27,454 bases of DNA from a virus. Lineage: Duplodnaviria > Heunggongvirae > Uroviricota > Caudoviricetes. How positions within the stretch are numbered: the first letter of the stretch is position 1; each line of letters begins with the position of its first letter. A program made the translations under genes and the position numbers. The stretch is from IMG/VR virus record IMGVR_UViG_2531839332_000012; one strand, given 5' to 3'. This document shows, in pieces, positions 1 through 27,454 of this stretch. The notes below the pieces were generated by a model. That model was not told the origin of the DNA and made no database searches. It saw only the letters and a list, made by a program, of their open reading frames with translations.

Positions 1-634
1 TGAACTTCGTTTCTTTCTGTTAATAGCCTTAGGGGTGATCATTGTTACCTCTTTCCAGGTCTGGCATATAGGTATGTATGACTTGCATGGAAGTTTTATT
101 CATTCGTTTTTTCTTGCCAGCTCCATGCTCACTGATAATGGTTTAGCTACGCAGGATTATGCAAGTTGGCCCACGCACACGATAGTGTTTTTGCTGTTGT
201 CAAGTTTCTTTGGGGGATGTATAGGTTCAACTTGTGGTGGAATTAAGTCACTTCGATTTCTTATACTTTTCAAACAAAGCAAACACGAGATAAATCAGCT
301 TTCTCATCCCAGAGCGTTGTTGAGTGTAAATGTAGGAGGGAAGATAGTTACAGATCGTGTAATGAGGTCTGTATGGAGTTTCTTTTTTCTTTATACTCTC
401 TTCACGGTGTTTTTTATACTGGTGTTAAATGGTATGGGATATGATTTTCTTACATCATTTGCAACAGTGGCTGCATGTATTAATAATATGGGATTAGGTT
501 TTGGGGCTACTGCATCGTCATTCGGAGTGCTTAATGACATTGCAAAATGTTTAATGTGCATAGCTATGATTCTTGGTCGCCTTGAAATTTATCCTGTTAT
601 TATATTGTTTTCAGGTTTTTTTTGGCGCTCCTAA
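1..634 (+). CDS. trkG: Trk-family K+ uptake membrane protein, C-terminal part (5' end lies outside the window)
   Basis: The open frame runs from the window start to a stop at 632-634 (ORF track 35..634). The product is hydrophobic and carries a TrkH/TrkG-type motif GGCIGSTCGGIKSLRF. trkG is known to sit inside the Rac prophage of E. coli K-12, matching the phage genes downstream. Confidence 0.75.
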   Translation, partial: ELRFFLLIALGVIIVTSFQVWHIGMYDLHGSFIHSFFLASSMLTDNGLATQDYASWPTHTIVFLLLSSFFGGCIGSTCGGIKSLRFLILFKQSKHEINQLSHPRALLSVNVGGKIVTDRVMRSVWSFFFLYTLFTVFFILVLNGMGYDFLTSFATVAACINNMGLGFGATASSFGVLNDIAKCLMCIAMILGRLEIYPVIILFSGFFWRS

Positions 635-720
635 TATATGGCTGATTTATAATTGTGAGTTTAATATTATGTTGACTCACTCATTGATCCAATACCTAAC
701 TTTACCAGCAACCCCTCCGT

Positions 721-752
721 CCCCAGTAGCACTGGCTGCTGGGGTGCGTTTT
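721..752 (+). terminator. Possible stem-loop or intrinsic terminator downstream of trkG
   Basis: A 10-bp stem (ccccagtagc / gctgctgggg, one G-U pair) with loop actg is followed by tgcgttttatt. The U-tract is separated from the stem by 4 nt, so this is a weak terminator candidate. Confidence 0.3.
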
Positions 753-771
753 ATTCATAAAGCAAGGCTGT

Positions 772-1566
772 ATGAGCGAGAAATTAAAGATAGTCTATCG
801 CCCATTACAAGAATTGTCACCGTATGCGCACAACGCCAGGACGCACAGCCCTGAGCAGGTGGCACAACTGGTAGAAAGTATTAAGCAATTCGGCTGGACT
901 AATCCGGTGCTGATTGACGAAAAGGGCGAAATTATTGCGGGTCACGGTCGTGTTATGGCGGCTGAAATGCTCAAAATGGATTCTGTTCCGGTCATTGTTC
1001 TGTCTGGCCTGACGGATGAGCAGAAAAAGGCGTACCGCCTGGCAGATAATCGCCTGCCGATGAATGCTGGCTGGGATGAAGATCTGTTGCGGATGGAGCT
1101 GTCGGACCTAATCAATGCTGATTTTGATGTCTCCCTGACAGGCTTCATCCCGACAGAAATTGATGAACTGTTGACGGATGTTTTGCCCGGTACAGGAAAT
1201 GAGGAGGAGCCGTATACGACGAAAATTGATACGCCTGTTTATGAGCCGTCGGGCGGTAAACCGGATATCAGTGAACTGTACGACGATACGAAAACTCAGG
1301 AGCTGATCAGCCGGATACGTTCGGCGTCCCTTGATCCTGATATTGAGAAATTCCTCCTGTGTGCGGCAGAACGTCACACAGTGTTTAATTTCAGCAGAAT
1401 TGCGGACTATTACGCTCATGCCCCCGCTGAAATTCAGTGCCTTTTCGAGGAGTCGGCGCTGGTGATCATTGATTATCAGCAGGCTATTGAAAATGGATTT
1501 GTCCGAATGACGCAGCGCATGGTGGAGATCATGCATGGCGGGGAGGAGGAGGAGGAATATGCGTGA
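772..1566 (+). CDS. ParB-like nuclease domain (ParB/Srx N-terminal domain) phage protein with an uncharacterised C-terminal domain
   Basis: 264-aa ORF. The N-terminus (YRPLQELSPYAHNARTHSPEQVAQLVESIKQFGWTNPVLIDEKGEIIAGHGRVMAA) fits the ParB N-terminal fold. The C-terminus ends in a poly-Glu tail (GGEEEEEYA). Its stop overlaps the next start (ATGCGTGA). Confidence 0.8.
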   Translation: MSEKLKIVYRPLQELSPYAHNARTHSPEQVAQLVESIKQFGWTNPVLIDEKGEIIAGHGRVMAAEMLKMDSVPVIVLSGLTDEQKKAYRLADNRLPMNAGWDEDLLRMELSDLINADFDVSLTGFIPTEIDELLTDVLPGTGNEEEPYTTKIDTPVYEPSGGKPDISELYDDTKTQELISRIRSASLDPDIEKFLLCAAERHTVFNFSRIADYYAHAPAEIQCLFEESALVIIDYQQAIENGFVRMTQRMVEIMHGGEEEEEYA

Positions 1567-2491
1567 TGATTTTTGCGCCTTTATTCTGACTCACGGGCGA
1601 CCGGACAAAGTTCTGACTTACCGGACGTTGCGTCGTGCTGGCTATACCGGGAAAATTTTTATCGTTGTTGATGATGAAGATAAGACACGGCATCAGTACA
1701 TGGCTGAATTTGGTGAACAGGTGCTGGTATTTTCCAAAGCCGATATTGCCAGTCGTTTTGACGAAGCCGATAATTTTGGTGATCGCCGCTCAATTTTTTA
1801 CGCCCGTAATGCCTGTTTCGACCTGGCAAAACTGGTCGGGTGTAAATACTTCATTCAGCTCGATGATGATTATCACGAGTTCCAGTTTCGGGTGGATCGC
1901 AACTATGACCAGGCCTATTTCCCGATAAGGAAACTGGATGCGATCCTTTCTGAAATGCTGGCGTATTACGAATCAATACCCGCGCTTTCCATCGCTATGT
2001 CGCAGGGCGGGGATTTTCTTGGTGACAATGGCGGCCATGCTTCGTGGGTGAAACGCAAGGCAATGAACAGCTTTATCTGTTCGGTTGATCGACCGTTCTC
2101 ATTCATGGGGCGCATTAACGAGGATGTGAATACGTACACGAATCTCGGTCGCTGTGGTGAATTGTTTATGACGATCGGTGCTGTCCAGTTAGGGCAGAAA
2201 CAGACGCAGAAAAACAGCGGCGGAATGACCGAGCTGTATCTGGATTCCGGAACCTACGTTAAAAGTTTTTACTCCGTCATGTATTCGCCGTCGTGCGTAA
2301 AAATCTCACTGATGGGTGCCAGCCATAAACGCATTCACCATCAGGTCACCTGGAACAACGCTGCAGTAAAAATCCTTCACGAAAAATACAGGAAGAAGAC
2401 ACCCTGCATATCAATGGGGGTGACAAATGATTCCGTATTCGAAAGTCGAGTCTCTGGCAGCGTGCCGGATGACTGCACAACAAATCGCTGA
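1559..2491 (+). CDS. Putative GT-A-fold (DXD motif) glycosyltransferase-like phage protein; function unknown
   Basis: ATG at 1559 is preceded by GGAGGAGGAGGAGGAA and overlaps the upstream stop. The product has an N-terminal strand CAFILTHGRPD, acidic IVVDDEDK, and a DXD-like FIQLDDDY motif typical of nucleotide-sugar transferases. The fold assignment is from motifs only. Confidence 0.6.
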   Translation: MRDDFCAFILTHGRPDKVLTYRTLRRAGYTGKIFIVVDDEDKTRHQYMAEFGEQVLVFSKADIASRFDEADNFGDRRSIFYARNACFDLAKLVGCKYFIQLDDDYHEFQFRVDRNYDQAYFPIRKLDAILSEMLAYYESIPALSIAMSQGGDFLGDNGGHASWVKRKAMNSFICSVDRPFSFMGRINEDVNTYTNLGRCGELFMTIGAVQLGQKQTQKNSGGMTELYLDSGTYVKSFYSVMYSPSCVKISLMGASHKRIHHQVTWNNAAVKILHEKYRKKTPCISMGVTNDSVFESRVSGSVPDDCTTNR

Positions 2492-2678
2492 CGTTCTGGA
2501 TGTTGATCTGAACCGACTGAAAGAAAATCGGGAAGCAATGACAGATTTTTATGCGGCCATCCGTAAGGGCAGAGCGAAAGGTGAAGCCGAGTTACGAGCG
2601 GCATTGTTTAAGCTTGCCAGAAAAGGGGATGCCTTTGCTCTGCGCGAACTACTCAGGGTGGATAAAAATCAGGACTAA
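2427..2678 (+). CDS. Small hypothetical protein (83 aa), possibly helix-turn-helix-like
   Basis: ORF with GGGGGTGA upstream of ATG 2427. An alternative start is ATG 2469. It overlaps the 3' end of the upstream gene and ends 3 nt before the terminase small subunit start. The product is Ala/Arg/Lys-rich and helical. Confidence 0.5.
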   Translation: MIPYSKVESLAACRMTAQQIADVLDVDLNRLKENREAMTDFYAAIRKGRAKGEAELRAALFKLARKGDAFALRELLRVDKNQD

Positions 2679-2681
2679 CTG

Positions 2682-3776
2682 ATGAGCAGACCGGACTGGG
2701 GGGCGTTGCAGCAGGAGTATATTGCTGAATACACCCGCTCCGGTATATCTCCGGTGGCATGGTGTGAAGCAAGGGGACTGAACTACGCAACAGCCCGTCG
2801 TTACATCAAAAAAACTCCGAAAAATGCGCAGAAAGAAATGCGCAAAACTGCGCAAAAAAGTGCGCGAAAAAAAACTGCGCAGACTGCGCAAAGGCAGAAC
2901 AGAAAATCTCAGAAAAAAAAGGCTGTATCCGATGCACTCCTGATTGAGGGGGACACGGAAGAAATTTCGTTCTGCCCCGATGAATTCGGTATTTCTGACC
3001 AGCAGGCAAAATTCGCCATGTTGGTTGCTCAGGGGAAAAAGCCGACAGAGGCATACCGACTGGCTGGTTATGAGGGGCAAGGTGCGACAGCTAACAGCAA
3101 CGCCAGCCGTATGCTTAGAAATGCCAGGGTTTATCGTGCTATCAGCTACTTCCGCAATCAGTACCAGAAACGCTATACCGCAGACCTGGATTTACTGGTG
3201 AGCCAGTTGATGGCCATTGTCCAGGCCGACCCCAATCAGTTGGCACAATTTCGCCGTGTTAACTGCCGTTATTGCTGGGGCGAGAATCATCTCTACCAGT
3301 GGCGTGATATTGCAGAATTCGATAAGGCTGCGGCACAGGCCTCCAGAGATGGTAAACCCGAGCCGGAATATGGAGGCCTCGGCTTTGTTGATAACGCCAT
3401 ACCCAATCCTGATTGCCCGAAGTGCTGCGGTGAGGGAACAGGACAGCTTTATATGGCTGATACCACACTGCTTGATGGGGATGCGCGGCAATTATATGCA
3501 GGGTCAAAGCTCGGAAAATACGGTGTTGAGATCCTGCTGGAGGATAAGGCTGCCGCCCGGCGTGAATTGTTGCGTTTGCTTTCTGCTGGCGGGGCATTAT
3601 GTGCAGATAAGCGGCTACAGGAACTGGAAATTGAACGGCGCAGAATAGAGAACCAGAAGCTGCGCAAAGAGATCGAAACGGTGGAGGATAATGAACATCC
3701 CCAGCCTGTGGCGATCAATATTAATGTGGTTGATGCCAGATTAAGGAGTGATGAAGATGATCTCTCCGACGCTTAA
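2682..3776 (+). CDS. Terminase small subunit (Terminase_2-like) with extra N-terminal basic repeat and C-terminal Cys-rich segment
   Basis: 364 aa. It has an N-terminal HTH-like segment (GISPVAWCEARGLNYATARRYI) and a second HTH motif AYRLAGYEGQGATANSNASRMLRNARVYRAI characteristic of small terminase subunits. It sits immediately upstream of and overlaps the large terminase gene. Confidence 0.8.
   Translation: MSRPDWGALQQEYIAEYTRSGISPVAWCEARGLNYATARRYIKKTPKNAQKEMRKTAQKSARKKTAQTAQRQNRKSQKKKAVSDALLIEGDTEEISFCPDEFGISDQQAKFAMLVAQGKKPTEAYRLAGYEGQGATANSNASRMLRNARVYRAISYFRNQYQKRYTADLDLLVSQLMAIVQADPNQLAQFRRVNCRYCWGENHLYQWRDIAEFDKAAAQASRDGKPEPEYGGLGFVDNAIPNPDCPKCCGEGTGQLYMADTTLLDGDARQLYAGSKLGKYGVEILLEDKAAARRELLRLLSAGGALCADKRLQELEIERRRIENQKLRKEIETVEDNEHPQPVAININVVDARLRSDEDDLSDA
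2821..2893 (+). repeat. Cluster of six TGCGC(A/G) direct repeats inside the 5' part of the small terminase gene (candidate pac / TerS-binding site)
   Basis: TGCGCA occurs at 2825, 2839, 2849, 2876 and 2885, and TGCGCG at 2861, spaced 9-15 nt apart. The same region encodes the basic repeat KNAQKEMRKTAQKSARKKTAQTAQRQ. Confidence 0.4.
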
Positions 3777-5058
3777 TGTGCCTCAGGCGCGATTTCTTTC
3801 AATGCCCCATAAATTTAAAGCCTATATTGCTGGTTTTGGCTCGGGCAAAACATGGGTTGGGTGTGGCGGCATATGCAAGGGGATTTGGGAGCATCCAGGT
3901 ATAAATCAGGGATATTTTGCGCCAACGTATCCCCAAATTCGCGATATTTTTTACCCTACAGTGGAAGAAGTTGCTGCTGACTGGGGATTGAACGTAAAAA
4001 TTAATGAGGGAAATAAAGAGGTTCACTTTTATTACGGACGCCAGTATCGGGGAACCACTATCTGCAGATCGATGGAGAAGCCACAAACGATCGTCGGTTT
4101 CAAAATTGGTAATGCGCTGGTGGATGAACTGGACATTTTGCCGAAGGAAAAAGCCAGAACGGCGTGGCGCAAGATAATTGCGCGTATGCGTTATAAGATT
4201 GATGGACTTCGCAACGGTATTGACGTTACAACCACGCCGGAAGGATTCAAATTTGTCTACGAGCAGTTTGTTAAAGCCGTGCGTGAAAAAACAGATCTGG
4301 CCTCACTGTATGGTCTGGTGCAGGCATCTACTTTCGATAATGAAAAGAACCTGCCAGCAGATTACATTCCTTCACTTCTTGAATCATACCCTCCAGAGCT
4401 GATTAAAGCCTATCTTCTAGGACGGTTTACTAACCTGACAAGTGGTACTGTTTACCATCAGTTTGACCGGAAACTGAATAATTGCGAAGAAGTGGAGCAG
4501 CCAGGGGAGCCGATTTATATTGGGATGGATTTTAACGTTGGAAAGATGGCGGGAATCGTCCATGTGCTGCGTTTGGGGCTTCCATGTGCGGTAACTGAAA
4601 TCATCAATGCCTACGATACGCCGGATATGATCCGCCTCATTAAAGAACGCTTCTGGCTGTATGACGGGCATGATTACCGGAAAGTGAGGGAGATTTATAT
4701 TTATCCAGATGCTTCCGGAGATTCCAGAAAATCAAGTAACGCAAGTACGACGGATATAGCCCAGCTTAAGCAGGCAGGTTTTAACGTTGTGGTGAACAGC
4801 TCGAACCCGCCAGTAAAAGATCGCGTTAACTCAATGAATGCAATGTTCTGCAATGCCAATGGTGAGCGTCGCTATAAAGTTAATGTGAAGCGTTGTCCGG
4901 TATATGCCGAATCTCTGGAGCAACAGGTCTGGGATGATAAGGGGGAGCCTGATAAAAAATCTGGCAATGATCACCCGAATGATGCCGGAGGTTATTTCAT
5001 CGTTAAGCAATTCCCTATTGTCAAACCGACCGGAAGAGTCACATCACTTCGGATTTAA
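3757..5058 (+). CDS. Terminase large subunit
   Basis: Walker A-like GFGSGKTW near the N-terminus; a ~435-aa protein directly after the small terminase. The start is ambiguous (GTG 3748, ATG 3751, ATG 3757). AAGGAG at 3743-3748 favours ATG 3757 by spacing. Confidence 0.85.
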   Translation: MISPTLNVPQARFLSMPHKFKAYIAGFGSGKTWVGCGGICKGIWEHPGINQGYFAPTYPQIRDIFYPTVEEVAADWGLNVKINEGNKEVHFYYGRQYRGTTICRSMEKPQTIVGFKIGNALVDELDILPKEKARTAWRKIIARMRYKIDGLRNGIDVTTTPEGFKFVYEQFVKAVREKTDLASLYGLVQASTFDNEKNLPADYIPSLLESYPPELIKAYLLGRFTNLTSGTVYHQFDRKLNNCEEVEQPGEPIYIGMDFNVGKMAGIVHVLRLGLPCAVTEIINAYDTPDMIRLIKERFWLYDGHDYRKVREIYIYPDASGDSRKSSNASTTDIAQLKQAGFNVVVNSSNPPVKDRVNSMNAMFCNANGERRYKVNVKRCPVYAESLEQQVWDDKGEPDKKSGNDHPNDAGGYFIVKQFPIVKPTGRVTSLRI

Positions 5059-5060
5059 TT

Positions 5061-6467
5061 ATGGCTGATATATCAACACCCAACCTCGACTATAACGATA
5101 TGCTGGAGGCGTGGGATATTAACGACGCATTGATGGGCGGTACGCTTGAAATGCGCAGGCAGGGGGAAAATTATCTCCCCAAATGGCCTAATGAAGATGA
5201 AGACGCTTATAAAAAACGCCTGTCTGTGGCTACGTTACTTCCTGTGTATGAAGAAAGCATCAAACAAAATATTGGGCGCATATTTGCAGAGCCGACAGTA
5301 TTGAGTGAGGAAACGCCGGAAAAAATCAGGGAATATGCAGAAAATATCGACATGGAGGGGAGCCGACTGGATGTGTGGGCGCAGCAATTTTTCAGTCTCG
5401 CATTTCAGTATGGTGTGGCACATGCGCTGGTGGACTATCCACGAACGGATATGAACGAGATTCGGACAAAAGCCGATGAAACCGCGGCCGGTGGTCGCCC
5501 GTACGTTACGATGCTGAATCCACGCCAGGTTATTGGATGGAAATCGAAAGTTGAAAAAGGGAAAGTTGTTCTCACTGATTTGCGTATAAAAGAGGTCATC
5601 ATTATTGATGGTGATGATTTCGGGCAGAAGAAGGTGGAGCAGATCCGCCATATTATGCCCCGTCGAGTAGAAATTTATCGACGCAGCGAAGGTACTAATG
5701 GCGAATCTGTCTGGATGCTTCATGAGTCATGGAATACCAGCCGTGATGATATTCCTCTGGTAACACTGTATACGAAGAAAACAGGGTTTATGCGTGGTAC
5801 ACCGCCATTGCTTAATCTTGGCTTGCTGAATATCAAGCACTGGCAAAGCCAGAGCGAGCAGGACAATATTCTTCATGTTGCCCGCGTTCCATTGCTGGTG
5901 GCCTACGGGCTGGACAGGAATGAAGAACTGACGGTTGGTGCATCCACGGCTACGATTTTTGAGGACAGAACAAAAAATGGCCTCGAATATGTTGAACATA
6001 GTGGCGCAGCGATAGAATCTGGCGAAACATCACTTGAGAAGCTGGAAAATCAGATGCGTCATGCCGGCGCTAAACTTCTGCGGGCTGAAAATACATCCAC
6101 CAAATCTGTTGATCAGACTAATGAAGAGCGGATGCAGGAACACTCGCCGCTTTATACAATGGCGAACTCCCTCGAAGATGCCCTCGATAATATTCTCCAG
6201 ATAATGGCGGAATGGAGCGGAGAGAGTTGCGGTGGCAATGTGGATGTGCGCACTGAACTGGATGTATCTGCCCAGGTGTTTGACTCATCCTCCGCGCTGG
6301 CTGTTCAGTCATTGCGTCAGGGCGGTGATATACGTCAGATTGATGCGGTTCGGGTGTTGCAGGCGTTGAAATTTATCGATCAGGATTCCCGTCCAGAGGA
6401 TGTGATCGATGAATTAAAAAATCAGAGTGTAATGTTGATGGAAATCAATGATGCAAACCGTGAATGA
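5061..6467 (+). CDS. Portal protein
   Basis: 468-aa ORF immediately after the large terminase (3-nt gap), at the conserved portal position, with an acidic C-terminus. Confidence 0.8.
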   Translation: MADISTPNLDYNDMLEAWDINDALMGGTLEMRRQGENYLPKWPNEDEDAYKKRLSVATLLPVYEESIKQNIGRIFAEPTVLSEETPEKIREYAENIDMEGSRLDVWAQQFFSLAFQYGVAHALVDYPRTDMNEIRTKADETAAGGRPYVTMLNPRQVIGWKSKVEKGKVVLTDLRIKEVIIIDGDDFGQKKVEQIRHIMPRRVEIYRRSEGTNGESVWMLHESWNTSRDDIPLVTLYTKKTGFMRGTPPLLNLGLLNIKHWQSQSEQDNILHVARVPLLVAYGLDRNEELTVGASTATIFEDRTKNGLEYVEHSGAAIESGETSLEKLENQMRHAGAKLLRAENTSTKSVDQTNEERMQEHSPLYTMANSLEDALDNILQIMAEWSGESCGGNVDVRTELDVSAQVFDSSSALAVQSLRQGGDIRQIDAVRVLQALKFIDQDSRPEDVIDELKNQSVMLMEINDANRE

Positions 6468-7563
6468 ACGGCTGCGTGATGAATCAATTGCTCATGCAGT
6501 CTGGATATCCCGCTATAGCACTGGTGTGGCTGCCAGAATGGGGAAAATACTGAATGACAGCGATGCGGAGCTTACAGCTCGCCTGCTGGTAGCACTGGAC
6601 AGCCTCGATCCTGGTAGTTTTACCGTTACGCGCCTGGAGTCACTTCTGGCGAGTGTCAGAGAGGTTAACCGCGCTGCTATTAACAGCATGTTTACCAGTC
6701 TCTCCGGAGAGCTGAACGAGCTGGCAATTTATGAGGCTGGTTATCAGTTAAGTCTGTTTGATTCTCTGCTACCTGATTTTGTTGCTGATGTTCACCCTCT
6801 GGTTGGTATATCTTCTGATGCACTTTACGCCGCTGCAATGGCGCGACCATTCCAGGGACGACTGCTCAGTGAGTGGGCCTTGGATCTTGAGGCGGATCGG
6901 CTCAGACGCATAACAAATACGGTGCGTCAGGGTTTTTTGCTGGGGGATACCAATGAGCAGATCGCAAGAAAAATTCGGGGACATGTCAGCAAGGGATTTC
7001 AGGATGGTGCATTGCAGATGAGCCGGGCTAATGCGGCCAGCATTGCAAAAACAGCGGTTGGACATCTTGCTGCTACTGCCCGTGAGAGTTTTGCCAGCGC
7101 GAATAATGATTTGATTAAGGGTAAGCAATGGTTATCAACGCTTGATAATCGTACTACGCCACAATGTCGAATCAGGGATCGCCTCAAATATACGCTGGAT
7201 AATAAACCTGTAGGTCACAGTGTGCCTTATTTGCATGGGCCGGGAAAAATTCATTTCTGCTGCCGCTCAACGGAAACGTTCATTCTGAAATCAGCGAAGG
7301 AACTGGGTATTGATGTTCGTGATATTTCCCCGGCTGAGCGGGCCAGCATGGATGGCGTGGTGGCCGGAGATACAACCTACAGGGAATGGTTTTTGCGTCA
7401 GCCTTACACCAGACAAAAACAGATTGTGGGGGAAACCCGGGCAAAGCTGATTCGGGATGGCGGTATGTCGCCAGATGAATTTTACACCGATAAAGGCGAA
7501 TGGCTGACGCTGAAGCAACTCCGTGAGCGTGATGCACAGGTATTCAGAAAAGCAGGGATTTAA
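6448..7563 (+). CDS. Head morphogenesis / minor head protein (SPP1 gp7 / Mu F-like)
   Basis: 371-aa ORF overlapping the portal stop. Position and size fit minor head protein families. The start is ATG 6448 or 6451. Confidence 0.7.
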   Translation: MMQTVNERLRDESIAHAVWISRYSTGVAARMGKILNDSDAELTARLLVALDSLDPGSFTVTRLESLLASVREVNRAAINSMFTSLSGELNELAIYEAGYQLSLFDSLLPDFVADVHPLVGISSDALYAAAMARPFQGRLLSEWALDLEADRLRRITNTVRQGFLLGDTNEQIARKIRGHVSKGFQDGALQMSRANAASIAKTAVGHLAATARESFASANNDLIKGKQWLSTLDNRTTPQCRIRDRLKYTLDNKPVGHSVPYLHGPGKIHFCCRSTETFILKSAKELGIDVRDISPAERASMDGVVAGDTTYREWFLRQPYTRQKQIVGETRAKLIRDGGMSPDEFYTDKGEWLTLKQLRERDAQVFRKAGI

Positions 7564-7582
7564 ATAAATCATTTATTACAAC

Positions 7583-7610
7583 AGGCTACCTTCGGGTGGC
7601 CTTTTTTATT
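7583..7610 (+). terminator. Intrinsic terminator-like hairpin after the minor head protein gene
   Basis: aggctacc-ttcg-ggtggcct forms an 8-bp stem (one G-U pair) followed by TTTTTTATT, 20 nt after the stop at 7561-7563. Confidence 0.5.
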
Positions 7611-7667
7611 GCTGCGATCCGGATGGTGAGCAGCGTAACTGTCGGAAGACTTAAACCAGGTACTAAT

Positions 7668-8432
7668 ATGAAACTGAAAACGGTCGAGATTAACGGAAAA
7701 CAATACGCAGAAATTGATACTGCTGGCCTGCCAGTTTATGTGCACGACGATGGTAAAGAAATCGGCTTCGATGCACCGCTGGCGATAAAAAAAATTACAG
7801 AGCTTAATGGCGAGGCAAAAAATCATCGCCTGGCTAAAGAAGCTGCAGAGGAAAAACTGGCTAAGTTTGCCGCTATCGAAGACCCGAAGAAGGCGATCGA
7901 GGCACTGGAAATGCTGTTAAAAATCGACCAGAAAAAGCTGATCGATGCGGGACAGGTTGACCAGGTTAAGGCAGAAATTACGAAAAATTTTCAGCAGCAA
8001 TTAGATGAAGAAAAGCAACGCTCTCAGATGCTGGAGACGCAGCTTTACGATTCTATGATTGGCGGTAGTTTTGCGGGTTCAAAATATATTGCCGATAAAA
8101 TTGCGATCCCGGCAGATTTATTACAAGCCCGCTTCGGGCAGGCATTCAAAGTGGAAGAAGGGAAGATCGTTGCTTATGACGCTTCCGGCAACAAAATTTA
8201 TTCCCGCGCGAAGCCTGGCGAACTGGCGCAGTTTGATGAGGCGCTGGAGTTCCTTGTCGAAAATTACCCTCAGAAAGACTACATCCTGAAAGCCAGTGGC
8301 AACAATGGCGGCGGCTCCCGTCCGACACAGCATGATATTGGTCAGAAAACGATGAAACGCTCTGCTTTTGATGCACTGGATGTTGCAGGTAAGCAAAACG
8401 CATTGAAAGACGGTATCACAATCGTTGATTAA
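7668..8432 (+). CDS. Putative head scaffolding protein
   Basis: The ORF track frame 7596..8432 overlaps the terminator hairpin at its 5' end, so ATG 7668 (MKLKTVEINGKQY) is the more likely start. The product is helical and charged, and lies between the minor head and major capsid genes. Confidence 0.55.
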   Translation: MKLKTVEINGKQYAEIDTAGLPVYVHDDGKEIGFDAPLAIKKITELNGEAKNHRLAKEAAEEKLAKFAAIEDPKKAIEALEMLLKIDQKKLIDAGQVDQVKAEITKNFQQQLDEEKQRSQMLETQLYDSMIGGSFAGSKYIADKIAIPADLLQARFGQAFKVEEGKIVAYDASGNKIYSRAKPGELAQFDEALEFLVENYPQKDYILKASGNNGGGSRPTQHDIGQKTMKRSAFDALDVAGKQNALKDGITIVD

Positions 8433-8530
8433 CACATTTGTCAGCTTCCGGATGGGAGCTGGTGTCAGGGCTGGATAGCTCATTACTCCATCTATTCACA
8501 ATTACGCAAATTTTTAAGGAATATTTAATT

Positions 8531-9670
8531 ATGGCTGGAAATACCCTGACCGGGTTGATCCCGACTATTTATACCGCCCTGGATGTTGTATCCCGTGAGC
8601 AGGTAGGTTTTATCCCTGCGGTAGCAAAAAACGTAAAAGCTGACGCCGCAGCAAAAGATCAGACGGTAACCGCGCCAGTTGCGCCTGAGGCGAAAACCGA
8701 AGATATCGTACCGGGGCCGTCAGCTCCGAATACCGGTGATCAAAATATTGGCACTGTTGATGTAAAAATTACTAAATCCAAAATGGCACCGGTTAAATGG
8801 AATGGTGAAGAACAACTGGCTCTTGGCCCTTCAGGGACTTACAACACCATTCTGGCTGATCAGTTCAAGCAGGCTTTTCGCGCCCTTGCAAACGAGGTTG
8901 AGGCTGATCTTGGTGCGTTGTATTTCGGTGCTTCCCGCGCCGTGGGAACCGCAGGGACAACGCCGTTTGGTGTTAAAGATGATCTTTCTGATGCTGCTCT
9001 GGCTCGTCAGGTTCTGGAGGATAACGGCGCACCGACAACCGATCTGCAGATGGTGCTTGGCTCCACTGCCATTGCTAATTTGCGCGGAAAACAGTCTGTA
9101 TTGTTTAAAGTGAATGAATCCGGCACTGAACAGCTACTGCGTGAGGGCGTGTTGGGGCGTCTGGAGGGATTCAATATTCACAGTTCGGCAGGTGTGAAAC
9201 GAGCGCCAAAGGTTGCTGCAACTGGTTATCTCGTGAATGGAGAGAAAAAAGAAGGCGATGTTCTTATTTCCATTGATACTGGTTCGGGGAGTATTTCTGC
9301 AGGTCAGATTGTTACGTTCGCTGGTGATCCGAATCAGTATGTTGTGGCAGCAGCGACCAGCAATCTGATTACTCTTGCAGCGCCCGGACTGCGTCAGGAT
9401 CTGGCCGATGATACTGCCATCACAGTTGTTGGGGCCTTTACGGCAAATATGGCGTTTGATCGCAACGCGTTTCTGCTGGCATCCCGTACTCCGGCAATGC
9501 CGGAAGGTGGCGATAATGCTGATGATGTAATGAATGTTACGGACCCGATTTCAGGGATTACGTTCCAGATTGCACTGTATCGTCAGTATCGCCAGGTGCG
9601 CTATGAAGTTGGACTGGCATGGGGTGTTTCATCAGTGAAGCCGGCACATGGTTGTCTGATTCTTGGTTAA
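8531..9670 (+). CDS. Major capsid protein
   Basis: ATG 8531 is preceded by AAGGA at 8516-8520. The ~379-aa product sits after the scaffold gene and is followed by a strong terminator hairpin, as is common for coat genes. Confidence 0.7.
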   Translation: MAGNTLTGLIPTIYTALDVVSREQVGFIPAVAKNVKADAAAKDQTVTAPVAPEAKTEDIVPGPSAPNTGDQNIGTVDVKITKSKMAPVKWNGEEQLALGPSGTYNTILADQFKQAFRALANEVEADLGALYFGASRAVGTAGTTPFGVKDDLSDAALARQVLEDNGAPTTDLQMVLGSTAIANLRGKQSVLFKVNESGTEQLLREGVLGRLEGFNIHSSAGVKRAPKVAATGYLVNGEKKEGDVLISIDTGSGSISAGQIVTFAGDPNQYVVAAATSNLITLAAPGLRQDLADDTAITVVGAFTANMAFDRNAFLLASRTPAMPEGGDNADDVMNVTDPISGITFQIALYRQYRQVRYEVGLAWGVSSVKPAHGCLILG

Positions 9671-9680
9671 ACATTCAAAC

Positions 9681-9700
9681 GGGGCTTCGGCCCCATTTTT
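9681..9700 (+). terminator. Intrinsic terminator after the major capsid gene
   Basis: ggggc-ttcg-gcccc hairpin followed by ATTTTTA. Confidence 0.5.
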
Positions 9701-9712
9701 AATGGGGGGCAT

Positions 9713-9889
9713 ATGGCCGGATTAACTAAAGAGCAAAGAGCACAGCGTGAAGCCGCACAAAAAACGCAAATTGAGTTAGTGGTTATGGTGACCGATTATC
9801 AGATGTTTCCCGGCGCACCAACTATCGCTAATGTTCATCCTGATGAAGTTGACAACTGGAAGGCTATGGGCTGGAAAACTCAGGAGTAA
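9713..9889 (+). CDS. Small hypothetical protein (58 aa), absent from the ORF track
   Basis: ATG 9713 is preceded by GGGGGG at 9704-9709. I translated it by hand with no internal stop: MAGLTKEQRAQREAAQKTQIELVVMVTDYQMFPGAPTIANVHPDEVDNWKAMGWKTQE. It fills the gap between capsid and connector genes, and its 3' end supplies the SD (CAGGAG) for the next gene. Confidence 0.45.
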   Translation: MAGLTKEQRAQREAAQKTQIELVVMVTDYQMFPGAPTIANVHPDEVDNWKAMGWKTQE

Positions 9890-9892
9890 CAC

Positions 9893-10288
9893 ATGATCAC
9901 TTACGTGACCTGTGATGACGTTGATAATGCGTTTGGGAACGCCTGGACGAGTGAGAACGCTAAAAATAAAGCTGTTTTAATGGCTAATGCCTGGCTTAAT
10001 GGCTTCAACCTGAAAATTAACCCATCCCGTATTCCGGAAGAGGTAAAACTTGCGGGAGCATATGCAGCCAGAATTGCCTCATTCGGTAAGTTGTTTCAGC
10101 AGAAAAATGATTCTGGCGTTGTTATCAGTAAAGCCGTGTCGGCTGACGGGGTCAGTGTATCGAAATCATTTTCTGAGTTGCCAGCAAACAGCACTGCATT
10201 GCTTGAACCCGATTTACAGCTTGCGATAGCACTGCTGAAACCGTACGGACTTAGTCGCTCACAAGTCAGGGTTGTGAGGGGGGGATAA
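9893..10288 (+). CDS. Head-tail connector / head completion protein (putative)
   Basis: 131-aa ORF with SD CAGGAG; first of four small, translationally coupled neck genes. Confidence 0.5.
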   Translation: MITYVTCDDVDNAFGNAWTSENAKNKAVLMANAWLNGFNLKINPSRIPEEVKLAGAYAARIASFGKLFQQKNDSGVVISKAVSADGVSVSKSFSELPANSTALLEPDLQLAIALLKPYGLSRSQVRVVRGG

Positions 10289-10671
10289 TGGGGCTTCGTG
10301 AAGAGATTCAGTCAGAGGTTGCCGCTGCTTTTGATGAGGATTTAGCGGACGCCGTGAGTGATTTTTCTGGTTCTTACGTTACGCACCGGCACTGGGATCC
10401 TGTGACGGAAACTGGCGGCGAATCCACCGCAATCTATACCGGGCGAGGCGTGTTGACACGTTATAAGCTGGGCAGAATTGATGGGATTAATATTTTGCAT
10501 GGTGACCTTAAATTAACCGCTCTGGTATGCGAGGTTACGGATAAACCAGCTGTCGACCATATTATTGAGATTTATGATCCTGTATCAAGGCAGTTACAAC
10601 GATACGAGGTAATTACAGCAAGTGTAGATCCTTCCGCATCAGTTTACTCTATCCAGTTAAGGAGAGCGTAA
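10288..10671 (+). CDS. Head-tail adaptor / head closure protein (putative)
   Basis: 127-aa ORF. Its start overlaps the upstream stop (TAATG) and is preceded by a GAGGGGGGG SD. Confidence 0.5.
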   Translation: MGLREEIQSEVAAAFDEDLADAVSDFSGSYVTHRHWDPVTETGGESTAIYTGRGVLTRYKLGRIDGINILHGDLKLTALVCEVTDKPAVDHIIEIYDPVSRQLQRYEVITASVDPSASVYSIQLRRA

Positions 10672-11052
10672 ATGGCAAAGGCATGGGATATAGAACCGTC
10701 AATATTTGCCGGGATGATTGAGGAAGATGTAGGGCTGAAGATTCGCTACATCGCTATTCAGATTCTTACTGCTATTGATATTGCTGCTCCGGTTGATACC
10801 GGACGTTTCAGAAATAACAACCTGGTGTCGTTACAGCATCCCGATTTTGGTATATCTGATAACGTGGATCCGAACGGTACGATTGCTGTTCAGCGTGGGA
10901 TCGGGGTTATTTCGAAAGCTGCAAATTACGGAGTTATTTATATCCAGAATAACCTTCCTTATGCAGAGGCTCTTGAAAACGGTCATTCACAACAAGCGCC
11001 AACTGGCGTGTATGCCAACGCTTTTCATGGTGTTTTACAGGCTTACAAATGA
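10672..11052 (+). CDS. HK97 gp10-like neck / tail-attachment protein (putative)
   Basis: 126-aa ORF with SD AAGGAGAG. It contains the motif PVDTGRFRNN, which resembles the DTGxLR signature of the HK97 gp10 family. Confidence 0.5.
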   Translation: MAKAWDIEPSIFAGMIEEDVGLKIRYIAIQILTAIDIAAPVDTGRFRNNNLVSLQHPDFGISDNVDPNGTIAVQRGIGVISKAANYGVIYIQNNLPYAEALENGHSQQAPTGVYANAFHGVLQAYK

Positions 11053-11441
11053 CGTTTACTGAAATCAGAAATACGGTTATTTCCAGAATGACGGCACAGA
11101 CGATTATTGATGGAAAAGACGTATTGTATCCGAACGCGCCAACGTTCGATCCTTCCGGTAAGTTAATCTGGGCGCGGTTAAGTAATATTCCCGGGCAGGC
11201 TGGAGTTAATGAAATTGGCGCGGGGCCGATTGTTTATCGCACGGGGATAATCATTATTCAGTTATTTGTCCCCGCAGGTTCTGGTTCAAAACTCATTACT
11301 GAGACAGCCGATAAATTGCGGGAACTGTTTGAGTTTCAGGATGACGATCGTCTCAGTTACCAGGCTGTTTCCTCAATAGCCGTTGGCGAAAAGAATGGCT
11401 GGTTCCAGCTTAATCTTCAAATTCCATATCGCGCGCTCTAG
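11049..11441 (+). CDS. Tail completion / tail terminator protein (putative)
   Basis: 130-aa ORF overlapping the upstream stop (ATGA), immediately upstream of the major tail gene. Confidence 0.5.
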   Translation: MTFTEIRNTVISRMTAQTIIDGKDVLYPNAPTFDPSGKLIWARLSNIPGQAGVNEIGAGPIVYRTGIIIIQLFVPAGSGSKLITETADKLRELFEFQDDDRLSYQAVSSIAVGEKNGWFQLNLQIPYRAL

Positions 11442-11467
11442 CGCAATTAATGACATAGGAGGCTCCT

Positions 11468-12430
11468 GTGAGTTCAGGTGCAAAGGTTATCTCGGCATTT
11501 ATCCGGGAGACGGTTGCAGGCACTACGCCAGCAAGTGGTGACTGGAGTTTATTAAAACGCACAAGCTGGGGAGTAAAACCCACCCAGAATAAAGGCGAAA
11601 ATAATGAGATTGGTGGCTCCCGGATGGCTCAGGGGGCGACGCCTGGCACTGTGGATGTCGGCGGTGATGTTGGTACCAAATTTCGCTGGGGTCAACATGA
11701 TGATTTTCTTGCATCCTGTTTCGGCGCGGAATGGTCAGGCGATTCTCTGACAATGGGGAATGAGCGAATAACATTTTCTCTGGCGACCTATGCGTCCGAT
11801 GTCGGAATTGCCTCTGTCGTCAGAGGAGCGCAGGTTGGCTCATGGAAAATGCAGATCCCTAACGACGGCGATATTACAGCGACCGTAACCTTTGCCGGAC
11901 TGGACTGGGAATCAAAGGCCGATGATACGAATTTTATCAAAGGCGAACCTGTGGATAGTGCAGGAAAGCTACGTTATTCGTTTAAGGAGGTTTCAGCAGT
12001 AAGCCTGAATGGTGTTGCCGGAGGTAACGGTTTTTGTATCGACAGTTTTGATATTCAGTTCGATAACAAACTCCAGACACAGCGTTGTATCGGGACTGGC
12101 TCGCCTTATGCAGGAGCAAATATTCCGACTACTTTTACACCGTCCGGTACGGTGACGCTTTCATGGTCTAAAGCCGCGTGGGAAATCTGGAGTAAAACAC
12201 TGACTGGAGAAACAGTTCCGTTCAGCTTCACGCTTTCGAATGGAGAGGGGGCATACACTTTCAGTTTCCCGAAGGTTCAGGTGTCAGGTGAATGGCCTGA
12301 TGGGGGTAATAGCGACATTATCCAGGTTCAATTGAGCATTACCGCAGCAGATGAAGCACCTACGATAACCAGAAAAAAAAATTCCCCGGCTGCCGTGATC
12401 GCAAAAGCCAGTGCTGAGGCGATTAGTTGA
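11468..12430 (+). CDS. Major tail (tube) protein
   Basis: GTG start preceded by AGGAGG at 11457-11462. The 320-aa product is Gly/Ser/Thr-rich and lies directly upstream of the G/GT chaperone pair and tape measure. Confidence 0.7.
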   Translation: MSSGAKVISAFIRETVAGTTPASGDWSLLKRTSWGVKPTQNKGENNEIGGSRMAQGATPGTVDVGGDVGTKFRWGQHDDFLASCFGAEWSGDSLTMGNERITFSLATYASDVGIASVVRGAQVGSWKMQIPNDGDITATVTFAGLDWESKADDTNFIKGEPVDSAGKLRYSFKEVSAVSLNGVAGGNGFCIDSFDIQFDNKLQTQRCIGTGSPYAGANIPTTFTPSGTVTLSWSKAAWEIWSKTLTGETVPFSFTLSNGEGAYTFSFPKVQVSGEWPDGGNSDIIQVQLSITAADEAPTITRKKNSPAAVIAKASAEAIS

Positions 12431-12478
12431 TTTTCCGTTATTCCTCCTGTGGTACTGCCCTACAGGGGGACGCATTGA

Positions 12479-12940
12479 ATGAGGTTATGGATGTTTATTC
12501 TTAATCAGAAAATTATCATTGGTGTAGAACGCTGGTTTACGCCAATGAAGGACTTAAAACCTGTAGACGGGTTAAAACTGTTGGTGGCAAGCAGCGATAA
12601 CGATCAGTATCGCTCCCGTAATGCATTAATCCGTCGCCACATTGAGAAAATGGATGCCAGTTTGCACGTCGGAACGAAGGAGTTTGATATTTCAAAGGTT
12701 TCCGAGGTGGATTCTGTTGATGATTTACTCATTGATAATGCCGCTCGTTATCTGCTGAAAGACTGGAAAGGGGTTGGTGAACTGGTTAATGGTGTTGAGG
12801 TTGCACTGGAATATACGGCAGAACGAGGGATCGCGCTGCTTAAGCAGAATCCAGAGTTGTACTGGCAGATCCTTGCAGAAGCAGCCAGCATCGCCCAGGG
12901 TAAAGAGCAGCAGAAGCAGGATACGATAAAAAAGCCATAG
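12479..12940 (+). CDS. Tail assembly chaperone (lambda gpG analogue)
   Basis: ATG 12479 is preceded by GGGGGA. The ~153-aa acidic product ends just after an A AAA AAG slippery heptamer, and the -1 frame stays open to 13248. It sits between the major tail and tape measure genes. Confidence 0.75.
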   Translation: MRLWMFILNQKIIIGVERWFTPMKDLKPVDGLKLLVASSDNDQYRSRNALIRRHIEKMDASLHVGTKEFDISKVSEVDSVDDLLIDNAARYLLKDWKGVGELVNGVEVALEYTAERGIALLKQNPELYWQILAEAASIAQGKEQQKQDTIKKP

Positions 12941-13248
12941 CTGCCCAGCGGTGGTTATCGGAGTTCGGGGGAGAAAGGGGGGAAAAGGCAAGATGGAAGC
13001 GAGAAAAACTCAGGTTGCCACCGATACCGGAACCAGAAATAGACCCGGTGCTTAAGGAGTTGTTGTACGCCTATTCGGTAATATCCCGTGCCCGACGTTA
13101 TGCTGGAATGGCTGGGGTGCCTTTGCCTTTATCTCTGACAGAGATAAATGAATATTTAACCACTCATCCGGTATTGATTGAGCGCGATGAATTTGAAGCA
13201 GTGATCTTTGCACTGGATGACCAGTATTTTCAGGAGCAGTGTGTGTAG
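12479..13248 (+). CDS. Tail assembly chaperone frameshift product (lambda gpGT analogue), made by -1 ribosomal slippage at 12928-12934
   Basis: The -1 frame is free of stops from the heptamer at 12928-12934 through 13246-13248. The predicted junction is ...QDTIKK then KAIAAQRWLSEFGGERGEKARWKREKLRLPPIPEPEIDPV... Coordinates are the outer limits of the two joined segments (12479..12934 and 12934..13248). Confidence 0.6.
12928..12934 (+). promoter_or_regulatory. Slippery heptamer A AAA AAG for programmed -1 frameshifting
   Basis: The zero-frame codons AAA (12929-12931) and AAG (12932-12934) are preceded by A at 12928. This is the same heptamer class as E. coli dnaX. The G-frame stop follows 1 codon later. 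Confidence 0.6.
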
Positions 13249-13369
13249 TTGTTAATTACGTACACTCTGTTACAGAGATGTGATGGTGTCTTTAATTAAA
13301 TCGATGATGCTCCTGGAGAAAAGCATTGCGTGGCCTCGTAATCGCTATATCTACTATTATGTCGCCTGA

Positions 13370-13396
13370 AACCCACTTCGCGGTGGGTTTTTTGTT
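13370..13396 (+). terminator. Intrinsic terminator-like hairpin just upstream of the tape measure gene
   Basis: aacccac-ttcgcg-gtgggtt forms a 7-bp stem followed by TTTTTGTTG. It ends ~18 nt before the tape measure ATG at 13414, whose SD GGAG lies at 13401-13404. Confidence 0.45.
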
Positions 13397-13413
13397 GTCA
13401 GGAGTTTTAATAA

Positions 13414-16400
13414 ATGGCAGAGCAAACCTCGCGTCTCGCAATAATTATTGATAGCACTGGAGCGAAAAATAATGCTGACAATCTGACCTCCTCATTAGTC
13501 AAAATGACGCAGGCTGGGGAAACTGCTGCAAATAGCGCAGGGAAAGTGACTAAGGCAACAGAAGATGAGAAGAACGCGCTCGCAAAATTAAAAGCAGCTA
13601 TTGATCCAGTTGGTGCCGCAATTGATACTGTCGGTCGACGCTATTCTGAATTAAAGAAATTTTTCGATAAAGGGCTTATTGATAAAGAAGAATATGAATT
13701 TCTTGTCCGTAAACTTAATGAAACCACAGAGGAATTGAGCGGGGTTGCGCAAGCGCAGAGAGAAGCCGAGAAGGCCGGAAAACTTGCTGCCGCCCAGCAG
13801 GAAGCGCAGGCTCAGGCCTTTCAAAGAATGCTGGACAAGATCGACCCTCTGGCTGCGGCGCTAAGAAATCTTGAACAACAGCATGATGAACTTAATGCTG
13901 CGTTTGCATCCGGGAAAATAAATGGTTCTCAGTTTGAGAATTATAGCCGAAAAATACAGGAAACACGGCGAGAGCTTACCGGAGAGGCTCAGGCAGAGCG
14001 AGAAGCAGCAAAAGCGCATGATGAACAGGTTGTTGCTTTGCAACGTCTGATTGCTCAACTTGATCCTGTCGGAACTGCTTTTAATCGTCTGGTAGAACAA
14101 CAGAAACAGCTCAATGAAGCAAAAGCTAAGGGGATGCTTTCTCCTGAAATGTATGAGGAGCTTTCTGGAAAACTTCGTGCTATGCGGAGTGAGCTTGAGG
14201 TTACTCAATCACAATTAAGCAAAACCGGAATGTCGGCAAAACAAACGGCTTTTGCTATGCGCATGTTGCCTGCACAAATGACGGATATTGTTGTTGGGTT
14301 GTCCACTGGTCAGTCGCCATTTATGGTGTTAATGCAGCAGGGCGGCCAGCTAAAAGATATGTTCGGTGGGATTGGCCCGGCGATCAAAGGGGTAGGTTCT
14401 TATGTGCTGGGATTAATTAATCCTTTTACCCTGGCCGCAGCAGCCGTTGGGGTCTTAGGACTGGCTTACTATAAAGGCTCTCAGGAGCAGGACGAATTTA
14501 ATAAATCTCTTATTCTTACCGGAAATCAGTTGGGGACAACCAGCGGGCAATTGGGCGATTTAGCTCAACGTGCCGGGAATGCGGCTGATTCGACAACTGG
14601 TGCTGCGGCGGCAGTATTAAATCAGCTTGTGCGTTCGGGAAAGGTAGCGAGCAGTTCGCTGGAGCAAGTGACGACAGCGATAGTAAAAACGAGCGAAGTA
14701 ACAGGAATATCAACCGAACAACTGGTTAATGACTTCAATGAAATTGCAAAGGATCCTGTCAGTGCCATATCAAAACTTAATGATCAGTACCATTTTCTGA
14801 CACTTGCGACTTATAACCAGATTAAGGCGCTACAGGATGAAGGGAACCAGCAGGAGGCCGCCCGCATTGCGACAGAAGAATACTCATCCTCAATGATCCA
14901 GCGCACCAACCAGATTAAAGAAAATCTTGGTTATCTTGAGACTGCATGGAAAGCTGTCGCAGACTCCGCAAAATGGGCATGGGATTCCATGCTGGATATT
15001 GGCCGTGAGGCCTCCCTTGATCAAAAAATCTCAGATGTTCTCCGTCAAATTGATGAAATAGAAAAAAATACCCGATCCGGAGTTTTCGGGTTAGGTGGCA
15101 TTGGAGATGGCGGAGCTCAAAATAAAAGGCTGGCACGATTAAAGCAGCAATTGGGCGTACTTCAAGCAGAAAAAATTGCTCAGGACGTACTAAATTCATC
15201 AATAAACGATTACAACAAGCGACAACAGGAAGGAATTGAACTCAGACAGAGAGCAGATGCCTTTTCAAAACAATATCAGACCCGGGAGCAGCAGAGAGCT
15301 AGTGAACTTGCAAAACTGGAAAAGCTAAAGAATCAGTATTCAAAGGAAGAATATAATAATCTTATCGCTCAAATAAATGAGCGTTATAAAGATCCAAAGC
15401 AACCAAAGGCGAAAGATTATTCTGATGATGCAGCCCAACGAATGATTGATCATCTGAATCAACAGAATGCGTTACTAAGTTCACAAGCTGAGTTGACCGT
15501 TAAATTAAGTTCCTCTGAACAGGAACTGGTTAAGTGGCGTCAGCGGATTGCCGACCTAGAGTCACGACCATCATCGAAATTAACCCAGGATCAGAAATCG
15601 CTTCTCTTACACCGGGAAGAAATAACCACGTTGATGGAGAAAAATGTTGCGATTGAAAAAAATAACAGGCTAATCAAGGAATCCGCCGAAATAACAGCAT
15701 GGCGTGATTCATTGCAGGCTTCGATTGATAATCGTCAGCAGGGGTATGATATTCAGATTGCTGGTTATGGGGTTGGCGATAAAAATCAGCAACGCCAGCA
15801 GGAATTACTGCGGATTGAACATGGATATAACAATCAGCGTCTGCAACTTGAACGTGACTATGCAGATAAATCCCGTGGAATGTCAGATCATGTTTTTCAA
15901 GAGAAAATGCAGGCTCTGAATGATGCTCTGGAACGGGAAAAAGAAATTGTCAGACAGAAAAACGAGCAGCTCGATATTCAGGCAGGAGACTGGGTTAGTG
16001 GTGCCTCCCAGGGATTCAATAACTGGCTGGATGACACTAAGGATATCAGTGAGCAGATAAAATCAACCACGACTCAGATGTTTGATGGGATGACCGATGC
16101 GCTGGGTGATTTTGTCACGACAGGCAAGGCAAATTTTCGTTCTTTCGCTACTTCCGTGATTTCGGATCTTAGTCGAATAGCATTAAAGGCTTCAATTACT
16201 GGGATTTTCGACAGCATTAGTAACAGTTCTTCTGGGGGGATTTTAGGAACTATCGGGAGTGCTATTAGTAAATTTATTCCGAATGCAAAGGGCGGTGTTT
16301 ATGAGTCTCCGTCATTGAGCACGTATTCGAACGGTATTTATGATTCCCCGCAATTTTTTGCTTTTGCAAAAGGGGCTGGTGTTTTTGGTGAGGCTGGACC

Positions 16401-16647
16401 GGAAGCCATTATGCCATTAACACGAACTTCCGATGGTTCTCTTGGTGTCAGAGCTATTAATAGTAAAAGTGGTAATGGAGGCGGAGATATTACCTATGCC
16501 CCTGTATACCAAATCACTATTCAAAATGACGGCCAGAATGGAGAGATTGGCCCTCAGGCAATAAAAGCACTTATGGGGATGGTTGATCAGCGGGTGCAGG
16601 GCAATCTGTTAAATATGCGACGTGATGGGGGAATGTTAAGTGGCTAA
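13414..16647 (+). CDS. Tail tape measure protein
   Basis: 1077-aa protein with a long coiled-coil Ala/Gln/Glu-rich N-terminal half and hydrophobic mid-region ([35 protein letters not shown]), at the canonical position after G/GT. Confidence 0.9.
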
Positions 16648-16978
16648 TACGGAAGAATTTCACTGGTTACCAGAGGATGGAATGAAAACAGAAAATAAAC
16701 CATCGATAAAAACTGTAAGATTTGGCGATGGTTATGAGCAACGAAGTCCAAATGGACTTAATCATTCTCTGCGCGTTTTCACCTGTGATTTCAAAGTTGA
16801 GGCGAATGAACGTGATTCATTTGAAAAATTTTTAGCCCGGCATGAAGGCTATAAATCTTTTTTTTGGCGCCCGCCGGGTATTAACAGAAAAATCAGAGTG
16901 GTGTGTCGAACGTGGTCAGCGACAGAACATATCACCTATACCGATTTTTCGTGTCAGTTTGACGAAGTGGTGATCTGA
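16640..16978 (+). CDS. M: Minor tail protein M (lambda gpM homologue)
   Basis: Contains [16 protein letters not shown] and [17 protein letters not shown], matching the lambda gpM family. GTG 16640 overlaps the tape measure stop; ATG 16682 is an alternative start. Confidence 0.8.
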
Positions 16979-17652
16979 TGCAGGACATACAACAGGAAAC
17001 GCTGAATGAATGCATTCGTGCGGAGCAGTCGGCCAGCGTGGTGCTCTGGGAAATCGACCTGACCGAGGTAGGCGGGGATCGCTACTTTTTCTGTAATGAG
17101 CAGAACGAAAAAGGTGAGTCTGTCACCTGGCAGAGTCGGCAGTATCAGGCCTATCCCATTCAGGGGAGTGGATTTGAGATGAACGGCAAGGGCAGTGCTG
17201 CCCGTCCGACACTGACGGTCTCTAACCTGCACGGCATGATCACCGGGATGGCGGAAGATCTGCAGAGTCTGGTCGGCGGAACGGTGGTCCGGCGTAAGGT
17301 TTACGCCCGTTTCTGGATGCGGTGAACTTCGTCAACGGAAACAGAGCCGATCCGGAGCAGGAGGTGATAGCCGCTGGCGCATGAGCAGTGCAGCGAACTG
17401 AGCGCGGTAGTGCCTCTTTGTACTGTCCACGCCGACGAAACGGATGGGCGTTTTTCCGGGCGATCATGCTGGCAAACCTGCACCTGGACCTATCGCGGGA
17501 GAGTGCGGTTATACGGTCCGGCGTCGCGGATGAATATGACCAGCCACGTCCGATATCACGAAGGATAAATGCAGCAAATGCCTGAGGGTGTAAGTTCGCA
17601 ATAAGTCGGCAACTTTGGCGGCTTCCTTTCCATTAACAAACTTTCGCAGTAA
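16978..17652 (+). pseudogene. L: Minor tail protein L (lambda gpL homologue), frameshifted in this sequence
   Basis: The N-terminus [33 protein letters not shown] is lambda L-like, but the frame stops at 17325 after ...VYARFWMR. The homologous sequence continues in another frame (AVNFVNGN...), implying a 1-nt loss in ttctggatgcgg at ~17311, with further shifts downstream. Confidence 0.75.
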
Positions 17653-17657
17653 ATCCC

Positions 17658-18285
17658 ATGACACAGACAGAATCAGCGATTCTGGCGCACGCCCGGCGAT
17701 GTGCGCCAGCGGAGTCGTGCGGCTTCGTGGTAAGCACGCCGGAGGGGGAAAGATATTTTCCCTGCGTGAATATCTCCGGTGAGCCGGAGGCGTATTTCCG
17801 TATGTCGCCGGAAGACTGGCTGAGGCAGAAATGCAGGGTGAGATTGTGGCGCTGGTCCACAGCCACCCCGGTGGTCTGCCCTGGCTGAGTGAGGCCGACC
17901 GGCGGCTGCAGGTGCAGAGTGATTTGCCGTGGTGGCTGGTCTGCCGGGGGACGATTCATAAATTCCGCTGTGTGCCGCATCTCACCGGGCGGCGCTTTGA
18001 GCACGGGGTGACGGACTGTTACACGCTGTTCCGGGATGCTTACCATCTGGCGGGGATTGAGATGCCGGATTTTCATCGCGGGGATGACTGGTGGCGTAAC
18101 GGTCAGAATCTCTATCTGGATAATCTGGAGGCCACAGGGCTGTATCAGGTGCCGTTGTCAGCGGCGCAGCCGGGCGATGTGCTGCTGTGCTGTTTTGGTT
18201 CATCGGTGCCGAATCATGCCGCATTTACTGGGGACGCGAGCTGCTGCACCATATTCCTGAACAACTGAGCAAACGAGAGAGGTAA
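17658..18285 (+). pseudogene. K: Tail assembly protein K (lambda gpK homologue), frameshifted in this sequence
   Basis: Split between ORF 17658..17888 (MTQTESAILAHARRCAPAESCGFVV...) and ORF 17831..18268 (MQGEIVALVHSHPGGLPWLSEADRR..., with HxH and Cys motifs of the K family), with another shift near the 3' end. Confidence 0.75.
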
Positions 18286-18292
18286 CCGACAA

Positions 18293-18907
18293 ATGGCAGC
18301 GACGCACACACTCCCTCTGGCGTCACCGGGCATGGCCGCATCTGCCTTTACGGGGATTTACAACGATTTGGCGCCGCATCGACCTTCGGTGAAAACGGGG
18401 CGAAGCCATCCGGGCGCTGGCCACAGTCCCGGCTTTCGTCAGAAACTGAGACGGCTGGTACAGGTCGCATTGCCGGGCGTGATGCAGGTGAAACCGAATT
18501 TCTGCCCGTCTTAATGAGCCGCTGGAAATGGTGCCGTGATCCATATCGTGCCGCGTCTGGGGCAAAAGTGGCGGTGTGTTTCAGGTGTGCTGGGGGCGGC
18601 GTTATTGCGGTGGCATGGTGGAACCCTGTGGGCTGGCTGGGTGCCGCGGCTGTATCGGCATGTTCGGGCCAGTATGATCTGGCGGTGTGGCGCAGATGCT
18701 GGCACCGAAAGCCAGGACGTCCACGGCAGCCAGTACAGATAACGGCAAACAGAACACCTATTTTTCCTCACTGGATAACATGGTTGCCCAGGGCAATGTT
18801 CTGCCTGTTCTGTACGGTGAAATGCGCGTGGGGTCCGCGTGGTTTCTCAGGAGATCAGCACGGCAGACGAAGGGGACGGTGGTCAGGTTGTGGTGATTGG
18901 TCGCTGA
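18293..18907 (+). pseudogene. I: Tail assembly protein I (lambda gpI homologue), multiply frameshifted in this sequence
   Basis: Starts MAATHTLPLASPGM, then homologous segments appear in different frames (IHIVPR..., IAVAWWNPVGWLGAAAVS..., AQMLAPKAR...TDNGKQNTYFSSLDNMVAQGNVLPVLYGEMRVGS, ending QVVVIGR). Confidence 0.7.
18604..18713 (+). repeat. Copy A of a ~120-bp duplicated gene I segment (deletion-bearing copy)
   Basis: The first 55 nt are identical to 27335-27389. The remainder matches 27390-27454 apart from about 10 missing nucleotides at several positions. Confidence 0.7.
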
Positions 18908-18967
18908 TGCAAAATGTTTTATGTGAAACCGCCTCCGGGCGGTTTTGTCGTTTATGGAGCATGACGA

Positions 18968-21900
18968 ATGGGTAAAGGCAGCAGTAAGGGGCATACCCCG
19001 CGCGAAGCGAAGGACAACCTGAAGTCCACGCAGCTGCTGAGTGTGATCGATGCCATCAGCGAAGGGCCGGTTGAAGGTCCGGTGGATGGATTAAAAAGCG
19101 TGCTGCTGAACAGTACGCCGGTGCTGGACAGTGAGGGGAATACCAACATCTCCGGTGTCACGGTGGTGTTCCGGGCCGGTGAGCAGGAGCAGACACCGCC
19201 GGAGGGATTTGAATCCTCCGGTCCGAGACGGTGCTGGGTACGGAAGTGAAATACGACACGCCGATCACCGGACCATCACGTCGCAAACATCGACCGTCTG
19301 CGCTTTACCTTCGGTGTGCAGGCACTGGTGGAAACCACCTCAAAGGGGGACCGGAATCCGTCGGAAGTCCGCCTGCTGGTTCAGATACAGCGTAATGGTG
19401 GCTGGGTGACGGAAAAAGACATCACCATTAAGGCAAAACCACCTCGCAGTATCTGGCTCGGTGGTGGTGGGTAACCTGCCGCCGCGCCCGTTCAATATCC
19501 GGATGCGCAGGATGACGCCGGACAGCACCACAGACCAGCTGCAGAACAAAACGCTCTGGTCGTCATACACCGAAATCATCGATGTGAAACAGTGCTACCC
19601 GAACACGGCACTGGTCGGCGTCAGGTGGATTCGGAGCAGTTCGGCAGCCAGCAGGTGAGCCGTAATTATCATCTGCGCGGGCGTATTCTGCAGGTGCCGT
19701 CGAACTATAACCCGCAGACTCGGCAATACAGCGGTATCTGGGACGGAACGTTTAAGCCAGCATACAGCAAAACATGGCCTGGTGTTGTGGGATATGCTGA
19801 CCCATCCCGCTACGGCATGGGGAAACGTCTTGGTGCGCGGATGTGAAAATGGGCGCTGTATGTCATCGGCCAGTACTGCGACCAGTCGTGCCGGACGGCT
19901 TTGGCGGCACGGAGCCGCGCATCACCTGTAATGCGTACCTGACCACACAGCGCAAGGCGTGGGATGTGCTCAGTGATTTCTGCTCGGCGATGCGCTGTAT
20001 GCCGGTATGGAACGGGCAGACGCTGAGTTCGTGCAGGACCGACCTCGATAAGGTGTGGACCTATAACCGCAGTAATGTGGTGATGCCGGATGATGGGCGC
20101 CGTTCCGCTACAGCTTCAGCGCCCTGAAGGACCGCCATAATGCCGTTGAGGTGAACTGGATTGACCCGAAAACGGCTGGGAGACGGCGACAGAGCTTGTG
20201 AGAACCAGGCCATTGCCCGTTACGGTCGTAACGTCACGAAGATGGATGCTTTGGCTGTACCAGCCGGGGGCAGGCCACCGCGCCGGGCTGTGGCTGATTA
20301 AAACGAACTGCTGGAACGCAGACCGTGGACTTCAGCGTGGGTGCGAAGGGCTTCGCCATGTACCGGGGATGTCATTGAAATCTGCGATGATGACTATGCC
20401 GGTATCAGCACCGGGGCGCGTGCTGGCGGTGAACAGCCAGACCCGGACGCTGACGCTCGACCGTGAAATCACGCTGCCATCTCCGGACCACGCTGATAAG
20501 CCTGGTTGACGGAAGTGGAATCCGGTCAGCGTGGAGGTCAGTCCGTCACCGACGGCGTGAAGGTAAAGTGAGCCGGTTCCTGACGGCGTTGCCGATACAG
20601 CGTGTGGGGGCTGAAGCTGCCGACGCTGCGCCAGCGCCTGTTCCGCTGGTGAGTATCCGTGAGAACGAGACGGACGTATGCCATCACGCGTGCAGCATGT
20701 ACCGAAAAGAAGCCATCGTGGATAACGGGGCGCACTTTGACGGACCGAGCGGCACGGTGAATGGGTCACGCCGCCGCGTGCAGCACTGACGCCGAAGTCA
20801 CCGCAGACAGCGGGGAATACAGGTGCTGGCGCTGGGACACGCCGAAGGTGGTGAAGGGGTGAGCTTTGCTTCGCCTGACCGTGGCAGCGGAGAGGCAGTG
20901 AGCGGCTGGTCAGACGGCCGGACGACGGAAACCACTACCGCTTCACGCACTGGCCGGGAACTACAGGCTGACGTCCGGGCGGTAAATGCGTGGGGCAGCA
21001 GGGCGACCGGCATCGGTATCGTTCCGGATTGCCGCACCGGCAGCGCCGTCGCGGATTGAGCTGACGCCGGGCTATTTTCAGATAACCGCCACGCCGCATC
21101 TTGCGGTTTATGATCCGACGGTACAGTTTGAGTTCTGGTTCTCGGAAAAGCGGATTGCGGATATCAGGCAGGTTGAAACCACAGCCCGCTATCTTGGTAC
21201 GGCGCTGTACTGGATAGCCGCCAGTATCAATATCAAACCGGGCCATGATTATTATTTTTACGTTCGCAGTGTGAACACCGTTGGCAAATCGGCATTCGTG
21301 GAGGCTGTCGGTCAGCCGAGTGATGATGCATCAGGCTATCTGGATTTTTTCAAAGGCGAGATAGGGAAAACCCATCTGGCTCAGGAGCTGTGGACGCAGA
21401 TTGATAACGGTCAGCTTGCGCCTGACCTGGCTGAAATCAGGACGTCCATTACGGATGTCAGCAATGAAATCACACAGACCGTCAATAAGAAACTGGAAGA
21501 CCAGAGTGCAGCGATCCAGCAGATACAGAAGGTTCAGGTTGATACAAATAATAACCTGAACAGCATGTGGGCTGTGAAGCTGCAGCAGATGCAGGACGGA
21601 CGCCTTTATATTGCGGGTATCGGTGCCGGTATTGAGAACACCCCTGACGGCATGCAGAGTCAGGTGCTGCTGGCGGCAGACAGGATTGCGATGATTAATC
21701 CTGCGAATGGCAACACAAAGCCGATGTTTGTTGGTCAGGGCGATCAGATATTCATGAATGAAGTGTTCCTGAAACGCCTGACGGCTCCCACCATTACCAG
21801 CGGCGGTAATCCTCCGGCATTTTCCCTGACACCGGACGGACAGCTGACGGCGAAAAATGCCGATATCAGTGGCAGTGTGAATGCGAACTCCGGGACGCTC

Positions 21901-22377
21901 AACAACGTCACGATTAACGAGAACTGTCGGGTTCTGGGAAAACTGTCCGCCAACCAGATTGAAGGCGATCTCGTTAAAACAGTGGGCAAAGCTTTCCCCC
22001 GGGACTCCCGTGCACCGGAACGGTGGCCATCAGGGACCATCACCGTCAGGGTTTATGACGATCAGCCGTTTGACCGGCAGATTGTTATTCCGGCGGTGGC
22101 ATTCAGCGGCGCTAAACATGAGAGGGAGAATAACGATATTTATTCGTCATGCCGCCTGATAGTACGGAAAAACGGTGCTGAAATTTATAACCGTACCGCG
22201 CTGGATAATACGCTGATTTACAGTGGCGTTATTGATATGCCTGCCGGTCGCGGCCACATGACGCTGGAGTTTTCGGTGTCATCATGGCTGGTAAATAACT
22301 GGTATCCCACAGCAAGTATCAGCGATTTGCTGGTTGTGGTGATGAAGAAAGCCACCGCAGGCATCAGTATCAGCTGA
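18968..22377 (+). pseudogene. J: Tail tip / host specificity protein J (lambda gpJ homologue); N-terminal ~2 kb multiply frameshifted, C-terminal 463 codons intact
   Basis: Starts MGKGSSKGHTPREAKDNLKSTQLLSVIDAISEGP. The first 2 kb is then fragmented into at least 8 ORFs across frames (18968, 19131, 19461, 19592, 19843, 20198, 20463, 20823), before one continuous frame 20986..22377. Confidence 0.8.
20986..22377 (+). CDS. J: Intact C-terminal ORF of J (receptor-recognition region); probably part of full-length J rather than a separate gene
   Basis: 463 codons without interruption, starting at ...[46 protein letters not shown]. This is the largest ORF an automated annotator would call here. Confidence 0.45.
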
Positions 22378-22395
22378 ATTTTATAACCCATATAC

Positions 22396-22423
22396 GGGCG
22401 CCAGAAATGGCGCCTTTTTTATT
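22396..22423 (+). terminator. Intrinsic terminator after J
   Basis: ggcgcc-agaaat-ggcgcc hairpin followed by TTTTTTATT, starting ~20 nt after the J stop. Confidence 0.55.
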
Positions 22424-22444
22424 GCAGAAAAGCGAGAGGTAATT

Positions 22445-22999
22445 ATGCGTAAAGTTTGTGCAGCCATTTTGTCCGCAGCCATTTGTCTGGCCGTATCCGG
22501 TGCGCCTGATGGGCGTCTGACACAGCCACCTGAGCGCGGGTATCTTCATGCCCGACGAACGCCCGGCAGGATATCTGAACGGGATTAACGTGAAATACCG
22601 TTATGAGTTTACGGACCCTGGGGTGTACGTCTTCAGTATGCAGAGATCAACCGTACAGCGATACCCGCTGGCATGAAGATTCCGTCGTAACCGCTGGTTC
22701 AGCGTATGGCGGGGCCGTCTGTCGCGTGAATGAATGGTTCAGCGCGTATGCGATGGGGGTGCTTACAGCCGTGTGTCGACTTTCTCCGGGGATTATCTCG
22801 CGTAACTGACAACAAGGGGAAAAGCACGATGTGCTGACCGGAAGTGATGACGGTCGCCACAGCAACAGTCTCTGGCGTGGGGGGCTGGCGTGCAGTTTAA
22901 CCCGACCGAATCCGTGGCCATTGATGTCGCTTATGAAGGCTCCGGCAGTGGGACTGGCGCACTGACGGTTTCATCGTGGGTGTCGGTTATAAATTCTGA
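22445..22999 (+). pseudogene. lom: Lom/Ail-family outer membrane protein gene, frameshifted in this sequence
   Basis: ATG 22445 with SD GAGAGG encodes a signal-peptide-like start MRKVCAAILSAAICLAVSG. Lom-like segments then appear in several frames (GINVKYRYEF, VNEWFSAYAMGVLTAV, AYEGSGSG, GFIVGVGYKF stop). Confidence 0.7.
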
Positions 23000-23025
23000 T
23001 TAGCCAGGTAACACAGTGTTATGAC

Positions 23026-23053
23026 AGCCCGCCGGTTCAGGCGGGCTTTTTTG
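23026..23053 (+). terminator. Intrinsic terminator after lom
   Basis: agcccgcc-ggttca-ggcgggct forms an 8-bp GC-rich stem followed by TTTTTTG. Confidence 0.6.
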
Positions 23054-23063
23054 TGGGGTGAAT

Positions 23064-26000
23064 ATGGCAGTAAAGATTTCAGGTGTACTGAAAGACGGCA
23101 CAGGAAAACCGGTACAGAACTGCACAATCCAGCTGAAAGCAAAACGTAACAGCACCACGGTGGTGGTGAACACGCTGGCCTCAGAAAATCCGGATGAAGC
23201 CGGGCGTTACAGCATGGACGTTGAGTACGGGCAGTACAGCGTTATTCTGTTGGTGGAGGGATTCCCGCCGTCACATGCCGGGACCATCACCGTGTATGAA
23301 GATTCCCGACCCGGTACGCTGAATGATTTTCTCGGTGCCATGACGGAGGATGATGCCCGTCCTGAGGCACTGCGCCGTTTTGAACTGATGGTGGAAGAGG
23401 TGGCGCGTAACGCGTCCGCGGTGGCACAGAACACGGCAGCCGCGAAGAAGTCAGCCAGCGATGCCGCACATCGCCCGTGAGGCGGCAACCCATGCGACTG
23501 ATGCTGCAGGCTCAGCACGCGCAGCCAGCACGTCAGCCGGACAGGCCGCTCGTCGGCTCAGTCAGCATCTTCCAGCGCAGGAACGGCATCAACAAAGGCC
23601 AGTGAAGCATCGAAAAGTGCTGCTGCTGCAGAGTCCTCAAAAAGCGCGGCAGCTACCAGTGCCGGTGCGGCGAAAACGTCAGAAACGAATGCGGCAGCGT
23701 CACAACAATCAGCAGCCACTTCTGCATCCGCCGCGACCACGAAGGCGTCAGAAGCAGCCACCTCAGCCCGGGATGCGGCGGCCTCAAAAGAGGCAGCGAA
23801 ATCATCAGAAACGAACGCATCATCAAGCGCCAGTAGTGCCGCTTCCTCGGCAACGGCGGCAGGCAATTCCGCGAAGGCGGCAAAGACGTCTGAGACAAAC
23901 GCCAGGTCTTCTGAAACGGCAGCGGGACAGAGTGCCTCAGCTGCGGCAGGCTCAAAAACAGCGGCTGCGTCGTCTGCCAGTGCCGCGTCAACAAGTGCCG
24001 GGCAGGCCTCAGCCAGTGCCACCGCCGCCGGAAAATCGGCAGAAAGCGCCGCATCGTCTGCTTCAACAGCCACAACGAAGGCTGGCGAAGCCACTGAACA
24101 GGCCAGCGCAGCAGCAAGGTCTGCTTCCGCAGCGAAGACATCCGAGACGAACGCGAAAGCGTCGGAAACCAGCGCAGAATCCTCAAAAACGGCTGCCGCA
24201 TCGTCCGCCAGTTCGGCGGCGTCATCGGCATCATCGGCGTCTGCTTCAAAAGATGAGGCGACCAGACAAGCGTCCGCAGCGAAGGGCAGCGCCACGACGG
24301 CATCCACGAAGGCGACAGAGGCAGCTGGCAGTGCGACGGCGGCAGCTCAGAGCAAAAGTACGGCGGAATCCGCGGCAACGCGCGCTGAGACAGCGGCAAA
24401 ACGGGCAGAGGATATTGCATCCGCCGTGGCGCTTGAGGATGCGAGCACGACGAAAAAGGGGATAGTACAGCTCAGCAGTGCGACCAATAGCACTTCCGAG
24501 TCACTGGCGGCAACGCCAAAAGCCGTTAAGGCCGCGTATGACCTGGCTAACGGGAAATACACCGCACAGGATGCAACGACAGCACAGAAAGGGATAATCC
24601 AGCTAAGCAGCGCGACCAACAGCACGTCTGAAACGCTGGCGGCAACGCCAAAGGCAGTAAAATCAGCCTATGACAATGCAGAGAAACGTCTGCAGAAAGA
24701 CCAGAACGGCGCTGATATACCCGATAAGGGACGCTTCCTGAACAACATTAACGCGGTCAGTAAAACAGACTTTGCTGATAAGCGTGGTATGCGTTATGTG
24801 CGGGTTAACGCTCCTGCAGGTGCAACATCTGGAAAATATTACCCTGTTGTTGTTATGCGTTCTGCTGGCTCAGTAAGCGAACTGGCATCAAGGGTCATTA
24901 TCACCACGGCAACGCGAACCGCAGGCGATCCGATGAATAACTGCGAGTTTAACGGATTTGTTATGCCTGGTGGCTGGACTGACAGGGGGCGTTATGCTTA
25001 TGGAATGTTCTGGCAATATCAAAACAATGAACGAGCCATCCACTCAATAATGATGAGTAATAAGGGCGATGATTTGCGCTCTGTGTTCTATGTTGATGGC
25101 GCTGCTTTCCCTGTTTTTGCGTTTATCGAAGATGGCCTGTCAATATCCGCACCTGGTGCTGATCTCGTTGTTAATGATACGACCTATAAGTTTGGGGCAA
25201 CAAATCCAGCGACTGAATGTATCGCGGCGGACGTTATCCTTGATTTTAAGAGTGGGCGTGGTTTTTATGAGTCTCATTCGTTAATCGTTAACGATAACTT
25301 GTCGTGCAAAAAACTTTTTGCCACAGACGAAATTGTAGCGCGTGGTGGTAATCAGATTCGAATGATAGGTGGGGAGTATGGGGCATTATGGCGTAATGAT
25401 GGCGCTAAAACTTACCTGCTGCTTACCAATCAAGGTGATGTTTATGGTGGCTGGAATACATTAAGACCGTTTGCTATTGATAACGCAACCGGCGAACTGG
25501 TTATTGGAACCAAACTGTCCGCAAGTCTGAACGGTAATGCATTAACAGCAACAAAGCTGCAAACGCCAAGACGGGTTTCTGGTGTTGAGTTTGATGGTTC
25601 AAAAGATATTACTTTAACCGCCGCGCATGTGGCTGCTTTTGCCAGAAGGGCAACGGATACATATGCCGATGCGGATGGTGGCGTTCCCTGGAATGCCGAA
25701 TCAGGCGCTTATAATGTCACCCGCTCTGGCGACAGCTATATTCTGGTTAACTTCTATACCGGAGTCGGAAGTTGCCGGACCTTGCAGATGAAGGCGCATT
25801 ACAGAAATGGTGGTCTGTTCTACCGTTCTTCAAGAGACGGTTATGGTTTTGAGGAAGACTGGGCAGAAGTTTATACCTCGAAAAATCTTCCACCAGAAAG
25901 CTACCCAGTCGGCGCACCAATCCCGTGGCCATCAGATACCGTTCCGTCTGGTTATGCCCTGATGCAGGGGCAGACTTTTGACAAATCTGCTTACCCGAAA

Positions 26001-26588
26001 CTTGCAGCCGCTTATCCGTCAGGCGTGATCCCTGATATGCGTGGCTGGACGATTAAGGGCAACCGCCAGTGGTCGGCCGTATTGTCTCAGGAACAGGACG
26101 GCATTAAATCGCACACCCACAGCGCCAGCGTATCCAGTACGGATTTGGGTACGAAAACCACATCATCGTTTGATTACGGCACTAAATCCACGAATAACAC
26201 TGGTGCGCATACTCATAGTTTAAGTGGCAGCACGAATGCAGCTGGTAATCACAGCCATAGAGATGGCCGTCGATTTAACCCCAGTGTTTTTAAAGATACT
26301 TATCAATATGGTTATACAAGCTCAGGTCAAAATACCTGGGGTGTACAAGGCTCAGTAGGTATATCTACGGGGTGGTTAGCGAATACCAGTACAGATGGTA
26401 ATCATAGCCATTCACTGTCCGGCACAGCAGCATCTGCAGGTGCACACGCGCATACTGTCGGTATTGGTGCTCATACGCACTCCGTTGCGATTGGTTCACA
26501 TGGACACACCATCACCGTTAACGCTGCTGGTAATGCGGAAAACACCGTCAAAAACATCGCATTTAACTATATTGTGAGGCTTGCATAA
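23064..26588 (+). pseudogene. stf: Side tail fibre protein (lambda Stf family); reading frame interrupted near 23468 and 23550, otherwise continuous
   Basis: The N-terminus MAVKISGVLKDGTGKPVQNCTIQLKAKRNSTTVVVNT is in frame 0 to a stop at 23478-23480. Homology continues in frame +1 ([18 protein letters not shown]) and returns to frame 0 from ~23550. That frame then runs without a stop through the Ala/Ser/Thr-rich shaft and the C-terminal domain (...[22 protein letters not shown]) to 26588. Confidence 0.85.
24426..26588 (+). CDS. stf: C-terminal ORF of the side tail fibre as it appears in the ORF track (distal shaft and tip with HxH repeats); part of stf
   Basis: 720-aa ORF from the first start codon. 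The same frame is actually open from 23502, because Ala/Ser/Thr codons supply no start codon. It contains repeated HxH motifs. Confidence 0.45.
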
Positions 26589-27163
26589 TGGCATTCAGAA
26601 TGAGTGAACAACCACGGACCATAAAAATTTATAATCTGCTGGCCGGAACTAATGAATTTATTGGTGAAGGTGACGCATATATTCCGCCTCATACAGGTCT
26701 GCCAGCAAACAGTACCGATATTGCACCGCCAGATATTCCGGCAGGCTTCGTGGCTGTTTTCAACAGTGATGAGGCATCGTGGCATCTCGTTGAAGATCAT
26801 CGGGGAAAAACCGTCTATGACGTGGCTTCCGGCGACGCGTTATTTATTTCTGAACTCGGTCCGTTACCGGAAAATGTTACCTGGTTATCGCCGGGAGGGG
26901 AATATCAGAAGTGGAACGGCACAGCCTGGGTGAAGGATACGGAAGCAGAAAAACTGTTCCGGATCCGGGAGGCGGAAGAAACAAAAAACAACCTGATGCA
27001 GGTAGCCAGTGAGCATATTGCGCCGCTTCAGGATGCTGCAGATCTGGAAATTGCAACGGAGGAAGAAATCTCGTTGCTGGAAGCATGGAAAAAGTATCGG
27101 GTATTGCTGAACCGTGTTGATACGTCAACTGCACAGGATATTGAATGGCCAGCACTGCCGTAG
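26588..27163 (+). CDS. tfa: Tail fibre assembly protein (lambda Tfa family)
   Basis: ATG overlaps the stf stop (TAATG). The 191-aa product [54 protein letters not shown]... matches the Tfa chaperone family, at the canonical position after stf. Confidence 0.9.
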
Positions 27164-27325
27164 GGTAAAACATATAAATTCTATAATTAGCAAAATCGAT
27201 TTTGTGAAAAATGGCTTTAACTCGGTTTGTTTTTCGAGTTCCGGGCGGACTCAAGGAAGAAGAATAGTGTTGCGTGTTATTTTAACCAGATTTCAAGTTG
27301 TTTGGTCGTGGAAAAGTGGAGCAAA

Positions 27326-27454
27326 ATGTTGTTGATTGCGGTGGCATGGTGGAACCCTGTGGGCTGGCTGGGTGCCGCGGCTGTATCGGGCATGTATGCG
27401 GCAGGGGCCAGTATGATCCTGGGCGGTGGGGCGCAGATGCTGGCACCGAAAGCC
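27326..27454 (+). CDS. Start of an ORF running off the window end, homologous to the hydrophobic C-terminal part of tail assembly protein I
   Basis: ATG 27326 is preceded by GTGGAG. It reads MLLIAVAWWNPVGWLGAAAVSGMYAAGASMILGGGAQMLAPKA in frame to the last base of the window. The DNA from 27335 is near-identical to 18604-18713 inside the I pseudogene. Confidence 0.35.
   Translation, partial: MLLIAVAWWNPVGWLGAAAVSGMYAAGASMILGGGAQMLAPKA
27335..27454 (+). repeat. Copy B of the duplicated gene I segment (in-frame copy, truncated by the window end)
   Basis: Direct comparison with 18604-18713. This copy keeps the reading frame (...GASMILGGGAQMLAPKA). Confidence 0.7.

Follow-up and report, generated by a model that had tools for sequence, protein, structure and literature searches.

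Layout of the coupled gene pair

The locus described here is the head of the packaging operon in a Rac-type E. coli prophage, and it lies at one end of the window, by which we mean the whole 27,454-nucleotide stretch of viral DNA that was analysed. Its genes and features, with coordinates in the window, are as follows.

1..634, + strand: 3' part of trkG (ORF up to the stop at 632-634; trkG in the annotation of the identical locus L081)
721..744, + strand: predicted terminator-like hairpin, then a T-run (consensus scan; stem of 10 pairs, 7 of them GC)
772..1566, + strand: gene A (ynaK), 264 aa
772..1176, + strand: N-terminal ParB/Srx NTP-binding-fold module of gene A, aa 1-135
1177..1209, + strand: aa 136-146 of gene A, an acidic linker with predicted flexibility (AlphaFold pLDDT <50 at residues 137-146; variable in alignments)
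1210..1521, + strand: C-terminal partner domain of gene A, aa 147-250
1542..1558, + strand: GGAGG/(GAG)n tract, read from the sequence as the Glu run of gene A and a Shine-Dalgarno-like element for gene B
1559..2491, + strand: gene B, 310 aa, assigned as a TAGT-family GT-A glycosyltransferase by Pfam PF20691, PHROG 842, alignment and fold matches
2427..2678, + strand: small conserved ORF, 83 aa, between gene B and the small terminase (PHROG 309 positions 145-218)
2682..3776, + strand: small terminase subunit (Pfam Terminase_2, PHROG 51)
3748..5058, + strand: large terminase subunit (Pfam Terminase_6N/6C)

An earlier note on this DNA had placed the pair next to trkG and directly upstream of the terminase genes. 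The first statement is correct, trkG ending at 634; this gene encodes a potassium transporter, is cargo of the Rac prophage and serves here as context only. The predicted hairpin lies 3' of trkG and 27 nt ahead of gene A. The second statement needs amending, since the 83-aa ORF intervenes (2469-2678 and 69 aa in its PGAP version, "hypothetical" in L081). This ORF resembles a piece of a small terminase by its PHROG 309 match. It is found at 59-100% identity in 76 of the 80 viral loci gathered with the glycosyltransferase as seed, partly truncated in 4, and is absent from the other 4, in each of which the glycosyltransferase itself is cut at about residue 231-239. The small terminase is syntenic, at full length or partly truncated, in 73 of the same 80 loci and co-varies with the block; in the remaining 7 the locus ends first or the glycosyltransferase is truncated. 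Many loci keep gene A, gene B, the 83-aa ORF and the small terminase together but swap in unrelated large terminases. Names for both members of the pair already exist in PGAP annotation: ynaK (ParB/Srx) for gene A and "GREB1-related protein" for gene B.

The two reading frames overlap by 8 nt, the ATG of gene B at 1559 and the TGA of gene A at 1564-1566 both falling within ATGCGTGA. The overlap had been recognised before, but from a start at 1558 giving 311 aa; homologue N-termini and PGAP back the start at 1559, and thus 310 aa. GGAGG repeats at 1542-1555, inside the codons of the Glu run, stand 3-12 nt ahead of this ATG, in line with the suggestion that the poly-Glu-coding tract doubles as the ribosome-binding site of gene B. 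The copy number of the Glu run varies: the gene A protein ends HGGEEEEEYA, with five Glu, and there are four in P0121 and P0123. The translational coupling that had been proposed extends far beyond E. coli, stop and start overlapping, typically by 8-14 nt, in most of the 152 loci gathered with the partner as seed.

A glycosyltransferase and its constant partner domain

Gene B matches the Pfam family TAGT (PF20691) over aa 8-222 with 121.6 bits (5.5e-35; cut-off 27.5) and PHROG 842 at 1.4e-103. The motifs that had drawn attention to it (CAFILTHGRPD, IVVDDEDK and FIQLDDDY) are all present, and R14 (1598-1600), D102-D104 (1862-1870) and E188-D189 (2120-2125) are invariant in gene B and 17 homologues. 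The active-site motifs of DNA-acting phage GT-A enzymes and of JGT, the base-J glucosyltransferase of trypanosomes, take the form R...DDD...EDY/F (bioRxiv 10.1101/2023.12.21.572611); in gene B R...DDD...ED is intact, but ED is followed by V in place of Y/F. An AlphaFold model of the protein has pLDDT >85 over most of residues 1-150 and is poor past residue 215, with the C-terminal third below 50. Foldseek searches with this model returned GT-A enzymes only (LH3, SpsA, SunS/ThuS, glycogenin, LARGE1), at modest E values of ~4e-4 to ~1e-3, and the glycosyltransferase profile gave no match against PDB sequences. Judged by its family profiles and predicted fold, gene B is a GT-A, DXD-type nucleotide-sugar transferase, which is the fold that the earlier note had suggested and had wished to see checked by profile and structure searches.

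The note's further view that neither protein belonged to a characterised family is true of the pair, which is without an experimentally known function, but not of its parts. Both fall in named families (gene B is a "GREB1-related protein" in RefSeq), and characterised members of TAGT comprise JGT, the T2/T6 beta-glucosyl-HMC-alpha-glucosyltransferase and GREB1 (PMC13390438, PMC13216743, PMC7968844), the last of which glycosylates a protein, placing O-GlcNAc on ER-alpha (PMC7968844). Within the block the glycosyltransferase gene shows the highest conservation, at 73-83% identity compared with 36-48% for the small terminase, and the E. coli prophage enzyme is 40-47% identical to those of Lactobacillus, Nocardia and haloarchaeal viruses. 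In the E. coli lineage alone the protein is extended by its last ~25 aa; homologues from other genera end at ~282-290 aa.

The ParB/Srx domain claimed for the N-terminus of gene A is there. Pfam ParB_N (PF02195) matches aa 23-90 with 28.9 bits (cut-off 26.3), PHROG 620 matches the whole length (1.5e-90), and the N-terminal 140 aa match the ParB-methyltransferase fusion family PHROG 498 (1.2e-50; profile positions 31-171 of 633) and PADLOC MTase_II (2.5e-38; profile positions 13-151 of 436). The accompanying claim that gene A lacks a methyltransferase domain also stands, Pfam giving no match to one and the fusion profiles reaching gene A with their N-terminal part only. To speak of a nuclease fold, as the note did, was probably the wrong emphasis. 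"Nuclease domain" is an old label for the ParB/Srx fold, now understood as NTP-binding; no nuclease motif was identified in gene A, and the nearest folds to its N-terminal domain are those of sulfiredoxin, PadC, SerK and KorB, which bind NTP. The phosphate-binding residues R23, R60 (AGHGR) and N93 align with ParB boxes I, II (GxxR) and III, and the catalytic Gln and Glu of ParB are replaced by N21 and H58, giving the pattern N-A-R, G-H-G-R. The NTR1 and Porphyromonas partners no longer have the arginine of GxxR. Gene A was also considered as a canonical partition ParB and rejected, TIGR00180 scoring 38.5 against a cut-off of 58.45; Pfam and structure searches found neither an HTH nor a ParB C-terminal dimerisation domain in it, and the prophage has no ParA gene.

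What is new here is the constant partner of this TAGT subfamily, namely the ~105-aa C-terminal domain of gene A. An unrelated C-terminal domain with a poly-Glu tail had been noted previously, and both are present, but the domain had been treated as incidental. It is acidic and helical, forms the part of gene A conserved alongside the glycosyltransferase, and carries the motifs YT.K...P.YEP, AA.RH.VFNF, IADYYAHA and E.SALVIID. Pfam gave no match to the C-terminal ~120 aa of gene A even at E<=10, and the structure search gave none for the domain. Y148, Y157, E158 and P159 are nearly invariant and lie in a segment of low model confidence; conserved polar residues run beyond this linear motif through the entire folded domain. 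No DNA-binding domain is recognisable in the partner protein, which is strongly acidic, the isoelectric point being 4.5 for gene A, 5.4 for stand-alone partners and 8.5 for the glycosyltransferase family (median).

The partner C-domain is invariably paired with the glycosyltransferase, and the ParB domain is optional. A TAGT gene lies immediately downstream of the C-domain in 232 of 240 loci (80 of 80 viral loci seeded with the glycosyltransferase, 78 of 80 viral loci and 74 of 80 genome loci seeded with the partner), which bears out the co-occurrence that the earlier note had thought worth testing. The eight exceptions consist of five contig ends, one truncated prophage end, one locus without a callable partner ORF and one where only 729 nt remain downstream. 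Locus L180, the sole case of a partner with room downstream and no glycosyltransferase, is in fact a truncated prophage end followed by host glgC. Gene order is the same in all 80 related viral loci, and of 5426 complete E. coli genomes 867 carry the block in full, so the arrangement is not due to chance. The pair is widespread, reaching haloarchaeal viruses and those of over a dozen bacterial phyla; it occurs in phages of E. coli, Lactobacillus, Nocardia, Porphyromonas and Vibrio, and its named carriers are phi jlb1, c5, NTR1, Porphyromonas phage005b and halovirus HHTV-2. Natural fusions of partner and glycosyltransferase were absent from the best 120 and best 150 matches, and the longer E. 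coli "fusions" among the matches look like products of deletion or assembly. K-12 retains just the first ~250 nt of ynaK, fused onward; its ydaY, considered as a remnant of gene B, is a tail-region gene.

The N-terminus of the partner is interchangeable: it is either a ParB/Srx fold or a short Qxx[LM]F peptide, and in rare cases some other domain. C-domains that stand alone, with no ParB module, occur in Vibrio jumbo phages and many metagenomic phages. A Qxx[LMIF]F peptide is present in 63 of 67 stand-alone partners from viral loci, and in 54 of 78 stand-alone proteins as against 1.1% of shuffled peptides; at the level of 50% clusters Qxx[LM]F is found in only 7 of 18, and it is missing from at least a third of the most diverse stand-alone partners. 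It is absent from E. coli gene A, which has ParB_N instead. This peptide resembles the QL[SD]LF-type motif of sliding-clamp-binding proteins and may be a clamp ligand. Around the pair are found genes for terminase, DnaB, ERF/RecT, RusA, NinG and C5 and N6/N4 DNA methyltransferases, with extra glycosyltransferases or sugar-nucleotide enzymes nearby on occasion. In Vibrio phages and many metagenomic ones, pairs whose partner lacks ParB are surrounded by replication genes. In E. coli, phi jlb1, c5, NTR1 and Porphyromonas phages the terminase genes follow shortly after the pair, and in NTR1 no small terminase is annotated between the pair and the large one.

Relation to known DNA-modifying systems

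Gene B shares its family, GT-A fold and active-site motifs with the TAGT enzymes (JGT, the phage 5hmC GT-A enzymes, the T2/T6 enzyme and GREB1), and its phage origin and DNA-metabolism neighbourhoods with the phage members. The characterised DNA enzymes of the family differ in genomic company. The annotations of the whole Rac-type prophage and of the complete phi jlb1 genome contain no TET/JBP dioxygenase, thymidylate-synthase-like hydroxymethylase, DNA methyltransferase, alpha-GT or beta-GT, and acceptor-making enzymes are absent from the common neighbour clusters of the 80 loci (the 25 families listed of 77, which leaves room for rare singletons). To our knowledge, the characterised TAGT-family DNA enzymes all have as acceptor either a hydroxymethyl group or a sugar that such a group already bears, and phage DNA glycosylation as understood to date always starts from 5-hydroxymethyl-pyrimidines or 5-hydroxycytosine. 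We infer that the acceptor of this pair cannot be phage-made 5hmC or 5hmU. With no hydroxymethyl-pyrimidine pathway beside the pair no acceptor is evident, which counts against a function on DNA. Related gaps have been reported: a 2026 paper describes "solitary TAGTs", whose role is unexplained, in 288 of 753 phage genomes (PMC13216743), and 65% of glycosyltransferase contigs in another survey have no nearby base-modifying enzyme, which was flagged as unexplained (bioRxiv 10.1101/2023.12.21.572611). The TAGT proteins of T4-like Aeromonas phages are 23-26% identical to gene B and, unlike the pair described here, come without the partner C-domain.

A parallel for the ParB form of the partner is provided by phage thymine dioxygenases, which need a ParB-type activator on double-stranded DNA (PMC13229309). 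In the 5mYOX176/ParB176 system an HTH-less ParB-fold protein is likewise encoded beside a post-replicative DNA-modifying enzyme (PMC13229309). Compared by description, ParB176 has the layout of gene A (an NTP-binding domain, short helices, an unstructured linker and a C-terminal domain); the substitutions reported for dioxygenase-activating ParBs, Q52 to N and E93 to D/H (PMC13229309), have counterparts in the Q to N and E to H changes of gene A; and such systems are often near terminase genes and glycosyltransferases, as here. The two systems differ in their clients, a dioxygenase for ParB176 and putatively a glycosyltransferase for gene A, whose C-domain shows no detectable relationship with the dimerisation domain of ParB and also exists without the ParB module. 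The ParB-methyltransferase fusions (PHROG 498, MTase_II) are close homologues of gene A over their N-terminal 140 aa and occupy the same pre-terminase position, but continue into a methyltransferase domain where gene A has its partner C-domain and a separate, coupled glycosyltransferase. A "ParB-terminase locus" for phage DNA-modifying enzymes was proposed earlier by Iyer and Aravind, as cited in PMC4738411 and PMC8256090, and going by its citation in PMC4738411 the proposed logic is the same, with phage DNA modified around packaging.

Two further systems offer comparisons. DpdB is a ParB-fold NTPase with a helical C-terminal domain that helps DpdA, an enzyme altering bases of double-stranded DNA (PMC10164549), and we propose a likeness to gene A. 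However, DpdA has transglycosylase chemistry, a DGQQR motif and an SspE-like C-domain are features of DpdB, and together they form a bacterial restriction-modification system, whereas the A/B pair belongs to a phage late operon. The T4 alpha-glucosyltransferase binds the gp45 sliding clamp (PMC13216743), and such tethering is the role that we would infer for the Qxx[LM]F peptide of stand-alone partners. The T4 enzyme, however, is GT-B and binds the clamp of its own phage directly, whereas Qxx[LM]F sits on a separate partner protein.

Proposed function and its alternatives

We propose that A and B are the two subunits of a phage glycosyltransferase, most likely one that acts on DNA, tethered by its partner, before packaging. 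We regard this reading as having an even chance of being correct; it is the best supported, and corresponds to the DNA-modification or anti-restriction module considered in the earlier note. The C-domain would bind the basic glycosyltransferase at about 1:1, aided by translational coupling, and the N-terminal module would carry the enzyme onto DNA. In its ParB version the module may act like the ParB-type activator of the thymine dioxygenases on double-stranded DNA, or as DpdB does for DpdA; in its peptide version it may dock on the host sliding clamp, as the T4 alpha-glucosyltransferase does on gp45. Made from the late transcript just before terminase, the enzyme would transfer sugar from an NDP-sugar to phage DNA before or during packaging, and the sugar would shield injected phage DNA from host nucleases. 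An N-terminal domain belonging to the methyltransferase-fused subfamily and neighbours in DNA metabolism support a DNA target; the activity of GREB1 on a protein counts against it, as do the strong acidity of the partner and its lack of a recognisable DNA-binding domain. The clamp version is weakened in that it leans on a resemblance and on a motif that is patchy in diverse partners.

That same precedent of GREB1, a member of the same Pfam family (PMC7968844), raises the alternative that gene B glycosylates protein, either its own partner (for example on the invariant Tyr/Thr of YT.K...P.YEP, in the manner of glycogenin) or another phage or host protein, with the modified protein as the functional product. 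We think this unlikely, although several observations agree with it: the acceptor pathway for DNA is absent from the Rac-type prophage and phi jlb1, Y148, Y157, E158 and P159 lie in a low-confidence segment, as a linear motif shown to an enzyme would, glycogenin and peptide S-glycosyltransferases are among the fold matches of gene B, and strict co-inheritance of the pair suits an enzyme and its substrate. However, conserved polar residues span the whole folded C-domain and not the linear motif alone, the fold matches are generic GT-A ones at E ~1e-3, and the swappable N-terminal modules (ParB fold, clamp-like peptide), together with replication, packaging and methylase neighbours, point to DNA. 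The ParB/methyltransferase-type N-terminal domain and the neighbourhoods likewise speak against counter-defence glycosylation of host RNA or of a nucleotide-derived immune signal, in which the partner would be a specificity or regulatory subunit. This is a decidedly improbable reading, nothing in the analysis pointing to RNA or small molecules and PADLOC having no match for gene B or the C-domain, even though the acceptor must exist in both Bacteria and Archaea, the pair is self-contained and GT-A enzymes accept many kinds of acceptor.

Position is what speaks for an accessory role in packaging, with gene A as a ParB-like nuclease or a pac/cos-site factor working with terminase, like the HNH proteins of some phages, and the glycosyltransferase as an unrelated passenger. 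The pair stands just before the terminases in the phages listed above, in NTR1 with no annotated small terminase in between, and the block co-varies with the small and not the large terminase. We nevertheless rate this role very improbable: the ParB module is dispensable and ParB-less pairs sit among replication genes, a gene that tops the conservation of its block is not a passenger, and in place of a nuclease motif the nearest folds are NTP-binding. Lysogenic conversion through a cell-envelope glycan, or partition of the plasmid type, is already disfavoured and scarcely credible. Prophages often carry O-antigen-modifying glycosyltransferases, according to background cited in PMC12373910, and phage records bear the label "chromosome partitioning protein"; but these genes are in the late operon and not in the position of cargo expressed in lysogeny, they occur in lytic jumbo phages as well, and the pair is shared by viruses of archaea and of Gram-positive and Gram-negative bacteria, hosts with envelopes that bear no relation to one another. 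Partition is opposed by the sub-threshold TIGR00180 score and by the missing HTH, ParB C-terminal domain and ParA described above.

Returning to the tethered DNA glycosyltransferase, we tentatively take the proposal one step further: the pair may be self-sufficient, placing sugar directly on canonical DNA or on a novel DNA acceptor that needs no prior hydroxymethylation, with the new accessory domain linking the enzyme either to the host clamp or to an NTP-gated module of ParB type. We hold this extension to be rather unlikely. The TAGT subfamily lacks a hydroxymethyl-pyrimidine pathway yet is highly conserved. What the analysis adds is a previously unnamed partner domain as the defining feature of the class, the mechanistic analogy to ParB-dependent thymine dioxygenases and an easy experimental system. 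Since the genes are in Rac-type prophages of ordinary E. coli and absent from K-12, K-12 is a clean recipient and offers an experimental handle. If direct glycosylation were true, an undescribed kind of DNA modification would be present in about 1 in 6 of the E. coli strains sequenced, as well as in the viruses of haloarchaea and of over a dozen bacterial phyla. The outcome bears on how phages evade restriction and CRISPR, on how the DNA of temperate phages behaves in sequencing and cloning, and on the wider roles of the ParB fold.

Layout and distribution of the block in E. coli

Upstream of gene A (ynaK) lie trkG and a hairpin, and from gene A onward the window carries the late region of a Rac-type lambdoid prophage:

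Start of the window to 634: 3' part of trkG (the window begins inside this gene)
721-744: strong terminator-like hairpin with a T-run, 10 pairs (7 GC), just 3' of trkG and 27 nt 5' of gene A
772-1566: gene A, 264 aa
1559-2491: gene B, 310 aa
2427-2678: small ORF of 83 aa (ORF83; PGAP start 2469), PHROG 309, resembling a piece of a small terminase
2682-3776: small terminase
3748-5058: large terminase
Downstream of the terminases: portal, head and tail genes

Late transcription would have to read through the hairpin. A megablast against 5426 complete E. coli genomes detects region 600-2700 in 1610 of them, 867 of which carry it whole. In K-12 strains, all that is left is roughly the first 250 nt of ynaK. 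RefSeq names the products 'ynaK: ParB/Srx family N-terminal domain-containing protein', 'GREB1-related protein' (or hypothetical) and 'terminase small subunit'. The block also occurs, 98.5-98.7% identical, in ten deposited phage records of E. coli and Salmonella, where the labels read 'chromosome partitioning protein' and 'hypothetical'. An identical locus in strain YC21-F17 (L081) makes the entire prophage visible, from racC, kilR and sieB by way of lysis genes and trkG to the tail genes. Positions 1-17000 of the window are near-identical to that prophage, with no gaps. Some 126 small indels fall in the 17-21 kb stretch (of the 133 in all, 130 shift the frame), and only fragments remain of the minor-tail genes L, K, I and J (L at 16978-17325, 115 aa; the J C-terminus at 20986-22377). 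Genuine decay could account for this, or an error of assembly or polishing, as the region recurs among lambdoid prophages.

A ParB-like protein coupled to a TAGT-family enzyme

The earlier note's description of 772-2491 was accurate save for one base, the gene B ATG being at 1559. This start overlaps the gene A stop (TGA, 1564-1566) within ATGCGTGA, as the note had it, and the sequence encoding the poly-Glu tail is positioned to double as a ribosome-binding site, with GGAGG repeats at 1542-1555 upstream of the ATG. The (GAG)n tract itself (1542-1557) varies in copy number within E. coli, giving five Glu here and four in the homologues P0121 and P0123. Pfam ParB_N covers residues 23-90 of gene A, bearing out the N-terminal assignment, and the methyltransferase domain is indeed absent, the first 140 aa being closely homologous to the N-terminus of phage ParB-methyltransferase fusions (PHROG 498, 1.2e-50; PADLOC MTase_II, 2.5e-38). 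Residue-level alignment to Spo0J/ParB structures places N-A-R at the Q-P-R of the ParB motif and AGHGR at AGERR, with the box III Asn retained as N93. For the final ~120 aa there is no Pfam hit, even with the cut-off relaxed to E<=10.

Gene B matches Pfam PF20691 (TET-associated glycosyltransferase, TAGT; 5.5e-35) and PHROG 842 (1.4e-103). In 17 homologues of 60-82% identity, no variation is seen at R14, D38, D41, D68-E69, D102-D104, E188-D189 or many further positions. Of these, R14, D102-D104 and E188-D189 match the R...DDD...EDY/F motifs of JGT, one of the characterised TAGT members, and of the phage GT-A enzymes that add sugar to 5hmC in DNA (bioRxiv 10.1101/2023.12.21.572611). The AlphaFold model is confident in the N-terminal Rossmann-like half and poor past residue 215. 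The GT-A fold that had been suspected was recovered by Foldseek, which returned GT-A enzymes only, at modest E-values, while a search of PDB sequences with the family profile found no match. Gene B encodes an intact GT-A enzyme of a DNA-glycosylating family (hereafter GT).

The partner domain is strictly co-inherited with the glycosyltransferase

The C-terminal domain of gene A (C-domain) is the fixed partner of the GT. Co-occurrence of the pair, which the earlier note proposed to check, held in all 80 IMG/VR loci gathered with the GT profile (73-100% identity), where gene A, with both domains, lies just upstream of the GT, the best-conserved member of the block. Wherever the locus is long enough, ORF83 and then the small terminase come next (in 76 and 73 loci, with partial truncation in a few), and this holds also for loci in which the large terminase has been replaced. 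ORF83 itself occurs in 76 of 80 related loci; the E. coli GT has a lineage-specific C-terminal extension of ~25 aa that overlaps it by 65 nt (2427-2491), whereas in other genera the GT ends ~20 nt short of it.

Using tblastn, we found the GT at 27-47% identity in deposited phages (Lactobacillus gasseri phi jlb1, L. delbrueckii c5 and relatives, Nocardia NTR1, Porphyromonas phage005b and the archaeal halovirus HHTV-2). In every case an overlapping ParB-like gene lies 5' of it, and terminase genes usually come next. The best-shared part of these partners is the C-domain, with its motifs YT.K...P.YEP, AA.RH.VFNF, IADYYAHA and E.SALVIID. In NTR1 (L085, 1-3408) the large terminase directly follows the pair and no small terminase is annotated; the partner proteins of both NTR1 and the Porphyromonas phage no longer have the ParB-motif GxxR arginine (alignment A2).

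Seeding the search with the C-domain gave the same association from the other side. The GT lay immediately downstream in 78 of 80 viral loci and in 74 of 80 from species-representative bacterial genomes, typically with an overlap of 8-14 nt; the eight loci without it comprised five contig ends, one with only 729 nt left, one with no callable partner ORF and one truncated prophage border. The partner is strictly co-inherited with the GT and translationally coupled to it. The family spans 1394 clusters at 50% identity, and among its best 150 members the C-domain is usually C-terminal, about three quarters having an N-terminal extension of ~130-190 aa with the ParB signature. Prophage copies occur in Proteobacteria, Bacteroidota, Firmicutes, Actinobacteria, Verrucomicrobia, Planctomycetota, Desulfobacterota, Chlorobi, Cloacimonadota, candidate-phyla-radiation (CPR) lineages and others. 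T4-like Aeromonas phages lack the C-domain; their TAGT shares only 23-26% identity with gene B.

The ParB module is dispensable to this association. Hits to the C-domain in the protein database are mostly stand-alone proteins of 129-142 aa, and in three unrelated metagenomic contexts a PF20691 gene lies immediately 3' of each. In Vibrio jumbo phages the gene upstream of the GT is the C-domain alone (139 aa); in these ~191-kb genomes (L086, 5459-6888; phage pv27) the pair sits amid primase, exonuclease and helicase genes, away from the terminase. Partners without the ParB module usually start M-K-Q-[IV]-N-[LM]-F-G (loci L093-L172; proteins P0136-P0270), and Qxx[LMIF]F occurs near the N-terminus in 63 of 67 at viral loci and in 54 of 78 from the protein search; in composition-matched shuffles the frequency is 1.1%. 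When counted by 50% clusters, the [LM]F-type peptide is kept in 12 of 18 and the Gln in 7 of 18. We take this peptide to resemble the bacterial beta-sliding-clamp-binding motif QL[SD]LF, a possible lead rather than a finding. Clamp tethering has a precedent among phage DNA glycosyltransferases, since T4 alpha-GT co-purifies with gp45 (PMC13216743). At a Syntrophorhabdus MAG locus (L180, 2557-3360) the C-domain is instead fused to a DUF3102-like N-domain; there the GT is missing and host glgC is next, which looks like a truncated prophage end.

A possible mechanism and its rivals

The pair's neighbourhood is one of DNA metabolism and DNA modification. Across 80 diverse loci, frequent neighbours are DUF6291, terminases, DnaB, NinG, ERF/RecT, RusA, PD-(D/E)XK nucleases, DnaA-C-like proteins and several distinct clusters of C5 and N6/N4 DNA methyltransferases, with occasional extra glycosyltransferases, acetyltransferase, sugar-nucleotide dehydratase (GDP-mannose), epimerase and sugar C-methyltransferase genes; none is a constant third partner. 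Some of L090 (8001-12039), L088 (6868-9228) and L091 (8001-10020) carry, next to the pair on its downstream side, genes for a GT-B-type glycosyltransferase and a hexapeptide acyltransferase, a hint of a longer glycan; in others of these loci a C5 or N6/N4 DNA methyltransferase adjoins it.

We propose that the C-domain and its conserved, poorly ordered YT.K...P.YEP segment would bind the GT, perhaps completing the part that AlphaFold cannot fold alone, that the N-terminal module would deliver or activate the GT on double-stranded DNA, and that phage DNA would be glycosylated ahead of packaging, blunting host nucleases. Behind this scheme stand the intact GT, its strictly co-inherited and coupled partner, the N-module held in common with DNA methyltransferase fusions and the late-operon position 5' of the terminase. 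The partner is moreover acidic (pI 4.5 for gene A; median 5.4 for stand-alone partners), the enzyme basic (median 8.5 for the GT family). The logic of the scheme follows three precedents. Phage thymine dioxygenases require a cognate ParB-like protein, specifically for double-stranded DNA, and that protein is laid out as gene A is: an NTP-binding domain, short helices, an unstructured linker (~50 aa) and a C-terminal domain, with no HTH (PMC13229309). DpdA requires the ParB-fold ATPase DpdB for preQ0 insertion into DNA (PMC10164549). The Aravind group, as cited in two papers (PMC4738411; PMC8256090), proposed that ParB proteins encoded at the ParB-terminase locus guide modifying enzymes onto phage DNA while it is being packaged.

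Glycosylation of protein by gene B, possibly of the partner's own invariant Tyr/Thr segment, is a serious rival, because no acceptor in DNA is evident, a relative acts on protein and the partner has no evident DNA-binding surface. Characterised DNA-acting relatives all need a hydroxymethyl group or an attached sugar, as does the T2/T6 TAGT enzyme, which puts a second glucose on glucosyl-hmC (PMC13390438; PMC13216743). Neither the whole Rac-type prophage nor the complete 38-kb genome of phi jlb1 encodes a TET/JBP dioxygenase, a thymidylate-synthase-like enzyme or a DNA methyltransferase. Human GREB1, a TAGT member, is an O-GlcNAc transferase with a protein acceptor (PMC7968844). Further rivals to DNA glycosylation before packaging are an acceptor that is neither DNA nor protein, a part for ParB in packaging or as a nuclease, and modification of the envelope or partition.

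Neither the components nor the general idea is new: TAGT has the status of a curated family, discussion of ParB-terminase loci dates back to 2013, and for ParB-dependent DNA-modifying enzymes the demonstration came in 2025-2026 (PMC13229309). The literature searched does not describe the obligate, unnamed partner domain, its existence in ParB-less form, the alternative N-terminal modules, the systematic lack of an acceptor-making pathway or the breadth of the pair over Bacteria and Archaea; the 2013 work may note part of this. Two recent studies point to this class as unexplained, namely a base-modification enzyme absent nearby in 65% of glycosyltransferase contigs (bioRxiv 10.1101/2023.12.21.572611) and solitary TAGTs in 288 of 753 phage genomes (PMC13216743). 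The pair is directly testable in E. coli.

Follow-up and report, generated by a model that had tools for sequence, protein, structure and literature searches.

A hexamer array inside the small terminase gene of a Rac-type prophage is a probable pac recognition site of the P1 type

Experimentally known pac sites come from only a handful of phages, and that of phage ES18, for example, is still unknown (PMC11260489). The closest described system to the locus studied here is that of phage P1, in which pac is a stretch of 161 bp inside pacA that carries seven TGATCA/G repeats to which the pacase binds. Destruction of these repeats by synonymous changes lowers packaging about nine-fold, and the same hexamers double as methylation sites (PMC10028697). 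The annotated P1 record has the TGATCA/G hexamers within a span of +194 to +380 of pacA, in two groups listed at +194 to +233 and +324 to +375. Between these groups are the IHF site (+256 to +268) and the pac cuts (+275 to +285). Several other phages offer points of comparison. In SPP1, pac (pacL, pacC and pacR) consists of several short boxes that are bound by an oligomer of G1P and lie in or beside its own gene. In P22, a headful-packaging temperate phage of enterobacteria, pac is a 22-bp site in gene 3 and therefore inside the small terminase gene. In lambda, the R sites of cosB are bound by gpNu1 and IHF, and the iterons of ori lie inside gene O.

The stretch of DNA that we analysed, here called the window (27,454 nt), covers the late region of a Rac-type lambdoid prophage that is intact. 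In the annotation of an Escherichia coli chromosome that is 99.7% identical to it, the gene order is trkG, ynaK, a GREB1-related glycosyltransferase gene, a small ORF, terS and terL, and after the two terminase subunits come the portal gene, genes for head and tail, tfaR and pinR. The complete small terminase gene, terS (2682..3776, plus strand), encodes a protein of 364 aa that matches Pfam Terminase_2 (PF03592) with E=9e-9 and 36.5 bits, above the cutoff of 26.1, and phrog_51 with E=7e-75. Among complete E. coli genomes, 896 of 5,426 contain the 5' region of terS, and in these 896 genomes the RefSeq label of the ORF is 'terminase small subunit'. The match reaches an identity of 99% or higher in 193 genomes, that of E. 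coli CFSAN061771 included. Directly downstream on the same strand lie terL (3748..5058), which overlaps the end of terS and encodes a large terminase with the Pfam domains Terminase_6N and Terminase_6C, and a portal gene recognized by its Pfam domain DUF4055 (5061..6467), which together provide the context of a packaging module. The identification of terS thus combines a profile match above threshold with the gene neighbours of a small terminase. The closest relatives of the TerL protein are found in Jersey-like, Dhillonvirus and Kagunavirus siphophages, at 40-52% identity, and PDB sequences searched with the HTH profile, TerS or TerL yielded no useful match.

Within terS lies an array of six hexamers (2825..2890, without strand), 66 bp long and extending from +144 to +209 of the gene, which sequence scanning, resampling and comparison lead us to propose as the terminase-recognition part of a pac site. 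The palindrome TGCGCA starts at 2825, 2839, 2849, 2876 and 2885, and TGCGCG starts at 2861, giving start-to-start distances of 14, 10, 12, 15 and 9 nt. A first-pass annotation of this DNA had reported six hexamers at these positions, 9-15 nt apart, in the 5' part of the small terminase gene. Our scan finds every position exact, and the Terminase_2 and phrog_51 matches confirm the identity of the gene. The same annotation had correctly stated that this DNA also encodes a basic repeat, for the array region translates to KNAQKEMRKTAQKSARKKTAQTAQRQ, residues 47-72 of the 364-aa ORF 2682-3776. Its description of the spacing as roughly helical holds only loosely: the mean distance is 12 nt here, and the distances among relatives range from 7 to 16 nt and keep no strict phase. 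The hexamers have A-rich flanks, with an extended consensus of approximately AAAAc-TGCGCA-rAA, and GATC is absent from the TGCGCA hexamers of the window. In the whole window TGCGCR occurs only 22 times on the plus strand, with at most one copy in any other 80-bp span. A first-order Markov simulation of 300 runs yielded a maximum of 1-3 copies per 80 bp against the six observed, and the Poisson expectation of such a cluster in the whole window is about 8e-7. The window contains no second hexamer cluster, even when one mismatch is allowed, and a consensus scan for the IHF site WATCAANNNNTTR gave no match between 1856 and 5261, even at one mismatch. Mosaic junctions occur in or beside the array, since homology to Rac-SA53 begins at 2834 and homology to Klebsiella phages stops at 2883.

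One explanation for such an array would place it at the level of the protein only, as a basic linker of K-T-A-Q-K repeats that arose by slippage and left the DNA repeat as a passive by-product. It is true that the peptide is repetitive and basic, that the repeats mediate insertions and deletions, that this part of the protein is predicted with low structural confidence and that Tandem Repeats Finder detects a period of about 12 nt. This period is irregular, however, with 74% matches and 19% indels, so the array is not a clean recent tandem duplication. When the peptide was held fixed and its codons were redrawn according to how often the phage genes of the window use them, synonymous resampling produced about 0.6 hexamers on average and did not arrive at six once in 200,000 trials. 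Alanine is encoded five times in the array, always by GCG and always after a T, compared with a GCG usage of 25% in the phage ORFs of the window. Five of the hexamers are read as xxT-GCG-CAx (Ala-Gln), and the hexamer at 2839 is read in a different frame as aTG-CGC-Aaa (Met-Arg-Lys).

The same constraint is found among relatives. Using an alignment of the N-terminal domain, we fetched two sets of loci, 80 from viral contigs and 80 from genomes (one per species), and 78 of the 80 genome loci were usable, representing Enterobacterales and one Vibrio. In these 78 loci, TGCGCA counted in 100-bp bins from the TerS start reaches 291 at +100, 47 at +200 and 70 at +300 over a background of about 3, and every cluster of at least three TGCGCA in 480 kb (74/74) lies in the 5' part of TerS. 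Arrays occupy the same TerS position in about 60 species, and even diverged TerS genes that have only the N-terminal 44 or so residues in common show this hexamer in the corresponding position. Over all searches, the genera with array-bearing relatives include Klebsiella, Salmonella, Serratia, Proteus, Providencia, Xenorhabdus, Pantoea, Vibrio and Pasteurella. The first-pass annotation had proposed that conservation of the hexamers at synonymous positions be compared in homologous genes, and this comparison is strongly positive. Synonymous resampling across the relatives predicts 38.6 hexamers, and 294 are observed, distributed over all three reading frames (219/58/17); the six TGCGCA of Klebsiella phage ST11-VIM1phi8.2 by themselves use all three. 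In the A-Q dipeptides of these arrays Ala is encoded by GCG in 196/204 cases, as against 42/82 elsewhere in the same genes, and the Ala codon is preceded by T in 199/204 as against 27/82, that is, 96-98% within arrays compared with 51% and 33% outside them. Of all GCGC tetramers, 88% stand in the full TGCGCA context within arrays and 7.9% elsewhere. Moreover, M, V and L alternate at one array position while NTG-CGC is kept. An origin at the protein level alone is already contradicted by these frames, codons and exchanges, and we consider it scarcely credible. Judged from sequence, the array is neither a matter of chance nor a by-product of the protein. It is almost certainly a selected element at the DNA level, in agreement with the earlier suggestion that this DNA serves both as coding sequence and as a site.

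The arrays also vary. A prophage of E. coli VE-F5 carries eight TGCGCA and one TGCGCG, second clusters appear at about +347 to +397 in Klebsiella-type relatives, and the Vibrio and Pasteurella phages described below have two clusters. Within the close E. coli subfamily an array retains 3-6 intact hexamers, common variants being TGTGCA at site 2 and the synonymous TGCACA at site 6. Loss of single hexamers in such common variants shows that no single site is essential, which fits redundancy. Repeat-mediated deletions of 9 and 27 nt have occurred in the E. coli subfamily, and indels are present in two loci (L042 and L053).

The protein encoded by terS consists of distinct parts. Its first 44 residues (2682..2813, plus strand), ending in WCEARGLNYATARRYIKK, form a PacA-like HTH domain, identified by BLASTP, hhalign and phrog cross-matches, that we propose as the reader of the hexamers. 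The following basic linker of low confidence (aa 45-95; 2814..2966, plus strand) contains the array, has pLDDT values of 25-54, carries indels and varies in length among homologues. The Terminase_2 core (aa 122-316; 3045..3629, plus strand; Pfam PF03592) includes a four-Cys insertion (CRYC...CPKCC). In BLASTP, the N-terminus of TerS aligns with P1 PacA at E=0.004, with ...LN-x-x-TARRY[IL][KR] in common, and hhalign gives this pair 86% probability and E=5e-6 over 39 columns. The PacA family phrog_1711 matches residues 6-80 of TerS with E=1.5e-4, and both TerS and PacA match phrog_370. This homology is confined to the N-terminal 40 or so residues of TerS, the remainder being Terminase_2 and unlike PacA. 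The N-terminus of PacA itself has a weak match to HTH_23. An AlphaFold (AF2) model of TerS places three helices in residues 1-40 with pLDDT of 68-80; because the model came from a shallow alignment and is poor overall (mean pLDDT 48.5), we used it for the N-terminal helices and the linker only. Based on the sequence and profile matches, we conclude that the N-terminal domain of TerS is homologous to that of P1 PacA.

Another finding of this study is that a sister clade with AKRYIK rather than ARRYIK in the HTH has arrays of a second word, TGCGAA/TTCGCA, at the same position, with TGCGAA often placed within the 12-bp palindrome TGCGAATTCGCA. In our first scans, all ARR[YH]IK loci had TGCGCA and virtually no TGCGAA, the exceptions being a few copies, decayed or disrupted, that retain one or two sites, and all AKR[YH]IK loci had TGCGAA/TTCGCA and virtually no TGCGCA. 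The first word occurs in Escherichia, Klebsiella, Proteus, Xenorhabdus and Vibrio, for example as CTGCGCAA repeats in Vibrio phage douglas 12A4 (ARRYIK), and the second occurs in Serratia, Kosakonia, Yersinia and Pasteurella, so that the type of word follows the HTH clade of TerS and not the host taxon. Relatives of the Stx/933W type carry YGATCA repeats. Pasteurella phage Pmp11 (AKRYIK) has nine TGCGAA that are read TGC-GAA (peptide NCE), whereas the enterobacterial TGCGAA are read GCG-AAT (peptide ANSQ). A DNA word that stays constant while the peptide changes is hard to explain without selection on DNA, and this again speaks against a repeat that concerns the protein only. The comparison of loci demonstrates that the array is conserved in position across many species and that its sequence changes together with the HTH clade. 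It should be noted that the HTH and the array are adjacent and co-inherited, and thus the split between R and K could represent few evolutionary events. In Rac-SA53, where the HTH of TerS has been lost by deletion or gene fusion, the array has decayed to two TGCGCA, TTCGCA, TGCGCT and TGCCCA; this decay alongside HTH loss is suggestive, although it is a single case.

The correspondence between word and HTH clade also bears on whether the hexamers serve some factor other than TerS, such as a host nucleoid protein, a phage regulator or a restriction/modification enzyme, or provide microhomology for the shuffling of modules. TGCGCA is an FspI-type palindrome containing GCGC, the mosaic junctions at 2834 and 2883 fall in or beside the array, and the hexamers of P1 are methylation sites in addition to their role in packaging (PMC10028697). 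Against this, no methyltransferase is encoded in the window, clustered restriction targets would be counter-selected, and the word follows the TerS HTH clade instead of host taxon. Recombination at the repeats is more readily understood as a consequence of them. We therefore regard these possibilities, taken together, as very unlikely.

Taken as a whole, our results support the proposal of the first-pass annotation that the array is a pac site. The synonymous constraint, the position of the array, the homology of the adjacent domain to PacA and the presence of the P1 hexamer pac in the equivalent part of pacA all point in this direction, and we consider it probable, from sequence and by analogy with P1, that the array is a pac recognition site of the P1 type that is read by the N-terminal domain of TerS. 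According to this proposal, TerS would be a modular protein in which a PacA-like N-terminal HTH and a flexible basic linker precede a Terminase_2 oligomerisation core, and the DNA encoding the linker would carry 4-6 copies of the palindrome that the HTH recognizes. Several HTHs of one TerS oligomer may bind the array on concatemeric DNA or on prophage DNA in situ; the bound TerS would then recruit TerL (3748..5058), which is expected to make its cut close by, and headful packaging would follow. Packaging would presumably run in the direction in which terS is transcribed and move into terL and the structural genes, for which P22 and P1 provide the analogy. We infer binding by the HTH, nearby cleavage, the headful mode and the direction from these comparisons.

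A related but different possibility is that the hexamers are indeed sites for TerS or its HTH, but that their role is chiefly regulatory, in the autoregulation or timing of terS and terL, and that the true pac site lies elsewhere. A DNA-binding protein with sites in its own gene can autoregulate, and the array begins 143 nt into the coding region. In addition, the domain can evidently exist without a nearby array, because nine marine viral contigs with the helix NYATARRYIKL show neither a TGCGCA array nor another clustered hexamer within 1.2 kb; some homologous HTH-bearing TerS proteins may thus function without one close by. We had considered that ARRYIK always implies a TGCGCA array; these nine contigs, which also temper the pac proposal itself, led us to reject this idea. 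P1 PacA, moreover, has ARRYLR and yet uses TGATCA, indicating that the hexamer cannot be predicted from the helix motif alone. Nevertheless, the equivalent hexamers are the pac site in P1, the only homologous system that has been studied, and the protein is a terminase subunit encoded beside TerL and the portal protein. Regulatory and packaging roles are also not mutually exclusive. We consider a chiefly regulatory role unlikely, and the recognition of pac by TerS remains our preferred interpretation.

If the array is indeed pac, several implications follow. It would fix the origin of in situ packaging and with it the chromosomal flank that is mobilised by lateral transduction from Rac-type prophages; by analogy with P1 and P22, we infer that mobilisation would proceed to the right, which in this strain leads to the tail genes, pinR and ompN. 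It would also supply a cassette of about 70 bp for phagemids or transducing particles, as well as natural matched pairs (ARRYIK with TGCGCA, AKRYIK with TGCGAA) with which the reading of DNA by small terminases could be dissected. A targeted full-text search of open-access papers and bioRxiv found no description of TGCGCA arrays, nor of terminases of the Rac type or their relatives with a PacA-like domain. We speculate, with slightly less than even confidence, that P1 pac and PacA may be one example of a large unrecognised class, in which a portable PacA-like HTH of about 40 aa is joined to unrelated TerS cores and the DNA of the linker bears a hexamer array with lineage-specific words. The cores in such a class may include Terminase_2, phrog_370 and PacA, and the words may include TGATCA in P1, YGATCA in the Stx/933W type, TGCGCA in Rac, Klebsiella and Vibrio elements and TGCGAA in AKRYIK types. 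As part of the same tentative idea, the helix residue R39 or K39 may track base 5 of the hexamer, C or A, respectively. Should such a class exist, pac sites as well as packaging specificity could be read from sequence, and perhaps re-programmed, in a sizeable fraction of enterobacterial prophages.

Compared with the described systems, the locus shares its TerS core family (Pfam Terminase_2) with G1P of SPP1/SF6, and also the principle of several short boxes for a TerS oligomer. The boxes of SPP1, however, differ in sequence from these hexamers and flank the cut, and G1P uses the HTH of Terminase_2 without an extra domain of the PacA kind. Sites of the P22/Gally type differ in being single and asymmetric rather than an array of hexamers, and their TerS belongs to an unrelated family. 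We considered Gally, a prophage of E. coli LF82 with a peak of virion coverage in terS, as a source of support and set it aside since its TerS is Sf6-gp1-like and unrelated. Likewise, the vB_EcoS-...R phage records, which match at 95%, were rejected as a source of termini, for they are prophages predicted from isolates and not virion sequences. The lambda cosB and ori regions resemble the array as repeated sites for the N-terminal HTH of the acting protein, which in the case of ori lie in its own gene, but they serve cos ends or replication and not headful packaging, with longer repeats and unrelated protein families.

The closest likeness is to P1 pac. Each locus contains several copies of a palindromic hexamer, TGNNCA in form and with A or G allowed at its final position, within the 5' part of the small terminase gene. 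The copies stand just downstream of the segment that encodes the homologous HTH, at a mean spacing of 11-12 bp, and the coding sequence is bent to carry them. The central bases differ, being TGCGCA in the window and TGATCA in P1, and since the hexamers of the window contain no GATC, Dam control is not expected for them, unlike in P1. The window has one cluster of six hexamers, whereas P1 has four and three (HEX4 and HEX3) flanking the cut, and an IHF site lies between the P1 clusters, whereas the IHF consensus was not found near the array in the scanned part of the window. The proteins differ as well. The body of the window's TerS is a Terminase_2 core and not the C-terminal part of PacA; the window's TerL is of the Terminase_6N/6C type, PacB has no such Pfam match, and BLASTP of the window's TerL against PacB gives no significant alignment. 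Finally, the element in the window is a lambdoid Rac-type prophage, and P1 is a plasmid prophage. Given the single cluster, the absence of GATC and the lack of an IHF consensus, the P1 mechanism cannot be carried over wholesale. These differences suggest that the array is a variant of the P1 kind rather than a strict member of the P1 pac family.

The six TGCGC(A/G) hexamers at 2825-2890, the proposed pac recognition element inside the 5' part of the small terminase gene terS, appear to act as a recombination joint that connects the module encoding the N-terminal helix-turn-helix to differing TerS cores. Mosaic junctions fall within the array itself, since homology to prophage Rac-SA53 starts at position 2834 and homology to Klebsiella phages stops at 2883. 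In addition, deletions of 9 nt and 27 nt are found between the repeats in the relative loci L042 and L053. Rac-SA53 (L003) itself carries a TerS annotated as "gpOterS; fusion of two genes by deletion", which has no N-terminal helix-turn-helix, and its array is decayed, with two TGCGCA copies followed by TTCGCA, TGCGCT and TGCCCA at L003 2500-2560.

Many homologues (P0047, P0050 and P0065 among them) are about 95% identical to the window TerS in the body of the protein, whereas their last 60 or so residues (...ELIKLIMATKGSS...) are unrelated to residues ~300-364 of the window protein, and this divergent C-terminus is probably an exchanged tail suited to a different large terminase. The Terminase_2 domain carries an inserted four-Cys motif, CRYC ... 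CPKCC (3264-3428, plus strand; TerS residues 195-249), which does not vary among the aligned homologues. The insertion looks like a zinc ribbon, although the AF2 model of TerS is of too low quality at residues 195-249 for a verdict on such a fold.

All genes described upstream of terS lie on the plus strand. The C-terminal part of trkG, a moron of Rac that encodes a K+ transporter, lies at 35-634 and marks this element as a Rac-type prophage of full length; the structural genes of Rac are deleted in E. coli K-12. Two further ORFs sit a short way upstream of the packaging genes: a ynaK-like ORF with a ParB_N domain (772-1566) and, after it, a TET-associated glycosyltransferase ORF (1535-2491; PF20691, E=6e-35), called "GREB1-related" in RefSeq, for which no TET or methyltransferase partner was found within the window. 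Directly upstream of terS, an 83-aa ORF (2427-2678) matches positions 145-218 of the phrog_309 profile (E=8e-23) and has no Pfam family match. Phrog_309 is a small-terminase family other than that of the window TerS, and RefSeq annotates a hypothetical protein of 69 aa here. The ORF could be a remnant of another TerS or an accessory protein derived from one.

Across the whole window, TGCGCA counted with up to one mismatch is less frequent than expected, with 150 matches versus 191.6 +/- 12.6 in shuffled sequences, every one of which contained at least 150. This deficit may come from selection against words that mimic pac hexamers, or it may be no more than a general bias in oligonucleotide composition. 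The helix NYATARRYIKL and a phrog_370-like body also occur in TerS of nine IMG/VR contigs (L171-L173, L175 and L181-L185), and no hexamer array lies within 1.2 kb on either side of these genes.

The Klebsiella-type subfamily carries a second cluster of two to three TGCGCA copies about 170 bp 3' of the first (2802-2845 in locus L001; +347 to +397 from the TerS start in many genome loci), which is absent from the window's own subfamily. It sits in DNA encoding the Terminase_2 domain, where two reading frames are again used, and this two-cluster arrangement resembles the HEX4/HEX3 layout of phage P1 pac. A homologous helix-turn-helix, with the helix NYNTARTRIKM, is present in TerS of Stx-converting phages, as seen in Escherichia phage vB_EcoP_phi346 (L165, Stx/933W-type). 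There, four tandem copies of the 12-nt unit ATCGATCATGAA followed by two TGCGCA copies lie 3' of the helix-turn-helix segment (L165 1639-1690). The unit contains YGATCA, including GATC, and encodes the peptide IDHE/TDHE. These repeats are a candidate for a P1-like, Dam-site-containing pac array of Stx phages, and in P1 pac, as in L165, GATC lies inside the repeated hexamers.

What the first reader, a model, noticed from the sequence alone, without database searches (positions are those of the whole stretch)
12920..13248. Programmed -1 frameshift (gpG/gpGT-type) in the tail assembly chaperone, using an A AAA AAG heptamer
The G-like ORF ends at 12938-12940, one codon after the heptamer at 12928-12934. 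The -1 frame is free of stop codons from the heptamer to 13246-13248 (checked codon by codon) and adds ~105 residues. A G/GT chaperone pair made by -1 slippage between the major tail and tape measure genes is a conserved feature of long-tailed phages. The heptamer here is the dnaX-type A AAA AAG rather than lambda's G GGA AAG. The ORF track shows only the tail end of this extension (13015..13248).
Basis: partly seen in the sequence, partly recalled or inferred. Interest (0 to 1): 0.4.

Follow-up and report, generated by a model that had tools for sequence, protein, structure and literature searches.

The report
Tail chaperone G/GT frameshift, Rac-type prophage
This is the usual low-level -1 ribosomal frameshift that long-tailed phages use to make a short and a long tail assembly chaperone from one gene, here in a Rac-type E. 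coli prophage (gene ydaY); it is real and conserved but ordinary, and simply missing from public annotation.

Summary
A AAA AAG (12928-12934) lies in phase in the chaperone ORF (12491-12940; stop TAG 12938-12940). The -1 frame is open only from 12904 and runs 104 codons to TAG 13246-13248.

The gene order is tail tube, G, T, tape measure. G matches PHROG 313 "tail assembly chaperone" (E 1e-45) and is 99.9% identical at the DNA level to the E. coli K-12 Rac prophage gene ydaY over the part K-12 retains.

The heptamer is identical in 52 of 53 distinct relatives (Escherichia, Shigella, Citrobacter, Klebsiella and metagenomic sequences). Meanwhile the 0-frame stop moves between 3, 21 and 105 nt downstream of it.

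The -1 frame is under purifying selection from its first codon (dN/dS 0.14-0.22). In one Citrobacter-type relative (L076) it has no start-like codon for 58 codons.

Distant relatives keep the same -1 junction with other slip sites: G GGA AAG (Acinetobacter TRS1, deposited as a joined CDS), G GAA AAG (Pseudomonas) and C GCA AAG-stop (Erwinia).

No conserved stimulatory hairpin or Shine-Dalgarno element was found.

Verdict: a genuine gpG/gpGT-type programmed -1 frameshift giving G (149 aa) and GT (252 aa). The kind is well known, and from memory this instance was flagged in 2003. RefSeq and GenBank records do not annotate it. Interest is low.

The parts
11468..12430 (+). Tail tube (major tail) gene, immediately upstream of the chaperone
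   Evidence: Pfam Phage_tube_2, E 9e-32. PGAP calls it 'phage tail tube protein' in near-identical E. coli genomes.
12491..12940 (+). G: tail assembly chaperone, YdaY family, 149 aa, 16.9 kDa. An alternative in-frame ATG lies at 12479. Stop is TAG 12938-12940.
   Evidence: PHROG 313 'Tail assembly chaperone', E 1.4e-45. GAGG at 12481-12484 lies 6 nt before ATG 12491, and homologues start MFIL/MIIL/MLII. The DNA is 99.9% identical to the K-12 Rac ydaY locus over the part K-12 retains. Size.
12928..12934 (+). Slippery heptamer A AAA AAG in X XXY YYZ phase; proposed site of tandem -1 slippage of tRNA-Lys
   Evidence: Read directly from the sequence. Identical in 52 of 53 distinct G+T sequences. 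Aligns with the junction Lys that is invariant in Klebsiella, Erwinia, Pseudomonas and Acinetobacter relatives.
12904..12940 (+). The only stretch where the 0 frame and the -1 frame are both open; the shift must occur here
   Evidence: The -1 frame is open from 12904 to 13248; the 0 frame stops at 12938-12940.
12934..13248 (+). T extension: 104 codons in the -1 frame plus TAG 13246-13248. The GT fusion is join(12491..12934, 12934..13248), 252 aa, 28.8 kDa, with junction ...QDTIKK/AIAAQRW...
   Evidence: Translation. dN/dS 0.14-0.22 in this frame. The first 27 codons are conserved in this frame only, and the first start-like codon is TTG at codon 27. PHROG 1189, E 3e-36, and a weak match to the C-terminal part of the PHROG 313 profile. 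38% identical to the TRS1 GT extension. Size.
13414..16647 (+). Tape measure protein gene, downstream partner of the chaperone pair
   Evidence: Pfam TMP_2 (E 2e-81), Tape_meas_lam_C and TMP_4.

Best explanation
G and T form a gpG/gpGT-type tail assembly chaperone pair of a Rac-type siphophage/prophage.

Most ribosomes translate G (12491-12937) and stop at TAG 12938, giving a 149-aa, 16.9-kDa chaperone. A small fraction slip with AAA in the P site and AAG in the A site. Both tRNA-Lys move back one base to AAA AAA (12928-12933). Decoding resumes at GCC (12934) and continues for 104 codons to TAG 13246. The product is a 252-aa, 28.8-kDa GT fusion with the junction ...DTIKK-AIAAQRW...

By analogy with lambda, many G copies and a few GT copies coat the tape measure protein through the shared G part. 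The T part recruits the tail tube protein so that it polymerises around the tape measure. Neither protein ends up in the virion.

Shown here: the anatomy, the synteny, the conservation of the site and of the frame arrangement, the coding selection on the -1 frame, and homology to annotated chaperones.

Inferred: that slippage occurs, its level, and the roles of G and T. I expect a level of a few per cent or less, because no conserved stimulator was found.
For: - Sequence anatomy.
- Gene order tube-G-T-TMP.
- G matches PHROG 313 'tail assembly chaperone', E 1e-45. The T part matches the C-terminal half of the same 258-position profile at E 0.009.
- The heptamer is invariant in 52 of 53 distinct sequences at 62-100% protein identity, while neighbouring codons vary (ATA/GTA, GAT ACG/GAA ACC, CCA/CCT/CCC). 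The 0-frame stop lies 3, 21 or 105 nt downstream of it in different lineages.
- T frame: dN/dS 0.14-0.22 at unsaturated distances, and substitutions concentrated at third positions.
- First 27 T codons: pN 0.17-0.21 against pS 0.76-1.1 in the T frame for the diverged (Citrobacter, Klebsiella, Flyfo) comparisons, whereas pN exceeds pS in the G frame in all but one of the ten comparisons.
- First start-like codon in the T frame: codon 27 here, codons 38-58 in the Citrobacter, Klebsiella and Erwinia relatives.
- Gene callers produce only N-terminally ragged 'hypothetical' fragments for T.
- Distant relatives keep G and T in the 0/-1 relation with the junction at the same aligned Lys.
- TRS1 is deposited as a joined CDS, and its T part is 38% identical.
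- Literature: lambda G/GT mechanism and the 30:1 ratio (PMC5009743); A AAA AAG and G GGA AAG are equally shifty (PMC4066793); an HK97-like chaperone cluster was measured at 6-7% (PMC3711429).
Against: - No protein-level or ribosome-profiling evidence was available.
- No conserved downstream structure: the consensus fold is only -3.7 kcal/mol with essentially no covariation. The window's own hairpin (12935-12961, -11.3 kcal/mol) starts 1 nt after the heptamer. The 80-nt region is not more stable than shuffles (z 0.9).
- The only Shine-Dalgarno-like element is AGGA (12918-12921), 6 nt upstream. It is confounded with Gln-Asp/Glu coding and is absent in the Flyfo relative.
- Without a stimulator the bare motif gave only 0.3% in reporters.
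- There is no sequence match to lambda gpG/gpT Pfam families.
- AlphaFold models were too poor to test the fold.
- This copy may sit in a defective or badly assembled prophage, because the tail-tip genes downstream are riddled with 1-nt deletions.
Confidence: 0.9

Rival explanations
1. T is a separate small gene translated from its own internal start. Candidates are TTG 13015, or TTG 13060/13063 behind AAGGAG at 13054-13059, as gene callers annotate it. The heptamer would then be incidental.
For: ORF finders and deposited records-77-aa 'hypothetical proteins' here. An AAGGAG lies just upstream of two in-frame TTG codons.
Against: The 27 codons upstream of the first possible start are conserved as protein in the T frame only. 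That TTG is not conserved. In Citrobacter, Klebsiella and Erwinia relatives the first start-like codon is at codon 38-58, inside the conserved core. The AAGGAG-to-TTG spacing is 0-3 nt. The called fragments start at different places in different records.
Confidence: 0.04
2. The split is a mutation or sequencing error: a once continuous G-T gene broken by a 1-nt indel in the A run, in a decaying prophage.
For: The same window carries about 70 single-base deletions at 17.2-19.3 kb. Rac is a defective prophage in K-12. A few relatives do have truncated T frames (L032, L034, L048), and one database protein (P0009) is an in-frame G-T fusion caused by a deletion.
Against: The identical 0/-1 arrangement occurs in 53 distinct sequences and in phages of five genera, including plaque-forming isolates. 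The region is gap-free against independent loci. A broken gene would not keep dN/dS near 0.15 downstream of the break.
Confidence: 0.02
3. The fusion arises by transcriptional slippage of RNA polymerase on the A run rather than by ribosomal slippage.
For: Homopolymeric A runs can cause RNA polymerase slippage (PMC3711429; PMC1088944 listed).
Against: The run is only six A. Programmed transcriptional realignment is described for runs longer than 7 A. Relatives make the same junction at G GGA AAG, G GAA AAG and C GCA AAG, which contain only 3-4 A. The phase-specific conservation of X XXY YYZ fits tRNA re-pairing.
Confidence: 0.03

Closest known systems
Phage lambda gpG / gpGT (Levin, Hendrix and Casjens 1993; Xu, Hendrix and Duda 2004, 2013, 2014; summarised in PMC5009743)
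   Same: Same position between the major tail and tape measure genes. Same -1 shift near the 3' end of G, yielding a longer fusion. The 0-frame stop lies close to the slip site. No strong stimulator is evident. The A-site codon AAG is read by tRNA-Lys.
   Different: The heptamer is A AAA AAG rather than G GGA AAG. There is no detectable sequence similarity to the lambda G/T Pfam families. G is 149 aa and T is 104 aa. A 165-nt spacer with a small ORF and a terminator-like hairpin separates T from the tape measure gene.
Acinetobacter phage vB_AbaS_TRS1 gp18/gp19 (NC_031098; chaperone deposited as a joined CDS)
   Same: Homologous T domain: 38% identity, pairwise E 4e-16. G is weakly similar (E 3e-4). 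Same synteny, and the same aligned junction Lys.
   Different: The only in-phase canonical heptamer in its overlap is G GGA AAG, 78 nt before the G stop. Several extra genes lie between GT and the tape measure gene.
E. coli O157 Sakai prophage Sp9 ECs1801 cluster 'A_AAA_AAG_25' (Sharma et al. 2014, PMC4066793, Table S4)
   Same: An E. coli prophage tail assembly chaperone using A AAA AAG and giving a longer -1 product. The authors mark it as 'safely inferred' programmed frameshifting.
   Different: A different, lambda/HK97-like chaperone family (124 aa) in a lambdoid prophage. It is not the YdaY family.
E. coli dnaX tau/gamma frameshift
   Same: The same heptamer A AAA AAG and the same tRNA-Lys tandem slippage.
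   Different: dnaX has an upstream Shine-Dalgarno element and a strong downstream hairpin, reaches about 50%, and gives a shorter product. Here no conserved stimulators were found and the product is longer.
E. coli K-12 Rac prophage ydaY (b1366)
   Same: The same gene: the K-12 locus covers 82% of the 1051-nt query window:12400-13450 at 99.9% identity, including the heptamer and T (L008/L009). From memory, not verifiable in the held library: Gurvich et al. 2003 (EMBO J 22:5941) named ydaY as a candidate for utilised A_AAA_AAG frameshifting.
   Different: K-12 ydaY lacks the first 33 codons because of the Rac deletion, and its tape measure gene is a fragment. The window has the full-length G and tape measure genes.

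Membership tests
gpG/gpGT-type tail assembly chaperone pair made by programmed -1 frameshifting | Located between the major tail (tube) gene and the tape measure gene | tested here: met
   Phage_tube_2 at 11468-12430; TMP_2/Tape_meas_lam_C at 13414-16647.
gpG/gpGT-type tail assembly chaperone pair made by programmed -1 frameshifting | Downstream ORF overlaps the 3' end of the upstream ORF in the -1 frame and has no start codon of its own | tested here: met
   The -1 frame is open 12904-13248. The first start-like codon is 27 codons after the heptamer here and at codon 38-58 in the Citrobacter, Klebsiella and Erwinia relatives.
gpG/gpGT-type tail assembly chaperone pair made by programmed -1 frameshifting | A slippery X XXY YYZ sequence in phase within the overlap | tested here: met
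   A AAA AAG at 12928-12934 in phase.
gpG/gpGT-type tail assembly chaperone pair made by programmed -1 frameshifting | Arrangement and slip site conserved among diverged relatives | tested here: met
   52 of 53 distinct sequences keep the heptamer. Erwinia, Pseudomonas and Acinetobacter relatives keep the -1 junction at the same aligned Lys with other P-site codons.
gpG/gpGT-type tail assembly chaperone pair made by programmed -1 frameshifting | Extension frame evolves as protein-coding sequence | tested here: met
   dN/dS 0.14-0.22. Over the first 27 codons pN is well below pS in the T frame in every comparison, while pN exceeds pS in the G frame in all but one.
gpG/gpGT-type tail assembly chaperone pair made by programmed -1 frameshifting | Fusion protein made at a low fixed ratio, required for tail assembly, absent from virions | not testable with these tools
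   Needs western blot or mass spectrometry, heptamer mutants and complementation.
gpG/gpGT-type tail assembly chaperone pair made by programmed -1 frameshifting | Tail assembly chaperone fold of the G part | tested here: inconclusive
   The AlphaFold2 model of G has mean pLDDT 45 and that of T 63. BFVD Foldseek gave no match with E below 0.85. No PDB sequence relatives.
Lambda gpG / gpT sequence families (Pfam) | Significant match to the lambda-type G or T domain models | tested here: not met
   Pfam scan of the fusion gave only Phage_TAC_18 at 18 bits, below its cut-off of 27, on the T part. G carries PF27119 in precomputed tables; that family is not in the local Pfam copy.
PHROG 313 tail assembly chaperone | Profile match | tested here: met
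   G matches at E 1.4e-45 over profile positions 20-149. T matches at E 0.009 over positions 173-246 of 258.
dnaX-type frameshift cassette | A AAA AAG heptamer | tested here: met
dnaX-type frameshift cassette | Upstream Shine-Dalgarno-like stimulator about 10 nt from the site | tested here: inconclusive
   Only AGGA is present, 6 nt upstream. It is conserved in most relatives but confounded with Gln-Asp/Glu codons, and it is absent in the Flyfo relative.
dnaX-type frameshift cassette | Conserved downstream stem-loop stimulator | tested here: not met
   RNAalifold consensus -3.7 kcal/mol with 6 pairs. The local hairpin in the window starts 1 nt after the site and is not conserved.

The most novel reading that the evidence does not exclude
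Across this chaperone family the only nucleotides kept at the aligned junction are the tetramer A_AAG. The P-site codon turns over: AAA in Escherichia, Citrobacter and Klebsiella; GGA in Acinetobacter TRS1; GAA in Pseudomonas phiPSA1 and Aurca01; GCA followed directly by a stop in Erwinia Gungnir39. If the Pseudomonas and Erwinia phages really make GT at these non-canonical sites, the family is a natural series in which tandem (heptamer) slippage has been replaced by single-tRNA A_AAG slippage. It could then be used to test how much P-site re-pairing matters in vivo.
Probability: 0.4. Interest if true: 0.3.

Novelty: already known. Interest (0 to 1): 0.12.

Why it matters
Mainly for annotation. 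About one in five complete E. coli genomes (1075 of 5426) carries this locus. RefSeq and GenBank label G with the truncated K-12 'YdaY' model and label T, if at all, as a 61-77-aa hypothetical protein. The correct description is a 149-aa chaperone plus a 252-aa frameshift fusion, join(12491..12934, 12934..13248). It adds nothing conceptually new to recoding or to tail assembly.

Tried and rejected
- Literature check of my recollection that Gurvich et al. 2003 named ydaY. The paper is not held, and no held paper mentions ydaY together with frameshifting. The claim stays marked as memory.
- ECs1801, the A_AAA_AAG_25 chaperone cluster of Sharma et al. 2014. It turned out to be a different, lambdoid Sp9 chaperone, not YdaY.
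- NCBIfam gave no family for G or T.
- PDB sequence search gave nothing.
- AlphaFold2 models of G (pLDDT 45) and T (pLDDT 63) were too weak.
- Search for a stimulatory RNA structure. The single-sequence fold is not better than shuffles, and the alignment fold shows no conserved helix.
- The AGCCA/UGGCU pairing seen by eye in the Citrobacter and Klebsiella sequences overlaps the heptamer itself and is broken in two lineages, so I dropped it.
- A second in-phase site, G GGA AAA, lies 33-51 nt upstream in some relatives. In this window it is GGT AAA, which places a TAA in the -1 frame, so it is not relevant here.

Full report
**Observation**

The chaperone-like ORF ends GAT ACG ATA AAA AAG CCA TAG. 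A AAA AAG therefore lies at 12928-12934 in X XXY YYZ phase, and the stop is at 12938-12940. Read from 12934, the -1 frame gives 104 sense codons (AIAAQRWLSEFGG...QYFQEQCV) before TAG 13246-13248. Upstream, the -1 frame is closed by a TAA, so the two frames are both open only over 12904-12940, and the heptamer lies inside this 37-nt stretch. The mechanical ORF list shows only 13015-13248.

The heptamer alone is not surprising: 9 copies in the window against 6.6 expected. A stop-free 104-codon -1 frame is surprising. It occurred in 33 of 20,000 shuffles and in 0 of 3,378 equivalent -1-frame windows inside the other genes of the window.

**Context**

The window is a Rac-type prophage. It starts in trkG, followed by a ynaK-like ParB gene. 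Then come terminase, portal, a Mu-F-like gene and a P22-like coat gene, and then a tail terminator and a tail tube gene (Phage_tube_2, 11468-12430). G/T follows, then a 1077-aa tape measure gene (13414-16647) and lambda-like M, L, K, I, J and fibre genes.

G most likely starts at ATG 12491. GAGG lies 6 nt upstream, and homologues begin MFIL/MIIL/MLII. G matches PHROG 313 'tail assembly chaperone' at E 1.4e-45. The T part matches PHROG 1189 and, weakly, the C-terminal part of the same 258-position PHROG 313 profile.

The region is 99.9% identical to Salmonella phage SPF_0923. It is present in 1075 of 5426 complete E. coli genomes. Over the part that K-12 retains it is 99.9% identical to the Rac ydaY locus.

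No record annotates a frameshift. G is called 'protein YdaY', often with the truncated 119-aa K-12 model. T is either missing or a 61-77-aa hypothetical protein.

**Comparative evidence**

Eighty-eight related loci from genomes and viral contigs, together with the annotated phage records fetched afterwards, gave 53 distinct G+T sequences.

- The heptamer is identical in 52 of the 53, while adjacent codons vary: ATA/GTA, GAT ACG/GAA ACC, CCA/CCT/CCC.
- The 0-frame stop lies 3, 21 or 105 nt after the heptamer in different lineages.
- The T frame shows dN/dS 0.14-0.22 at unsaturated distances and a third-position excess of substitutions.
- The 27 codons between the heptamer and the first possible start codon (TTG 13015) are decisive. 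In the diverged comparisons they show pN 0.17-0.21 against pS 0.76-1.1 in the T frame. In the G frame pN exceeds pS in all but one of the ten comparisons. In the Citrobacter, Klebsiella and Erwinia relatives the first start-like codon in the T frame lies at codon 38-58, inside the conserved core.
- Database gene calls for T are N-terminally ragged fragments without names.

These results rule out independent initiation and a recent disabling mutation.

**Distant relatives**

A tblastn search with the predicted fusion found Klebsiella phages (65% identity), Erwinia phage Gungnir39 (55%), Pseudomonas syringae phages (32%) and Acinetobacter phages (T part only, 35-41%). Wherever both parts matched, G and T fell in two frames.

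In every case examined T is in the -1 frame relative to G, and the junction aligns on one invariant Lys. The slip sites are:

| Lineage | Slip site |
|---|---|
| Klebsiella, Flyfo siphovirus | A AAA AAG |
| Acinetobacter TRS1 | G GGA AAG (deposited as a joined CDS) |
| Pseudomonas | G GAA AAG |
| Erwinia | C GCA AAG followed directly by TAA |

The family-wide constant is therefore the A_AAG tetramer. The P-site codon varies.

**Mechanism**

The best-supported model is tandem -1 slippage of two tRNA-Lys from AAA AAG to AAA AAA, with decoding resuming at GCC 12934. This yields G (149 aa, 16.9 kDa) and GT (252 aa, 28.8 kDa).

The roles are inferred from lambda. The shared G part binds the tape measure protein, the T part recruits the tube protein, the G:GT ratio is about 30:1, and neither protein is in the virion (PMC5009743).

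I found no conserved stimulator.

- The alignment fold is trivial.
- The window's own 11-bp hairpin starts 1 nt after the site, is not conserved, and is not better than shuffles.
- The upstream AGGA is 6 nt away and cannot be separated from coding constraint.

Published reporter data give 0.29% for bare A AAA AAG and 0.28% for lambda's G GGA AAG, rising to about 4% and about 40% with IS911 and IS3 stimulators (PMC4066793). Two HK97-like chaperone genes were measured at 6-7% (PMC3711429). A low-percentage shift is therefore the expectation. Transcriptional slippage is unlikely on six A, and it cannot explain the relatives' sites.

**Comparison with known systems, and novelty**

This works like lambda G/GT and satisfies every sequence-level criterion for that class. 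It is not a sequence-family member of lambda gpG/gpT. It is a member of PHROG 313 and a homologue of the annotated TRS1 pair.

It shares only the heptamer with dnaX. A AAA AAG in an E. coli prophage tail chaperone is already on record for another family (cluster A_AAA_AAG_25, ECs1801).

From memory, Gurvich et al. (EMBO J 2003) named ydaY itself as a candidate for utilised A_AAA_AAG frameshifting. I could not retrieve that paper, so that statement is unverified.

Either way the finding is a correct identification of a well-known device. Its value lies in fixing an annotation gap.

**Caveats**

There is no protein evidence. The structure predictions were too poor to test the chaperone fold. The tail-tip genes downstream in this particular window carry about 70 single-base deletions relative to relatives. 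This copy may therefore be defective, or that stretch may be badly assembled. The G/T region itself is clean.

Noticed in passing
window 17196-19282 (probably extending to about 21000): There are 74 indel columns relative to phage SPF_0923, nearly all single-base deletions in the window. Genes L, K, I and J are split into many short ORFs: L matches only positions 1-84 of 206, and J appears only as a C-terminal 463-aa ORF at 20986-22377. The best complete E. coli genome is only 96% identical here, against 99.8% at G/T. This looks like a low-quality assembly stretch or a decayed tail-tip module.
   Followed up: partly
window 13249-13413: The spacer between the T stop and the tape measure start holds a 28-codon ORF (13283-13369, MVSLIKSMMLLEKSIAWPRNRYIYYYVA). 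It is followed by a terminator-like hairpin (13368-13391) and a T run, inside what should be one late operon. In relatives about 93% identical, 13232-13380 does not align. Klebsiella, Pseudomonas and Acinetobacter relatives carry one to several extra ORFs in the same slot, so it looks like a variable cargo site.
   Followed up: partly
window 12581-12940 versus 12491-12940: PGAP names G 'protein YdaY' using the 119-aa model derived from the N-terminally truncated K-12 gene (TTG 12581). The full-length 149-aa ORF with a GAGG ribosome-binding site starts at 12491 and is conserved across genera.
   Followed up: yes
window 2908-2921: A second in-phase A AAA AAG lies within a run of eight A in the ORF 2682-3776 (terminase small subunit-like). 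The -1 frame stops after 8 codons, so this is probably incidental.
   Followed up: partly
L063-L067, L007, L078, L080, L081 (relatives), equivalent to window 12896-12902: Some relatives have an additional in-phase G GGA AAA 33-51 nt upstream of the main heptamer, with the -1 frame open from there. In this window the same place reads GGT AAA, which creates the TAA that closes the -1 frame.
   Followed up: partly
L091 (Erwinia phage Gungnir39) 1986-1995; L090, L094, L095 (Pseudomonas phages): At the homologous G/T junction these phages lack a canonical heptamer: C GCA AAG TAA in Erwinia and CTG GAA AAG in Pseudomonas. Only the A_AAG tetramer is shared with the rest of the family.
   Followed up: partly
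window 1535-2491: An ORF matching Pfam TAGT (TET-associated glycosyltransferase, E 6e-35) lies next to a ParB_N-domain ORF (772-1566) at the left end of the prophage, upstream of terminase. This may be a DNA-modification module.
   Followed up: no

Follow-up and report, generated by a model that had tools for sequence, protein, structure and literature searches.

Introduction

The closest described relative of the locus analysed here is the Rac prophage of Escherichia coli in the copy carried by strain PSJ-36, the closest complete genome, where trkG and ynaK are its neighbours and ydaY, stfR and tfaR are among its genes. Rac-type prophages are frequently defective; unlike the K-12 Rac remnant, the contig described below has a full set of head and tail genes. 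In draft bacterial assemblies, consensus errors at collapsed repeats strike multi-copy mobile-element segments while the unique flanks remain clean; contigs stop on entering another copy of the repeat, and finished genomes are free of the lesions. Such errors usually take the form of chimeric base choices or ambiguity codes. Small deletions that create artificial frameshifts are also known from nanopore assemblies of Enterobacteriaceae, in which ~70% of the consensus errors are reported to lie in Dcm motifs, with homopolymers next (Wick et al. 2019, PMC6591954).

The window, a stretch of 27,454 nucleotides, is the whole of WGS contig AQAA01000221.1 from the draft E. coli assembly GCA_000356765.2. 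It consists of prophage sequence only, so that the integration site lies outside it, and is collinear with the PSJ-36 prophage, to which its left arm (1..16977) is ~99.9% identical with no 1-nt indels; it differs in being without pinR and running into a second fragment of gene I (Table 1). Between the two ends, the tail-tip genes are fragmented by small deletions, which have all the likenesses to collapsed-repeat errors named above and one difference: columns are missing altogether, so that the deletion-only pattern mimics massive frameshifting. This fragmentation is not a biological feature. In all likelihood, the 6.3-kb stretch reflects an error of consensus building in the draft assembly, which merged the reads of paralogous lambdoid tail modules and dropped the discordant columns; genuine decay of the prophage is very improbable.

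Table 1. Features along the window and the state in which each is found
Feature	Position	Strand	State
Left arm of Rac-type prophage late region (terminase, portal, capsid, tail tube, tape measure, M)	1..16977	+	clean, single-copy
Gene L, minor tail protein L	16978..17652	+	22 dropped positions, 17310-17605
Gene K, C40 peptidase	17658..18392	+	9 dropped positions, 17825-18389; re-insertion restores the frame
Gene I, tail assembly protein	18332..18907	+	against the closest allele, L024 (NZ_CM148329.1), 18 deletion events (33 nt) and zero insertions
Gene J, N-terminal ~2 kb	18968..21007	+	65 dropped positions, 19222-21007
Gene J, C-terminal (receptor-binding) part	21008..22377	+	undamaged, no deletions
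lom, Ail/Lom outer-membrane protein	22445..22999	+	33 deletion events (45 nt), 22509-22952; re-insertion restores the frame
stfR, side tail fibre gene	23064..26588	+	bases dropped at 23467, 23473 and 23550, and at 26063, 26065 and 26076
tfaR, tail fibre assembly gene	26588..27163	+	intact
143 nt found downstream of pinR in PSJ-36	27191..27333	+	pinR (798 bp) absent here
Segment from within gene I, second copy	27334..27454	+	very end of the contig, every base present

Extent and type of the deletions

Deletions were called against the PSJ-36 locus (L001), with gene I re-aligned to a closer allele, L024 (NZ_CM148329.1). Over its full 27.4 kb, the alignment to PSJ-36 contains 158 deletion events; 154 of them fall within 17310-23550 (binomial p=5e-92), where they remove ~180 nt; outside this range, almost no indels occur. 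Most events are losses of a single nucleotide (139/158 over the whole alignment), and they are distributed over L (22 events), K (9), I (18-25), J (65), lom (33) and stf (3). Genuine insertions are absent from the stretch when PSJ-36 and the closer gene I allele are both taken into account; eight apparent insertions, all in gene I, vanish once the closer allele serves as the reference. The retained bases are essentially those of intact alleles, and the dense deletion patches are almost free of accompanying substitution errors; the gene I copy at 18332..18907 mixes bases of two alleles at a few sites. No IS elements were found among the lesions.

The open reading frame list and the stop-to-stop frames agree with a sequence-only reading of the window, which had confined the frame breaks to L, K, I, the N-terminal part of J, lom and the 5' end of stf. 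It had let the damage extend from 16978 to 23560: the clustering holds, but the first damage is at 17310 and not at the start codon of L, and a base loss at ~17311 had been its own example. The genes in 1-16978 are intact, as it had stated; on the right side (~23560-27163), which it had likewise described as unbroken, three 1-nt losses in stf (26063, 26065 and 26076) have to be added, which lie beyond the main range and are jointly in frame. The two frame breaks that it had placed in stf (~23468 and ~23550) are present, with bases dropped at 23467, 23473 and 23550, and an open frame at 23502-26585 follows the two breaks. The 463-codon ORF noted for the C-terminal part of J (20986..22377) is indeed intact. 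This part of J aligns to other genomes without gaps (best identity 98.1%); in some panel paralogues it is 10-34% diverged, in others <5% over parts of its length. Further downstream, many genomes match 26900-27190, a stretch that takes in the final 264 nt of tfaR, at 100% identity.

With the missing bases re-inserted, L, K, I, J, lom and stf are all full-length and free of stop codons: J regains its full 1160-codon frame, and the repaired gene I sequence translates into full-length gpI.

Sites of base loss

Third codon positions account for 95 of 136 single-nt deletions (p=5e-18) and for 67 of the 81 (83%) that can be placed unambiguously (p=7.5e-20). In gene L the count is 20/21, in gene J 43/60, and a hand count from the coordinates places the late stf deletions (26063, 26065, 26076) at third positions in 3/3 cases. 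Natural substitutions are likewise biased towards third positions (104/160).

Natural polymorphism was scored in a panel of tail modules from seven other E. coli genomes. As many as 132 of the 154 events (86%) coincide with a site that varies among the seven modules, whereas 22 events are at sites that are invariant in this small panel. Variable sites make up 70% of the deleted sites versus 15% of the background (OR 12.7, p=6e-59) and, at third positions alone, 84% versus 28% (p=5e-31). In the 3' half of L (L001 18800-19200), 15 of the 18 differences between CREC-629 and PSJ-36 are exactly the dropped sites, and the left boundary of the damage lies where the divergence of the paralogous CREC-629 and P27 alleles drops from ~10-20% to ~5%.

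Copy number and a probable collapse of paralogues

The tail-tip module is present at ~17,000 places in 5,034 of 5,426 complete genomes, with a median of 3 and a maximum of 15 per genome. The left arm (9400-16900) occurs at 1,155 places in 1,152 genomes, with a median of 1 per genome, and has 100.0% matches in several complete genomes. The deletions are shared by none of the 5,426 complete genomes, no phage record carries them, and the best identity reached by the damaged module is 95.7%. The analysis, which included alignment to closed genomes, a check proposed in the sequence-only reading, shows that the deletions in the deposited contig are unique to it, lie at naturally polymorphic positions within a multi-copy module and can be reversed completely. 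The collection holds no near-identical complete genome with further prophages that could supply the second allele; PSJ-36 is the best match for the right arm (97.6%).

The idea favoured from the outset, that a segment recurring in several lambdoid prophages had suffered an artefact of assembly or consensus calling, stands: the lesions occur in no other genome, they hit only the multi-copy module, and repair returns intact genes. The artefact most probably arose in the following manner: the sequenced genome would carry several slightly different copies of L, K, I, the N-terminus of J, lom and the N-terminus of stf, one per lambdoid prophage. Where these copies are sufficiently similar, their reads would be stacked together in one pile, and in columns of disagreement the consensus step would emit no base, or an ambiguity symbol that is later stripped; every discordant column would then become a 1-nt deletion. 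That paralogous reads were mixed is what we infer from the pattern, as is the precise step at which software dropped the columns; we know of no documented assembler that deletes discordant columns, and the software step is a conjecture. Some segments are free of dropouts although the panel alleles are ~5% apart there; under a collapse of paralogues, the copies of the source genome must therefore be assumed to be identical or absent in these segments.

The deletions are present in the deposited record: the contig stored at NCBI under AQAA01000221.1 is of equal length and, over the compared 20.3 kb (6978-27325), identical to the window and composed of A, C, G and T only. This rules out that ambiguity codes were stripped while the window was prepared; stripping of ambiguity symbols before submission is possible.

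Alternative origins of the deletions

Unpolished or low-coverage long reads (nanopore or PacBio) could also leave such traces, as random or methylation-linked deletions would stay uncorrected where short reads are non-unique in the repeat. The deletion-only lesions, their restriction to the repeated region and the two events touching CCWGG fit an error of this kind, which is nevertheless decidedly improbable in view of the sites concerned. The sequence-only reading had pointed to two deletions in CCTGG, the Dcm site; the count is right, in that exactly 2 of 154 events (1.3%) touch one of the nine CCWGG sites, but its significance is lost, the overlap being no more than chance. GATC is touched by 4/154 events, and the homopolymer context of the deletions equals the background (chi-square p=0.13), with 14 of 139 single-nt deletions in runs of at least 3; Dam, Dcm and homopolymer contexts are all rejected as the cause. 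The published nanopore errors reside in CCWGG and in homopolymers of at least 3 (PMC6591954), whereas those seen here follow codon position and natural polymorphism. Read error cannot yield 83% third codon positions among unambiguous deletions together with 86% of events at variable sites, and the near absence of substitution errors from the dense patches speaks against it as well. The nanopore/Dcm mechanism is therefore rejected, because deletions that are non-random in both codon position and polymorphism are beyond error at the level of reads. A truly decayed tail module, in a cryptic Rac-type prophage unable to make tail tips, had been the other option considered, and it is highly improbable. 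Prophages of this type are frequently defective (in the PSJ-36 copy itself an IS2 is present and the gene for the terminase small subunit is frameshifted), and pinR is missing from the contig; decay would, however, have had to produce ~154 deletions and not a single insertion, nonsense codon or IS element, to target synonymous, polymorphic sites, to keep the other bases essentially identical to those of intact alleles, to leave no single lesion that recurs anywhere among 5,426 complete genomes and to spare the neighbouring 17 kb entirely. The density of the deletions had already been judged unlike ordinary pseudogene decay. Pseudogenisation would be expected to leave a mixture of insertions, deletions, nonsense codons and IS elements irrespective of codon position; the deletion-only pattern, the absence of nonsense codons after repair and the strong third-position bias differ from this.

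A consensus artefact may also have drawn its second allele from a contaminating or co-cultured strain in place of paralogous prophages. The polymorphic-site signature is compatible with either source, and sequence alone cannot separate them; a second strain is very improbable all the same, given that the contig itself holds a second gene I copy, that most E. coli genomes already have 2-3 or more copies of the module and that the 17-kb left arm is free of dropouts. It is barely conceivable that the deletions are real and arose at paralogue differences, for example when heteroduplexes of diverged copies underwent aberrant repair in which the mispaired base was cut out; loss of the tail module would in that case be due to prophage recombination itself.

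Implications for draft assemblies

The importance of a consensus artefact from collapsed paralogues concerns data hygiene and not biology. Users of the assembly would score six tail genes as pseudogenes and the prophage as defective, and aberrant ORF fragments of the contig already sit in public protein collections. The pattern also offers a cheap, read-free discriminator between collapsed-paralogue errors, sequencing-chemistry errors and true decay in other drafts, the discriminating signs being that all lesions are deletions, that they fall on third positions of codons and on sites of known polymorphism, and that they are restricted to a multi-copy module.

The contig end

The contig-end junction (27191..27333 region) occurs in none of the 5,426 complete genomes, and exact-pattern scans of IMG/VR and of GTDB species-representative genomes found neither this junction nor the deletion-dense stretch. 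H41 (NZ_CM148329.1), in which the two parts of the contig end at first seemed to be near neighbours, was rejected as a model for the contig end, its layout of K, I, J' and 'tfa not being collinear with the window; separately from this, it is the source of the best gene I allele. The gene I segment at the contig end, 120 nt of one further module copy and the only part of the other copies that is seen, shows directly that the tail-tip module occurs more than once in the assembly. Aligned with each other, the two gene I copies (18604-18713 and 27335-27454) have 10 gap positions in 120 columns, in keeping with the ~10 nt that had been noted as missing from the first copy.

Deletions in the tail-tip genes

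The products of the ORFs 16978..17325 and 20986..22377 match exactly in just one contig, AQAA01000221.1 of the draft E. coli assembly GCA_000356765.2 (NCBI); at 27,454 bp, this contig is the window in full. A comparison over 20.3 kb showed the stored contig to be the same as the window, with an alphabet of A, C, G and T only, and the oddity therefore resides in the deposited sequence; we take the accession series to suggest a submission around 2013, which would predate nanopore assemblies. The contig consists of the late region of a lambdoid prophage of Rac type and is collinear with the prophage of the complete genome of E. coli PSJ-36, which adjoins trkG and ynaK and bears ydaY, stfR and tfaR; across the first 17 kb, the two are ~99.9% identical. 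In 16500-24500, the G+C content climbs at the M/L boundary, from about 44-47% to 58-62%, and drops again within stf, which sets the lambda-type tail-tip module apart from the remainder of the Rac-type prophage as a mosaic block.

The listed ORFs and the frames read from stop to stop bear out the gene layout proposed in the sequence-only reading: genes are unbroken as far as 16978; fragmentation affects L, K, I, lom and the first 2 kb of J; the C-terminal ORF of J (463 codons) is intact; and stf has two breaks near its start, the frame being open thereafter from 23502 to 26585. Base-by-base alignment to the PSJ-36 prophage yielded 158 deletion events, 154 of them within 17310-23550 (binomial p=5e-92) and 139 of a single nucleotide. 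The eight apparent insertions all fall in gene I, of which the window and PSJ-36 have different alleles; against the closer allele from NZ_CM148329.1, the gene has 18 deletion events and is free of insertions. Lesions noted earlier were also recovered, namely the first break at ~17311, the ~10 nt by which the first gene I copy falls short of that at 27335-27454, and the two deletions inside CCWGG. Beyond the range then described, three 1-nt deletions within 14 nt (26063, 26065 and 26076) each remove a third codon position in the C-terminal half of stf; jointly they keep the frame while scrambling ~5 codons, and they look like the same artefact.

Deleted positions and copy number

Many deleted positions are spaced by exactly 3 nt in the reference. 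The third codon position was removed in 95 of the 136 single-base deletions lying within one gene (p=5e-18) and in 67 of the 81 that could be placed unambiguously (p=7.5e-20); natural substitutions between the window and PSJ-36 have the same bias (104/160), and the deleted positions are therefore those that vary naturally. When seven other E. coli tail-tip modules served as a panel of natural variability, 132 of the 154 deletion events fell on variable sites. Variable sites make up 70% of deleted versus 15% of retained positions (odds ratio 12.7, p=6e-59), and 84% versus 28% among third codon positions alone (p=5e-31). In the 3' half of L, 18 sites distinguish a real allele, that of strain CREC-629, from the backbone, and 15 of these are exactly the dropped positions. 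At a few sites, the damaged gene I copy combines bases from two alleles and thus fits no single real haplotype.

What lambdoid prophages have in common is the tail-tip module: of 5,426 complete E. coli genomes, 5,034 have matches to the 7.5-kb stretch, at ~17,000 places in all (median 3, maximum 15 per genome), and 275 phage records match it as well. A left-arm stretch of equal length occurs at 1,155 places in 1,152 genomes (median 1), several of them at 100.0% identity, and the whole left arm matched 12 phage records; for the damaged stretch, the top identity among the complete E. coli genomes searched is 95.7%. Damage sets in inside L, where two paralogous alleles (CREC-629 and P27) go from a divergence of about 10-20% in each 200 nt to one of ~5%. 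The C-terminal part of J, which is without damage, is 10-34% divergent in some panel alleles and under 5% in parts in others. The last 120 nt of the contig belong to a second, undamaged gene I copy, so the assembly contains more than one copy of the module; it is typical for a contig to break off upon entering a repeat.

Origin of the deletions

Very probably, two or more paralogous modules were merged and the consensus left a base out wherever they disagreed. Reads or sequence paths of at least two tail-tip modules would have been joined where the copies were similar enough, and columns with disagreeing copies would have produced no base at the consensus step. At tied columns, a gap may have won in the consensus call, for example if mismatches were encoded as adjacent insertion/deletion columns, or ambiguity codes may have been written and then stripped ahead of submission. 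A contaminating strain could instead be the source of the second allele; the presence of the second gene I copy on this very contig and the flawless 17-kb left arm make that less likely.

The sequence-only reading had favoured an artefact in a repeated region, which stands, and a nanopore/Dcm mechanism, which does not. Long-read chemistry errors do not fit: only 2 of the 154 events touch CCWGG and 4 touch GATC, and the deleted bases lie in homopolymer contexts that match the regional background (p=0.13), whereas about 70% of ONT consensus errors are reported in Dcm motifs, followed by homopolymers (PMC6591954). Its biological alternative, a genuinely decayed tail module, is not supported either. 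The damaged stretch has no insertions, IS elements or nonsense codons, and refilling the reference base at each gap returns full-length L, K, J (1160 codons), lom and stf frames, as re-insertion does for gene I. Where the deletions are densest, the bases that remain agree with the intact reference; relative to PSJ-36, for instance, 14 deletions come with no substitutions in 17001-17500, and 33 with two in 22501-23000. The fragmented tail genes are not a real biological feature, and their value lies in a warning on record AQAA01000221.1 and in a recognisable pattern for similar artefacts.

Contig end and other features

At 27190/27191, pinR (798 bp in PSJ-36) is precisely missing, and the next 143 nt lead into an internal gene I segment at 27333/27334. 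Neither junction was found in any of the 5,426 complete E. coli genomes; the contig end could be chimeric or a real passage into a truncated second tail module.

The tandem-repeat array in the terminase small-subunit gene (indel at 2839) is one 10-nt unit shorter than in PSJ-36, which looks like natural repeat-number variation; the ORF is intact in the window (364 codons, 2682..3776) and annotated as frameshifted in PSJ-36. The window is also without the 1.3-kb IS2 insertion of PSJ-36 in a gene annotated as phage minor head protein, and the two alignment blocks overlap there by 5 nt, which fits an IS2 target-site duplication. The long ORFs overlapping stf in other frames or antisense are probably spurious; the 249-codon antisense ORF is among the gene calls of the draft assembly. 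The direct repeat in stf is presumably a repeated fibre motif.

Additional features of the window
Feature	Position	Strand	Details
Short tandem-repeat array, terminase small-subunit gene	2807-2892
IS2 site of PSJ-36	6712-6716
Alternative-frame and antisense ORFs over G+C-rich part of stf	23389-24465; 23558-24420	+; -	334, 249, 255 codons (ORF list); 358 stop-to-stop
Direct repeat in stf	24456-24542; 24588-24674		87 nt, 79% identity
Rfam IS009 (RF02111), within tfaR	26931-27129	+	full-length match, 220.9 bits

Follow-up and report, generated by a model that had tools for sequence, protein, structure and literature searches.

The window closes with 124 nt of ordinary sequence from the lambdoid tail tip gene I, located at a breakpoint, and the open reading frame (ORF) that runs into them very probably has no function of its own. 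Here, the window is the whole stretch of DNA that was analysed, 27,454 bp in length. That the ORF would lack a function is suggested by its anatomy, on a contig that ends before any downstream gene. As for the breakpoint, about half of our expectation goes to a private complex rearrangement and most of the rest to a chimeric join, with little left for anything else.

The contig and its features

The window is the entire draft contig AQAA01000221.1 (GCA_000356765.2) of E. coli P0302293.10. The P0302293-series isolates belong to an ETEC project in which 100-bp Illumina HiSeq reads were assembled with Celera Assembler (PMC5469772), a method that is documented for the project and for other isolates of the series and not explicitly for isolate.10. 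Judged from its sequence, the contig is a common Rac-site lambdoid prophage that extends from trkG to tfaR. At least 80% of the first 25 kb is covered in 680 complete E. coli genomes, and the first 17 kb show six mismatches and no indels to strain T43. Relative to a related Rac-type prophage locus (L007), positions 1–27190 align to 5001–32367 and positions 27191–27333 to 33166–33308. The features discussed below are the following.

17300–23550, + strand: L-K-I-J-lom-stf stretch, read as a collapsed-paralogue consensus, with about 185–188 deleted bases
18600–18713, + strand: internal copy of the gene I segment, with consensus gaps
26588–27163, + strand: intact tfaR-type tail fibre assembly gene, from the ORF list (Pfam Caudo_TAP)
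27190–27191, no strand: junction A, where 798 bp present in related Rac-type prophages, pinR and its flanks among them, are deleted
27191–27335, no strand: 145-bp fragment of the pin-ydfK spacer, which opens with the perfect 14-bp palindrome CAAAATCGATTTTG
27308–27454, + strand: partial ORF, ENE26316.1 'hypothetical protein, partial', with an alternative start ATG at 27326
27331–27335, no strand: junction B, a 5-bp microhomology, GTTGA, common to the spacer and gene I
27331–27454, + strand: lambdoid tail tip gene I fragment, codons about 111–153, which reaches the contig end
27429, + strand: private T-to-G change (V to G), 25 nt before the contig end

Position 1 of the window, equivalent to L007 position 5001, lies inside trkG, the Rac-borne potassium transporter gene, and both contig ends are therefore within prophage sequence. 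The terminal ORF stops at the end of the contig, 124 nt into gene I, and not at an arbitrary window edge. A circular replicon with a terminal overlap was considered and rejected, as the end matches an internal position and not the start of the contig, inside trkG. Two further observations concern the side tail fibre gene. Positions 24436–24542 and 24568–24674 form a 107-nt direct repeat (76% identity, 132 nt apart), which resembles the internal repeats that fibre shaft motifs usually form. At 26062–26075, stf has three 1-base gaps in 14 nt relative to strain PSJ-36, with a net change that is in-frame; these gaps could be a true allele difference or further consensus error.

A second copy of part of gene I

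A repeat search matched 18604–18658 to 27335–27389 at 100% identity and 18681–18713 to 27422–27454 at 97%, and this duplication of a gene I segment is far beyond chance. A preliminary description of this DNA had reported such a terminal duplication, in the frame of I and without the deletions of the internal copy, and alignment bears this out: in the pairwise alignment, the terminal copy has none of the 1-, 7- and 2-base gaps of the internal copy. The extent of the duplicated stretch was given as 27335–27454, but homology to the intact I gene begins a little earlier, at 27331. The description also placed a gpI-like segment outside the lambda gene order, and there is indeed a clean I copy behind tfa.

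The 124 nt from 27331 to 27454 are 99.2% identical to 'tail assembly protein' genes of ETEC and other E. coli. The best matches listed, of 10,801 matching places, all have this identity, i.e., a single mismatch. At position 27429, both the internal copy and the intact I allele have T. The difference at this position is probably a low-coverage base error, and such a private mismatch suggests very thin read support at the contig end. At least two L006-like alleles are mixed in the internal copy (L006 being an ETEC prophage allele), the I gene of close relatives is a third, divergent allele, and allele type does not assign the terminal copy to a particular prophage.

The internal copy as a collapsed-repeat consensus

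The internal copy had been described as an I pseudogene. This reading has to be given up, as the deletions lie on sites that vary between paralogues, and the frameshifts are a consensus artefact that arose when reads of paralogous tail modules were merged. Compared with close relatives, the region from 17.3 to 23.6 kb has about 185–188 deleted versus 10 inserted bases, and where L, K, I, J, lom and the beginning of stf would be, the deletions leave dozens of short ORFs. In two 500-bp bins (17000 and 19500), 8–16 bases are deleted and there are no mismatches; other bins have 19–45 deleted bases and only two mismatches. We compared the deletions with the sites that vary between L006 and L004, a Rac-type prophage allele. 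Fifty-nine of the 137 deletions fall exactly on L004/L006-variable sites, versus a background of 5.1% (8-fold; binomial p = 4e-39), and at the remaining variable sites the consensus switches between both alleles. Because the deletions sit on paralogue-variable sites, the stretch is a collapsed consensus and not the product of gene decay. True pseudogene decay was rejected for this reason and because there are almost no substitutions where deletions are dense. Homopolymer error of the 454 type was also rejected as the source of the frameshifts, as deletions are not enriched in homopolymers (123 of the 188 deleted bases are in runs of length 1).

The same deletion-only errors occur in H-L-K-I at positions 7028–10499 of contig AQBU01000050.1 (L008), a second assembly of the same ETEC project, from E. 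coli p0305293.11 of a similarly named isolate series. Relative to L006, this contig has 59 deleted versus 2 inserted bases over 3.5 kb, and it ends just after I. The deletion artefact thus looks pipeline-wide. The genome of P0302293.10 holds more than one I-type sequence, in several lambdoid tail modules that were merged by the assembler. The earlier proposal that another I paralogue exists in this genome survives insofar as I-type sequences number more than one, but the reason is a different one, namely collapsed tail modules and not a decayed I.

Two junctions in the last 264 nt

Both junctions fall within the last 264 nt of the contig, 145 bp apart. The region upstream of junction A (26900–27190) is 100% identical to annotated tfaR/tfaQ in many E. 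coli genomes. All relatives that were inspected have the order tfaR, pinR (on the opposite strand), unannotated spacer, ydfK. Junction A shows no microhomology (0 bp), and a three-way alignment with the Rac and Qin loci agrees with this. Beyond it, 27191–27335 is 98.6–100% identical to the unannotated pinR/pinQ-ydfK spacer among the E. coli genomes listed. The two sides of junction A occur together nowhere in 5,426 complete E. coli genomes, and an exact-match search of IMG/VR, JGI metagenomes and GTDB representatives returned none.

The right edge of the pin deletion coincides exactly with the palindrome CAAAATCGATTTTG at 27191–27204, which relatives carry about 137 bp upstream of the pinR start. 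It could serve as an operator or in recombination. A site-specific rearrangement by a Pin/Din serine invertase would have its crossover inside paired 26-bp recombination sites. By eye, it is the edge of the palindrome and not its centre that adjoins junction A, junction B is within the I coding sequence, and the pin gene is absent. An IS-mediated junction was ruled out, as there is no IS sequence at junction A or B.

The anatomy of junction B was derived from a four-way alignment of the contig end, the intact I gene, the internal copy and the Rac spacer. With a slash for the break, the spacer reads ...ATGTTGTTGA/AGTGG and gene I reads ...GGCGGCGTTGA/TTGCGG, and the two are fused over the GTTGA at 27331–27335. 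Position 27335 is thereby joined head-to-tail to the equivalent of position 18600, on the same strand and 8.73 kb upstream. The two sides of junction B are found together at no place in the 5,426 complete E. coli genomes, and no exact match was returned from IMG/VR, GTDB representatives or JGI metagenomes. One locus with I, J and tfa close together was considered, but its order differs (I, J remnant, tfa remnant) and it is unrelated to junction B.

The partial ORF and its product

The ATG at 27326, preceded by GTGGAG, is present as described before, with GGAG 4 nt ahead of the ATG. It sits 162 nt past the end of tfa (27163), close to the earlier figure of about 165 nt. The translation of this frame is MLLIAVAWWNPVGWLGAAAVSGMYAAGASMILGGGAQMLAPKA. 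The frame reads MLLIAVAWWNPVGW...APKA and, from LIAVAWW on, it equals residues 111–153 of the intact 215-aa I protein with one V-to-G change. A Pfam search of the ORF at the contig end gave no match. In the intact I protein, Pfam Lambda_tail_I (PF06805) is found at residues 14–97 only, and the ORF has no match because it begins at residue 111. The N-terminus formed by the fusion (VEKWSK/MLLIAVAWW) occurs in no full-length protein of a 5.8-billion-cluster protein collection, by exact-cluster and homology search, and the homology search with this N-terminus returned only frameshifted I fragments of other assemblies. Clustered with the 49-aa partial protein at 90% is a 415-aa sequence without resemblance to gpI, which looks like spurious clustering.

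The signals at the start of the ORF come from the spacer fragment, which provides GTG 27308, GGAG and ATG 27326. The start codon and the SD-like GGAG of the spacer are unchanged in thousands of genomes. Because these signals belong to the spacer itself, the in-frame fusion with I that makes up the ORF is a matter of chance. Upstream of the ORF, no sigma-70-like promoter was detected on the + strand. Helices H1 and H2 of lambda gpI, to which the encoded peptide corresponds, are located within the cone of the tail tip and have been predicted to span the membrane (PMC11101478). The hydrophobicity of the peptide is therefore a normal gpI property and no sign of a new membrane protein.

Origin of the breakpoint

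The explanation that we favour is as follows. The genome contains several near-identical copies of gene I, which would be why the contig stops there. A 798-bp deletion of pinR is followed by the 145-bp spacer remnant and then, via GTTGA, by the middle of I. The ATG and GGAG of the spacer fall in frame with I by chance, and the product would be only the C-terminal half of gpI, from H1/H2 onward, without the N-terminal Lambda_tail_I domain.

This anatomy may have arisen in the genome or in the data. The preliminary description had suggested a recombination junction, and this is one of two live explanations, although the junctions are found in no other genome searched. It had also noted that the location would be an artefact if the segment had been misjoined by assembly. 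Such a misjoin gains considerably in likelihood now that the segment proves to be the end of a contig that Celera assembled from 100-bp reads. A false overlap at the junctions was nevertheless rejected as its form: the shared sequence of just 0 and 5 bp cannot make a 40-bp overlap, and both junctions must therefore exist in reads. This speaks for a real rearrangement, to which we give an even chance, in which pinR was lost and the spacer became joined head-to-tail to the middle of I, in one complex event or in two. The partner would be the same prophage, through an 8.7-kb tandem duplication of I'-J-lom-stf-tfa, or a same-orientation lambdoid prophage, through an inter-prophage deletion or fusion, and the truncated I' would be a non-functional remnant. 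A microhomology like the 5 bp at junction B is a typical trace of illegitimate or template-switch recombination. The sequence joined to the spacer is no random locus but a phage tail gene in direct orientation, and at least two I-type modules in the genome are possible partners. Two novel junctions 145 bp apart also fit a single event with templated filler. However, the junctions are private to AQAA01000221.1 among the collections searched, no called protein from other assemblies spans junction B, and both junctions are confined to the final 264 nt of a contig that shows gross consensus artefacts. The private mismatch at 27429 also points to very thin read support.

The position at the contig end speaks for the alternative that the last 264 nt derive from chimeric fragments, formed by PCR template switching or ligation, which extended the contig where the true path entered repeats, and we regard this as a serious possibility that falls short of an even chance. 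The true genome would then have the ordinary order tfaR-pinR-ydfK, with pin, spacer and ydfK being multi-copy prophage sequences. An origin in the data is consistent with the 100-bp reads and the overlap assembler, with the artefactual deletions on this contig (about 185–188) and the same pattern in AQBU01000050.1, with the private base error near the contig end, with the uniqueness of the junctions among all collections searched and with the ordinary gene order in all close relatives inspected. However, it needs two independent, consecutive chimeric junctions, and a chimera fits two junctions 145 bp apart poorly because 100-bp reads cannot span both. Past junction A, moreover, normal spacer reads of high coverage would be expected to carry the assembly into ydfK. 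A hit on a tail gene in the same orientation would also be rare for a random chimera, an argument that is weakened since the finding was selected for that coincidence.

The preliminary description further raised a stand-alone, membrane-associated gene derived from gpI. In its strongest form, a functional, N-terminally truncated gpI with H1/H2, plug and C-terminal strands would be expressed from the spacer ATG and GGAG, which we consider highly improbable. Equally far-fetched is the role that it might be given, in the membrane or as a decoy by which lambdoid tail tips are poisoned or blocked. The frame is open and in frame with I, GGAG precedes the ATG by 4 nt, and the part encoded here covers the helices predicted to be transmembrane and, further on, would cover the tail-tip plug domain (PMC11101478). 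Yet the start signals belong to the spacer in its unaltered form, as it occurs in thousands of genomes that have no such gene, no promoter-like site was seen upstream, and no homologous truncated protein was found in the 5.8-billion-cluster collection. The junction is known from a single contig, with the end of the ORF beyond it, and the hydrophobicity is that of normal H1/H2. A breakpoint scar in gene I, whether real or chimeric, is thus the reading that we retain.

Implications

Nothing in these data supports a novel order of phage genes. Under either surviving reading, the terminal segment is part of a well-known gene at a breakpoint and carries little biological weight. If junction B is real, it is only one more private rearrangement between lambdoid tail modules. 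An expressed stand-alone gpI, if true, would mean that the prophage had turned a structural gene into an interference factor. The frameshifts that seem to inactivate L, K, I, J, lom and stf are an artefact, which makes frameshift-based claims of prophage decay in such assemblies untrustworthy. Similarly, where an unusual gene order falls close to the end of a draft contig, within a few hundred bases, it calls for read-level confirmation.

Comparison with known systems

The terminal segment (27331–27454) corresponds to the Gly/Ala-rich hydrophobic H1/H2 region of lambda gpI (PF06805), residues 111–153. It differs from gpI in that residues 1–110 are missing, including the whole Pfam domain (14–97), and in its place after tfa and not between K (C40 peptidase) and J; the canonical K-I-J order is seen in relatives. 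In addition, the terminal copy is preceded by spacer-derived start signals, and its 3' part lies outside the contig. The DNA to its left resembles the right end of Rac and Qin (tfaR/tfaQ-pinR/pinQ-spacer-ydfK/ynaE), with which it shares tfa, a 27-nt 3' flank and the 145-bp spacer at 98.6–100% identity. Unlike these prophages, it lacks 798 bp with the pin invertase gene, and the spacer is cut after 145 bp with no ydfK next to it.

The contig also resembles short-read drafts with collapsed repeats. It stops about one read length into a multi-copy gene, and its indels are almost all deletions and are confined to tail genes common to lambdoid prophages. A contig that terminates in a repeat normally enters the repeat from its true genomic neighbour, whereas here the neighbour, a scrap of spacer after the pin deletion, is itself unprecedented. 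An extra breakpoint, real or chimeric, is therefore involved. The contig end finally resembles the junctions of tandem duplications and template switches in its junction sequence: 27335 is joined head-to-tail to 18600 over a 5-bp microhomology, with a short templated insertion from nearby DNA.
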